From the IMG/VR virus record IMGVR_UViG_3300035492_000181: 35,099 nucleotides of DNA, one strand, 5' to 3'. The notes under the pieces were generated by a model. That model did no database searches. It saw only the letters and a list, made by a program, of their open reading frames with translations, and was not told where the DNA came from. The translations under genes and the position numbers were made by a program. Source of the stretch: a virus. The first letter of the stretch is position 1, and each line of letters opens with the position of its first letter. Shown piece by piece: positions 1 to 35,099 of the stretch.

Positions 1-641
1 CGGAGGGGGTCTGGTCAGATTGGGTGGAGATTTTTCATAGCGGCAACCTTTCACCGGTAGAAACATCCCGCCAGGTCAACGCCGGCAACGGCCTTACCGG
101 CGGCGGCACCCTGGCGGCGGATCGCACACTCGCACTCGGCACCCCTGGCACGCTGTCGGGCAGTACCTCGAACAGCGTGTCCGGCACAAGCCACACTCAT
201 GCCCTCTCAGCGGCCACCGACACCCTGCGCGGCGTGATCGAACTGGCCACCGCCACAGAAGTCGCCGCAGGCGACGCCACCCGTGCCGTCACCGGCGCCA
301 CACTGATCGCCGGCCTGCTCGGCCTGGGCAATATGGGTGGTTCTGGTTACGTAACGCTTCCATTCCGCGACAGCACCGGTGCCCGGCGCGAGTTCATTCT
401 CCAGTGGACCACCACCGGCACCGTCAGCAGCACCATGACGCCCGTTGACGTGACCTGGCCCACGGCATTCCCGACCGCATGCTTGGGTGCCGCGTGCCTC
501 GACTACGGGACGTCACTTTCAACAATCAAGAGCTGGAAGGTCATTTCGGACGGCATCGACAAAGTCGGTGCGAAGGTCATGTTCGCCAACGATGCGGGCA
601 GTGGTGACGGTTACGGCCGCGTATTCAGCTGGGGCTATTGA
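1..641 (+). CDS. H: Tail fibre protein, C-terminal part (continuation of 33451..35099 across the circular junction; reading frame starts at base 3)
   Basis: The frame is open from base 3 and is in frame with the 33451 ORF through the 127-bp overlap. It carries a GTSHTHAL His-box and an LRGVIELATATE fibre repeat. Stop TGA at 639-641, directly upstream of the fibre-assembly gene. Confidence 0.85.
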   Translation, partial: EGVWSDWVEIFHSGNLSPVETSRQVNAGNGLTGGGTLAADRTLALGTPGTLSGSTSNSVSGTSHTHALSAATDTLRGVIELATATEVAAGDATRAVTGATLIAGLLGLGNMGGSGYVTLPFRDSTGARREFILQWTTTGTVSSTMTPVDVTWPTAFPTACLGAACLDYGTSLSTIKSWKVISDGIDKVGAKVMFANDAGSGDGYGRVFSWGY

Positions 642-652
642 GGAGCAGTACG

Positions 653-1429
653 ATGAGTATCTATTTCAGCGCCAGCAGCAACGGGTTCTACGATGGCGCA
701 CTGTTCGGCAATCGTACCCACTCGGTTCCCGACCCTGACTGGGTACGGCCCACGGTTGAGGTACTGCTACAACCTGGTGAAGAAGCGTTGATTGACGGCG
801 AGACAGTCTTCAACAACACGGACGAGCCATTGCCGCTGCTGGTCCACGATCAGAGCGTCGAAGCGCCGCTGGTGGAGGTCGCTAACCCAGACTGCAAGCT
901 GCCAGACGATGCCGTTGAAATCACTGCTGCCCACCGCGATGAGTTGCTCGCGGGTGTCTCGCAGTTCCGCCGAATTGCGGCCGATGACAGCGGTTATCCG
1001 GTCCTGGTCGACCTGCCAGGGCCGAGCGACGCTGAGAGGCTCAAACGCCTGCTGGACATAGTCGATGACGCAGCAGACCGCGCCCGCTATGCCGTCGCTG
1101 GTGATCCGCTGCGCGCGGTGGAGTACGACCGCGCCCGCCTCGAAGCCGAGCAGTTCGCTGCAGCAGACTTTCAGGGGGAGGTTCCGCCCATGGTTGCCGC
1201 CTGGGCTATCGGCGATCGCACCGCACAACAGGCAGCGCAGAGCATCATCGCCGAGGCCACCCAGTACACCGCTGCCCTGGTGCAACTGCGCGCCGTGCGC
1301 CTGCTGGCCAAGGAGCAGATACGCGTGCTGGTGGAAGCCGGCGACCTCGATCAGGCGCAGCAGTTGGCCGCACAGACGGTTGCCGAAATCGAGGGAGCAG
1401 TAGCCGGTATCGGCAACAACGCCGGGTAA
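653..1429 (+). CDS. G: Tail fibre assembly chaperone (P2 gpG-like)
   Basis: GAGGAG RBS at 640-645 and ATG at 653. The N-terminus MSIYFSASSNGFYD is typical of gpG-type assembly proteins, and the gene follows H. Confidence 0.7.
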   Translation: MSIYFSASSNGFYDGALFGNRTHSVPDPDWVRPTVEVLLQPGEEALIDGETVFNNTDEPLPLLVHDQSVEAPLVEVANPDCKLPDDAVEITAAHRDELLAGVSQFRRIAADDSGYPVLVDLPGPSDAERLKRLLDIVDDAADRARYAVAGDPLRAVEYDRARLEAEQFAAADFQGEVPPMVAAWAIGDRTAQQAAQSIIAEATQYTAALVQLRAVRLLAKEQIRVLVEAGDLDQAQQLAAQTVAEIEGAVAGIGNNAG

Positions 1430-1450
1430 CCCCGGCGGTTTCAAAACGAA

Positions 1451-1470
1451 CCTCGCCTCGGCGGGGTTTT
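1451..1470 (+). terminator. Candidate intrinsic terminator after the H-G operon
   Basis: CCTCGC/GCGGGG stem (one G-T wobble) followed by TTTT at 1467-1470. Confidence 0.4.
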
Positions 1471-1483
1471 CGTCGTGCTGCGC

Positions 1484-1502
1484 TGTCGCGACCCGCGCTA
1501 CA
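1484..1502 (+). promoter_or_regulatory. Late-promoter dyad TGT-N13-ACA upstream of the sheath gene (PF-like, Ogr-type activator site)
   Basis: TGTCGCGACCCGCGCTACA, centre 1493, 90 nt before ATG 1583. The same TGT-N13-ACA architecture occurs at 24372 and 31068. Confidence 0.55.
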
Positions 1503-1582
1503 CGGCCAGCCGCGTGCGCCCCTTGCGCGCGCGCGTCACTCTCAAGGCTCACTGATCTGGCACCAGCCCTGCAGGAGCTCAC

Positions 1583-2755
1583 ATGGCCACCGATTACCAT
1601 CACGGCGTCCGCGTCCTCGAAATCAACGAGGGCACGCGCCCCATTCGCACCGTTTCCACCGCCGTGGTGGGCATGGTCTGCACCGCGTCGGATGCTGATG
1701 CGGTCAAGTTCCCGCTCAACAAGCCGGTGCTGCTCACCGACGTGCTCACCGCCTCCGGTTCCGCCGGCGAGCTGGGCACCCTGGCCCGCAGCCTGGATGC
1801 CATCGCCGACCAGGCGTCGCCCGTCACCGTCGTGGTGCGCGTGGAAGAGGGCGCCACCGAGGCGGAGACCACTACCAATCTCATCGGTGGGGTAAGCGCC
1901 TCCGGCCAGTACCTGGGCATGAAGGCGCTGCTCGCCGCTGAAGCGCAGCTGGGCGTGCGCCCACGTATTCTCGGTGTGCCAGGGCTGGACTCCTTGGCCG
2001 TCACCACTGAGCTGGTCGCCATTGCCGAGAAGTTGCGCGGCTTCGCCTACGCGAACGCCTGGGATTGCGAAACCGTCTCTGATGCCATCGCCTACCGTGA
2101 TGGCTTCGGCGCCCGTGAGCTCATGCTGATTTGGCCTGACTTCGTCTCCTGGGACACCACCGCGAACGCCAACGCACCGGCCAGCGCCATCGCTCGCGCC
2201 CTGGGCCTACGCGCCAAGCTGGACGAGCAGGTCGGTTGGCACAAAACCCTCTCCAACGTGCCGGTCAACGGCGTGTCGGGCCTGTCCAAGGACATCTACT
2301 TCGACCTGCAGAACCCCGCCACCGACGCCGGCCTGCTGAACGCCGCGGACGTCACCACGCTGATCCGCCGTGACGGCTTCCGCTTCTGGGGCTCACGCAC
2401 CTGCTCGGCTGACCCGCTGTTCGCCTTCGAGAACTACACCCGCTCGGCGCAGGTACTGGCGGACACCATGGCCGAGGCGCACTTCTGGGCGGTGGACAAG
2501 CCCATGCACCCCTCCCTGGTGCGCGACATCGTCGAGGGCATCAACGCCAAGTTCCGCGAGCTGATCCGCAACGGCTACCTGCTGGGTGGCGAGTGCTGGT
2601 ACGACGAGGCCGCCAACGACAAGGACACCCTCAAGGCCGGCAAGCTCTACCTGGACTACGACTACACCCCGGTACCGCCGCTGGAGAACCTGCTGCTGCG
2701 CCAGCGCATCACCGACCGCCACCTGGTCCAGTTCGCCGCCGCCGTCAACGCCTGA
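1583..2755 (+). CDS. FI: Contractile tail sheath protein
   Basis: 390 aa. N-terminus [21 protein letters not shown] is typical of P2 FI, and the gene sits before the tube gene. Confidence 0.95.
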
Positions 2756-2803
2756 CACCCATTCACCCGCGCGGCCCAGGCCGCGCCGTAGGAGAGCCCG
2801 ATC

Positions 2804-3319
2804 ATGGCCCTGCCCAAGAAACTCAAGCACCTCAACCTGTTCAACGACGGCAACAGCTACCTCGGCATCGCCAAGGCCGTCACCCTGCCGGTACTCGGCC
2901 GCAAGCTGGAGGCCTACCGGGGCGGCGGCATGGACGGCCCGGTAAAGGTCGACATGGGCCACAGCGACGACGGCCTGCAGCTGGAGTGGACCCTCGGCGG
3001 CTGGGATCTGATCGCCGTGCGCCAGTTCGGCGCTACCAAGGCCGACGGCGTGCAGCTGCGCTTCTCCGGCTCGGTGCAGCGCGACGACACCGGCGAAGTC
3101 AGCGCCGTGGAGATCGTCACCCGCGGCCGGCATGAAGAGATCGACTTCGGCGACGCCGAGCCCGGCGAAGACACCGAGCACAAGATCACCACCGCCCTGA
3201 CCTACTACAAGCTCAGCGTCGACGGTGAGGTCCTCATCGAGATCGACCTGCTCAACTTCGTCTACATCGTCGACGGCGACGACCGCCTGGCAGAGCACCG
3301 CAAGGCCCTCGGCATCTAA
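2804..3319 (+). CDS. FII: Tail tube protein
   Basis: 171 aa. MALPKKLKHLNLFNDGNSYLG matches the P2 FII family N-terminus. Confidence 0.95.
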   Translation: MALPKKLKHLNLFNDGNSYLGIAKAVTLPVLGRKLEAYRGGGMDGPVKVDMGHSDDGLQLEWTLGGWDLIAVRQFGATKADGVQLRFSGSVQRDDTGEVSAVEIVTRGRHEEIDFGDAEPGEDTEHKITTALTYYKLSVDGEVLIEIDLLNFVYIVDGDDRLAEHRKALGI

Positions 3320-3403
3320 GCCGTGCACAGCCAGCGCCCCCCTTTCCGCAACCCGTCAGCAGCGCCCCTGCTGGCGGCCCCAACGCACCCAAGGAGCAAC
3401 CCC

Positions 3404-3733
3404 ATGGAAACCCCCGAGACCACCGCCGAAAAGGCCAAGAACCCCAATGAAGCGGTCATCACGCTCGACACCCCCATCAAGCGCGGCGAGACCACCCACG
3501 ACACCGTCACCCTGCGCAAGCCCATGAGCGGCGAGCTGCGCGGCGTCACCCTGGTCGACCTGGTGCAGATGGACGTCCTCGCCCTGCGCAAGGTGCTGCC
3601 GCGCATCAGCACCCCCAGCCTCACCGATCACGAGATCGGCGCCATGGACCCGGCCGACCTGATGGCCTGCGGTGTCGCGGTGTCCGGTTTTTTGCTGCAG
3701 AAGTCGGCGAAGGAAGCTGCCCTCGTTGCGTAG
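3404..3733 (+). CDS. E: Tail assembly chaperone gpE
   Basis: AAGGAG RBS before ATG 3404. 109 aa, located between the tube and tape-measure genes, with a slippery site near the 3' end. Confidence 0.9.
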   Translation: METPETTAEKAKNPNEAVITLDTPIKRGETTHDTVTLRKPMSGELRGVTLVDLVQMDVLALRKVLPRISTPSLTDHEIGAMDPADLMACGVAVSGFLLQKSAKEAALVA

Positions 3734-3864
3734 AAGACGCCATGGCCGACCTGGCCGTGGTCTTTCACTGGGCGCCGGCGGACATGGACCCGCTGGCCCT
3801 TTCTGATCTGATCGAATGGCGCGAGCGGGCCAGAACACGCTGGGAGCTGAAGCATGGCCAATGA
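3404..3864 (+). CDS. E': Tail assembly chaperone gpE+E' produced by a -1 programmed frameshift at 3688-3694
   Basis: After a -1 slip the frame stays open to TGA 3862-3864. It encodes ...MADLAVVFHWAPADMDPLALSDLIEWRERARTRW, a typical gpE' extension, and overlaps the tape-measure start. Confidence 0.8.
3688..3694 (+). promoter_or_regulatory. Slippery heptamer T TTT TTG for the E/E' -1 frameshift
   Basis: The zero-frame codons GGT TTT TTG give an X XXY YYZ heptamer in the conserved position of the chaperone gene. Confidence 0.8.
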
Positions 3865-6439
3865 CTTGAAGATGGAGGTGATCCTCCAGGCCATTGACCG
3901 AGCCACCCGGCCGATCCGCGCCATCACCCAGGGGAGCGTCGGCCTCGGCCGCGCCCTCAAGGACTCCCGCGACCAGCTCAAGACGCTGCAAGCGCAGCAG
4001 CGCGACGTCAGCAGCTGGCGTACCCTGCGCGCCGCGAGCGAGCAGACCGAAACCGCCCTGCAGGCGGCCCGCGAGCGCGTGAAGGCTCTCGGCAAGGACC
4101 TGGCCGCCACTGGCGTGCCCACCCGGCAGATGACCCGCGACCTCAAGGGCGCCATCCGCGAAGCCACCGCCCTCAAGCGGCAGCACCAGGAACAACAGGT
4201 GCAGCTCCAGGGCCTGCGCAACAAGCTCGGCGCCGCCGGCATCAGCACGCGCAACCTCAGCCAGCACGAGCGCGACCTGCGCCAACGCATCGAGCAGACC
4301 AACCAGACCATCACCGAGCAGGGCCGGCGCATGCAGCGCCTGACCGCGCAGACCAAGCAGCTCGCGATGGCCCGGGCTCAGTACGACAAGACCCAGCAGC
4401 TCGCCGGCAGCATGGCCGGCGCCGGTGCAGGCTCAGCCGCGGCAGGGGCCGCCATGGGCGTTCCGGTGCTCAGCACCGTGCAGAGCTACATGGGCTTCGA
4501 GGACGCCATGGCGGGCGTGGCCAAGCAGGTAGAAGGCGCCCGCGACGGCAATGGGCAGCTAACCAGCACCTACTTCGAGATGGCCGACGCCATCAAGGCC
4601 ATGGCCGAGCGCATCCCCATGGCCACCACCGAAATCGCCGCCCTGGTGGAAGGCGCGGCGCGCATGGGCGTGTCCGGCAAGGACAACCTGCTGGCGTTCG
4701 CCGAGGTGGCCGCCAATGCCGCCACCGCGTTCGAGCTGCCGGCCGACCAGATCGGCGAGAACCTCGCGCGCATCGCCGACCTGTACAAGATCCCGATCCA
4801 GAACGTCAGCCAGCTGGGCGACGCCATCAACTACCTGGACGACAACGCCAAGTCGAAGGGCGCGGACATCATCGAGGTGCTGCAGCGCACGGCCGGCGTC
4901 ACCGCCTCGGTGGGCATGAGCTACAAGGACGCCGCCGCCCTGGGCTCCACCTTTCTCACCCTGGGCGCCACCGCCGAGGTAGCCGGCACCGCCACCAACG
5001 CGATGATCCGCGAGCTGGCGATCGCCACACAGCAGCCCAAGCGCTTCCAGGCCGGGCTCAAGGCGCTGGGGCTCGAAGCCGAGGCGCTGCAGAGCGGCAT
5101 GGCCGAGAACGCGACGGGCACGCTGCAGCAGGTCCTGGACGCCATCAACAAGCTGCCCAAGGCCGAGCAGCTCGGCGTCACGACGCAGCTGTTCGGCAAG
5201 GAGTTCGGCGACGACGCCGCCAAGCTGGCCCAGAACATCGGCGAGTACCGCCGTCAGCTGGACATGGCCAACTCCACCGCCGGCTCAGGCTCCATGCAAC
5301 GCGAAGCGGACATCCGCGCGGAGTTGATATCGGCGCGCATGGACATGGCCAAGAACCGGGCCTTTAACCTCTCGGCCACCCTGGGCGAGACCCTGCGCCC
5401 CACGCTGGTGGAGCTGTTCGAGAGCTTCAACAGCGTGATCGGCCGCGTGACCGACTGGGTCAAGGCCAACCCGGAACTCGCCGGGCAGATCATCAAGACC
5501 GTGGCCGGCGTGGCAGCGCTGGCCGCTGGGTTCGGCGCCGTCACCCTGGGCCTGGCCAGCTTCCTCGGCCCGTTCGCCATGGCGCGCTACGCGCTGACGC
5601 TGTTCGGCATCAAGGGCGCGAGCCTGGGTACCGTTCTGCTCAACCTGGGCAAGGCCGTGCTGCCAATGGTGGGCAAGGCGATCCTGTTCATCGGTCGCGC
5701 GCTGATGATGAACCCCATCGGCCTGGCGGTGACCGCCATCGCGGCCTCGGCCTACCTGATCTATCGCAACTGGGAGCCGGTCAAGGCGTTCTTCCTCGGC
5801 CTGTGGGCGGAGATCAAGCAGGGCTTCGCCGGCGGCCTCACCGGCATCGCCACGCTGATCCTCAACTTCTCACCGCAGGGGCTGTTCTACCGCGCCTTCG
5901 CCGGCCTGATGAGCTACTTCGGCGTGGAGTTGCCAGCCAAGTTCTCCGACTTCGGCGGCATGCTCCTGGACGGCCTGGTAAACGGCATCAAGAACAAGCT
6001 CGGCGCCGTTAAGGCTGCGATCGGCGGCGTCGGCGACAGCACCGTCGGCTGGTTCAAGGAGAAGCTCGGCATCCACTCGCCGTCGCGCGTGTTCGCCGAG
6101 CTGGGCGGCTTCACCATGCAGGGCCTGGAGCAGGGGCTGGTGGGCGGCCAGGGCGGCCCGCTGGGCGCGGTCACCGCCATGGCCAAGCAACTGGCAGCAG
6201 CCGGGGCCGTCAGCTTCGGCATGAGCGGCCCGGCAATGGCCATGGACAACCGCCCGGCGCTATCAGCCGCAGCGAGCAGCGCGCCTATGGTGGTCCAGGG
6301 CGACACCTACCAGATCACCATCCACGCGGCGCCCGGTACCGACACCGCGGGCCTGCGCCAGATGTTCAACCAGCTACTGGACGAGCGCGAGCGCGGCAAG
6401 GCTGCCCGCGTGCGCTCGGCCCTCGGCGACCAGGAGTAA
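3854..6439 (+). CDS. T: Tail tape measure protein
   Basis: 861 aa. Coiled-coil N-terminus, Gly/Ala-rich hydrophobic central region, and position after E/E'. Confidence 0.95.
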   Translation: MANDLKMEVILQAIDRATRPIRAITQGSVGLGRALKDSRDQLKTLQAQQRDVSSWRTLRAASEQTETALQAARERVKALGKDLAATGVPTRQMTRDLKGAIREATALKRQHQEQQVQLQGLRNKLGAAGISTRNLSQHERDLRQRIEQTNQTITEQGRRMQRLTAQTKQLAMARAQYDKTQQLAGSMAGAGAGSAAAGAAMGVPVLSTVQSYMGFEDAMAGVAKQVEGARDGNGQLTSTYFEMADAIKAMAERIPMATTEIAALVEGAARMGVSGKDNLLAFAEVAANAATAFELPADQIGENLARIADLYKIPIQNVSQLGDAINYLDDNAKSKGADIIEVLQRTAGVTASVGMSYKDAAALGSTFLTLGATAEVAGTATNAMIRELAIATQQPKRFQAGLKALGLEAEALQSGMAENATGTLQQVLDAINKLPKAEQLGVTTQLFGKEFGDDAAKLAQNIGEYRRQLDMANSTAGSGSMQREADIRAELISARMDMAKNRAFNLSATLGETLRPTLVELFESFNSVIGRVTDWVKANPELAGQIIKTVAGVAALAAGFGAVTLGLASFLGPFAMARYALTLFGIKGASLGTVLLNLGKAVLPMVGKAILFIGRALMMNPIGLAVTAIAASAYLIYRNWEPVKAFFLGLWAEIKQGFAGGLTGIATLILNFSPQGLFYRAFAGLMSYFGVELPAKFSDFGGMLLDGLVNGIKNKLGAVKAAIGGVGDSTVGWFKEKLGIHSPSRVFAELGGFTMQGLEQGLVGGQGGPLGAVTAMAKQLAAAGAVSFGMSGPAMAMDNRPALSAAASSAPMVVQGDTYQITIHAAPGTDTAGLRQMFNQLLDERERGKAARVRSALGDQE

Positions 6440-6445
6440 CACCCC

Positions 6446-6886
6446 ATGATGATGGCCCTAGGCATGTTCGTGTTCAGCCTGGAGACCCTGGCCTACCAGG
6501 AGTTCCAACGGCAGACGGACTGGCGCCACGGCTCCACCAGCCGCATCGGCACCAACCCGGCGCGCCAGTACCTTGGGCGCGGCGAGGACAGCATCACCTT
6601 GCCCGGCGTGCTGCTGCCCGGCCTGGTCGGCAGCCCGCTCAGCCTCGACACCCTGCGCATGATGGCCGACACCGGCAAGGCTTGGCCCCTGGTGCAGGGC
6701 GACGGCCGGATCTTCGGCCTGTGGGTAATCGAGTCGCTCAGCGAGACGCGCACCCTCTTCTTCCGTGACGGCGCCGCCCGCCGCATCGAGTTCAACCTCA
6801 AGCTGGGCCGCATCGACGACGGCCGCGTCGATCTGCTGGGCAGCCTCACCGGTAGCGTCGGCGGCATCCTGCGGGGGCTGCTGTGA
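6446..6886 (+). CDS. U: Tail protein gpU
   Basis: 146 aa. ALGMFVFSLETLAYQEFQRQTDWRH matches the P2 gpU family N-terminus. Confidence 0.9.
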   Translation: MMMALGMFVFSLETLAYQEFQRQTDWRHGSTSRIGTNPARQYLGRGEDSITLPGVLLPGLVGSPLSLDTLRMMADTGKAWPLVQGDGRIFGLWVIESLSETRTLFFRDGAARRIEFNLKLGRIDDGRVDLLGSLTGSVGGILRGLL

Positions 6887-8142
6887 GCCTGCTCAGCCAA
6901 GCCGGCGCGCTGCTCGGTGACGCGGCCAACCACTACCGCGAGGCGACGTCCTACCCCAAGCCGATCTGCCGCGTGGTGGTCAACGGCCGCGACATCACCC
7001 TCGACATCGAGCAGCGCCTGGTCAGCATCGAGCTGACCGACAACCGCGGCATGGAGGCCGACCAGCTCGACATCACCCTCAGCGACCACGACGGGCTGCT
7101 GGCCATCCCGCCCCGGGGCGCCACCGTGCGCCTCTGGCTGGGCTGGAGCGATACCGGCCTGGTCGACAAGGGCAGCTACACCGTGGACGAGACCGAGCAC
7201 AGCGGCGCGCCGGACGTGCTCAGCATCCGCGCCCGCAGCGCGGACCTGCGCGGCGGCCTCAAGGTCAAGCGCGAACGCAGCTGGGACGGTGCCACCCTCG
7301 GCGCCGTCATCGCCTCGATCGCCGCGGCCCATGGCCTGGCACCCGTGGTCAGCCCCATCCTGGCGGCCATCGAGCTGCTGCACCTGGACCAGGCCAACGA
7401 GAGCGACGCCAACCTGCTGAGCCGCCTGGGCCTGCAACACGACGCCATCAGCACGGTGAAGGCCGGCCGCCTGCTGTTCATGCCGGCCGGCAAGAGCACC
7501 ACCGCCAGCGGCCTGAGCCTGCCCCACGTCACCCTCACCCGGGCCGACGGCGACCAGCACCGCTTCCTGCAGGCCGACCGCGACAGCTACACCGGCGTCA
7601 AGGCGTACTACTACGAGATCAACAGCGCGGAGAAGAAGGAGGCCATCGCCGGCGGCGGCGACAACCTCAAGGAGCTGCGCCACAGCTACACCGACCAGGC
7701 CAGCGCCCTGCGCGCCGCCCGCGCCGAGTGGGGCCGCCTGCAGCGCGGTACCGCCACGCTCAGCTACACGCTGGCCAAGGGGCGCCCGGAGTTGACCCCC
7801 GACCAGACCTACAGCCTGCTCGGCATCAAGGCCGAGATCGCGGCCATCGTCTGGCTGGGCGGCAACCTGCACCACAGCTTCACGCCGGACAGCTACACCA
7901 CCAGCCTGGAGCTGGAATCCAAGCTGCCCGACGGCGATGACGTGGATCTGCTGGCCGACCACGACGGCGACTACACCGGCGTGGTTGCCTGGTACCGCGA
8001 CGAGAAAACAGGCGAGCAGAAGAAACTCACCGCCGGCGATCAGACCAAGCCCAAGCGCCTGACGAACCTCTACGCGAGCAAGGCCAATGCCCAGCGGGCG
8101 GTGGATCGAGAGTTGAAGCGGTTGCAGGAATCGCGGACATAA
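6883..8142 (+). CDS. D: Tail protein / late control protein gpD (GTG start, GTGA overlap with U)
   Basis: 419 aa. The KPICRVVVNGRDITLDIEQRLVSIELTDNRGMEADQLDITLSD motif is typical of gpD. It is the last gene of the tail operon. Confidence 0.9.
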   Translation: MSLLSQAGALLGDAANHYREATSYPKPICRVVVNGRDITLDIEQRLVSIELTDNRGMEADQLDITLSDHDGLLAIPPRGATVRLWLGWSDTGLVDKGSYTVDETEHSGAPDVLSIRARSADLRGGLKVKRERSWDGATLGAVIASIAAAHGLAPVVSPILAAIELLHLDQANESDANLLSRLGLQHDAISTVKAGRLLFMPAGKSTTASGLSLPHVTLTRADGDQHRFLQADRDSYTGVKAYYYEINSAEKKEAIAGGGDNLKELRHSYTDQASALRAARAEWGRLQRGTATLSYTLAKGRPELTPDQTYSLLGIKAEIAAIVWLGGNLHHSFTPDSYTTSLELESKLPDGDDVDLLADHDGDYTGVVAWYRDEKTGEQKKLTAGDQTKPKRLTNLYASKANAQRAVDRELKRLQESRT

Positions 8143-8143
8143 A

Positions 8144-8166
8144 AAGGGCGCCACTTGGGCGCCCTT
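8144..8166. terminator. Bidirectional stem-loop terminator between gene D and the minus-strand cargo operon
   Basis: AAGGGCGCC-ACTTG-GGCGCCCTT, a perfect 9-bp stem. The A-run at 8141-8145 supplies a U-tract for minus-strand transcripts. Confidence 0.7.
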
Positions 8167-8183
8167 ACGGTTTGAGATAATTG

Positions 8184-9020
8184 TTAGTGCAGCCTTTGAA
8201 TGCCTGCGGCTTCTTCCATGCGCTGAATGTAATCCACCTTGTCCTTCTGGCTGCGCAGGTTGAATATGAAGTCCGACCCCTCGCTCAGAAGATCAATAGC
8301 TTCGGATTTATCTTTTTCATCTGCCGCACTAGCCGAGTAAACCGCATAGCACTTTGTTTCTTTGCCAAGCTCTAGCTTTGCCTTTGCCATAACAAACGAC
8401 TTGAGCCCGGCTTCTTTGAACTTAACCGACGCATCACGCGCACCAAGATCGATTGTTTCAGTGATGTGGTAAACACCGTTCTTTAATGCGAAGTCAGCGC
8501 GCAAGCTGGACTTCTCGGAGATCGGGAACTTCTCGACGATACGGTGGTTGAAAATATCGTCTACAGAGTCACTGAACAGGTCGTGCTGGCGGAAGATGCT
8601 GCGTAGGTTAGTAATTATGCGTGCGCCGCGCTCTCTGGTGATGACCGGGCGAGGCGGGATCACCAACTCATTCATCAATAGGCTGATTTTTAAGTTCGCT
8701 TCTTCTCTAGTTGCCGCACTGAAACAACCCAAAGTGCTTAACTGATAAGAATCAGGCAATATTAATTTTAGAAATTCAAATCTACTTTCTATTTCTTGGC
8801 TCTCCGGCACGCTTTTACTGAATATCTTTTGCAGCATGGACTCGATATTCTTCAAATCGTTTCCGGAAATTGCACCATCTACGGCGCGAATCTTTCTAAT
8901 AGATTCGCATAGATTTACGACAATGGAGTCAGGCATAAACGCAACCAGACCAATATTAATGGTCTCATTGCGCTTACGGTCGGGCGTGAATTGTATAAGG
9001 CTGTATTTAATAATATTCAT
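8184..9020 (-). CDS. DUF3037-like protein with an unassigned C-terminal half
   Basis: ATG at 9020-9018 overlaps the upstream stop (TGATG). The N-terminus YSLIQFTPDRKRNETINIGLVAF resembles the DUF3037 signature. The gene is clearly AT-rich relative to the phage backbone. Confidence 0.65.
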   Translation of the reverse strand: MNIIKYSLIQFTPDRKRNETINIGLVAFMPDSIVVNLCESIRKIRAVDGAISGNDLKNIESMLQKIFSKSVPESQEIESRFEFLKLILPDSYQLSTLGCFSAATREEANLKISLLMNELVIPPRPVITRERGARIITNLRSIFRQHDLFSDSVDDIFNHRIVEKFPISEKSSLRADFALKNGVYHITETIDLGARDASVKFKEAGLKSFVMAKAKLELGKETKCYAVYSASAADEKDKSEAIDLLSEGSDFIFNLRSQKDKVDYIQRMEEAAGIQRLH

Positions 9021-9760
9021 CACTTAAGCGCCCCCTTGATCGTCTCGCAGCGGATGGCCCGTGCATCACTCTTCCACCAGGCCACTGCTGTCGCCACATC
9101 AACACCGTGCTGCCACTCTCCCGGCATGGCGCCTACCGGACCGTCGATCCAGTCAGCTGGCAAGCCCTGAATCGCATTGAGCACCTTCTCTGCTGAAGCA
9201 AGATCGAAGCCATACAGTGTATCCAGAAACGTTCTCACCTGCCTTGTTTTGCTTTCAGGCGTGAGATACAGATCAAGCGCTGCCCCGTGAGCCAACCAGG
9301 CGAGGCTGTAATCGAAAGCCAGCATCACTACGCCCTCCAGGCTTGTCCTGAACAGCAGGTTTTTAAGATGCCTGTCGCTGTTGTTCACAAACATATCGAA
9401 AGCGTAGATGGCTGAAAGCCGCTCGCGCAGGTTAAGAATGCGCTTGTCCATTTCTCCGGACGCCAGTTCCATCACGCATTGGTCAGCATCCAGCGTTCCG
9501 CCCTCGATCCTTGATCCGAACCACATCCGACCATCCAGCCCGTGCAAAATTTCCATCGGTGGAGTGTGGATCCGGCAGGTGTTGGAAAGATGACCGCACA
9601 ACCACTCGGTAGCCGGCACGAACTCCGCACCAGGAGCGACCTGCTTGAAGGCATAGTCGAGGCCATCGTCACACTTACAGAAACCGCCCGCGTGGAACGT
9701 CCCGGCTTTCTGCGGGTAGACGTTCTCGACGTTCAGCTTGACCAGGTTCTGTTGAATCAA
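9020..9760 (-). CDS. Short HipA-like serine/threonine kinase (core kinase domain only; TTG start inferred)
   Basis: YAFKQ lysine, catalytic loop FVNNSDRHLKN and LAFDYS Mg-binding Asp. GGGAG lies 9 nt upstream of TTG 9760, and there is no in-frame ATG until residue 69. Confidence 0.7.
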   Translation of the reverse strand: MIQQNLVKLNVENVYPQKAGTFHAGGFCKCDDGLDYAFKQVAPGAEFVPATEWLCGHLSNTCRIHTPPMEILHGLDGRMWFGSRIEGGTLDADQCVMELASGEMDKRILNLRERLSAIYAFDMFVNNSDRHLKNLLFRTSLEGVVMLAFDYSLAWLAHGAALDLYLTPESKTRQVRTFLDTLYGFDLASAEKVLNAIQGLPADWIDGPVGAMPGEWQHGVDVATAVAWWKSDARAIRCETIKGALK

Positions 9761-9814
9761 GGGGTACTGCTCCCTGCTCTGCTCCGGCGACTTCTTACGC
9801 GATCAGCATTTCCA

Positions 9815-10459
9815 TCATCCGAACAACGCGCGCTGCCAGTGGTCTTCGCCGACGATTGCGATAGGCGCACCGGCCTCCCGCAGCTCGACGGCCTTCATGA
9901 TCTTGGTGCCGTAGGTGGCGTGCCGCCATTGGTCGTTGCCAACACTGCCAACGACCAGGTAATGGATTTTTTTGCTGACGCCACCGCCTATCACACCGCC
10001 GCGCTCGAGGATCAGCTCCTCACACGCCTTGCGCGGGCCATAGGCCATGGTGCCGGTGAATACGAAAGCCTTGTCCTGGAACACCAGCTCAGGGGCGGGA
10101 AGATTGAACGGCAAGTCCGTCGGCGCGGTGAAGGCCTGGGCGGTTTGCTCCGGCTTGCTGACATCAAGCCCGGCGAAGCTGTGCAGTAGATGCATCAGAT
10201 CGGCCGATTCGTCGGCATCTAGCACGCCGTCCTGCAGCATGGCGCTGATGCGCCGGTAGAGCAGGTTGACTACGGGATCCTCAAGGTGGGCCAGGTTGCT
10301 TTCGATCCAGCCCTTGAGGAAGCGCGCCTCGTCGATGTTCACCACGCCATCCGCAACCACGCCGGCGGCGAGGCCCACCAGAGCATCGGCGCTGCGCCGA
10401 TCAATGCGGGCTTCGTTGAAGAAACGGCTGGAGGTGAATTCCAGATGCAGGTCGACCAT
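9815..10459 (-). CDS. TerB-like N-terminal domain fused to a C-terminal BRCT domain
   Basis: ADGVVNIDEARFL and QDGVLDADESADL motifs in the N-terminal half. C-terminal FQDKAFVFTGTMAYGPRKACEELILERGGVIGGGVSKKIHYLVVG resembles the LigA BRCT domain. AAAGGAG RBS before the ATG. Confidence 0.7.
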   Translation of the reverse strand: MVDLHLEFTSSRFFNEARIDRRSADALVGLAAGVVADGVVNIDEARFLKGWIESNLAHLEDPVVNLLYRRISAMLQDGVLDADESADLMHLLHSFAGLDVSKPEQTAQAFTAPTDLPFNLPAPELVFQDKAFVFTGTMAYGPRKACEELILERGGVIGGGVSKKIHYLVVGSVGNDQWRHATYGTKIMKAVELREAGAPIAIVGEDHWQRALFG

Positions 10460-10516
10460 TCAGAGCTCCTTTCAGACCAGGCGGGGTCTGCAGTTCCATT
10501 GAGAGTGGTTGGTGGG

Positions 10517-10864
10517 CTAGGGCTTGTCCGCCAGCGGTGACTTGCCGCTGGCGCTGGCGATAGAGGACGAGAGCAACAGAAAGGCATCCTGCTGTTGCTT
10601 GGGCATGTTCCGGAAGGCTTCAAGCAGCTGGGCTTCATGGTTGTCGAGGCCGGCCGCGGCCTGTTCAACACGCACGCCAGTAACCACATAAAGCACATCG
10701 ACGCCCGTCTGAGCCACAGCAGCTAGGTACCTGCCATCAGGGCTCCCCGCACCTTTTTCGTAGTTGATCTGCGTCGTTTTGCCCACGCCGCCGATCGCAC
10801 CGAGATCGGTTTGGCTGAGTTTCAGGCGCGACCGTTCTTCCTTCAGCCGCTCGCCAATGGTCAT
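10517..10864 (-). CDS. Prophage repressor, XRE/CI-type HTH (functional equivalent of P2 C)
   Basis: MTIGERLKEERSRLKLSQTDLGAIGGVGKTTQINYEKG is a classic HTH_3 motif. GAGG lies 9 nt before ATG 10864. The gene is divergent from the early operon. Confidence 0.8.
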   Translation of the reverse strand: MTIGERLKEERSRLKLSQTDLGAIGGVGKTTQINYEKGAGSPDGRYLAAVAQTGVDVLYVVTGVRVEQAAAGLDNHEAQLLEAFRNMPKQQQDAFLLLSSSIASASGKSPLADKP

Positions 10865-10867
10865 ATT

Positions 10868-10948
10868 TTTGAACCTCAAGCATTGACAGGTTCAAATAAC
10901 TGAACCAATATCCGCTTTACATCACACGAAATCGCACGAATTTGAACT
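10868..10948. promoter_or_regulatory. Immunity switch: candidate early promoter plus operator repeats
   Basis: TTGACA (10883-10888), N17, CAATAT (10906-10911). The inverted repeat GGTTCA-N6-TGAACC (10889-10906) fills the spacer. Extra half-sites TGAACC at 10870 and TGAACT at 10943. Tandem ATC(A/G)CACGAA at 10921-10940. Confidence 0.55.
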
Positions 10949-11212
10949 ATGCCGAACGGATACCCCAGCGAGCAAGCGCGCAACGCTGCGCGTGAACGCC
11001 TCAGCAAGCTCGGCCTGACCGCCAAGGAATGGGCCGAACAGAACGACATCAGCCCGTCCACGGTTTACGCCGTGCTCAACGGGCAGAAGAAGTGCCTGCG
11101 CGGTGAAGCCCACCGCGCCGCCGTACTGCTCGGCATCAAGGAAGGCGTAGTAGCCGGCGAAGCGCCGCGTTATGGGCGCCGCAAGACTGACTTCGCAGTG
11201 ATTCCAAAGTAA
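10949..11212 (+). CDS. Cro/Ner-like DNA-binding protein, first gene of the early operon (Cox/Apl position)
   Basis: 87 aa with an HTH-like LTAKEWAEQNDISPSTVYAVLNG and an Nlp/Ner-like tail RGEAHRAAVLLGIK. It is divergent from the repressor. Confidence 0.55.
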   Translation: MPNGYPSEQARNAARERLSKLGLTAKEWAEQNDISPSTVYAVLNGQKKCLRGEAHRAAVLLGIKEGVVAGEAPRYGRRKTDFAVIPK

Positions 11213-11715
11213 TGGCAAACCCCAAGGCGAGAAACGAGAAGATGAAGCACCCGATCCTCGACAGCCGGCGCAAGGTGGTCAGCGCCATCATCGCCGCATA
11301 CCCCGGCGGCCGTGACTGCGCCGCGGCCCGCCTGGGCCTGGAAATCAAGAAGTTCGACAACCACGCCTACGAAAGCGCCGGCCACCGCCCGCTGACCGAC
11401 GAGCAGATCCTGCTGCTCGAACAACAGATCGGCACGGCCTACCTGCCCGAGTACATCGCCGCCCAGTACGGCGGTGTGTTCGTCCCGCTGCCAGCCGCCG
11501 AAGAGCTGGACAACATGGAGCTCTACCACCGCGCCGTGGATACCGCGAAGCGCCGCGGCCGGGTTGACCTAATCATCGCCAAGGCCCTGGAGGACGGAGC
11601 GATCGACGAAGGCGAAGCCAACGCCATCCTCGATGCCCACCGCCGCTACGTCTCTGCCCGCCACGCGGAGATAGCGGCAGTCATCGTTCTGCATACCTGC
11701 AACGACAAAAAATAA
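11212..11715 (+). CDS. Phage regulatory protein, CII (CP76)-like
   Basis: TAATG overlap with the upstream gene. Size, position and overall sequence resemble Phage_CP76-type regulators, judged by eye only. Confidence 0.55.
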   Translation: MANPKARNEKMKHPILDSRRKVVSAIIAAYPGGRDCAAARLGLEIKKFDNHAYESAGHRPLTDEQILLLEQQIGTAYLPEYIAAQYGGVFVPLPAAEELDNMELYHRAVDTAKRRGRVDLIIAKALEDGAIDEGEANAILDAHRRYVSARHAEIAAVIVLHTCNDKK

Positions 11716-11754
11716 GTGCTGTACGGCCGCTGCCACGGCCGAGGGGGAAGGGAT

Positions 11755-12054
11755 TTGAGCGTTTACAAGCTGGTATGCCCGGCATGCGGAGAGCGGATGC
11801 GCATTCGCAACTCCGAGGGGCAAACACCGACATTCCGCACCATCTACGGCCAGTGCATGAATCTGGCCTGCGGCTTGGTGCTCACGGGCTCGATGAGCTG
11901 GGACTACCAGATCAATACCTCGGGCATGGACAAGCCGAGGGTGGTGCTGCCGATTGCGCCATCCGTGGCGAAAATGCAGGCGTTGCGTGACAGCCGGCCT
12001 GCATCCGATCAACCCGATCTGTTCGATCAGCCACTCAAGGAAGCACACGCATGA
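11755..12054 (+). CDS. ogr: Ogr/Delta-family zinc-finger late transcription activator (TTG start inferred)
   Basis: CPACGERMRIRNSEGQTPTFRTIYGQCMNLACG has the C-X2-C...C-X4-C Ogr pattern. GAGGGGGAAGGGA lies just upstream of TTG 11755. The listed ORF begins at 11716. Confidence 0.8.
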   Translation: MSVYKLVCPACGERMRIRNSEGQTPTFRTIYGQCMNLACGLVLTGSMSWDYQINTSGMDKPRVVLPIAPSVAKMQALRDSRPASDQPDLFDQPLKEAHA

Positions 12055-12404
12055 GCCACGACACCTCTGCCAAGGATTACCGCAGCAGCATGCAGGCCGC
12101 CGCCAAGGCCTACCTCCTGCGCCATCAGGATGAACACCTTGCCGACGATGAGCGGCTGTATGACCGCGCGTGCCGTTATTTGGTTCAAGGCCTGGACGTT
12201 CCTGCGTTCATGGCACCGCGGCTGGTACATCTGGCGATGACCGAACTCTCCTCCCGCGTGGGTATCGATCGCGGCCTCGGTGATGGGACCCGGCTGTGCC
12301 TGGTGCTGGTACGCACCGGGGAACGGGCCTTCATCCCCACCCGCTATCTGCCGCTGCGCCTGCAGCCACCCGCGGCACTGCCGGCTGGAGCAGCCGCACA
12401 CTGA
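12051..12404 (+). CDS. Hypothetical early protein
   Basis: ATGA overlap with ogr. 117-aa ORF in the sense direction of the early operon. Confidence 0.55.
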   Translation: MSHDTSAKDYRSSMQAAAKAYLLRHQDEHLADDERLYDRACRYLVQGLDVPAFMAPRLVHLAMTELSSRVGIDRGLGDGTRLCLVLVRTGERAFIPTRYLPLRLQPPAALPAGAAAH

Positions 12405-12486
12405 CCACCACCCCCTGAATCACCGTACCCAGACCCGCTTGAGCGCGGGTTTGGGGAAGTTGCACCCGAAATTCGAGGTTGCCGCC

Positions 12487-12720
12487 ATGCAACAAGCCAT
12501 TGCCATCCAGCTGGACATGCCCAAGCCCGTAGCCGAGGCCCTGCTCAGCAGCCTGCGCTGCGAGCTGCGCCGTGGCCTGACCGAGCACTGGTACGACGAT
12601 CGCTACCGCACCGTGCCGGAGTTCCTGCGCAGCCGCCGCATCCTCGATGACTACCCGGCCCTCGCCGGCCACAAACGCACCATCGGGGCGCTGAAAGCCG
12701 CCCTCGGCGCCAACCAGTAA
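12487..12720 (+). CDS. Hypothetical early protein (77 aa)
   Basis: GAGG lies 8 nt before ATG 12487. The gene sits immediately upstream of the primase gene. Confidence 0.5.
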   Translation: MQQAIAIQLDMPKPVAEALLSSLRCELRRGLTEHWYDDRYRTVPEFLRSRRILDDYPALAGHKRTIGALKAALGANQ

Positions 12721-12733
12721 GGCCAGCCACACC

Positions 12734-15457
12734 ATGCAGATGAAAGAAACCCTACGGGCCGAGGTGCTGCGCCGCATCGAGCGCGACTTCGGCCTCCAGC
12801 ACATGGCCGGCACCAACTACATGCGCAAGGGTAAATGCCCGGCGCACAACTGCGGCAAGAAGACCCTCTACACCTTCCACGACTCGCCCTGGATGCTGAT
12901 CTGCGGCCGTCCGGAGAAGTGTGGCCACCGCGTCCACGTCAAAGAGCTGTATGACGACCTGTTCAACGACTGGAGCAAGACCGCCCCGGCCACCGCCCAG
13001 GACCCCATGGCCACGGCCAGCGCCTACCTGCAGTTCGCCCGCGGCTTTCGCCTGGAGCTGATCGCCGGCTGGTACAGCCAGGAGAACTACTGGAGCCGCG
13101 ACATCAACGCCGGCAGCGCGACGGTGCGCTTCCCGCTGGAAAAGGGCGGCTACTGGGAACGGCTGATCGACCGGCCGGAGCGCTTCGGCAAGCAGAAGGC
13201 CCGCTTCAAGCCGGGCGAAAGCTACAAGGGCGTCTGGTGGTGCCCGCCGTCGCTCAACCTGGTCGAGGTCGAGGAGCTGTACATCGTCGAGGGCATCTTC
13301 GACGCGATCGCGCTGCTGCACCACGACGTCCCTGCCGTCTCGATGATGAGCAGCGCGCCGCTGCCCGAGCAATCGCTCAAGGCGCTCAAGAATGCCTGCC
13401 ATGAGGCGGACAAGCGCCTGCCGCGGCTGGTTTGGGCGCTGGATAACGAGCCGGTCGCCAAGGCCAACATGCGCCGCTGGGCGAAGGAAGCGCGCGCCCT
13501 GGGCTTCAAGTGCGAGGCGGCTGTCATCCCGCAGCGCGGCGCCAAGAAGGTCGACTGGAACGACCTGCACCAGCGCTGGGCCTTCATCGACGGCGACGAA
13601 GAGCGCGCCAAGCGCATCGAGCTGGACATGGCCGAGGCCCGTCACCAGGGCGCCCTGCTGCTGGCCGAGTCGGCCGAGGAAAAGGGCCTGCTGATGTACG
13701 AGTGGGACGAGCGCAAGGAATTCCACTTCACGTACCGCTCGCGCCTGTACTGGTTCAACCTGGACATGGAGAAGTACGAGCGCACCGCCCGCGAGCTTGA
13801 CGGCTCCGAGCACCACGACGACCAGCTGCTCAACGACAAGCAGCGCCGGGACAAGGCCCTGCGCCAGAGCGCCGCCGTGGTGCGCATCGCCAACTGCTAC
13901 TTCGACGCGCTGTACTACATGCGCAACGAGGTCACCGACGAGGCCTGGTACTACTTCCGCGTCGAGCGGCCCGAAGCGCCGACCATCAAGAGCACCTTTA
14001 CCGCGGCGCAGATCGCTTCGGCGCCGGAGTTCAAGAAGCGCCTGCTCAACGTCTGCAACGGGGCCATGTTCACCGGCACGCCGCAGCAGCTGGAGCGCAT
14101 GCTTGGCTACCAGCTCGACAGCCTCAAGACCGTCAACACCATCGACTGGATCGGCTACACCCGCGAGCACGGCGTCTACGTGTTCAACGATCTGGCGATC
14201 GCCGGCGGCAAGGTGCACAAGCTCAACGAGGAGGACTTCTTCGACGTCGGCTCCCTGAGCATCAAGTCGCAGAGCCTGTCACCGGTGCTGCACATCAACG
14301 CCAACCTGGCCGACTACGACGAAGAGTGGTTCGACCTGTTCTGGCGCTGCTTTGGCGTGCGCGGCGCGGTGGTGCTGGCCTGGTGGCTGGGCGCGCTGTA
14401 CGCCGAGCAGATCCGCCAGCTGCACAAGTCCTACCTGTTCCTGGAGCTGATCGGTGAGGCCGGCGCGGGCAAGACCACGCTGGTGGAGCTGCTCTGGAAA
14501 CTGAGCGGCCGTACCGAATACGAAGGCTTCGACCCGTCCAAGGCGACCCCGGCCAGCCGGGCGCGCAACTTCGCCCAGGTGGGCAACCTGCCGGTGGTGC
14601 TGATCGAGTCCGAGCGCGAGCAGAAGGAAGGCGCGCCGGTTAAGCACTTCGACTGGGACGAACTCAAGACCGCCTACAACGGCCGCAGCGTCCGCTCCAC
14701 CGGTGTGAAGAACAACGGCAACGACACCCGCGAACCGCCGTTCCGTGGCGCCCTGCTGATCGCACAGAACAACGCCGTCAACGCCTCCGAGCCGATCCTC
14801 CAGCGCCTTGGCCATGTGCACCTGACCCGCGAGCACCAGACCCCGGAAACCAAGCTCCACGCCGAGCGCCTGGAGCGCATGCCGGTCGAGCAGCTCAGCG
14901 GCTTCATGGTCAAGGCGCTCAAGCCCGAGGCGCAGGTCATCAAGCTCCTGGACGAGCGCACCTCCGGCTACGAGCAGCAGCTGCTGGCCCTGCCGGGCAT
15001 CCGCACCGTGCGGATCGCCAAGAACCACGCCCAGCTGCGCAGCCTGGTCGACGCCCTACAGCTGGTCGTGCCGCTCAGCGATGAGCGCGCGGCCCAGGTG
15101 CACGCCGAGGTGGAGCGCATGGCGCAGGAGCGGCAGCAGGCGATCAACGCCGACCACCCGCTCGTGCGCGAATTCTGGGACATGGTCGAGTTCCTCAATG
15201 GCCCCCTAAACGAACCCGGCGGCCGGCTGAACCACTCCCGCAAGTCGGCCTTCTTCGCCATCAACCTCAACGAGTTCGTCGAGATGGCGGCCAACAAGCG
15301 GCAGCAGCTCCCGAACCTCAGCGAGCTCAAGCGCCTGCTCAAGACCAGCAAGTCGCCGAAGTTCATCGAGACCAACAAGCCCATCAACTCGAACATCGCC
15401 ACCGACGGGCTGAACAACGCCAAGACCGTCCGCTGCTGGGTGTTCCAGCTCGTTTGA
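12734..15457 (+). CDS. Replication protein: Zn-finger/TOPRIM primase fused to a P-loop NTPase (helicase-like)
   Basis: CPAHNCGKK...CGRPEKCGH zinc motif, TOPRIM-like YIVEGIFDAIALL and WALDNE, Walker A GEAGAGKTT and Walker B-like VVLIESE. 907 aa. Confidence 0.85.
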   Translation: MQMKETLRAEVLRRIERDFGLQHMAGTNYMRKGKCPAHNCGKKTLYTFHDSPWMLICGRPEKCGHRVHVKELYDDLFNDWSKTAPATAQDPMATASAYLQFARGFRLELIAGWYSQENYWSRDINAGSATVRFPLEKGGYWERLIDRPERFGKQKARFKPGESYKGVWWCPPSLNLVEVEELYIVEGIFDAIALLHHDVPAVSMMSSAPLPEQSLKALKNACHEADKRLPRLVWALDNEPVAKANMRRWAKEARALGFKCEAAVIPQRGAKKVDWNDLHQRWAFIDGDEERAKRIELDMAEARHQGALLLAESAEEKGLLMYEWDERKEFHFTYRSRLYWFNLDMEKYERTARELDGSEHHDDQLLNDKQRRDKALRQSAAVVRIANCYFDALYYMRNEVTDEAWYYFRVERPEAPTIKSTFTAAQIASAPEFKKRLLNVCNGAMFTGTPQQLERMLGYQLDSLKTVNTIDWIGYTREHGVYVFNDLAIAGGKVHKLNEEDFFDVGSLSIKSQSLSPVLHINANLADYDEEWFDLFWRCFGVRGAVVLAWWLGALYAEQIRQLHKSYLFLELIGEAGAGKTTLVELLWKLSGRTEYEGFDPSKATPASRARNFAQVGNLPVVLIESEREQKEGAPVKHFDWDELKTAYNGRSVRSTGVKNNGNDTREPPFRGALLIAQNNAVNASEPILQRLGHVHLTREHQTPETKLHAERLERMPVEQLSGFMVKALKPEAQVIKLLDERTSGYEQQLLALPGIRTVRIAKNHAQLRSLVDALQLVVPLSDERAAQVHAEVERMAQERQQAINADHPLVREFWDMVEFLNGPLNEPGGRLNHSRKSAFFAINLNEFVEMAANKRQQLPNLSELKRLLKTSKSPKFIETNKPINSNIATDGLNNAKTVRCWVFQLV

Positions 15458-15461
15458 CCCG

Positions 15462-15504
15462 CCGGCGCGGCAACGCCGGTACCAACCCAAGGAGAAGCAC
15501 CATG
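15462..15504 (+). promoter_or_regulatory. Intergenic hairpin (CGGCAA loop) plus conserved RBS cassette, copy 1
   Basis: CCGGCG-CGGCAA-CGCCGG followed by ACCAACCCAAGGAGAAGCACCATG. Confidence 0.6.
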
Positions 15505-15645
15505 CCAATGAACGACAACGACGACCTCTATAGCCCCAGCCGGCGCGAAACCCTGCTCACCCTGCTGGGCAGCGGCGTGACCCTGGCGGTACTGCTCGCG
15601 GCCGGCTACCTCGCCCCCAACCTGCTGGCCCTGGCGGCCCGCTAA
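15502..15645 (+). CDS. Small membrane protein (47 aa)
   Basis: Conserved AAGGAGAAGCACC-ATG context. One hydrophobic helix, LLTLLGSGVTLAVLLAAGYLAPNLLAL. Confidence 0.5.
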   Translation: MPMNDNDDLYSPSRRETLLTLLGSGVTLAVLLAAGYLAPNLLALAAR

Positions 15646-15652
15646 CCCCAAC

Positions 15653-15698
15653 GCCCAGGCGCGGCAACGCCTGGGCCTTACCAAGGAGAAGCACCATG
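15653..15698 (+). promoter_or_regulatory. Intergenic hairpin (CGGCAA loop) plus conserved RBS cassette, copy 2
   Basis: GCCCAGGCG-CGGCAA-CGCCTGGGC followed by CTTACCAAGGAGAAGCACCATG. Confidence 0.6.
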
Positions 15699-15968
15699 CA
15701 ACTGAACGTAGAACGCGGAGCCCCGATGACCGGCAAGACCATCCGCCTGCGGCAGAAAGCCCGCGAGGCCGGGCAGGGCGAGCACCAGATCATCCACGGC
15801 AACGCCTACGACCTTGCCGACCTGGAGCTGCTCGTGCGCCACCGCATCGGCCGCGGCGCCAGGGTCATCTGCATCGACGAGTGCAGCGAGGAGCAGATCG
15901 ATCGCCTGACAGCCCTGCAGCGGCGGCTGCCGTCCGAACTGACCATCCACGCCGTTGTGGCGAACTGA
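15696..15968 (+). CDS. 90-aa protein with Walker A-like and Walker B-like motifs (mini P-loop)
   Basis: GAPMTGKT (GxxxxGKT) and VICIDEC (hhhhDE) in a 90-aa ORF with the conserved RBS cassette. Confidence 0.55.
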   Translation: MQLNVERGAPMTGKTIRLRQKAREAGQGEHQIIHGNAYDLADLELLVRHRIGRGARVICIDECSEEQIDRLTALQRRLPSELTIHAVVAN

Positions 15969-15979
15969 GGAGCAGCACC

Positions 15980-16369
15980 ATGAAAACGAGCGAAAAGCTT
16001 CGAGACCTCGACCTGCTGTTCACCTTCGAGGATCTGGCCAAGGAGAAGGGCTGGCCGGTCGAGCGCAACGACCAGGACAACGCATTTGCTGATGCCCTGA
16101 CCGAGCGCGCATGGGAGGCATTCGAGGCCGCGCATGGCCCGCACGGCCGCAAGGAAGGCCAGCAGCTCTACGCCGAGATCAAGAAGTCCAGCAAGTACGC
16201 CCACCAGGCCGAGTGGTGCCGCACCCAGGGCTACGGCTACCCGTTCAAGGTGCGCATCGTGTTCGACACGGACGGCTACTCGGTGAAAGGAGGCGTCGGC
16301 GGGCAGTACCGCCTGGAGGACGTGAATCTGTACGTCCTCCAGGACGGCAAGAAGATCCGCGTTCGGTAA
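15980..16369 (+). CDS. Hypothetical early protein (129 aa)
   Basis: GAGGAGCAGCACC-ATG context. ORF in the sense direction of the early operon. Confidence 0.55.
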   Translation: MKTSEKLRDLDLLFTFEDLAKEKGWPVERNDQDNAFADALTERAWEAFEAAHGPHGRKEGQQLYAEIKKSSKYAHQAEWCRTQGYGYPFKVRIVFDTDGYSVKGGVGGQYRLEDVNLYVLQDGKKIRVR

Positions 16370-16391
16370 CCCACCCCCCCAGAAACAAGAA

Positions 16392-16447
16392 GGCCCCGGT
16401 GAGCGGCAACTCACCAGGGCCAGACCAACCCAAGGAGAAGCACCATG
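16392..16447 (+). promoter_or_regulatory. Intergenic hairpin (CGGCAA loop) plus conserved RBS cassette, copy 3
   Basis: GGCCCCGGTGAG-CGGCAA-CTCACCAGGGCC (one mismatch) followed by AGACCAACCCAAGGAGAAGCACCATG. Confidence 0.6.
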
Positions 16448-16900
16448 CAAGCACAAACCCCCGAAGTCAGCGCCGAGCAGGCTAACACACCGGTGATTAC
16501 TAGCGCCGTGCAGCTGGCCCAGTTGCTGGAGAACGTGAGAGGCCTACACGACATGAGCGCAGAGCTAATCGCTGCTGACGTGTTCAGCCAATTGGGTGCA
16601 GGCCATCACGGCCTGACCATGGCCGCAGCCGACGTGCTGGCCGAACGCCGCCGCCAGCTCGAAGTAGAAGGCATGAGCACAGCTGGAGACGACAACTACC
16701 GCGCTGCTGAACTGCCGCGAGCGGCTGCTTCCTACGTCCTGAGCGGTGCCAACGACGAAGCACCCGCCATCTGGCCCTGGGCGAGGTCGTGGTGGAAGCC
16801 ACGCGACTGCAGGGCGAACTACGTCCGTGCCGGCGCACTGATCCTTGCCGAGATAGAGCGTTTGGACCGGGCTTCCCAAGCCGAAGGCGGTGCCCAATGA
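16445..16900 (+). CDS. Hypothetical early protein (151 aa)
   Basis: Conserved RBS cassette. Ends ...EGGAQ with an ATGA overlap to the next gene. Confidence 0.55.
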   Translation: MQAQTPEVSAEQANTPVITSAVQLAQLLENVRGLHDMSAELIAADVFSQLGAGHHGLTMAAADVLAERRRQLEVEGMSTAGDDNYRAAELPRAAASYVLSGANDEAPAIWPWARSWWKPRDCRANYVRAGALILAEIERLDRASQAEGGAQ

Positions 16901-17172
16901 CCTGCGCAGGAGCCAAGTTGCGGCAGCGGTACCAGGAGCGCATGCAGCGGGTCGCCATCGGCGCTCAGCTAGAGCGGAAGGGCCGCGTGTGGCTGGTCAT
17001 GAAGCAGCAGCGCACCGAAACCGGCGTCGTGCTCCAGCTGCGCCATGGGCGCCACGACTTCCGCCTTTATGTCCCGGTGACTCTGGACGGCCCAGAGCTG
17101 TGGCACGCCGAGTTCCGCTCGGCAGCACTGCCGCCAACTCAGCGCGAGATGTTCGCCGGAGGTGCCCAATGA
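16897..17172 (+). CDS. Hypothetical early protein (91 aa)
   Basis: ATGA-coupled at both ends. The internal ATG at 16897 was chosen over the listed 16789 start. Confidence 0.45.
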   Translation: MTCAGAKLRQRYQERMQRVAIGAQLERKGRVWLVMKQQRTETGVVLQLRHGRHDFRLYVPVTLDGPELWHAEFRSAALPPTQREMFAGGAQ

Positions 17173-17372
17173 ACAATCGCATCCGCCCGACCATGGCCAG
17201 CCATCGCCTCGACCTGCCCAGCATCTGCGATATCTGCGGCAAGGCCCGCTCCACCCGCAAGCACGCCGCCTGCAGCCGCACCCGCCAGCAACTCAAGCAG
17301 GAAGAGTGGGCCAGCTACATGGGGAACCTCACCGCCAAGAAAGCCCAGGGAGGCCGCCGTTATGCCCGTTGA
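17169..17372 (+). CDS. Hypothetical small protein with a CxxC...HxxC motif (67 aa)
   Basis: GGAGGT lies 7 nt before ATG 17169. ICDICGKARSTRKHAAC suggests a small zinc-binding element. Confidence 0.45.
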   Translation: MNNRIRPTMASHRLDLPSICDICGKARSTRKHAACSRTRQQLKQEEWASYMGNLTAKKAQGGRRYAR

Positions 17373-17607
17373 AATCCGCACCCGTTTCACCACCGGCACC
17401 TACGTGGCCACCGTGCGCGGCGACAAGCGCACCGCCAGCAACACCATGGGCGCCCGCTGGGCTGCTGAGGCTCTCGCTCGCAAGTTGGGCCTCGATCCAA
17501 CCAAGCTCCGCGAGACCCAGCGCGATCTGCTGCGCAACGGGGTGGAGCTGTTTGTTCATCCCGGAAACCCGGTAAAGAAGGAGGAAAGCAATGTCCCTGC
17601 CGTATGA
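17362..17607 (+). CDS. Hypothetical early protein (81 aa)
   Basis: ORF overlaps the upstream gene by 11 nt, in the sense direction. Confidence 0.45.
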   Translation: MPVEIRTRFTTGTYVATVRGDKRTASNTMGARWAAEALARKLGLDPTKLRETQRDLLRNGVELFVHPGNPVKKEESNVPAV

Positions 17608-18025
17608 GAACTCCACCTCCGGAGACAAGGCCTTCGCCGAGATTCAGAAAATTCTGAGCCGCTTTGGCTGCGACAACTACGGAATCATGCAGAAGGCGAA
17701 GGACCAGGTGACGCTGGTTCAGTTCGACTGGAACGGTCGGACGGTTTCGCTACCGGGCCACTGGGGGGGATATGCGACTGCCTGGCTTCGGGAGCATCCG
17801 TATAGCAGCCGCATGCGATGCACCGAGGCGGAGTACCGCCAGCGGGCGATGGACGTGGCTCAGATCGCTGTATGCAGCATGTTGCGTGACTGGGTGAAGG
17901 CCCAGGTCACCGCTGTGGAGTGCCAGCTGATGTCGTTCGAAGAGGTATTCATGCCGCACATGTTGCTGCCGAGCGGGCAACGCATGGTCGACGCCGCCAG
18001 AAAGTTGCTAGAGCAGCAGCCGTGA
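17591..18025 (+). CDS. Hypothetical early protein (144 aa)
   Basis: GGAGGAAAG RBS before ATG 17591. Somewhat lower GC than its neighbours. Confidence 0.55.
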   Translation: MSLPYENSTSGDKAFAEIQKILSRFGCDNYGIMQKAKDQVTLVQFDWNGRTVSLPGHWGGYATAWLREHPYSSRMRCTEAEYRQRAMDVAQIAVCSMLRDWVKAQVTAVECQLMSFEEVFMPHMLLPSGQRMVDAARKLLEQQP

Positions 18026-18228
18026 GGGCCGGTACCGATTCACGGCAGCTACTCGAATGCGAGGCCAGAACCTGGCTTCGCAAGGGCTACACCACGACAG
18101 AGCGCATCAGCGACCTCACCGCGCTGATCGCCAAACATCGAGGCACCGCCGGCGCAGCAAAGCTGATCGAGGAGATGCGCCGGCAGTGGGCTTGCCGTAG
18201 CGAGTGGCTGGGAGGGCAACATGGCTAA
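18022..18228 (+). CDS. Hypothetical small protein (68 aa, GTG start inferred)
   Basis: GTGA overlap with the upstream stop. The frame is open to 18228. Confidence 0.35.
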   Translation: MRAGTDSRQLLECEARTWLRKGYTTTERISDLTALIAKHRGTAGAAKLIEEMRRQWACRSEWLGGQHG

Positions 18229-18306
18229 CGGACCGAGGCGAGAAGGCCGGAGTCGCAATTCTCGGCGATGGCCACCGGCCAGCAGCAGTAAACTGGAGGC
18301 CCGCCC

Positions 18307-18516
18307 ATGAGCGAAGCCTCCAGTGTGTTGACCTTCGACGACCTCAAGCGCATCACCGGCTACGCCCGCCGGGCCGACGTGGAGCGGGCCCTGCACGAGC
18401 AGGGCATCCGTCTGTTCCGAGGCCGCACCGGACCGTGGACCACGGTGGATCTGATCAACCAGGCCGGCGGGCTGAAAGCCAGGAACCAGGAGCAGTACGG
18501 CGTCGATATCCTATGA
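18307..18516 (+). CDS. Excisionase-like / DUF4224-like small DNA-binding protein
   Basis: 69 aa. GGAGG RBS, ATGA overlap with the integrase start, and LTFDDLKRITGYARRADVERALHEQGI is HTH-like. Confidence 0.5.
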   Translation: MSEASSVLTFDDLKRITGYARRADVERALHEQGIRLFRGRTGPWTTVDLINQAGGLKARNQEQYGVDIL

Positions 18517-19655
18517 GGCGAGCAAGGAAGCACAACCCCCACATCCCACCGCACATTGACCAGGCCGCTATCCCAGCGGCCGTTTTCTTTGATCATCGCG
18601 GCAAAGGCAGCTGGTACACCCTGCACCGTGACGAAGCCGGCCGGCAGCGCCGGCAGAACATCGCCAACAGCTCAGCCACGCTTGGCGAGCTGCACCGAAT
18701 CATGGAGGTGCGCAACGGCGTGGACCGGGAGAGCCTCAACTTCCTGTGCCGCGAGTACCACGACAGCGCCAAGTTCAAGCGGCTGGCTCCGAAGACCCAG
18801 GAGAGCTACAGCTGGTCGCGCGACGTCCTGGTCAACATTCCCACCAAGCTCGGCAAGCCCCTCGGCGAGCTGGCCGTGCGCAAGTTCACCCCTGCACTGA
18901 TTCAGCGGCTCATCGATCGGATCGCCGACGAGGGTACGCCGTCCAAGGCTGCCCACGCGCTGCGGTACCTGCGGCTGGTGATGCAGTGGGGCCGCAACCG
19001 CGGCTATCTGGACAGCAACCCGGCGATGGGCATCGAGGCGCCGGTTGAGCGCAAGCAGCGCCGCCTGCCGTCGCTCGACGTGATGCAACGCCTGATCGAC
19101 CGTGCCCGCGAGCTGGGCCAGCTGAAACGCGGGCAGAAGGATGCGGTACCGCCGCACCTGAGCTACGTCATGGAGCTGGCCTACCTCTGCCGGCTGCGCG
19201 GCATCGAGGTCGTCACCCTCACCGACGCCAACGAGCTGCCCGAGGGCATCCTCACCAACCGGCGCAAGGGCAGCCGCGACAACGTGGTCACCTGGACGCC
19301 GCGGCTGCGCGCCGCCTGGGATGCCGCGAAGGCGCGACGCGCCCAGGTGTGGAAAGCCCGGGGCACAGCGGTGCCAGTCCTCCCGGAGAAGCGCTTCATC
19401 ATAACCGCCGACCACGGCGGGCCGCTGGGCAAGTCCGGCCTGGACACCGCCTGGAACCGCTTCATGCGTAACGCGATCGCGGCCGGCGTCATCACGGCGG
19501 AGCAGCGCTTCGGCCTGCACGACCTCAAACGCCGCGGCATCACCGACACCCCTGGTACCCGGGCCGACAAGCAGGAAGCCAGCGGCCACCGCGACGAGTC
19601 CATGCTCGACATCTACGACCTGAGCGTCCCGAAGGTCGCCCCCTCCGCTCTCTGA
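18513..19655 (+). CDS. int: Tyrosine integrase
   Basis: 380 aa. Catalytic motifs LCRLRGIE, HDLKRRGITD and GHRDESMLDIYD (R..H-x-x-R..Y). Adjacent to attP. Confidence 0.9.
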   Translation: MRRARKHNPHIPPHIDQAAIPAAVFFDHRGKGSWYTLHRDEAGRQRRQNIANSSATLGELHRIMEVRNGVDRESLNFLCREYHDSAKFKRLAPKTQESYSWSRDVLVNIPTKLGKPLGELAVRKFTPALIQRLIDRIADEGTPSKAAHALRYLRLVMQWGRNRGYLDSNPAMGIEAPVERKQRRLPSLDVMQRLIDRARELGQLKRGQKDAVPPHLSYVMELAYLCRLRGIEVVTLTDANELPEGILTNRRKGSRDNVVTWTPRLRAAWDAAKARRAQVWKARGTAVPVLPEKRFIITADHGGPLGKSGLDTAWNRFMRNAIAAGVITAEQRFGLHDLKRRGITDTPGTRADKQEASGHRDESMLDIYDLSVPKVAPSAL

Positions 19656-19670
19656 TCCCACCGAAACCTG

Positions 19671-19890
19671 CGTAACAAGCGCGCCGGGCTCCGCAAGGAA
19701 TCCGGCCGCTAGCGCTGCGCTTACGTAACAAGCCCGCACCTAAGTGCCTGACCAGCAACCCGAAAAGGGTTTTCTTGTAATCAGTAGGTCCCGGGTTCGA
19801 CTCCTGGTGCCGGCACCACGAATACCAAGGCTTCCAGCCCTATAAAGGCTGATGCCGACGCAGGCTAGCGTAACAAGCCACGTAACAAGC
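19671..19890 (+). repeat. Four direct copies of CGTAACAAGC flanking the att core (candidate integrase arm-type sites)
   Basis: Exact 10-mers at 19671, 19724, 19869 and 19881, two on each side of the tRNA-like core. Degenerate copies at 19974 and 20051. Confidence 0.5.
19774..19818 (+). other. attP core: 3' 45 nt of a tRNA-Thr(UGU) gene (fragment, not a functional tRNA)
   Basis: CTTGTAA anticodon loop (anticodon TGT), TCAGT, AGGTC variable loop, CCGGG-TTCGACT-CCTGG T-arm, TGCCGGC-A-CCA. The upstream bases cannot pair to complete the anticodon or acceptor stems. Confidence 0.75.
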
Positions 19891-19960
19891 AGAACCGTCG
19901 CGTACATGCGCACGCGCCCCACACGTGAGGCTGTTTTCTCAGGTAGTGGGGGGTCTGCAA

Positions 19961-20241
19961 AAAGAGTAATTTCCGTAACATCGACCGGGAAACGGGCGCA
20001 AAGCCCTGATCTGCAAGGCTTTTCCGGCGATGGCAAAAGGTAACTTCCAAGTAACATAAAGGTAATCTGGTTACTCTTTTATAGGGTGATATCGGGCCTC
20101 AAAAAAAGCCTTCAAAATCAGCACCTTAGAAAAAATTACCTTTTTGATTACCTCTAAGTTACCTCCCTTTGTAATCTCAGAAGCCCCGAATGACGCGGCC
20201 TCCAGGGTCGGTCCACAGCCAGATTGCAGAAATTACTCTTT
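19961..20241. repeat. 13-bp perfect inverted repeat bracketing an AT-rich block with phased TTACCT/AGGTAA repeats
   Basis: AAAGAGTAATTTC at 19961-19973 and GAAATTACTCTTT at 20229-20241. TTACCT at 20136, 20148 and 20159. AGGTAA at 20038 and 20060. Confidence 0.6.
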
Positions 20242-20418
20242 CTGAAAATCGCCCCCCATAAGCCCATAGCCCGGACACAGCATGGGAGCGTCCAGAACCG
20301 CTCTTCCTGCAGGGAAACGCAGGGTTTTGCTCTACCTCATACCCATCCACCAACCCACTGCCTGAGCCGCGTAGAGCTGTCCGCAGGCGCGCAGAAAAAA
20401 CGACACATTTAGCCCGGG

Positions 20419-20439
20419 GGCGTGGCGGGGGGACGAGCG
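20419..20439. other. Candidate cos cohesive-end site
   Basis: GGCGTGGCGGGGGGACGAGCG begins like the P2/186 cohesive ends as I recall them (GGCG[A/T]GGCGGGGAAAGCA). It lies between attP and the portal gene, as in phiCTX. Confidence 0.5.
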
Positions 20440-20530
20440 CGCGCGCCGGGTGCTGCCCGGGGTGGGCTGGACGCTAGTGGCCCACGGCCAGTAGGCTTCG
20501 CCCAACCCATGACCAAGGAGTTGGAAAGGA

Positions 20531-21460
20531 ATGAATCAGCTATTCAAGGTGCTTAGCTGGATCGGTGGCATCGTCCTGGTGCTTTTCGGTCTGCTGTTGG
20601 TGATCGAGATGCCGGTGGCGGCTCTATTATTTGTCGCTGGCGGACTGTTCTTGCTTCCGCCCATTCGCAGCTACGCCTACCGGGTCACCAATAAGGCGCT
20701 AAGCCTTAAGTCCCGCGCCATCACTGTGACGGCCCTGATCTTTGCTGCCTTCATGGCTATTGGGGTCGGTGCGCAGAACGATGCAGAGGCCAAGAAAATC
20801 GAGGAGGCCAAGCAGCTTGCTGCGGCCCAGGCCGAAGAACGGCAGAAGAAAGCCGAGGAGTTCGCGGCCAACCGTGAGTCCATCCTTGGCAAGGCCACAG
20901 CCAGCCTGTCGGCCGGCAATTTCAGCGAAGTCACCAGCCAGTTGACCCAGTACGCCAACGTCCAAGACGCGGACCTGCAGAAGGCCCTGGCCTCAGCCAG
21001 GGCCGGCATTGAATTGCAGAAGAGAAAAGCACAAGAGGCCACCCTCCTCGAGGAGGTCGCCAAGACCGTCGACCAAGCCAAGCTGGCCGAAATTTACGGC
21101 AAACTCGCCACCCTCTTCCCGGACAACAAGAAGTACACCGAACAGCAAAACAGCTATGCCAAGGCAGTCCAGGAAGAAAAGGAAAAGGCGGCAGCAGCGG
21201 AGGCTCGCAAGAAGTTGATCGAGAGCCAGTTCAGCGCCTGGGATGGTTCACACAGAACCTTGGAACGGGCCATCAAGAAGTCAATGAACGATCCGGACAG
21301 CTATGAGCACGACGAGACCAGCTACTGGGATCGAGGCGACCATCTGGTGGTGTTGACCCATTTCCGAGGCCGCAACGCCTTCGGGGGCATGGTGAGAAAC
21401 TCCGTCAAGGCCAAGGTCGACCTCAACGGCAACATTCTAGAAGTGATCGATCAGAACTGA
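20531..21460 (+). CDS. Moron: membrane-anchored coiled-coil protein with a small C-terminal globular domain
   Basis: Three N-terminal hydrophobic helices, about 150 aa of A/K/E/Q-rich region, and a C-terminal FSAWDGSHRTLERAIKKSMNDPDSYEH...RGRNAFGGMV domain. It has its own terminator and lower GC than the backbone. Confidence 0.7.
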   Translation: MNQLFKVLSWIGGIVLVLFGLLLVIEMPVAALLFVAGGLFLLPPIRSYAYRVTNKALSLKSRAITVTALIFAAFMAIGVGAQNDAEAKKIEEAKQLAAAQAEERQKKAEEFAANRESILGKATASLSAGNFSEVTSQLTQYANVQDADLQKALASARAGIELQKRKAQEATLLEEVAKTVDQAKLAEIYGKLATLFPDNKKYTEQQNSYAKAVQEEKEKAAAAEARKKLIESQFSAWDGSHRTLERAIKKSMNDPDSYEHDETSYWDRGDHLVVLTHFRGRNAFGGMVRNSVKAKVDLNGNILEVIDQN

Positions 21461-21470
21461 GCAAGCACCG

Positions 21471-21495
21471 AAAAGCCGCCTGCGGGCGGCTTTTT
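21471..21495. terminator. Bidirectional intrinsic terminator between the moron and the portal gene
   Basis: AAAAGCCGCC-TGCG-GGCGGCTTTTT, with an A-run and a T-run flanking a 7-bp GC stem. Confidence 0.8.
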
Positions 21496-21511
21496 CGATG
21501 GTGCTGATGGA

Positions 21512-22570
21512 CTAGCTGCTGGTCGACGGTAAATCGTAAGGATTGAACCGCACCACCTCCTCCCCCAGCCAGTCGTTGATCTGCCGCAGCCGGGCCTGCT
21601 CCGGCTCCAGCTCGTTGACGGCCCACACCTGCGACGCCTCCCGGATCGACCCGAAGCCCCCCGCGTTCTGCGGTACCACGCCCATGAGCTGAGGCGGGAT
21701 GCGCAGCATCGCCAGCTGGTCGTCGCGGCTGATGTTCTTGATCGCACCGAAGTCATCCTTCGCCGCCACCTCGCTGATGGGGATCAGCTGCAACCCGTCT
21801 TTCTTGCCGTTCGGCGCGTACATGAACAGGTTGCGGAAGTTGCCAGGGCCCTTGCTGTTCTTCATCGCGTTACGTAGGTCGGTGACGAAGTCCTCGTTCT
21901 GCGCCGCGTCGGTCATGTACAGGATGAAGCCGGCATGGCTGCCGTTCTGGTAGTACTTGCGCCGGAACAGCGTGGCGCTCTCGTTGAGCAGCGCGCTCTG
22001 CAGCGCCGGCAGCCACTCCGGCAGCCCGTAGATCTCCTGGTTGATATCCGCCACCCGCAAATGGCAGATGCTGCCGGTCTTGAACTCGTGCTCGTCCTTC
22101 CAGCCGCGCACCTGGTAGTAGGTCGCAAGGTCGGTACCGCGCCGCATGTACTTCGCCAGGCAGGGCTGCAGGCCGATCGCCTGGCGAAGCATGTTGTCGC
22201 GCTTCTCCAGGTACAGGTTGCCCGACCAGCCCCAGTCCATGACGATCTGCTCGAAGGCCGCCCGGCTGAGCAGCCGGTGCGGGATAAAGGTGCGGGCCAG
22301 CGCGTTGCGCTTGAAGATCAGGCCCGACTGTAGATAGACGCTCGCCTTCGACGACTTCGCCAGCCCGTCCAGCGAGACCGGCGGCTCGTACCAGCGGCCA
22401 TTGGCCCAGCATTCCAGGTAGTCCAGGATCTCGCGGCCATCGAGCACTGGCATCGGATCGCCAAAGGTGAAGGCCATCGACTGACCGCCCTCACCATTGG
22501 CCAGCACCTCGCCCTCGCGCACCTGGTCAGTGGTGGCCACCTGCTGGTTACGGTTGCGACGTTTGCTCAT
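21512..22570 (-). CDS. Q: Portal protein
   Basis: The internal ATG at 22570 overlaps the terminase stop (TGATG). 352 aa, P2 gpQ-like in size and position. Confidence 0.9.
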   Translation of the reverse strand: MSKRRNRNQQVATTDQVREGEVLANGEGGQSMAFTFGDPMPVLDGREILDYLECWANGRWYEPPVSLDGLAKSSKASVYLQSGLIFKRNALARTFIPHRLLSRAAFEQIVMDWGWSGNLYLEKRDNMLRQAIGLQPCLAKYMRRGTDLATYYQVRGWKDEHEFKTGSICHLRVADINQEIYGLPEWLPALQSALLNESATLFRRKYYQNGSHAGFILYMTDAAQNEDFVTDLRNAMKNSKGPGNFRNLFMYAPNGKKDGLQLIPISEVAAKDDFGAIKNISRDDQLAMLRIPPQLMGVVPQNAGGFGSIREASQVWAVNELEPEQARLRQINDWLGEEVVRFNPYDLPSTSS

Positions 22571-24324
22571 CAATAAATCTCCATGATGCCGGTGTTGGCC
22601 ACGGTCTGGCCCTCCAGCGGCTCGTTGTGCAGTGCGTGGAAAAGCGCCCAAGCCAGATCGGCGTGGCCCGTGTGTTCATTGCGCCCGGCGGTATAGGTGA
22701 ACTGGCGCCCGCCCGGCGTAACCGTCTTGCGGATGGCCATCAGCGACGACGCCAGGTCAGTCCAGCCGGCGTCGAACTCCAGCCGCCCCTTGCTGATCAC
22801 GTCCCAAGCCTTCATCACCAGGCGCGTCTTCACCTCCGGGCTGTAGGAGAAGGTCTTCAAGCCCGGGAAGAACTGACGCACCAGCTGCGCCACCGCGCTG
22901 CCCAGACCGGTGGTGTCGATGCCGATGTAGGTCACCCAGTAGCGGCGAGTCACCTGGCGGATCGTCTCGGCCTGTGCGTTGAAGTCCATCCCGCGGAACT
23001 GATGCCGCTCCAGGACGCGGAACTTGCCGCCCGGTACCAGCGGTGGCGCCACCACGATCAGCCCGGCGGAATCGCCAGACTCGGCCGGGTCATAGCCCAC
23101 CCATACCTGCCGATCAGCAAACGGCCGCATGGCCATCGGCTGGTAGTCCGTCCACACCGACCAGCTGTCCACCATGCACGGCTGCAGCAGATTGAGCGGG
23201 AAGATGCTCGCCCCGTCGTCGACGAACTGGCACATCAGCAGGTTCTGGAAGGCCGCCGCGTCGTACTCCAGGCGCAGCTCGTCGATATCGAACAGGTCGC
23301 AGCCACGCTCCTCGGCGTCCAGGATGGTGACGATCTGCCGCCAGATCCGGTCCTCGCACAGCCGCCCCTGCTGCAGCATGTCGTGGCTCACATCCAGCTT
23401 GAGGTGCTTGGCCGCCGGCTTGCCCTTGTTGAAGCGCTCGCCCGTCCAGAACGAATAGGCCTCGTGCGCCATCGAGCTGGGCGTCGAGAAATAGGTGCGC
23501 CGGTACTGCTTCTGCATGGCCATGCCGCTGGCCACCTTGTTCAGCTCGTTGAACTTGAACGTCCAGAAGAATTCGTCGAAGTAGAAATTGCCGTGGTAGC
23601 CCTGGGCGGTGCGCGCGTTGGTACCCAGGAAGTGCATCTCGGCGCCGTTCGGCAGAATGATCGGGTCGCCGGTGAGTTCCACCCCGACCGTGTCGCGGGC
23701 GAAGGCCTGGATATACGCCTTGAAGATATGCGCCTGCGCCTTGCTGGCCGACAGGAAGATCTGGTTGCGCCCGGTGGTCAGCGCATCGATCAACGCCTCG
23801 CGGGCGAAGTAGAACGTCGCGCCGATCTGCCGGCTCTTCAGAATGGCCCGAGTGCGCTGGTTACCTGCTCGGTACCAGTCTTTCTGGTAGTCGAAGCACC
23901 CGTCGAGGAACGCCTCGACGAGCTTCTCGACCATCTCCTCTGTGATGTCGTTGCGCTTGGGTTTACGCTTCTCCCCGGCGTTGCGCTTGGCCAGCTCCGG
24001 GTTGAGGTCGGTTTCGGTACCACCGTCCTGATAGCGCTGGATTCGGGCCTGCCGCTCCATTTGCCGGTGGAGCAGGTCGATCTCCTTGTAATCCGAGCCG
24101 CTCTTCGGTTCCTTGAGGATCAGCTGCACCAGGCGGGCCTCGGTTGCCGCCTGGATGCGCTCCAACGGCGTAGCCCGGTCCCACTCGTCCCGGGCCTTCC
24201 AGCTGTGCAGCGTCTTCTCCTTCTCGCCGAGCAGCTCGGCTATCTCGCAGACGCGGTAGCCCTGCCAATACAGGTGCTTGGCGTGGCGGCGGTGATCGGT
24301 AGGGAGTTCGACGATAGCGTTCAT
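22570..24324 (-). CDS. P: Terminase large (ATPase) subunit
   Basis: 584 aa. The N-terminal HLYWQGYRVCEIAELLG HTH is typical of P2 gpP. The gene is divergent from O. Confidence 0.95.
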   Translation of the reverse strand: MNAIVELPTDHRRHAKHLYWQGYRVCEIAELLGEKEKTLHSWKARDEWDRATPLERIQAATEARLVQLILKEPKSGSDYKEIDLLHRQMERQARIQRYQDGGTETDLNPELAKRNAGEKRKPKRNDITEEMVEKLVEAFLDGCFDYQKDWYRAGNQRTRAILKSRQIGATFYFAREALIDALTTGRNQIFLSASKAQAHIFKAYIQAFARDTVGVELTGDPIILPNGAEMHFLGTNARTAQGYHGNFYFDEFFWTFKFNELNKVASGMAMQKQYRRTYFSTPSSMAHEAYSFWTGERFNKGKPAAKHLKLDVSHDMLQQGRLCEDRIWRQIVTILDAEERGCDLFDIDELRLEYDAAAFQNLLMCQFVDDGASIFPLNLLQPCMVDSWSVWTDYQPMAMRPFADRQVWVGYDPAESGDSAGLIVVAPPLVPGGKFRVLERHQFRGMDFNAQAETIRQVTRRYWVTYIGIDTTGLGSAVAQLVRQFFPGLKTFSYSPEVKTRLVMKAWDVISKGRLEFDAGWTDLASSLMAIRKTVTPGGRQFTYTAGRNEHTGHADLAWALFHALHNEPLEGQTVANTGIMEIY

Positions 24325-24371
24325 GGCGCCGATGCTGCCGCTCGCGCGCGCGAGCCCCTACCGGCGCGTCC

Positions 24372-24390
24372 TGTATCGCTCTGTCCTACA
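24372..24390. promoter_or_regulatory. Late-promoter dyad TGT-N13-ACA in the divergent P/O intergenic region
   Basis: TGTATCGCTCTGTCCTACA, centre 24381, lying 57 nt from the P ATG and 93 nt from the O ATG. Confidence 0.55.
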
Positions 24391-24473
24391 CGCCAACCGC
24401 GTTGCCGCGCCCCCGCCGGGTGCCGACCATGCCCTCAACGAAAGGCCCACAGCCCCGGATTGAGGAAAGCCCC

Positions 24474-25334
24474 ATGGCCGCAAGCAACCCCACCGCCAAG
24501 AAGTACCGCAGCAAGTTCTTCCGCGTCGCCGTCGAAGGCGCCACCACCGACGGCCGCACCATCGAACGTCAATGGCTGGTGGACGCTGCCGAAACCTACA
24601 ACCCGAACACCTACGGCGCCCGCGTCTGGCTGGAGCACTTCCGCAGCCTGCTGCCGGACGGCCCGTTCAAGGCCTACGGCGACGTCGTCGCCCTAAAAAC
24701 CGAAGAAGTCGACATTGCCGGCAAGAAGAAGCTGGCCCTGTTCGCCCAGATCGAGCCGACCGCCGACCTCATCGCCCTGAACAAGGCGCGGCAGAAGATC
24801 TTCACCAGCATCGAGATCCGCCCGAAGTTCGCCGACACCGGTCGCGCGTACCTGGACGGCATCGCCGTTACCGATACCCCGGCCAGCCTGGGTACCGAGA
24901 TGCTCACCTTCAGCGCCCAGCACCCCGACGCCAACCCCCTCAAGGCACGGAAGAATGACCCGGAAAACCTGTTCTCCGAGGCCATCGAAGTTGCCCTCGA
25001 ATTCGAGGAAGTCACCGACAGCGAGAGCAAGGTCGCCGGCCTGTTCTCCCGCGTGATGGAAGCCCTCGGCAAGAGCAAGGACAAAGCCGTCAAGGACGAC
25101 GCCCAGTTCTCCGAGCTGACCGAAGCGGTTGAGGCCCTCGCCTCGCACGCTCAGGAGCAGGGCGAAGCCTTCACCGCAGAACAGACGGCTCGCCAGGAGC
25201 TGAGCGCCAAGGTCGACAAGCTCGAAACCGAGCTGGCCGATCTGGTCACGCGCCTCAGCGATACCGAGGACCACAGCCAACAGCAGCGCCCGCCCGCCAC
25301 CGGCGGCGACGGCAAAGCCCTGGCCAAGTTCTGA
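24474..25334 (+). CDS. O: Capsid scaffolding protein
   Basis: GAGGAAA RBS before ATG 24474. KKYRSKFFRVAVEGATTDGRTI matches the gpO N-terminus. The listed 24402 start was rejected. Confidence 0.9.
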   Translation: MAASNPTAKKYRSKFFRVAVEGATTDGRTIERQWLVDAAETYNPNTYGARVWLEHFRSLLPDGPFKAYGDVVALKTEEVDIAGKKKLALFAQIEPTADLIALNKARQKIFTSIEIRPKFADTGRAYLDGIAVTDTPASLGTEMLTFSAQHPDANPLKARKNDPENLFSEAIEVALEFEEVTDSESKVAGLFSRVMEALGKSKDKAVKDDAQFSELTEAVEALASHAQEQGEAFTAEQTARQELSAKVDKLETELADLVTRLSDTEDHSQQQRPPATGGDGKALAKF

Positions 25335-25364
25335 CCCATCACCAGCGCCCACTCGGAGCACACC

Positions 25365-26372
25365 ATGCGTAACGAAACCCGAATCGCCTACAACGGCTAC
25401 CTGGCACAGGTAGCCAAGCTGAACGGCGTCGACAGCGCCGCCGTCAAGTTCAATGTCGAGCCCAGCGTGCAGCAGAACCTCGAGACTGCCATCCAGGAAT
25501 CCACCGCGCTGCTCGGCCGCATCAACGTCATCGGCGTAATGGAGCAGTCGGGCGAGGCCCTGCTGCTGGGCGTCAACGGCCCGATCGCCAGCCGTACCGA
25601 CACCGCAGGCGGCAACCGCCGTAACCCTGGCGAGCATCAGGCTCTGTCCAAGGACGACTACACCTGCAAGCAGACCAACTTCGACAGCGCCTTCCGTTAC
25701 GTGCTGCTCGATGCCTGGGCCAAGTTCCCGGACTTCCAGACCCGCCTCACCGCGGCCATCGCCCAACGGCAGGCCCTTGACCGCCTGATGATCGGCTGGA
25801 ACGGCGTCTCCGCCGCCGCGGCCACCAACGCGGCAACCTACCCGCTGCGCCAGGACGTCAACATCGGCTGGCTGCAGAAGATTCGCACCAAGGCTCCGGA
25901 TCGCGTGCTCGATGAAGGCGCCACCGTAGGCAAGGTCACCGTCGGCGCCACCGGCGACTACAAGACCCTCGACGGCTTGGTCTTCGATGCCGTCCAGATG
26001 CTGGACCCGTGGCACCGCAGCCACCCTGACCTGATCGTCATCGTCTCGCGCAACCTGATGCACGAGAAGTTGCTGGCCGCGGTCGAGAAAGGCGCCACCT
26101 CCAACCAGGAAGAGAACGCCGCACAGGAGATCGTCACCCGCGCCCGGCTGGGCGGCCTGCCGATCGTCGACGCCCCCTACTTCCCGGACGGCACCGTGCT
26201 GGTCACCACCCTGAGCAACCTGTCGATTTACTGGCAGGAAGGCGCCCGCCGCCGCCACCTCAAGGACGAGCCGGAATACGACCGCATCGCCGACTACCAG
26301 TCCTCCAACGACGCCTACGTCGTGGAAGACCTCGGCCTGGTCGCCCTGGTCGAGAAAATCGAGAAGGTGTAA
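25365..26372 (+). CDS. N: Major capsid protein
   Basis: 335 aa, P2 gpN-like in size and position between O and M. Confidence 0.95.
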   Translation: MRNETRIAYNGYLAQVAKLNGVDSAAVKFNVEPSVQQNLETAIQESTALLGRINVIGVMEQSGEALLLGVNGPIASRTDTAGGNRRNPGEHQALSKDDYTCKQTNFDSAFRYVLLDAWAKFPDFQTRLTAAIAQRQALDRLMIGWNGVSAAAATNAATYPLRQDVNIGWLQKIRTKAPDRVLDEGATVGKVTVGATGDYKTLDGLVFDAVQMLDPWHRSHPDLIVIVSRNLMHEKLLAAVEKGATSNQEENAAQEIVTRARLGGLPIVDAPYFPDGTVLVTTLSNLSIYWQEGARRRHLKDEPEYDRIADYQSSNDAYVVEDLGLVALVEKIEKV

Positions 26373-26375
26373 GCC

Positions 26376-27212
26376 ATGAGCCTGACCCTTGCCCAACGTA
26401 ACCAGCTGCGCAAGCGCGCAGCCCAGGAGGCGGCAGCCGCCGCGCCCGCCACGCTCATGGAAGGTGCCACCAGCTACGAGGTGATGCTGGCCAAGCTGCA
26501 ACAGGACCAGTTCCGCCTCAAGCAGGTGCAGTCGACGGAGGGCAAGGCGAAGCTCAAGGTCGAGCTGCTGCCGGATTACGTTCCGTACATTGAGGGCGTG
26601 CTCTCGGCAGGCCAAGGCGCCCAGGACGACGTGCTGGTCACCGTCATGGTCTGGCGTTTCGATGCCAGCGACTTCGACGGCGGCCTGCAGATCGCCGAGT
26701 ACGTGCTGCGCCACCAGCTGGTGATGCCGGATCGCTTCAACCGCACCACCGGCTGCCTGGTAGCCGAGGAAGTCGCCACTGCCGCGCTCAACGCCCAGAA
26801 GGCCGGCAAACCCTTCCCGCTGGTAACCCTCAACCGCACCGCAGAGCTGACCGCCGATCAGGACATGCCCGACGAGGCTCGCGCCAAGCTGGTTCTCGCC
26901 CAAGGCCGCGCCCAGTTGGCCCAGCTCAACTACGACGCCGAAACGCTCACCCAGGACGAACGGGCCTGGCTGCAGTTCGGCATCGACCTGCTCAAACGCG
27001 CCATCGAGCTGCACAACAGCTGCGGCGGCAAGAAGGATCTGGAGCGCGCCGAGCGCCTCCTCAAGAAACATGCGGCAAGCGCGCCTACCGATACCGGTAC
27101 CGGCGAGCCCCCGGCAGACGATCAGCCCCAGCCCGACCAGGCCAAGGGCGCCGAAGCCGACCAGGGCGCTCCGGATGCCAGCACCGGCACCGGCGAGGCC
27201 TCCGCTAACTGA
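26376..27212 (+). CDS. M: Terminase small (endonuclease) subunit with an acidic low-complexity tail
   Basis: MSLTLAQRNQLRKRA N-terminus and position as for P2 gpM. The C-terminal ~50 aa are rich in P, D, Q, G and A. Confidence 0.85.
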   Translation: MSLTLAQRNQLRKRAAQEAAAAAPATLMEGATSYEVMLAKLQQDQFRLKQVQSTEGKAKLKVELLPDYVPYIEGVLSAGQGAQDDVLVTVMVWRFDASDFDGGLQIAEYVLRHQLVMPDRFNRTTGCLVAEEVATAALNAQKAGKPFPLVTLNRTAELTADQDMPDEARAKLVLAQGRAQLAQLNYDAETLTQDERAWLQFGIDLLKRAIELHNSCGGKKDLERAERLLKKHAASAPTDTGTGEPPADDQPQPDQAKGAEADQGAPDASTGTGEASAN

Positions 27213-27311
27213 GCGTCCCCACGCACCCGGCGGCTCGGGGCTGATCGACAGGTTTTCTCCTTGGCCTAGTCGTGAAGCCCCGACCACCGCCGACCCATTC
27301 GAGCGATAGGC

Positions 27312-27776
27312 ATGAGCGGATTTATCGCCACCGGCGCCACCACCGCAGAGCACAAGATCGAGAACGACGCCTTCTGGCCGGTGATCGATTGCCTCGACCT
27401 GCGCGCCGCCATGCGCCTGGACGCCAGCGTCACCCCCGAGCGCATCGAGGTGGCCGCGATCAACGCCATGATCGAGGCCAACCGCGAACTCGACCTATAC
27501 CGCCGCGCCCGTACTGAAGAGGGCCACCTCACCCTGTCCGACGTGCCGGCACCGCAGATCAAGGGCGAAAGCCAGCTGCTGCACCTCTACCGCCGCACCA
27601 TCTACTGCCGCGCCACCGCCGAACTGGTCGAGCGCTACCGCAGCTTCGACGCAACCAACAGCGGCGAGCAGAAGGCCACCGAGGACAGCACCAACATCGA
27701 CGAGCTGCGCCGCGACGCGCGCCACGCCCTGCGCAGCATCCTCGGCATCAGCCACACCACGGTGGAGCTGCTCTGA
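27312..27776 (+). CDS. L: Head completion/stabilisation protein
   Basis: 154 aa. Position and the ...LYRRTIYCRATAELVERYR motif are typical of gpL. Confidence 0.85.
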   Translation: MSGFIATGATTAEHKIENDAFWPVIDCLDLRAAMRLDASVTPERIEVAAINAMIEANRELDLYRRARTEEGHLTLSDVPAPQIKGESQLLHLYRRTIYCRATAELVERYRSFDATNSGEQKATEDSTNIDELRRDARHALRSILGISHTTVELL

Positions 27777-27985
27777 TGACCACCGTGATCGCCAACCAGG
27801 GCGACACCGTCGACGCCATCTGCTGGCGGTACTACGGCCGCACCGCCGGAGTCACCGAGGCCGTCCTCGACTCCAACCCCGGTCTCGCCGATCTCGGCCC
27901 CGTAATCCCCCACGGCACCGCCGTCACTCTGCCGGATGCCGCCCCGCAAGCCGAACAACGCCAAGTGGTGAACCTATGGGACTGA
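27776..27985 (+). CDS. X: Tail protein X (LysM-like)
   Basis: MTTVIANQGDTVDAICWRYYGRT is characteristic of P2 gpX. 69 aa. Confidence 0.85.
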   Translation: MTTVIANQGDTVDAICWRYYGRTAGVTEAVLDSNPGLADLGPVIPHGTAVTLPDAAPQAEQRQVVNLWD

Positions 27986-28434
27986 TCTACCTCGCCCTCT
28001 ACAAGGGTCGCGGCACGCTGTTCAACCGCCTGGTCCGCCTTTGGACGCGCTCCAAGTACAGCCATTGCGAACTGGTCCTGGCCGATGGCCGCTGGTTGTC
28101 CGCCTCGGCCATGGACGGTGGCGTGCGCGCCAAGCACATCGAGCTGAACCTCGAACACTGGGACCTCATCCCGCTGCCCTGGGCGGACTATCGCCAGATC
28201 GCCCGTGTGTTCCGCGCCAACGCCGGTCAGGGCTACGACTTCTTCGGCCTGTTCGGCAGCCAGCTGCTGCCGGTCGGCCTGCACAGCCGGCGTCGCTGGT
28301 TCTGCAGCGAGTTCTGCGCCGCCGCGCTCGGTTTCCCCATGCCCCAGCGCTACAGCCCGGCTCAGCTGGGCGAAGTGGTCCAGCACATCAACACCCTCAC
28401 GCCCAGCGGACAGTGGAATGAAACGCATGCATGA
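27976..28434 (+). CDS. Permuted papain-fold (YiiX/C92-like) cysteine hydrolase candidate
   Basis: A His motif (SKYSHCELVL) precedes a Cys motif (RRWFCSEFCAAALG), with GQGYDFFG between them, as in YiiX-type enzymes. The gene lies between X and the holin. Confidence 0.5.
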   Translation: MGLIYLALYKGRGTLFNRLVRLWTRSKYSHCELVLADGRWLSASAMDGGVRAKHIELNLEHWDLIPLPWADYRQIARVFRANAGQGYDFFGLFGSQLLPVGLHSRRRWFCSEFCAAALGFPMPQRYSPAQLGEVVQHINTLTPSGQWNETHA

Positions 28435-28738
28435 CCGTCCCGAAATGGCCTGGCTCGCCACATGGCTCCAGGAGAATTACCCGATCCTGTATGCGGCAGG
28501 CCTGTCCGCTGCCATCGCCGGCTCGCGGCTGATGCTCGGCGGCGGATCGCTGCGCCGCATCGCCATCGAATCAGTCGTCTGCGGCTTGATCACCCTGGCT
28601 GCCAGCAATGGTCTGGCGCTGTTTGGCATTCCGCAGGAATACGCCCCGTTCTTTGGCGGCATCATCGGCCTGATCGGCGCAGAGGGCGTTCGCGCCGGTG
28701 CCAAGCGCCTGTTCGAGCGTAAGGTGGAAAGCGTATGA
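28418..28738 (+). CDS. Class I holin, lambda S-like, with dual start motif MKRM
   Basis: Three hydrophobic segments and a charged C-terminus (GIIGLIGAEGVRAGAKRLFERK, cf. the lambda S tail). ATGA overlap with the endolysin gene. Confidence 0.8.
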   Translation: MKRMHDRPEMAWLATWLQENYPILYAAGLSAAIAGSRLMLGGGSLRRIAIESVVCGLITLAASNGLALFGIPQEYAPFFGGIIGLIGAEGVRAGAKRLFERKVESV

Positions 28739-29550
28739 GCGAACTTCTGATCATCGGCTCGCGCGGTCTCTCCGTGCGCAACCTGCAGGCCTCACTCACG
28801 CTGGCCGGCTTCGCTGTAGCCGTGGACGGCGACTTCGGCGAGCAGACCGAGCGCGCCGTGGCCGCCTACCAGCGCCGCGCCGGCCTGGTGGACGATGGCG
28901 TCGCAGGCCCGAAGACGCTGGCGGCGCTCCACGGCTACGACACCTCGCGCTACCTCAAGCGGAAGGACTTGCAGCAGGCCGCCGACCGCCTCGGCGTGCC
29001 GCTGGCCAGCGTCATGGCCGTCAACCAGGTGGAGAGCCGCGGCGAGGGCTTCGCCAGCAACGGCCGCCCGGTGATCCTGTTCGAACGGCACGTCATGCAC
29101 GCCCGACTCCAGACCAATGGCCTGAGCGAGGCCGAGGCTGATGCACTCGCCGCCAAGCATCCCGCCCTGGTCAACCGCAAGTCCGGCGGCTACATCGGCG
29201 GTACCGCCGAGCATCAGCGTCTCGCCCAGGCGCAGCAGATCCACGCGGCCGCCGCGCTGGAGTCCGCCAGCTGGGGTCTGTTCCAGATCATGGGCTACCA
29301 CTGGCAGCGACTCGGCTACCACGACGCCCAGCACTTCGCGGACACCATGGCCTTGAGCGAGGCGGCCCAGCTCGACGCCTTCGTCACCTTCATCGAAACC
29401 GACCCCGCGCTGCACAAGGCGCTCAAGGGCAGGAAGTGGGCCGAGTTCGCCCGCCGCTACAACGGCCCGAACTACGCCCGCAACTTCTACGACGTGAAGC
29501 TCGCCCGGGCCTATGCGCAGTTCGCCGGCGAGCAGGAGCGCGCGGCATGA
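28735..29550 (+). CDS. Endolysin: PG_binding_1 domain plus N-acetylmuramidase (DUF3380-type) domain
   Basis: AVDGDFGEQTERAVAAYQRRAGLVDDGVAGPKTLAAL is the PG-binding repeat. SWGLFQIMGYHW...FARRYNGPNYARNFYDVKL is the muramidase motif. Confidence 0.85.
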   Translation: MSELLIIGSRGLSVRNLQASLTLAGFAVAVDGDFGEQTERAVAAYQRRAGLVDDGVAGPKTLAALHGYDTSRYLKRKDLQQAADRLGVPLASVMAVNQVESRGEGFASNGRPVILFERHVMHARLQTNGLSEAEADALAAKHPALVNRKSGGYIGGTAEHQRLAQAQQIHAAAALESASWGLFQIMGYHWQRLGYHDAQHFADTMALSEAAQLDAFVTFIETDPALHKALKGRKWAEFARRYNGPNYARNFYDVKLARAYAQFAGEQERAA

Positions 29551-29990
29551 CCATCGCCCGCCAGCTCCTCTACGGCCTCGCGCTGGTCGGCGCGCTCTGC
29601 CTGCTGATCTGGGTGCAGCAACAGCGCATTGACACCGCCCAGGCGCAGGCCGATCTCGCCAGCGAGCGCCTGCAAACCGCCCAACAGCGCAACGCCCGCC
29701 AGGCCGCCACCATCACCCGCCTAGCCGGCGAGGTAGCCACCCAACGCCTCGACCAACAGGCTCTGCAACAGACCATCGCCGACCTGCACCAGGCTCACGC
29801 CACCGATCAGCTCAAGAAGAAGGAACGCCGCCGTGAAAACCCAACCCATGCGACTTGGGCTGCTCAGCCTTTGCCTGATGCTGCTCGCCGCCTGCACGAG
29901 CGCCCCGCCATCACCGGAGCCGCAGGTTACCGTCAGTGGCTGTCCGGTCGTGACGCGCTGCACGCTGGCCCCGGCGGCGCCGAGAAGTAA
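29547..29990 (+). CDS. i-spanin (Rz/LysB-like)
   Basis: ATGA overlap with the endolysin gene. N-terminal TM helix LLYGLALVGALCLLIW followed by a Q/A-rich coiled coil. Confidence 0.75.
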   Translation: MTIARQLLYGLALVGALCLLIWVQQQRIDTAQAQADLASERLQTAQQRNARQAATITRLAGEVATQRLDQQALQQTIADLHQAHATDQLKKKERRRENPTHATWAAQPLPDAARRLHERPAITGAAGYRQWLSGRDALHAGPGGAEK

Positions 29991-30096
29991 CGGCGAACTC
30001 AGCGACGACACCGACTACCTCATGGCCGCCTGGGGCGAATGTGCCGCCAAGGTGGACCTCATCGTCGACCACAACGCACGAAGCACCCAGCCATGA
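29833..30096 (+). CDS. o-spanin lipoprotein (Rz1/LysC-like), starting inside the i-spanin gene in another frame
   Basis: Signal peptide with lipobox LLAAC and a Pro-rich mature N-terminus. It extends beyond the Rz stop, as in P2 lysB/lysC. Start is GTG 29833 or ATG 29848. Confidence 0.75.
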   Translation: MKTQPMRLGLLSLCLMLLAACTSAPPSPEPQVTVSGCPVVTRCTLAPAAPRSNGELSDDTDYLMAAWGECAAKVDLIVDHNARSTQP

Positions 30097-30617
30097 ACAA
30101 GCCCAACTCCCTGCGCGCCCACCTGCTCGCTGCCGTGCCCGAGCTGCACAAAAATCCCGACCGTCTGCTGGTGTTCATCGACAACGGCACCATCCGCAGC
30201 ACCGCTGCCCATGGGCTGTCTTTCGAGTACAGCTACACCCTCAACGTCATCCTTACCGACTTCGCCGGGCACCCGGATGCCGTCGCTATCCCCCTCCTCG
30301 CCTGGGTCATGGTCAACCAGCACGAATTGCTGGCCAACCAGGAGAAGGGCAAGACCGCCATCGCCTTCGAGGCTGACGTCCTGGACAACAGCAAGGTCGA
30401 CCTCTCCATCAAGTTGCCGCTGACCGAACGCGTCATCGTCAAAAAGCAGGCAACAGGCGCCCTTGACGTCACCCACCCGGCCGAACCCCAGCTGGAGCCT
30501 TTCCTGGAAGCGGGCACCTGGCAGCTGTATGCCGAAGGCATGCTGCTGGCCGAGTGGCAGAGCACCGCTCAGGATGGCGGCGACATCTCCAGCCCGCATC
30601 CGGTGCGGCATGGCTGA
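30093..30617 (+). CDS. R: Tail completion protein R
   Basis: MNKPNSLRAHLLAAVPELHKNPDRLLVFIDNGTI...YTLNVILTDFAG matches my recollection of the P2 gpR N-terminus. ATGA overlap upstream. Confidence 0.8.
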   Translation: MNKPNSLRAHLLAAVPELHKNPDRLLVFIDNGTIRSTAAHGLSFEYSYTLNVILTDFAGHPDAVAIPLLAWVMVNQHELLANQEKGKTAIAFEADVLDNSKVDLSIKLPLTERVIVKKQATGALDVTHPAEPQLEPFLEAGTWQLYAEGMLLAEWQSTAQDGGDISSPHPVRHG

Positions 30618-31059
30618 TCTTCGCGCCCTGGAAGACTGGGCCGGCGTTCTGCTGGCCCGGCTGGAACCCGGCGCTCGACGCCAGCTCAACCAGCAGATCG
30701 GCCGCGAGCTGCGGCGCAGCCAGCAGCAGCGCGTGGCGAGACAGCGCAACCCGGACGGCACTCCGTACGCGCCACGCAAGCCCCGGCAGCTGCGCGGCAA
30801 GGTCGGGCGCATCAAACGGCAGATGTTCACCAAGCTGCGCCAGGCTGCGCACCTCAAGCTGCGCAGTACCCCGGATGCGATCGCCATCAGCTTTATGGGC
30901 CGCGTAGCCCGCATCGCCCGCGTCCACCAGTACGGCCTGCGCGACCGCCCCGATCGCGGCCAGGCCGAGGTGCAATACGAGCGCCGCGAGCTGCTCGGCT
31001 TCACCGACGCCGACCTGGAATTGATCCGCGACCAGCTCCTGGGGCACCTCACCGGTTGA
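30610..31059 (+). CDS. S: Tail completion / virion morphogenesis protein S
   Basis: 149 aa. Position and the GRIKRQMFTKLR...VHQYG motif are typical of gpS. It overlaps R by 8 nt. Confidence 0.8.
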   Translation: MADLRALEDWAGVLLARLEPGARRQLNQQIGRELRRSQQQRVARQRNPDGTPYAPRKPRQLRGKVGRIKRQMFTKLRQAAHLKLRSTPDAIAISFMGRVARIARVHQYGLRDRPDRGQAEVQYERRELLGFTDADLELIRDQLLGHLTG

Positions 31060-31065
31060 CCTTGC

Positions 31066-31088
31066 CCTGTAGCGCCCCGCGCTACAGG
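31066..31088 (+). promoter_or_regulatory. Late-promoter dyad TGT-N13-ACA upstream of V (also a 10-bp perfect palindrome)
   Basis: CCTGTAGCGC-CCC-GCGCTACAGG, centre 31077, 57 nt before ATG 31134. Confidence 0.55.
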
Positions 31089-31133
31089 CTCAGCACCGTG
31101 CGCCACGCGCGCGCGAGCCGCAGCATCAGCGGC

Positions 31134-31667
31134 ATGAACATTGCCGAAATCACCCGCCTGCTCGAAAACATCGTCCGCTTCGGCACCATCGAAGCGGTCC
31201 AGATGCAGCCGCCTCGCGTCAAGGTGAAAAGCGGGAACATCGCCACCACCTGGCTGCCCTGGTTGAACCTGCGCGCCGGCGCCGACCGCGAGTGGGACCC
31301 GCCCACCATCGGCGAGCAGGTTGTGCTGCTGAGCCCATCCGGCAACCTCGCCCAGGGCGTGGTGCTGACCGGTCTGTTCTCTGACGTGATCCCGGCAAAC
31401 GGCGACCGCGAGGGCCTGCATCGCCGCACCTACCGCGACGGTGCCGTCATCGAATACGACAGCATCGCCAAGCGTCTGCTGGCCGTCCTTCCCACCGGCG
31501 GCAAGGCCCAGCTCACCGCACCGGGCGGCGTCACCATCCTCGGCAACGTCGATATCACCGGCACCGTGACCGTCAGCGCAGACGTAGTCGCATCCGGCAT
31601 CAGCCTCGTCACCCACAAGCATGGCGGCGTACAAACCGGCTCCGGAACCACGGCGGTGCCCAAATGA
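31134..31667 (+). CDS. V: Baseplate spike/assembly protein V
   Basis: 177 aa. LLENIVRFGTIEAV...RVKVKSGNIATTWLPW is typical of gpV. Confidence 0.9.
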   Translation: MNIAEITRLLENIVRFGTIEAVQMQPPRVKVKSGNIATTWLPWLNLRAGADREWDPPTIGEQVVLLSPSGNLAQGVVLTGLFSDVIPANGDREGLHRRTYRDGAVIEYDSIAKRLLAVLPTGGKAQLTAPGGVTILGNVDITGTVTVSADVVASGISLVTHKHGGVQTGSGTTAVPK

Positions 31668-32017
31668 TCGGCATGTCCGCCACCACCGGTCGCGCCATCG
31701 AGGGCAACGCCCACCTGGCCCAGTCGATCGCCGACATCCTCACCACGCCCATCGGCTCGCGCGTAATGCGCCGCGAATACGGCAGCCAGCTGCCTGACCT
31801 GATCGATTGGCCCACCAACGACGCCACCCGCCTGCAGGCCTACGCCGCCACGGCCATGGCGCTGCTGCGCTGGGAGCCGCGCATCCGGCTCAGCCGGGTG
31901 CAGTTGTTCCTGGGCGAGCAGCCCGGGCAGGTCGTGCTCGACATCGAGGGCAGCCGCGCCGACGTCAACGAGCCGCTCAGCCTGCGCATCCCCCTGCGCC
32001 TCGGAGCCATCGCATGA
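31664..32017 (+). CDS. W: Baseplate protein W (gp25-like)
   Basis: 117 aa. SIADILTTPIGSRVMRREYGSQLPDLID is the GPW/gp25 motif. Confidence 0.9.
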   Translation: MIGMSATTGRAIEGNAHLAQSIADILTTPIGSRVMRREYGSQLPDLIDWPTNDATRLQAYAATAMALLRWEPRIRLSRVQLFLGEQPGQVVLDIEGSRADVNEPLSLRIPLRLGAIA

Positions 32018-32910
32018 GCCAGTTCACCGCCATCAACCTCGCCCAGGTGGCCCCGCCGGATGTGATCGAACCGCTCGACTTCGAGCAGATCCTCGCCGCC
32101 ATGCTGGCCGATCTGCTCGAACGCGCACCCGAGCTGGACGCCCAGGTCGAGTCGGAACCCTTCATGAAGCTGCTGGAGGTTTGCGCCTACCGCGAGTTGC
32201 AGCTGCGCGCCCGCATCAACGATGCCGCCCGCGCCGTCATGCTGCCGTACTCCACCGGTACCGACCTGGACAACCTCGGCGCGCTGTTCGGCGTCGAGCG
32301 CCTGCTGGTCAGCCCCGCGGTGCCGACTGCCATTCCGCCGATCGCCGCCGTCTACGAGAGCGACAGCGACTTCCGCTACCGCATCCAGCTCTCGCTGGAA
32401 GGTCTGTCCACCGCAGGTCCCGAGGGCGCCTACATCTTCCACGCACTCAGCGCGGACGGGCAGGTGCTCGATGCCAGCGCCATCAGCCCAACGCCGGGGG
32501 AGGTGCTGATCACCGTGCTCTCACGCCAGGGCAGCGGCGTGCCGGACGCCACGCTGCTCGCCACCGTGCTGGCCAAACTCAGCGACGAGAGCGTCCGGCC
32601 GCTCACGGACTATGTCCAGGTGCAGGCGGCGACCATTGCCCCCTACCAGGTCACCGCCACGCTGTACTTCTACGCCGGCCCGGACCGTGAAGTGGTCATG
32701 GCCAACGCCCGCGCGGCACTGGAGGCCTACACTGCCGGCCAACACCGTCTCGGGCTGGATGTCACGCTCTCCGGCATCTATGCCGCGCTTCACCAACCGG
32801 GCGTGCAGCGTGTGGATCTGGCAAGCCCAACCGCCAACTTAGTGGTCAACCGCCAGAGCGCCACCTACTGCACCGCCATCAACCTGACCGATGGTGGCCT
32901 CGATGAGTGA
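32014..32910 (+). CDS. J: Baseplate wedge protein J
   Basis: The internal ATG at 32014 (ATGA overlap with W) gives 298 aa. The gpJ-like N-terminus is MSQFTAINLAQVAPPDVIEPLDFEQIL. Confidence 0.9.
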   Translation: MSQFTAINLAQVAPPDVIEPLDFEQILAAMLADLLERAPELDAQVESEPFMKLLEVCAYRELQLRARINDAARAVMLPYSTGTDLDNLGALFGVERLLVSPAVPTAIPPIAAVYESDSDFRYRIQLSLEGLSTAGPEGAYIFHALSADGQVLDASAISPTPGEVLITVLSRQGSGVPDATLLATVLAKLSDESVRPLTDYVQVQAATIAPYQVTATLYFYAGPDREVVMANARAALEAYTAGQHRLGLDVTLSGIYAALHQPGVQRVDLASPTANLVVNRQSATYCTAINLTDGGLDE

Positions 32911-33451
32911 CCAACCGAGTCTGCTGCCGCCCAACGCTTCTACGCTTGAGCGCAAGCTGGAGCAGGCCACCCTGCGCCTCGGCACCATGGCGGTGCCGCT
33001 GCGCGACCTCTGGAATCCGGACACCTGCCCGGCGCGCTTGCTGCCCTGGCTCGCCTGGACGCTCTCGCTCGACAGCTGGCAGCCGTACTGGCCCGAGGCG
33101 GTGAAACGGGCGCGTATCCGTGCCGCGGTGGACATTCAGCGCCGCAAGGGCACCGCCAAGAGCGTGCGCGACGTCGTGCGCAGCTTCGGCAGCTCCTTGG
33201 CTTTGCGTGAATGGTGGCAAACCGAGCCTATGGGTGCCCCGCACACCTTTGAGGTTGTGCTCACGCTTGGCGCTAGCGTCCCCAATACCGCCGCCTACCA
33301 GCAGGACATCATCAAGGAAATCGAGCGCACCAAACCCGTGCGCTCGCACTTCACGCTCACGCTCGGCCTGGCTGCTACTGGGGGCCTCGGCCTGCAGGGC
33401 GCCGCAAGGCCAGTCATCTACCGCCGCCTGCAATGCACTGAGGCCCCGTAA
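32903..33451 (+). CDS. I: Baseplate/tail protein I
   Basis: SLLPPNASTLERKLEQA is typical of gpI. The start is 32903 or 32891. TAATG overlap with H. Confidence 0.85.
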   Translation: MSDQPSLLPPNASTLERKLEQATLRLGTMAVPLRDLWNPDTCPARLLPWLAWTLSLDSWQPYWPEAVKRARIRAAVDIQRRKGTAKSVRDVVRSFGSSLALREWWQTEPMGAPHTFEVVLTLGASVPNTAAYQQDIIKEIERTKPVRSHFTLTLGLAATGGLGLQGAARPVIYRRLQCTEAP

Positions 33452-35099
33452 TGGCACTACCCATCACCATCACCGATGCCGGCCGCGCCGAGATCATCAA
33501 CGCCCAGAACACCGGCACCGGCCCGGTCACCATCACCGAGATCGGCTTCGGGACTGGCCAATACACGCCCGCGAAAACGCGCACGGCGCTGCAGGCGCAG
33601 GTCAAGCGAGTGAGTTCGATCGCGGGGCAAGCCGTCGCGGCGGACACCATTCATGTAATGGCAATGGACGAGAGCTCAGCGGCCTATAACGTCGGCGAGT
33701 TCGGCCTGTTCAGCGACAAGGGCACGCTCATTGCCGTCTACTCGCAGCCGGCGGCCTCGGGATGGATCATTCAGAAGGCAGGGCCGTCCACGCTGCTGCT
33801 CGCCACCGACATCATCCTGGAGAGCCTCGACGCCACCCTCATCGAGTTCGGCGATATCGCCTTCATCAACCCCCCGGCCACCACAGAGGTGCCCGGCGTC
33901 GTTGAGCTGGCCACACCAACGGAAACCATCGACGGCATCACCGCCACCCGCGCCGTCACCCCGTTCGCCCTCAAGCAGCTAACCGCCACCCTGGAGCGCG
34001 CCGGCCTGGTACGCCTCAACAACACCCTCACCAGCACCAGCACCAGCCAGGCCCTCACCGCCGCCCAGGGCAAAAAGCTGCAGGACGAAAAGCTGGCGAC
34101 CAGCCGCGTGCAAAACAGCGCAACAGACACAACGGCCAATGCCTTGCTCACCGTCGGCGCGTTCGGTCTGGGCACCCTCAGCATGGCTGTCGTGGATGAT
34201 TTGAATAACCTGGACGTTACGGGCCTATACAGTCCAAGTTCGGGCACGCTAAACATCCCGCCATCAGTAATTAGCGGCTCAACCTGCCTGCACATCAGCT
34301 CATCAACTGTACACGCCACCCAACTCGTCTGGGCACGCTCCCTGGACCGTATTTACTCACGCCGCAAGTCGGAGGGGGTCTGGTCAGATTGGGTGGAGAT
34401 TTTTCATAGCGGCAACCTTTCACCGGTAGAAACATCCCGCCAGGTCAACGCCGGCAACGGCCTTACCGGCGGCGGCACCCTGGCGGCGGATCGCACGCTA
34501 AGCCTCGGCACGCCCGGCAAAATCAGCACGAGTACGAGCAACAGCACCACTGCAACCAGCCACACCCATGAGCTAGAACTACCTGCTGCCTCAACCAGCG
34601 AACCTGGCATTGTCCAACTCAACAACACCCTCACCAGCACCAGCACCAGCCAGGCCCTCACCGCCGCCCAGGGCAAAAAGCTGCAGGACGAAAAGCTGGC
34701 GACCAGCCGCGTGCAAAACAGCGCAACAGACACAACGGCCAATGCCTTGCTCACCGTCGGCGCGTTCGGTCTGGGCACCCTCAGCATGGCTGTCGTGGAT
34801 GATTTGAATAACCTGGACGTTACGGGCCTATACAGTCCAAGTTCGGGCACGCTAAACATCCCGCCATCAGTAATTAGCGGCTCAACCTGCCTGCACATCA
34901 GCTCATCAACTGTACACGCCACCCAACTCGTCTGGGCACGCTCCCTGGACCGTATTTACTCACGCCGCAAGTCGGAGGGGGTCTGGTCAGATTGGGTGGA
35001 GATTTTTCATAGCGGCAACCTTTCACCGGTAGAAACATCCCGCCAGGTCAACGCCGGCAACGGCCTTACCGGCGGCGGCACCCTGGCGGCGGATCGCAC
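33451..35099 (+). CDS. H: Tail fibre protein, N-terminal and central part (runs off the window end and continues at base 128 after the 127-bp overlap)
   Basis: MALPITITDAGRAEIINAQNTGTGPVTITEIGFG is a P2 gpH-type N-terminus. There is no stop codon before 35099, and the gene contains the tandem 603-bp module. Confidence 0.9.
   Translation, partial: MALPITITDAGRAEIINAQNTGTGPVTITEIGFGTGQYTPAKTRTALQAQVKRVSSIAGQAVAADTIHVMAMDESSAAYNVGEFGLFSDKGTLIAVYSQPAASGWIIQKAGPSTLLLATDIILESLDATLIEFGDIAFINPPATTEVPGVVELATPTETIDGITATRAVTPFALKQLTATLERAGLVRLNNTLTSTSTSQALTAAQGKKLQDEKLATSRVQNSATDTTANALLTVGAFGLGTLSMAVVDDLNNLDVTGLYSPSSGTLNIPPSVISGSTCLHISSSTVHATQLVWARSLDRIYSRRKSEGVWSDWVEIFHSGNLSPVETSRQVNAGNGLTGGGTLAADRTLSLGTPGKISTSTSNSTTATSHTHELELPAASTSEPGIVQLNNTLTSTSTSQALTAAQGKKLQDEKLATSRVQNSATDTTANALLTVGAFGLGTLSMAVVDDLNNLDVTGLYSPSSGTLNIPPSVISGSTCLHISSSTVHATQLVWARSLDRIYSRRKSEGVWSDWVEIFHSGNLSPVETSRQVNAGNGLTGGGTLAADR
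34015..35099 (+). repeat. In-frame tandem duplication, period 603 bp (201 aa); 482 bp identical by eye (34015-34496 = 34618-35099) separated by a 121-bp unique linker
   Basis: Base-by-base comparison of the two blocks. The minus-strand shadow ORFs at 33771-34319 and 34404-34922 start with identical peptides. Confidence 0.95.

Follow-up and report, generated by a model that had tools for sequence, protein, structure and literature searches.

According to our analysis, two minus-strand genes in a 35,099-nt stretch of viral DNA from a P2-like Pseudomonas prophage (IMG/VR record IMGVR_UViG_3300035492_000181, hereafter the window) probably form a prophage-carried anti-phage module of the kinase toxin/antitoxin type, in which a short HipA-like kinase is combined with a DUF3037 protein; we put the probability of this reading at about 0.7. 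Judged by sequence, the pair is a divergent member of the HipA-like kinase plus DUF3037 class (the PADLOC candidate system PDC-M66; DS-6, which is identical to HipAD and has been validated in E. coli) and not a new kind of system. The preliminary description had assigned the pair to no named system, and this has to be revised at the level of the class, because its architecture is that of PDC-M66 and of the validated DS-6/HipAD. The accompanying proposal of a kinase toxin acting by abortive infection or exclusion, for which the DUF3037 protein would be the antitoxin or the sensor, fits the experiments on homologous pairs (PMC13092281; PMC12548924).

Organization of the pair and domain content of its products

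Both open reading frames and the overlap between them were recovered from the sequence as originally described, and the translation and codons place K39, D129, N134 and D150 where they had been reported (Table 1).

Table 1. Features of the kinase/partner locus and of its surroundings in the window.
Feature	Position	Strand	Remarks
Intrinsic-terminator-like hairpin	8144..8166	-	9-bp stem, 7 G-C pairs, then T run
Partner protein, predicted antitoxin/regulator	8184..9020	-	278 aa
Partner C-terminal domain	8187-8618	-	approx. residues 135-278; alpha-beta-beta-beta-alpha-beta-alpha-beta-alpha, predicted restriction-endonuclease-like fold
Partner disordered linker			residues 124-132, between N- and C-domains
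Partner N-terminal DUF3037 domain	8646-9020	-	approx. residues 1-125; Pfam PF11236
TGATG stop/start overlap, kinase/partner	9018..9022	-	TGA 9022-9020, ATG 9020-9018
Shine-Dalgarno-like AAGGGGG	9037-9031	-	within 3' end of kinase gene
Short HipA-like (HipA_2) Ser/Thr kinase, predicted toxin/effector	9020..9760	-	246 aa, TTG start
Kinase Mg-binding D150	9313-9311	-	within LAFD150YS
Kinase N134	9361-9359	-	catalytic loop
Kinase D129 (GAC)	9376-9374	-	catalytic loop
Kinase E52	9607-9605	-	catalytic set
Kinase catalytic Lys K39	9646-9644	-	within Y36-A-F-K39-Q
Ribosome-binding site AGGGAG	9770..9775	-	9 nt 5' of kinase TTG 9760, direct reading
BRCT-domain protein (context only)	9815..10459	-	214 aa; directly upstream of kinase
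Phage immunity repressor, HTH_3, DicA/RstR-like (context only)	10517..10879	-	two genes upstream of kinase
Cox/Cro-like HTH gene	10949-11212	+	divergent from repressor

The kinase is called at the same length in other genomes, and its N-terminal residues are kept in homologues. It matches Pfam HipA_2 (PF20613) with 36 bits (E = 5.8e-9; curated cut-off 27 bits), which upholds the kinase assignment; HipA_C reached 22.3 bits and stayed under its 30.5-bit Pfam cut-off. Pfam gave no match to a HipA N-terminal domain in this protein, and the NCBIfam search returned no match for either product of the pair. The kinase is similar to phrog_3162 over its full length (E = 4e-45) and bears the NCBI name “HipA family kinase”; its best solved relative in a profile search was HipT(Lp) (8ezr/7vkb, E = 6e-5). 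Direct reading of the codons AAC AAC AGC GAC AGG CAT CTT AAA AAC yields the catalytic loop NNSDRHLKN. Among 25 homologues of the kinase family, Y36, E52, D122, N127, D129, R130, N134 and D150 are invariant, and K39 is conserved at a level of at least 90%. From these motifs, we classify the protein as a minimal Ser/Thr kinase of the HipA superfamily, whose catalytic set (K39, E52, D129, N134 and D150) is complete.

The partner could also start at a GTG at position 9023, giving 279 aa, but gene callers elsewhere choose the 278-aa form. Its N-terminus had been recognized as DUF3037 by eye, and the Pfam model PF11236 agrees (28.2 bits, E = 2.3e-6; curated cut-off 22.6 bits); the whole protein is similar to phrog_5137 (E = 1.9e-62). 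The C-terminal half, which the preliminary description could not place, is predicted to adopt a restriction-endonuclease-like fold. In the AF2 model (pLDDT 85), the topology of this domain agrees with the alpha-beta-beta-beta-alpha-beta core of PD-(D/E)xK proteins. The Foldseek matches of the domain were weak (E ≥ 0.01) and included PspGI, BstEII, Can2/Cdn1 and MUS81, with further weak fold matches of the partner to viral endonuclease-like, DUF1828-family and PD-(D/E)XK proteins. The C-terminal core (residues 161–230) is the best-conserved stretch of the partner, and in a family of 40 sequences sharing approximately 32% identity with the partner from the window, D176, K180, H185, D191, K200, E203 and K207 are invariant; D176 is located on the second predicted strand. 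The third strand has E188-T-I in place of a canonical (D/E)xK triplet, and no member of the family matches Pfam DUF1829. Two other candidate relationships of the partner were discarded: matches to NleH kinases in a profile search of PDB sequences were marginal (E = 0.002, approximately 60 residues) and were taken as chance, and the idea that the partner imitates the HipA N-subdomain in the manner of HipS was dropped, as the PDB profile search and the fold search revealed no similarity to HipS or HipA.

The TGATG overlap implies translational coupling of the two genes. The hairpin lies 18 nt past the TAA of the partner gene, in the gap between this gene and gpD, which converge; it was the sole strong terminator found by the terminator scan, and it closes the transcription unit. 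Upstream of the pair, the gaps between genes are only 54–57 nt. A scan of positions 7900–11300 for sigma-70 promoters found no promoter-like site, and the proposed co-transcription is therefore inferred from spacing: a lysogen probably expresses the pair from the same transcript as the immunity repressor, in the order repressor–BRCT–kinase–partner–terminator. The GC content of the partner gene is 45.5% (GC3 53%) and that of the kinase gene is 56.4% (GC3 68%), compared to 69.4% (GC3 94.5%) for gpD and 64.7% for the whole window. These values support the earlier view, derived from hand counts, that the pair is foreign low-GC cargo.

Distribution of the pair and its setting in prophages

The preliminary description had treated the two genes as one unit, and their distribution bears this out. 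In all 25 other loci compared, which come from diverse Gamma- and Betaproteobacteria, the partner gene is immediately preceded on its own strand by a kinase homologue, and the two genes abut or overlap. The pairwise divergences of kinase and partner are correlated (r = 0.94; Mantel test, 0 of 2000). The two genes thus show both strict co-occurrence and co-divergence. A CI-type repressor with HTH and S24 domains stands immediately upstream of the pair in 11 of these loci, and the type I restriction gene hsdR in four of the 25, a setting of prophages or defense islands. The clade to which the pair belongs comprises at least 347 clusters at 50% identity. Neither megablast of positions 7900–10950 nor tblastn of the partner found a match among the genomes of approximately 50,000 isolated phages, and the pair is known from prophages and metagenomic viral contigs only.

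In the window itself, no HTH gene abuts the pair, as had been noted; the nearest one upstream on the same strand is the repressor, two genes away. Its product matches the NCBIfam models DicA (E = 1.6e-10) and RstR (E = 1e-6) and the repressor families phrog_8 and phrog_4. The order repressor–BRCT–kinase–partner is kept in prophages of P. aeruginosa and Stutzerimonas. Among sister phages, the slot between gpD and the repressor ranges from 0.5 to 6.8 kb, and elsewhere it carries PD-Lambda-5, methyltransferases, PDC-M38 and PDC-S42. This slot is hypervariable in P2-like phages of Pseudomonas and houses known defense systems. The suggestion that the pair occupies a hotspot for such systems is therefore upheld as regards a variable cargo slot, but not as regards the P2 hotspots that had been invoked, since those described are located at gpA–gpQ, at a tail-gene site and at sites near int, and not between gpD and the repressor (PMC13586616). 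ARAGORN detected no tRNA in the whole window, which therefore offers no att-site clue of this kind. The remaining open reading frames of low GC content or without annotation (15.7–18.0 kb and a 309-aa frame) had no Pfam match.

The gene that separates the repressor from the kinase encodes a protein with a Pfam BRCT match of 22.8 bits (cut-off 21.3), a partial match to PADLOC PDC-S48 (E = 7.8e-8) and similarity to phrog_3989 (E = 1.7e-75). Every copy of the prophage lineage of the window in P. aeruginosa and Stutzerimonas carries this gene. The preliminary description had considered extending the module to position 10459 in order to include this gene, but its homologue is missing from all 25 other pair-bearing loci; loci L084 and L111 have it but lack the pair, and L041 has the pair but lacks this gene. 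The BRCT gene is independent cargo outside the conserved unit.

Relationship to DS-6/HipAD, PDC-M66, Retron-Sda1 and the Hip toxin–antitoxin systems

The closest functional precedent is DS-6 of E. coli, in which a 249-aa kinase is followed by a 275-aa DUF3037 protein, with the genes overlapping by 4 nt (PMC13092281). Like the pair in the window, DS-6/HipAD has the kinase gene first and the DUF3037 gene second, overlapping, and lacks HipB; the host clades differ. The substitution D139A in DS-6A abolishes defense, and AlphaFold3 predicts a complex of the A and B proteins with an ipTM of 0.76–0.79 (PMC13092281). As the title of the article indicates, HipAD was reported from a study of E. coli prophage systems directed against temperate phages (Brenes & Laub 2025, Cell Host Microbe 33:1004; PMID 40409266). 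A further homologous pair is found in the Retron-Sda1 operon, where deletion of hipA eliminates defense and deletion of the DUF3037 gene is toxic, while the HTH gene, the RT and the ncRNA are dispensable for defense (PMC12548924). This pair thus acts as a stand-alone defense that requires the kinase. As in many of the loci compared here, its order is HTH gene, HipA-like kinase, DUF3037 gene, but it differs from the pair in the window in being embedded in a type III retron and in another host. The preprint of Payne et al. makes no mention of HipA or PDC-M66.

The kinase of the window shares 22% identity with DS-6A (E = 7e-8), and the alignment is collinear and includes the CKCDDG and xNxDR motifs. 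The profile of the partner aligned with the single DS-6B sequence over 28 residues only, and a DS-6B family profile was built for this reason; with it, hhalign gave a probability of 91% (E = 9.5e-7) over residues 1–144. The partner and the DS-6B family model have the same predicted secondary-structure topology over the whole length. The C-terminal halves alone showed no significant similarity in local and global hhalign comparisons (probability 0.4%). A match of the C-terminal part of DS-6B to the DUF1829/PDDEXK clan is likewise weak (HHpred probability 78%; PMC13092281). In our searches, the DS-6B C-domain also had weak fold matches to PD-(D/E)xK proteins, of which BstEII and MUS81 are common to both partners. 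The invariant residues are different: ADF-LKNG-YH-E-ID...K-KE...K in the clade of the window versus P...AIKPLAF-Q...H...W in the DS-6B family, which is without the acidic invariants of the former. It is possible, though doubtful, that this clade is a functionally distinct variant of HipAD, in which the C-domain would serve as an active nuclease or as a sensor of nucleic acid or another ligand. If so, such systems would combine a kinase and a nuclease as dual effectors or respond to a trigger other than that of HipAD.

The PADLOC models of PDC-M66 match the pair weakly. By hmmscan, the kinase reached 17.2 bits against PDC-M66A (E = 5.7e-4), a partial match over 42 of the 270 model positions, and the partner 26.8 bits against PDC-M66B (E = 7.8e-7) over 80 of 281 positions, with its N-terminus only. 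For DS-6A and DS-6B, the corresponding scores are 53 bits and 57 bits, the latter over nearly the whole model. Across the families, all 40 partner sequences match PDC-M66B and 22 of 25 kinases match PDC-M66A, and the partner-family members P0118 and P0082 cover approximately 85% of the PDC-M66B model. The PDC-M66 models were evidently not built on the clade of the window, which may escape automated calling by PADLOC.

Canonical HipBA shares the kinase superfamily and the catalytic motifs with the pair described here. The E. coli HipA, which arrests growth by phosphorylating GltX, is a protein of approximately 440 aa with N-terminal domains, and HipB, encoded upstream, is an HTH antitoxin and autorepressor. 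In the pair from the window, by contrast, the kinase gene comes first, the kinase has 246 aa and the partner lacks an HTH; in addition, the phage repressor scores 24 bits against the hipB-type model TIGR03070, whose cut-off is 71.65. On these grounds, we would not classify the pair as a canonical HipBA type II toxin–antitoxin. HipBST offers another parallel, since its HipT (approximately 310–335 aa), likewise a HipA-family kinase of reduced size, is neutralized by a protein other than HipB. HipS is a small antitoxin corresponding to the missing HipA N-subdomain, and the HTH protein HipB is part of HipBST; unlike the pair in the window, HipBST has no DUF3037 protein. Genes for a small HipS antitoxin and for HipB were found nowhere among the open reading frames of the window.

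Proposed function, alternative readings and implications

In the mechanism that we propose, the 246-aa kinase would be the effector, and the partner, translationally coupled to it through the overlap, would most likely bind it directly, hold it inactive and provide the regulation or sensing. In a lysogen, both would probably be produced along with the immunity repressor. Infection by another phage would release the hold of the partner, and the freed kinase would modify an essential target by phosphorylation; by analogy with HipA and HipT, this target may be a translation factor, for instance an aminoacyl-tRNA synthetase. The resulting growth stop would abort the infection and in this way protect Pseudomonas.

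The toxin–antitoxin-like anatomy, the translational coupling, the inheritance of the pair always as a unit on a mobile element and the toxicity of partner deletion in the homologous operon would also suit a plain addiction module, which would stabilize the prophage or its cargo slot by post-segregational killing and have no anti-phage role. We consider this unlikely, as two independent homologous pairs cloned off their elements gave kinase-dependent phage protection, and as the pair recurs beside type I restriction genes and, here, in a slot that elsewhere holds known defense systems; moreover, addiction and defense are not mutually exclusive.

Another reading starts from the position of the pair, which in at least 12 of 26 loci, from both P2-like and lambdoid prophages, directly follows an immunity repressor. 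The kinase might tune the lysis–lysogeny switch of its own prophage, which would explain this position, or it might act non-abortively by phosphorylating a phage protein or a host factor needed by the phage, so that the cell survives. The origin of HipAD in work on prophage systems against temperate phages, as indicated by the title of that article, speaks for this reading. Both are decidedly improbable: partner deletion in the homologous operon is toxic to uninfected cells, and therefore the free kinase hits a host target; the pair is also found next to type I restriction genes at non-prophage loci; and the adjacent HTH gene of Retron-Sda1 is dispensable for defense.

The conservation of the C-terminal core of the partner, its charged invariants across 40 sequences and its resemblance to PD-(D/E)xK nucleases raise the question of whether the roles could be reversed or shared, with the C-domain as an active nuclease effector, or as a second effector, and the kinase as its regulator. 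This is very unlikely. The fold matches are all weak and the third strand lacks the canonical motif; in homologues, a kinase-dead mutant or a kinase deletion abolishes defense, removal of the DUF3037 protein is not harmless but toxic, and the acidic invariants are missing in the DS-6B family. Finally, a functional unit of three genes (8184–10459) that could not do without the BRCT protein as its sensor or adaptor is barely credible, for although this gene adjoins the kinase on the same strand across a 54-nt gap, accompanies the pair throughout its P. aeruginosa and Stutzerimonas lineage and has the partial PDC-S48 match, it has no homologue at the other pair loci, L041, L084 and L111 separate the two, and DS-6 works as two genes.

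In conclusion, a validated but mechanistically unexplored class of systems, formed by a HipA-like kinase and a DUF3037 protein, now reaches a large, sequence-distant clade that is common in prophages of P. aeruginosa and Stutzerimonas, widespread in Gamma- and Betaproteobacteria and scarcely detected by the present PADLOC models. The slot between gpD and the repressor in P2-like phages of Pseudomonas carries defense cargo at a location different from the hotspots of enterobacterial P2 phages. The invariant kinase residues, the strongly conserved C-domain of the partner and the recurrent placement downstream of prophage repressors provide comparative handles on the mechanism of this group of systems.

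Anatomy of the gene pair and its two proteins

Reading of the sequence bore out the two ORFs of the short HipA-like kinase and its DUF3037 partner, and the TGATG overlap between them, as given in the preliminary description: the junction is AAG TGA TG, with the kinase stop at 9022-9020 and the partner ATG at 9020-9018. The kinase starts from a TTG at 9760, with an AGGGAG run 9 nt 5' of the start, and the 246-aa and 278-aa products were also predicted by independent gene calls in other genomes. A terminator-type hairpin 18 nt past the partner TAA separates the partner from the convergent gpD. The lower GC content of the pair was likewise evident, with 45.5% (GC3 53%) for the partner and 56.4% (GC3 68%) for the kinase, against 69.4% (GC3 94.5%) for gpD and 65.7% for the primase as reference genes of the window.

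Coordinates of the gene pair and of other features in the window
Feature	Coordinates	Strand	Description
Terminator-type hairpin	8166-8144	minus	9 bp, GC-rich, then T run
Partner ORF	8184-9020	minus	278 aa
Kinase ORF	9020-9760	minus	246 aa
BRCT gene	9815-10459	minus	214 aa; Pfam BRCT 22.8 bits vs 21.3 cut-off
Integrase	18204-19655
309-aa ORF	20531-21460	plus	N-terminal hydrophobic segment, long Ala/Lys/Glu-rich stretch
Portal gene	21512-22651	minus

Both proposed family assignments were recovered with Pfam above the curated thresholds: HipA_2 for the kinase (36 bits; cut-off 27) and DUF3037 for the partner (28.2 bits; cut-off 22.6). RefSeq names the former a "HipA family kinase." Among 25 kinase homologues, each from an independent locus, the residues Y36, E52, F81-G82-S83, D122, N127, D129, R130, N134, D150, W216, W228-W229, and R237 are invariant, with at least 90% conservation of K39. 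K39, N134, and D150 occupy the positions named previously, and the D129 codon (GAC), inside NNSDRHLKN, is at 9376-9374. Judged from the sequence, these residues constitute a full protein-kinase-like catalytic set, and their conservation implies catalytic competence. The closest solved relatives of the kinase family profile are structures of Legionella HipT (8ezr/7vkb, E=6e-5), likewise a short HipA-family kinase, followed by other atypical kinases. The PADLOC models PDC-M03A, which represent another HipA-like candidate system, were also matched by 22 of the 25 kinases (alignment A4; best E=1.2e-8), a hint that short HipA_2 kinases have radiated more widely, in combination with different partners.

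An exhaustive search placed 347 clusters (50% identity) in the partner family at E<=1e-3, 252 of them at E<=1e-10. Nearly all of the best 150 listed clusters are ~270-300 aa long and match end to end, so the two-domain architecture is the norm in this large family. The AlphaFold2 model of the partner (40-sequence alignment, pLDDT 85) contains an N-domain (residues 1-120) of three strands, three helices, two strands, and one helix, a linker disordered in the model (residues 124-132), and a C-domain in which the elements run alpha-beta-beta-beta-alpha-beta-alpha-beta-alpha. The best-conserved stretch is the C-domain core (residues 161-230), with invariant A175, D176, F177, K180, H185, D191, K200, E203, and K207. 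Foldseek returned no significant PDB match for this model; its weak recurrent matches were the PD-(D/E)xK proteins PspGI, BstEII, Can2/Cdn1, and MUS81/ERCC4. Among viral models, the search recovered two relatives over the full length (E=3e-10 and 9e-9), followed by DUF2726, "endonuclease-like," DUF1828-family, and PD-(D/E)XK proteins. Given these fold matches, the ~150 residues that the preliminary description could not place most likely adopt a restriction-endonuclease-like fold. Such a fold raises the alternative that the partner is a nuclease effector; the canonical (D/E)xK triplet is absent from the C-domain, and we consider it unlikely that the pair is a functional variant in which this domain serves as an active nuclease or as a separate kind of sensor.

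Genomic linkage and relationship to known systems

Many Pseudomonas aeruginosa genomes encode an identical partner (100%), and Stutzerimonas stutzeri one that is 99% identical, invariably within the same P2-like prophage, where gpD is followed by the partner, kinase, 214-aa gene, and repressor on the opposite strand and then by divergent early genes. In one P. aeruginosa genome (locus L008, 8978-10918), an IS66-family element with TnpB and a DDE transposase lies between the partner and gpD, at or beside the terminator; Stutzerimonas prophage copies (L011-L013, 6901-7131) carry, between the same two genes, an extra 76-aa ORF that the window lacks. Partners at a greater distance (67% and 37% identity) occur in unrelated lambdoid-type contexts; these, too, are directly preceded by kinase homologues (51% and 29% identity, respectively).

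With each species represented by one genome, a scan yielded 24 loci; exclusion of a spurious one (26-residue match) and addition of the two lambdoid-type loci gave 25 genuine loci. At all 25, the partner has a kinase homologue next to it on the same strand, with the two genes abutting or overlapping, and the pairwise identities of the two proteins are correlated (r=0.94, Mantel 0/2000, 26 loci). A CI-type repressor (HTH_3 and Peptidase_S24) is immediately upstream on the same strand at 11 of the 25, and Cro/YdaS- and YdaT-like genes also recur beside the pair. At four loci, all from marine or environmental Gammaproteobacteria (L019, L028, and two more), the pair is directly downstream of the type I restriction gene hsdR, with hsdS nearby, and is thus part of, or an appendage to, a restriction-modification locus, not a prophage.

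The preliminary description matched the pair to no named system. The class is, however, already represented by PADLOC PDC-M66, a HipA-like protein (A) with a DUF3037 protein (B), and has been validated as DS-6/HipAD and in Retron-Sda1. DS-6, validated by DefensePredictor and found independently by Brenes & Laub 2025, who renamed it HipAD, consists of a HipA-related kinase (DS-6A), whose D139A substitution abolishes defence, and DS-6B, with DUF3037 and a weak match to DUF1829 of the PDDEXK clan; AlphaFold3 predicted a complex of A and B (ipTM 0.76-0.79) and, more weakly, contacts with DNA (PMC13092281). The supplementary sequences (249 and 275 aa, kinase first, 4-nt gene overlap; PMC13092281) have the same anatomy as the window's pair. 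The kinase is collinear with DS-6A (22% identical, E=7e-8), and the partner family aligns with the DS-6B family (hhalign probability 91%, E=9.5e-7) over residues 1-144 only; the C-domains alone of the window's partner and DS-6B show no significant similarity. The DS-6B family model (AlphaFold2, pLDDT 90.6) runs through the same secondary structures in the same order along its whole length, and its weak fold matches are again of PD-(D/E)xK type (BstEII, AF1548, MUS81, XisH, cap-snatching endonucleases, SduA, Card1).

PDC-M66A and PDC-M66B match the window's proteins weakly and partially; across the families they match 22 of 25 kinases and 40 of 40 partners. PDC-M66B matches DS-6B nearly end to end (57 bits), and ~85% of this model is aligned by two members of the window's partner family (P0118 and P0082), a suggestive bridge to DS-6B in which the score comes mostly from the N-domain. 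We therefore assign the pair to the HipA-like kinase/DUF3037 class, in which its clade is a distant sister to DS-6/HipAD. Canonical HipBA was ruled out, as the kinase has no N-terminal HipA domains and no HipB, and so was HipBST, since HipS is missing.

The gpD-repressor slot and the rest of the window

Viral contigs supplied relatives of the neighbouring gpD; at 63 loci, an anchor gene was present downstream. The slot between gpD and the repressor or early genes measures 478-6819 nt at these loci (8143-10516 in the window) and varies in length even among phages with gpD 97-98% identical. The pair occupies a minority of the 63; other cargo recognized by PADLOC models includes PD-Lambda-5 A and B, type II methyltransferases, PDC-M38A, and PDC-S42. 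For this phage lineage, the slot is a true hotspot of defence cargo. In enterobacterial P2 phages, hotspots have been described at gpA-gpQ, at a tail-gene site, and near int (PMC13586616), and the gpD-repressor slot is not among them; the earlier proposal of a P2 hotspot thus holds for variability and defence cargo, but not for identity with a described enterobacterial site. Many unannotated ORFs are found among further occupants (L038-L117), and in this set the immunity repressor is often exchanged too (~56% identity).

The BRCT protein, encoded by the 214-aa gene directly upstream of the kinase, resembles the C-terminus of LigA; it matches the PADLOC candidate PDC-S48 in part (E=7.8e-8) and also matches phrog_3989 (E=1.7e-75); "NAD-dependent DNA ligase," used in some sources, is a misnomer. 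A functional unit of three genes, BRCT gene included, is a very unlikely alternative to the pair alone. The pair occurs once without the BRCT gene (L041), the BRCT gene (70% identical) occurs without the pair at L084 and L111, and no BRCT homologue was found at the 25 pair-bearing loci. As it moves independently within the slot, the BRCT gene may be a separate single-gene defence candidate.

The 35.1-kb window resembles a complete P2-like genome in circularly permuted form, not a host-flanked prophage: it carries tail genes, immunity and early genes, a primase, an integrase, and a portal gene, and a search of its whole length for tRNAs gave none. A lower-GC patch (19740-21500, 55-59%) between the integrase and portal genes corresponds in position to the classical P2 gpA-gpQ defence hotspot; the 309-aa ORF there has no Pfam match. 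Between the primase and integrase (15500-18200) is a run of small plus-strand ORFs; the five of these compared with Pfam (90-160 aa, 15696-18025) gave no meaningful match.

Possible mode of action and significance

Alongside the anatomy, two-gene linkage, genomic setting, and homology to validated systems observed here, experiments on Retron-Sda1 are pertinent. Its operon comprises HTH, HipA, DUF3037, ncRNA, and RT; the kinase is required for defence against phage Bas51, the HTH gene, ncRNA, and RT are dispensable, and DUF3037 deletion makes the operon toxic; its authors equate the HipA/DUF3037 pair with PDC-M66 and found DUF3037 and HipA to be strongly associated (PMC12548924). We favor, with a probability of about 0.7, an infection-triggered abortive module of kinase toxin and partner inhibitor. 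The kinase would be a toxin kept inactive by its translationally coupled partner, and the module would be expressed in the lysogen, probably on the immunity repressor's transcript, given the gene gaps of 54-57 nt and a single strong terminator that follows the last gene, with none of that strength inside the run. Infection would free or activate the kinase, which would phosphorylate an essential target and so abort the infection; by analogy with HipA and HipT only, this target may be an aminoacyl-tRNA synthetase. Less likely rival readings are a pure addiction module, and non-abortive exclusion or lysogeny control.

The kinase/DUF3037 class is already known and named, and what the pair adds to it is modest but real: a large, divergent clade barely detected by current models, a partner C-domain carrying its own invariant charged motif, and, in P2-like phages of Pseudomonas, a cargo hotspot specific to this lineage.

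Follow-up and report, generated by a model that had tools for sequence, protein, structure and literature searches.

The locus examined here raises the question of whether a small protein encoded between the immunity repressor and a HipA-like kinase of a prophage acts together with that kinase, as had been proposed in a preliminary description of the DNA, or whether it belongs to a different system altogether. The window, by which we mean the entire 35,099-nucleotide stretch of viral DNA that was analyzed (IMG/VR record IMGVR_UViG_3300035492_000181), is a P2-like prophage, with genes for gpD, gpU, the tape measure, sheath and tube proteins, an Ogr/Delta-like protein and a Toprim primase. The part of the window that bears on the question contains the following features:

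10949-11212, plus strand: cro-like gene, divergent from the repressor gene
10517-10879, minus strand: gene for the HTH immunity repressor (120 aa), which opens the leftward (lysogenic) unit (HTH_3/HTH_31 and DicA/RstR-type NCBIfam matches)
10466-10472, minus strand: Shine-Dalgarno sequence AAAGGAG, 6 nt 5' of the ATG of the following gene (read directly from the sequence)
9815-10459, minus strand: open reading frame with an ATG start for a 214-aa two-domain protein of the PHROG 3989 family, annotated as "BRCT domain-containing protein"
9020-9760, minus strand: HipA_2-type kinase with a TTG start, the toxin of a HipAD/DS-6/PDC-M66-type pair (PF20613 at E 5.8e-9, PDC-M66A, phrog_3162)
8184-9023, minus strand: DUF3037 protein, the antitoxin that partners the kinase, with a start overlapping the kinase stop (PF11236 at E 2.4e-6, PDC-M66B at E 7e-7, phrog_5137)
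8166-8144, minus strand: intrinsic terminator directly after the DUF3037 gene, closing the leftward unit (9-bp stem with 7 GC pairs, then a T run)

The gene at 9815-10459, hereafter the BRCT gene, bears out its initial description in all basic particulars: the open reading frame, its ATG and length of 214 aa, the AAAGGAG ribosome binding site, the C-terminal segment quoted at the time, and the two (A)DG-x4-(D/E)E motifs of the product (VVADGVVNIDEARFL at aa 34-48 and LQDGVLDADESADL at aa 75-88) are all present. The spacer between its stop codon and the kinase TTG start at 9760 measures 54 nt, as had been claimed, and a consensus scan agrees with the earlier observation that this gap lacks a terminator, as it detects no terminator-like hairpin anywhere between the repressor, the BRCT gene and the kinase; the terminator at 8166-8144 is the only strong one on the minus strand within 8000-11300. 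The BRCT gene is likely to be cotranscribed with its neighbors. Among these genes the GC content falls stepwise from 0.623 in the BRCT gene to 0.590 in the repressor, 0.564 in the kinase and 0.456 in the DUF3037 gene (tail gene D has 0.694 and the primase 0.657), and the suggestion that the BRCT gene has resided here longer than the low-GC kinase pair has held up (0.623 versus 0.564 and 0.456). The kinase and the DUF3037 protein match the PADLOC profiles PDC-M66A and PDC-M66B, respectively, at weak to moderate strength. The window repressor is of the HTH-only type, with no S24 domain found by Pfam or NCBIfam profiles.

The product of the BRCT gene divides into three segments:

10169-10459, minus strand: helical domain at the N terminus (aa 1-97), built of two helix-(A/Q)DG-x4-(D/E)E-helix repeats (AF2 model, conserved columns)
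10094-10168, minus strand: variable low-confidence linker (aa 98-122), with pLDDT below 50 at residues 101-113 and poorly conserved columns
9818-10093, minus strand: single BRCT domain (aa 123-214), belonging to the RFC1/LigA class (Pfam, PDB profile alignment, Foldseek, invariant columns)

The C-terminal domain is a BRCT domain, with a similarity better than chance, and several lines of analysis concur with the initial call. Pfam profile PF00533 matches the window protein at 22.8 bits (E 1.1e-4) against a gathering cut-off of 21.3 bits, and it also matches 54 of 79 diverse family members, with a best E value of 1.1e-9. When a profile of the family was compared to the PDB, the RFC1 p140 BRCT domain was matched at E 7e-9 and LigA BRCT domains at 6e-7 to 3e-4, with the BRCT domains of TopBP1 and Rad4 included among the weaker matches. 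An AlphaFold (AF2) model built on 79 sequences (pLDDT 86) exhibits the BRCT order beta-alpha-beta-beta-alpha-beta-alpha, with strands at 131-135, 167-170 and 201-204 and helices at 143-152, 182-195 and 205-213. Foldseek assigns this model a probability of 1.0 to many BRCT domains, with those of RFC1 p140 (2ebu/2k7f, 30% identity, rmsd 2.6-2.9) and LigA as its top matches. Across 79 sequences of 31-72% identity, T135, G136, R143, G171, W178, K186 and E205 are invariant, as is W208, the alpha3 Trp of the BRCT fold, among close relatives.

Both in sequence and in fold, the single BRCT domains of RFC1 p140 (2ebu/2k6g/2k7f) and LigA are the closest known relatives of this domain. In the PDB profile alignment, its T-G-x6-R segment (FvfTG...R) falls upon FVITG...R of RFC1, the segment that includes T415, G416 and R423. 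Contacts of these three RFC1 residues with the 5'-phosphate of dsDNA were reportedly described by Kobayashi et al. in 2006 and 2010, and the F-V-x-T-G-x6-R of the window protein fits them. K186 may be the equivalent of the alpha2 lysine of RFC1, K458, judging by the order of secondary structure elements rather than by superposition. Several distinctions are also evident: the window protein has neither a clamp-loader nor a ligase catalytic module, its beta3-alpha2 loop is longer and includes the invariant Trp178, and the fusion partner of its BRCT domain is a small, acidic domain of helical repeats. A Thr/Arg/Lys triad is found in phosphopeptide-binding single BRCT domains as well.

The N-terminal repeat domain is acidic and is modeled by AF2 as a four-helix domain composed of two similar hairpins (helices 5-35, 42-55, 62-74 and 82-96), in which G29, D37 and E44 are invariant among the 79 sequences and W51, R70, D77, E84 and L88 are nearly so. 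It had been likened to the TerB/DjlA-N domain (PF05099, in a clan with DUF533), and both are indeed helical with repeated (A)DG-x4-E motifs. However, the likeness does not extend beyond these motifs, as the window protein yields neither a significant profile match nor a significant profile-profile match. Pfam contains no TerB (PF05099) match to it even at E<=1, and a profile search of the PDB returned no sequence match for the N-terminal domain. hhalign comparisons to the DjlA TerB domain, for which the templates were E. coli DjlA alone and a 24-sequence DjlA alignment of low diversity, gave probabilities of 2-4% over a single 21-column motif. When N-terminal domains were searched in isolation, 8 of 45 produced sub-threshold matches to PF05099 (best E 0.002) and 7 of 45 to DUF533; an unrelated SHOCT-like motif was likewise matched by 7 of 45, about as many as PF05099. 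Fold searches with the full protein return lists dominated by BRCT matches. A TerB identity was consequently set aside: the label lacks profile support, with nothing from Pfam at E<=1 and at most 4% from hhalign, although a remote homology may exist, given the low diversity of the template alignment.

As a whole, the gene adds a new member to an already known, though uncharacterized, family, PHROG 3989, which carries no assigned function. Residues 1-214 of its product align to profile positions 86-294 of 296 (phrog_3989, E 1.7e-75), and the first 85 positions of the profile, left unmatched, correspond to an extra repeat present in Orf2 of K139; it is because of this third hairpin that the profile is longer. 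K139 Orf2 is homologous to the window protein (28% identity, E 4e-9), shares its architecture and is likewise encoded directly after the repressor gene, differing in its third N-terminal repeat and its length of 301 aa. The family is large, with at least 486 homologs of the BRCT gene product in a first search and 546 clusters at 50% identity matching at E<1e-30. Its longer members add DEDDh/RNase_T, HIRAN, HhH and Nlig-Ia domains as well as extra BRCT domains.

In sequence databases, family members go either by the name "BRCT domain-containing protein" or by the erroneous name "NAD-dependent DNA ligase". As the preliminary description had noted, the resemblance to LigA comes without any catalytic domain: only the BRCT region of this 214-aa protein aligns (LigA model positions 584-647), the adenylation, OB, Zn-finger and HhH domains of LigA being absent, and the NCBIfam LigA scores of 28-38 bits amount to roughly one tenth of their cut-offs of 369-444. 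An identity as LigA was rejected on these grounds. A subtler version of the ligase idea would have the protein serve as an accessory, in the manner of the HhH+BRCT "subunit B" of the T5-like split ligases, helping host LigA to seal cos ends or nicks. Besides the frequent ligase name in databases, this idea can draw upon Foldseek and profile matches to ligase subunit B of phage PR1 (9hu3_B) and matches to "ligase subunit B" of Eps7 and PG07. Nevertheless, we regard it as extremely improbable, given that the window protein has no HhH domain, that no gene for a catalytic subunit is found nearby, that LigA scores remain so far below their cut-offs, that the gene resides in the lysogenic operon rather than in an early or replication operon, and that chromosomal copies are paired with another gene (X, described below).

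A second candidate identity that was considered and rejected is PDC-S48 of the PADLOC collection, which consists of a DEDDh exonuclease, a helical repeat and a BRCT domain. The window protein aligns through its last 125 aa to PDC-S48 positions 278-403 of 411 (E 8e-8), and longer, DEDDh-containing members of the family match PDC-S48 over its entire length (E 1e-42 to 5e-44). However, the alignment of the window protein is confined to 278-403, and it is devoid of the exonuclease effector. To our knowledge, PDC-S48 itself is a candidate defence gene only. In our literature searches, no functional studies of the family, PDC-S48 or K139 orf2 were found, nor any mention of PDC-S48.

Whether the BRCT gene works with the kinase can be judged from the company that each keeps. 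The preliminary description had cast the BRCT protein as a phospho-reader and third component of the kinase/DUF3037 system, such that 8184-10459 would be a three-gene writer/reader unit. The arrangement of the window is compatible with this, the genes sharing a strand with a gap of 54 nt and no terminator between. Relatives of the BRCT protein at 100, 90, 81 and 77% identity are all followed by the kinase/DUF3037 pair, with a roughly parallel divergence and different repressors upstream, and the phosphate pocket could in principle read pSer or pThr, as suggested by matches of the TopBP1/Rad4 type. Despite this, all of the trios stem from one P2-like lineage, whose members have homologous cro, orf167, primase and gpD genes, and their linkage can therefore be plain shared ancestry. 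Outside this lineage, a search for the recurrence of the gene beside HipA-like kinase/DUF3037 pairs found the pair at none of 84 genome and phage loci of the family and at none of 76 more distant, non-identical viral loci; the association is thus confined to one lineage at 77% identity or more.

Even within the lineage, each partner is encountered without the other. The BRCT gene occurs without the pair at a series of loci having other cargo (L014, L082, L108-L111, L116, L120 and L122), one of which, L014, encodes DUF6731 together with a RexB-like membrane protein in its distal slot, and in L126 and L131 it has neither pair nor cargo and abuts gpD. Conversely, L103 and L104, whose cro and primase share 96-100% identity with those of the window, encode the pair without the BRCT gene, its place being taken by genes for a secreted Cys-rich protein and a membrane protein. 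In DNA alignments of phages with and without the BRCT gene, homology begins approximately 25 nt before the kinase start, and the pair therefore carries along no promoter region. Its expression probably depends upon read-through from whatever is transcribed upstream. In L098, a gene caller reports a 4-nt overlap of the BRCT and kinase genes, with kinase homology beginning 54 nt downstream as in the window, and its kinase start is probably over-extended. A tblastn search found no kinase homologs in GenBank phages.

Published work has already established what such a pair can accomplish. In Retron-Sda1, a HipA-like kinase and a DUF3037 protein (PDC-M66) constitute a stand-alone defence, in which deletion of the kinase abolishes protection and deletion of DUF3037 is toxic; the kinase is the toxin and is neutralized by DUF3037 (PMC12548924). 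DS-6/HipAD has similarly been validated as a two-gene system dependent upon a catalytic residue of its kinase (PMC13092281). HipAD/DS-6/PDC-M66 is a physical neighbor of the BRCT gene, probably on the same transcript, but it is a two-gene system devoid of a BRCT component, with a distribution independent of the BRCT gene. Given the mixed combinations of genes and the reported autonomy of the pair, the three-gene writer/reader model is not supported and we consider it very unlikely. The kinase/DUF3037 pair is not part of the same feature as the BRCT gene; it is a self-contained, toxin-antitoxin-like defence of two genes in a variable cargo slot, extending from the immunity region to tail gene D. 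As judged by genome comparisons, the BRCT gene is genetically independent of the pair, and the fallback offered by the preliminary description, an independent factor in lysogeny or DNA damage, holds, unlike its principal proposal. More generally, these results correct an inference of guilt by adjacency, since operon membership within a cargo hotspot does not imply functional coupling, and they place a known stand-alone defence within the hotspot that separates the immunity region from gene D.

A more telling association of the family is with immunity repressors. In several unrelated temperate lineages, the family gene is located directly 3' of the immunity repressor gene or separated from it by one small gene, which in several loci of the window lineage encodes a small secreted protein. 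The D3-like siphovirus FBPa47, PG1 and Vibrio K139 all encode it 3' of the repressor on the same strand, a position that puts it in an operon expressed in lysogens; the K139 annotation gives cI-orf2-glo-int as its PL lysogenic operon, and glo is an exclusion gene. Other arrangements exist as well, as the gene follows an integrase and a lipoprotein gene in Lodos-type phages and is divergent from cII and succeeded by a thermonuclease gene in Sulfurimonas phage SNW-1. When the nearest upstream open reading frame on the same strand was classified for 161 loci, it encoded a repressor with HTH and S24 domains at 36, a short HTH repressor of the window type at 19 and a 150-aa HTH_3 repressor at 3. 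At a further 40 of the 161 it encoded "X", a protein of approximately 130 aa whose gene is 12-14 nt away.

An HMM of X placed it directly 5' of the family gene in 67 of 180 loci, among them phages of the PG1 type having the order S24 repressor, X, BRCT; the window is without X. X-BRCT pairs are also encoded in many chromosomes of the P. fluorescens/putida group, where these copies lie outside prophages. X itself yielded no matches in Pfam, PADLOC, PHROG or the PDB. A link of the pair to the SOS response was examined and rejected, as a LexA box (CTGT-N8-ACAG) was located upstream of X in 1 of the 67 loci, which is the background level. Together with this count, the housekeeping genes that flank the chromosomal X-BRCT pairs speak against their being defence-island or SOS genes.

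The repressor association invites the possibility that the protein is a DNA-damage-sensing co-regulator of the lysis-lysogeny switch, in which the BRCT domain would detect damaged DNA and help to inactivate or bypass a repressor without S24. The strongest conserved linkage of the family is to the repressor gene, with at least four unrelated repressor types represented, the window repressor is of the HTH-only kind, and the SNW-1 gene occupies the position divergent from cII. Furthermore, in Roseobacter phages, modules of cI and a BRCT protein take the place of quorum-sensing modules within the decision region, and DNA-damage sensing has been speculated for them (PMC13345283, a 2026 preprint). 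However, most partner repressors already contain S24 (36 loci; also those of PG1 and K139), chromosomal copies exist outside prophages, and L103 and L104 manage without the gene. The protein is also highly conserved both beside non-homologous repressors and beside X where there is no repressor, which argues against a specific contact with the repressor. On balance, we view a damage co-regulator of this kind as unlikely.

The same conservation bears upon what the protein might bind. The window protein is 60-70% identical to relatives, with the same invariant residues, whether these are encoded next to unrelated repressors or X and with or without the kinase, and its partner should therefore be something common to all hosts, such as DNA or a conserved host factor. 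With moderate confidence, we favor the interpretation that the protein is made in lysogens and binds DNA ends, nicks or gaps bearing a phosphate. In this scheme, the pocket formed by the invariant Thr-Gly...Arg(...Lys) would bind phosphate, and the acidic repeat domain may mediate assembly or ligand binding. The phosphate would be a 5'-phosphate at a DNA end, nick or gap rather than a product of the kinase; a DNA ligand is suggested by RFC1 and LigA as nearest neighbors in sequence and fold, as well as by the domain fusions of the family.

Two roles can be envisioned for such a DNA-end binder. Firstly, it could act on the linear DNA of incoming phages, in exclusion or defence, since genes of this type adjoin it in the window as well as in K139 and L014, and the family is related to PDC-S48. 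Secondly, it might provide an input on DNA status to the lysogeny switch, as its tightest linkage is to the repressor and modules of cI and BRCT are noted in the Roseobacter decision region (PMC13345283).

Taken further, the module of helical repeats and BRCT domain could be a widespread and unrecognized sensor of phosphate-bearing DNA ends with interchangeable partners, namely the DEDDh exonuclease of PDC-S48, the thermonuclease of SNW-1 and X in Pseudomonas chromosomes and PG1-like phages, which phages would keep beside the repressor either for the exclusion of linear genomes or for reading DNA status in the lysis-lysogeny decision. This broader proposal is speculative and we consider it unlikely; if it applied, it would define a new functional class of immunity-region gene. 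A large uncharacterized family that is often mislabeled as "NAD-dependent DNA ligase" can now be flagged, and its adjacency to repressors and pairing with X make it a reasonable target for work on prophage-conferred exclusion or induction control.

Several observations weigh against the DNA-end binder reading or the roles envisioned for it. The ligand could instead be a phosphoprotein, through the same pocket chemistry. The protein contains no effector domain, and the gene is missing from the sister phages L103 and L104. The housekeeping surroundings of the chromosomal X-BRCT pairs and their lack of LexA boxes (1 of 67) also count here, as do the S24 domains that most partner repressors already possess. 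Regarding the locus itself, the segment 8000-11300 has no DNA-level matches among GenBank phages, and a protein identical to the BRCT gene product is recorded from Stutzerimonas stutzeri.

The real partner of the BRCT family may be a protein that we term X, of ~130-150 aa, which is encoded directly 5' of the BRCT gene in 67 of the 180 loci, either at a spacing of 12-14 nt or with the two genes overlapping. Two examples, both from loci outside the window, are:

L034:5599-5988, X, upstream of the BRCT gene
L003:4607-5056 (phage PG1), X, upstream of the BRCT gene

Invariant features of X include a W, a D, and the motifs WKGG and YLAQWQGLRG, and searches of Pfam, PADLOC, PHROG and PDB with this protein returned zero matches. 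X is found in Pseudomonas chromosomes as well as in PG1-type phages, the latter having the gene order S24 repressor, X and BRCT gene. In PG1 itself (OQ504958.1), the BRCT homologue was deposited as CDS 5085-5630 under the label "NAD-dependent DNA ligase". This CDS appears to lack its N-terminus, since query residues 2-214 align by tblastn from position 5001 (L003:5001-5630). When read from 5001, the gene runs in a different frame from the upstream X gene, whose 3' end it overlaps.

A separate neighbor is evident in Sulfurimonas phage SNW-1:

L187:3393-4450, BRCT family member and thermonuclease-family gene

Here, the 207-aa family member, annotated as "DNA polymerase", heads a unit divergent from cII, and the thermonuclease-family gene lies 3 nt downstream. 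The pair resembles a sensor and a nuclease split over two genes and recalls the PADLOC candidate defence gene PDC-S48, except that DEDDh and BRCT are fused in the latter.

In two sister phages of the window, whose cro and primase are 96-100% identical to its own, the position of the BRCT gene is occupied by two different genes:

L103:3729-4931, two-gene replacement of the BRCT gene
L104:3709-4933, two-gene replacement of the BRCT gene

The first encodes a 164-166-aa protein with a signal peptide and four Cys-containing repeats, while the second encodes a membrane protein of ~234 aa (phrog_26814); both may be envelope-level exclusion genes.

The window repressor (10517-10879, minus strand) is a DicA/RstR-like, HTH-only protein of 120 aa. 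As it has no S24 peptidase domain, prophage induction probably requires an antirepressor or some other route. Across window positions 8000-11300, sigma-70-like promoter consensus matches numbered 0, versus 1.4 expected. The kinase gene (9020-9760, minus strand) has a TTG start with AGGGAG ahead of it; at its other end, the stop codon of the kinase and the start of DUF3037 overlap within GTGA at 9020-9023. The PADLOC match of this pair to the published HipAD/DS-6/PDC-M66 architecture is weak (E 5.7e-4 and 7e-7). The very low GC of the DUF3037 gene (8184-9023, minus strand; 0.456 vs 0.647 for the window) suggests a recent foreign origin.

A related Halopseudomonas P2-like prophage carries other cargo where the window holds the kinase pair:

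L014:6694-7961, DUF6731 protein and 136-aa membrane protein

The former has a weak PDC-M67A match and the latter a RexB-like PADLOC match (E 1.6e-4). Their presence in this slot fits with a hotspot for defence cargo located between immunity region and gene D. One prophage (GCA_051450785.1) is otherwise identical but has an IS66-family element (TnpB and DDE transposase; L092:10417-12357) inserted between DUF3037 and gene D.
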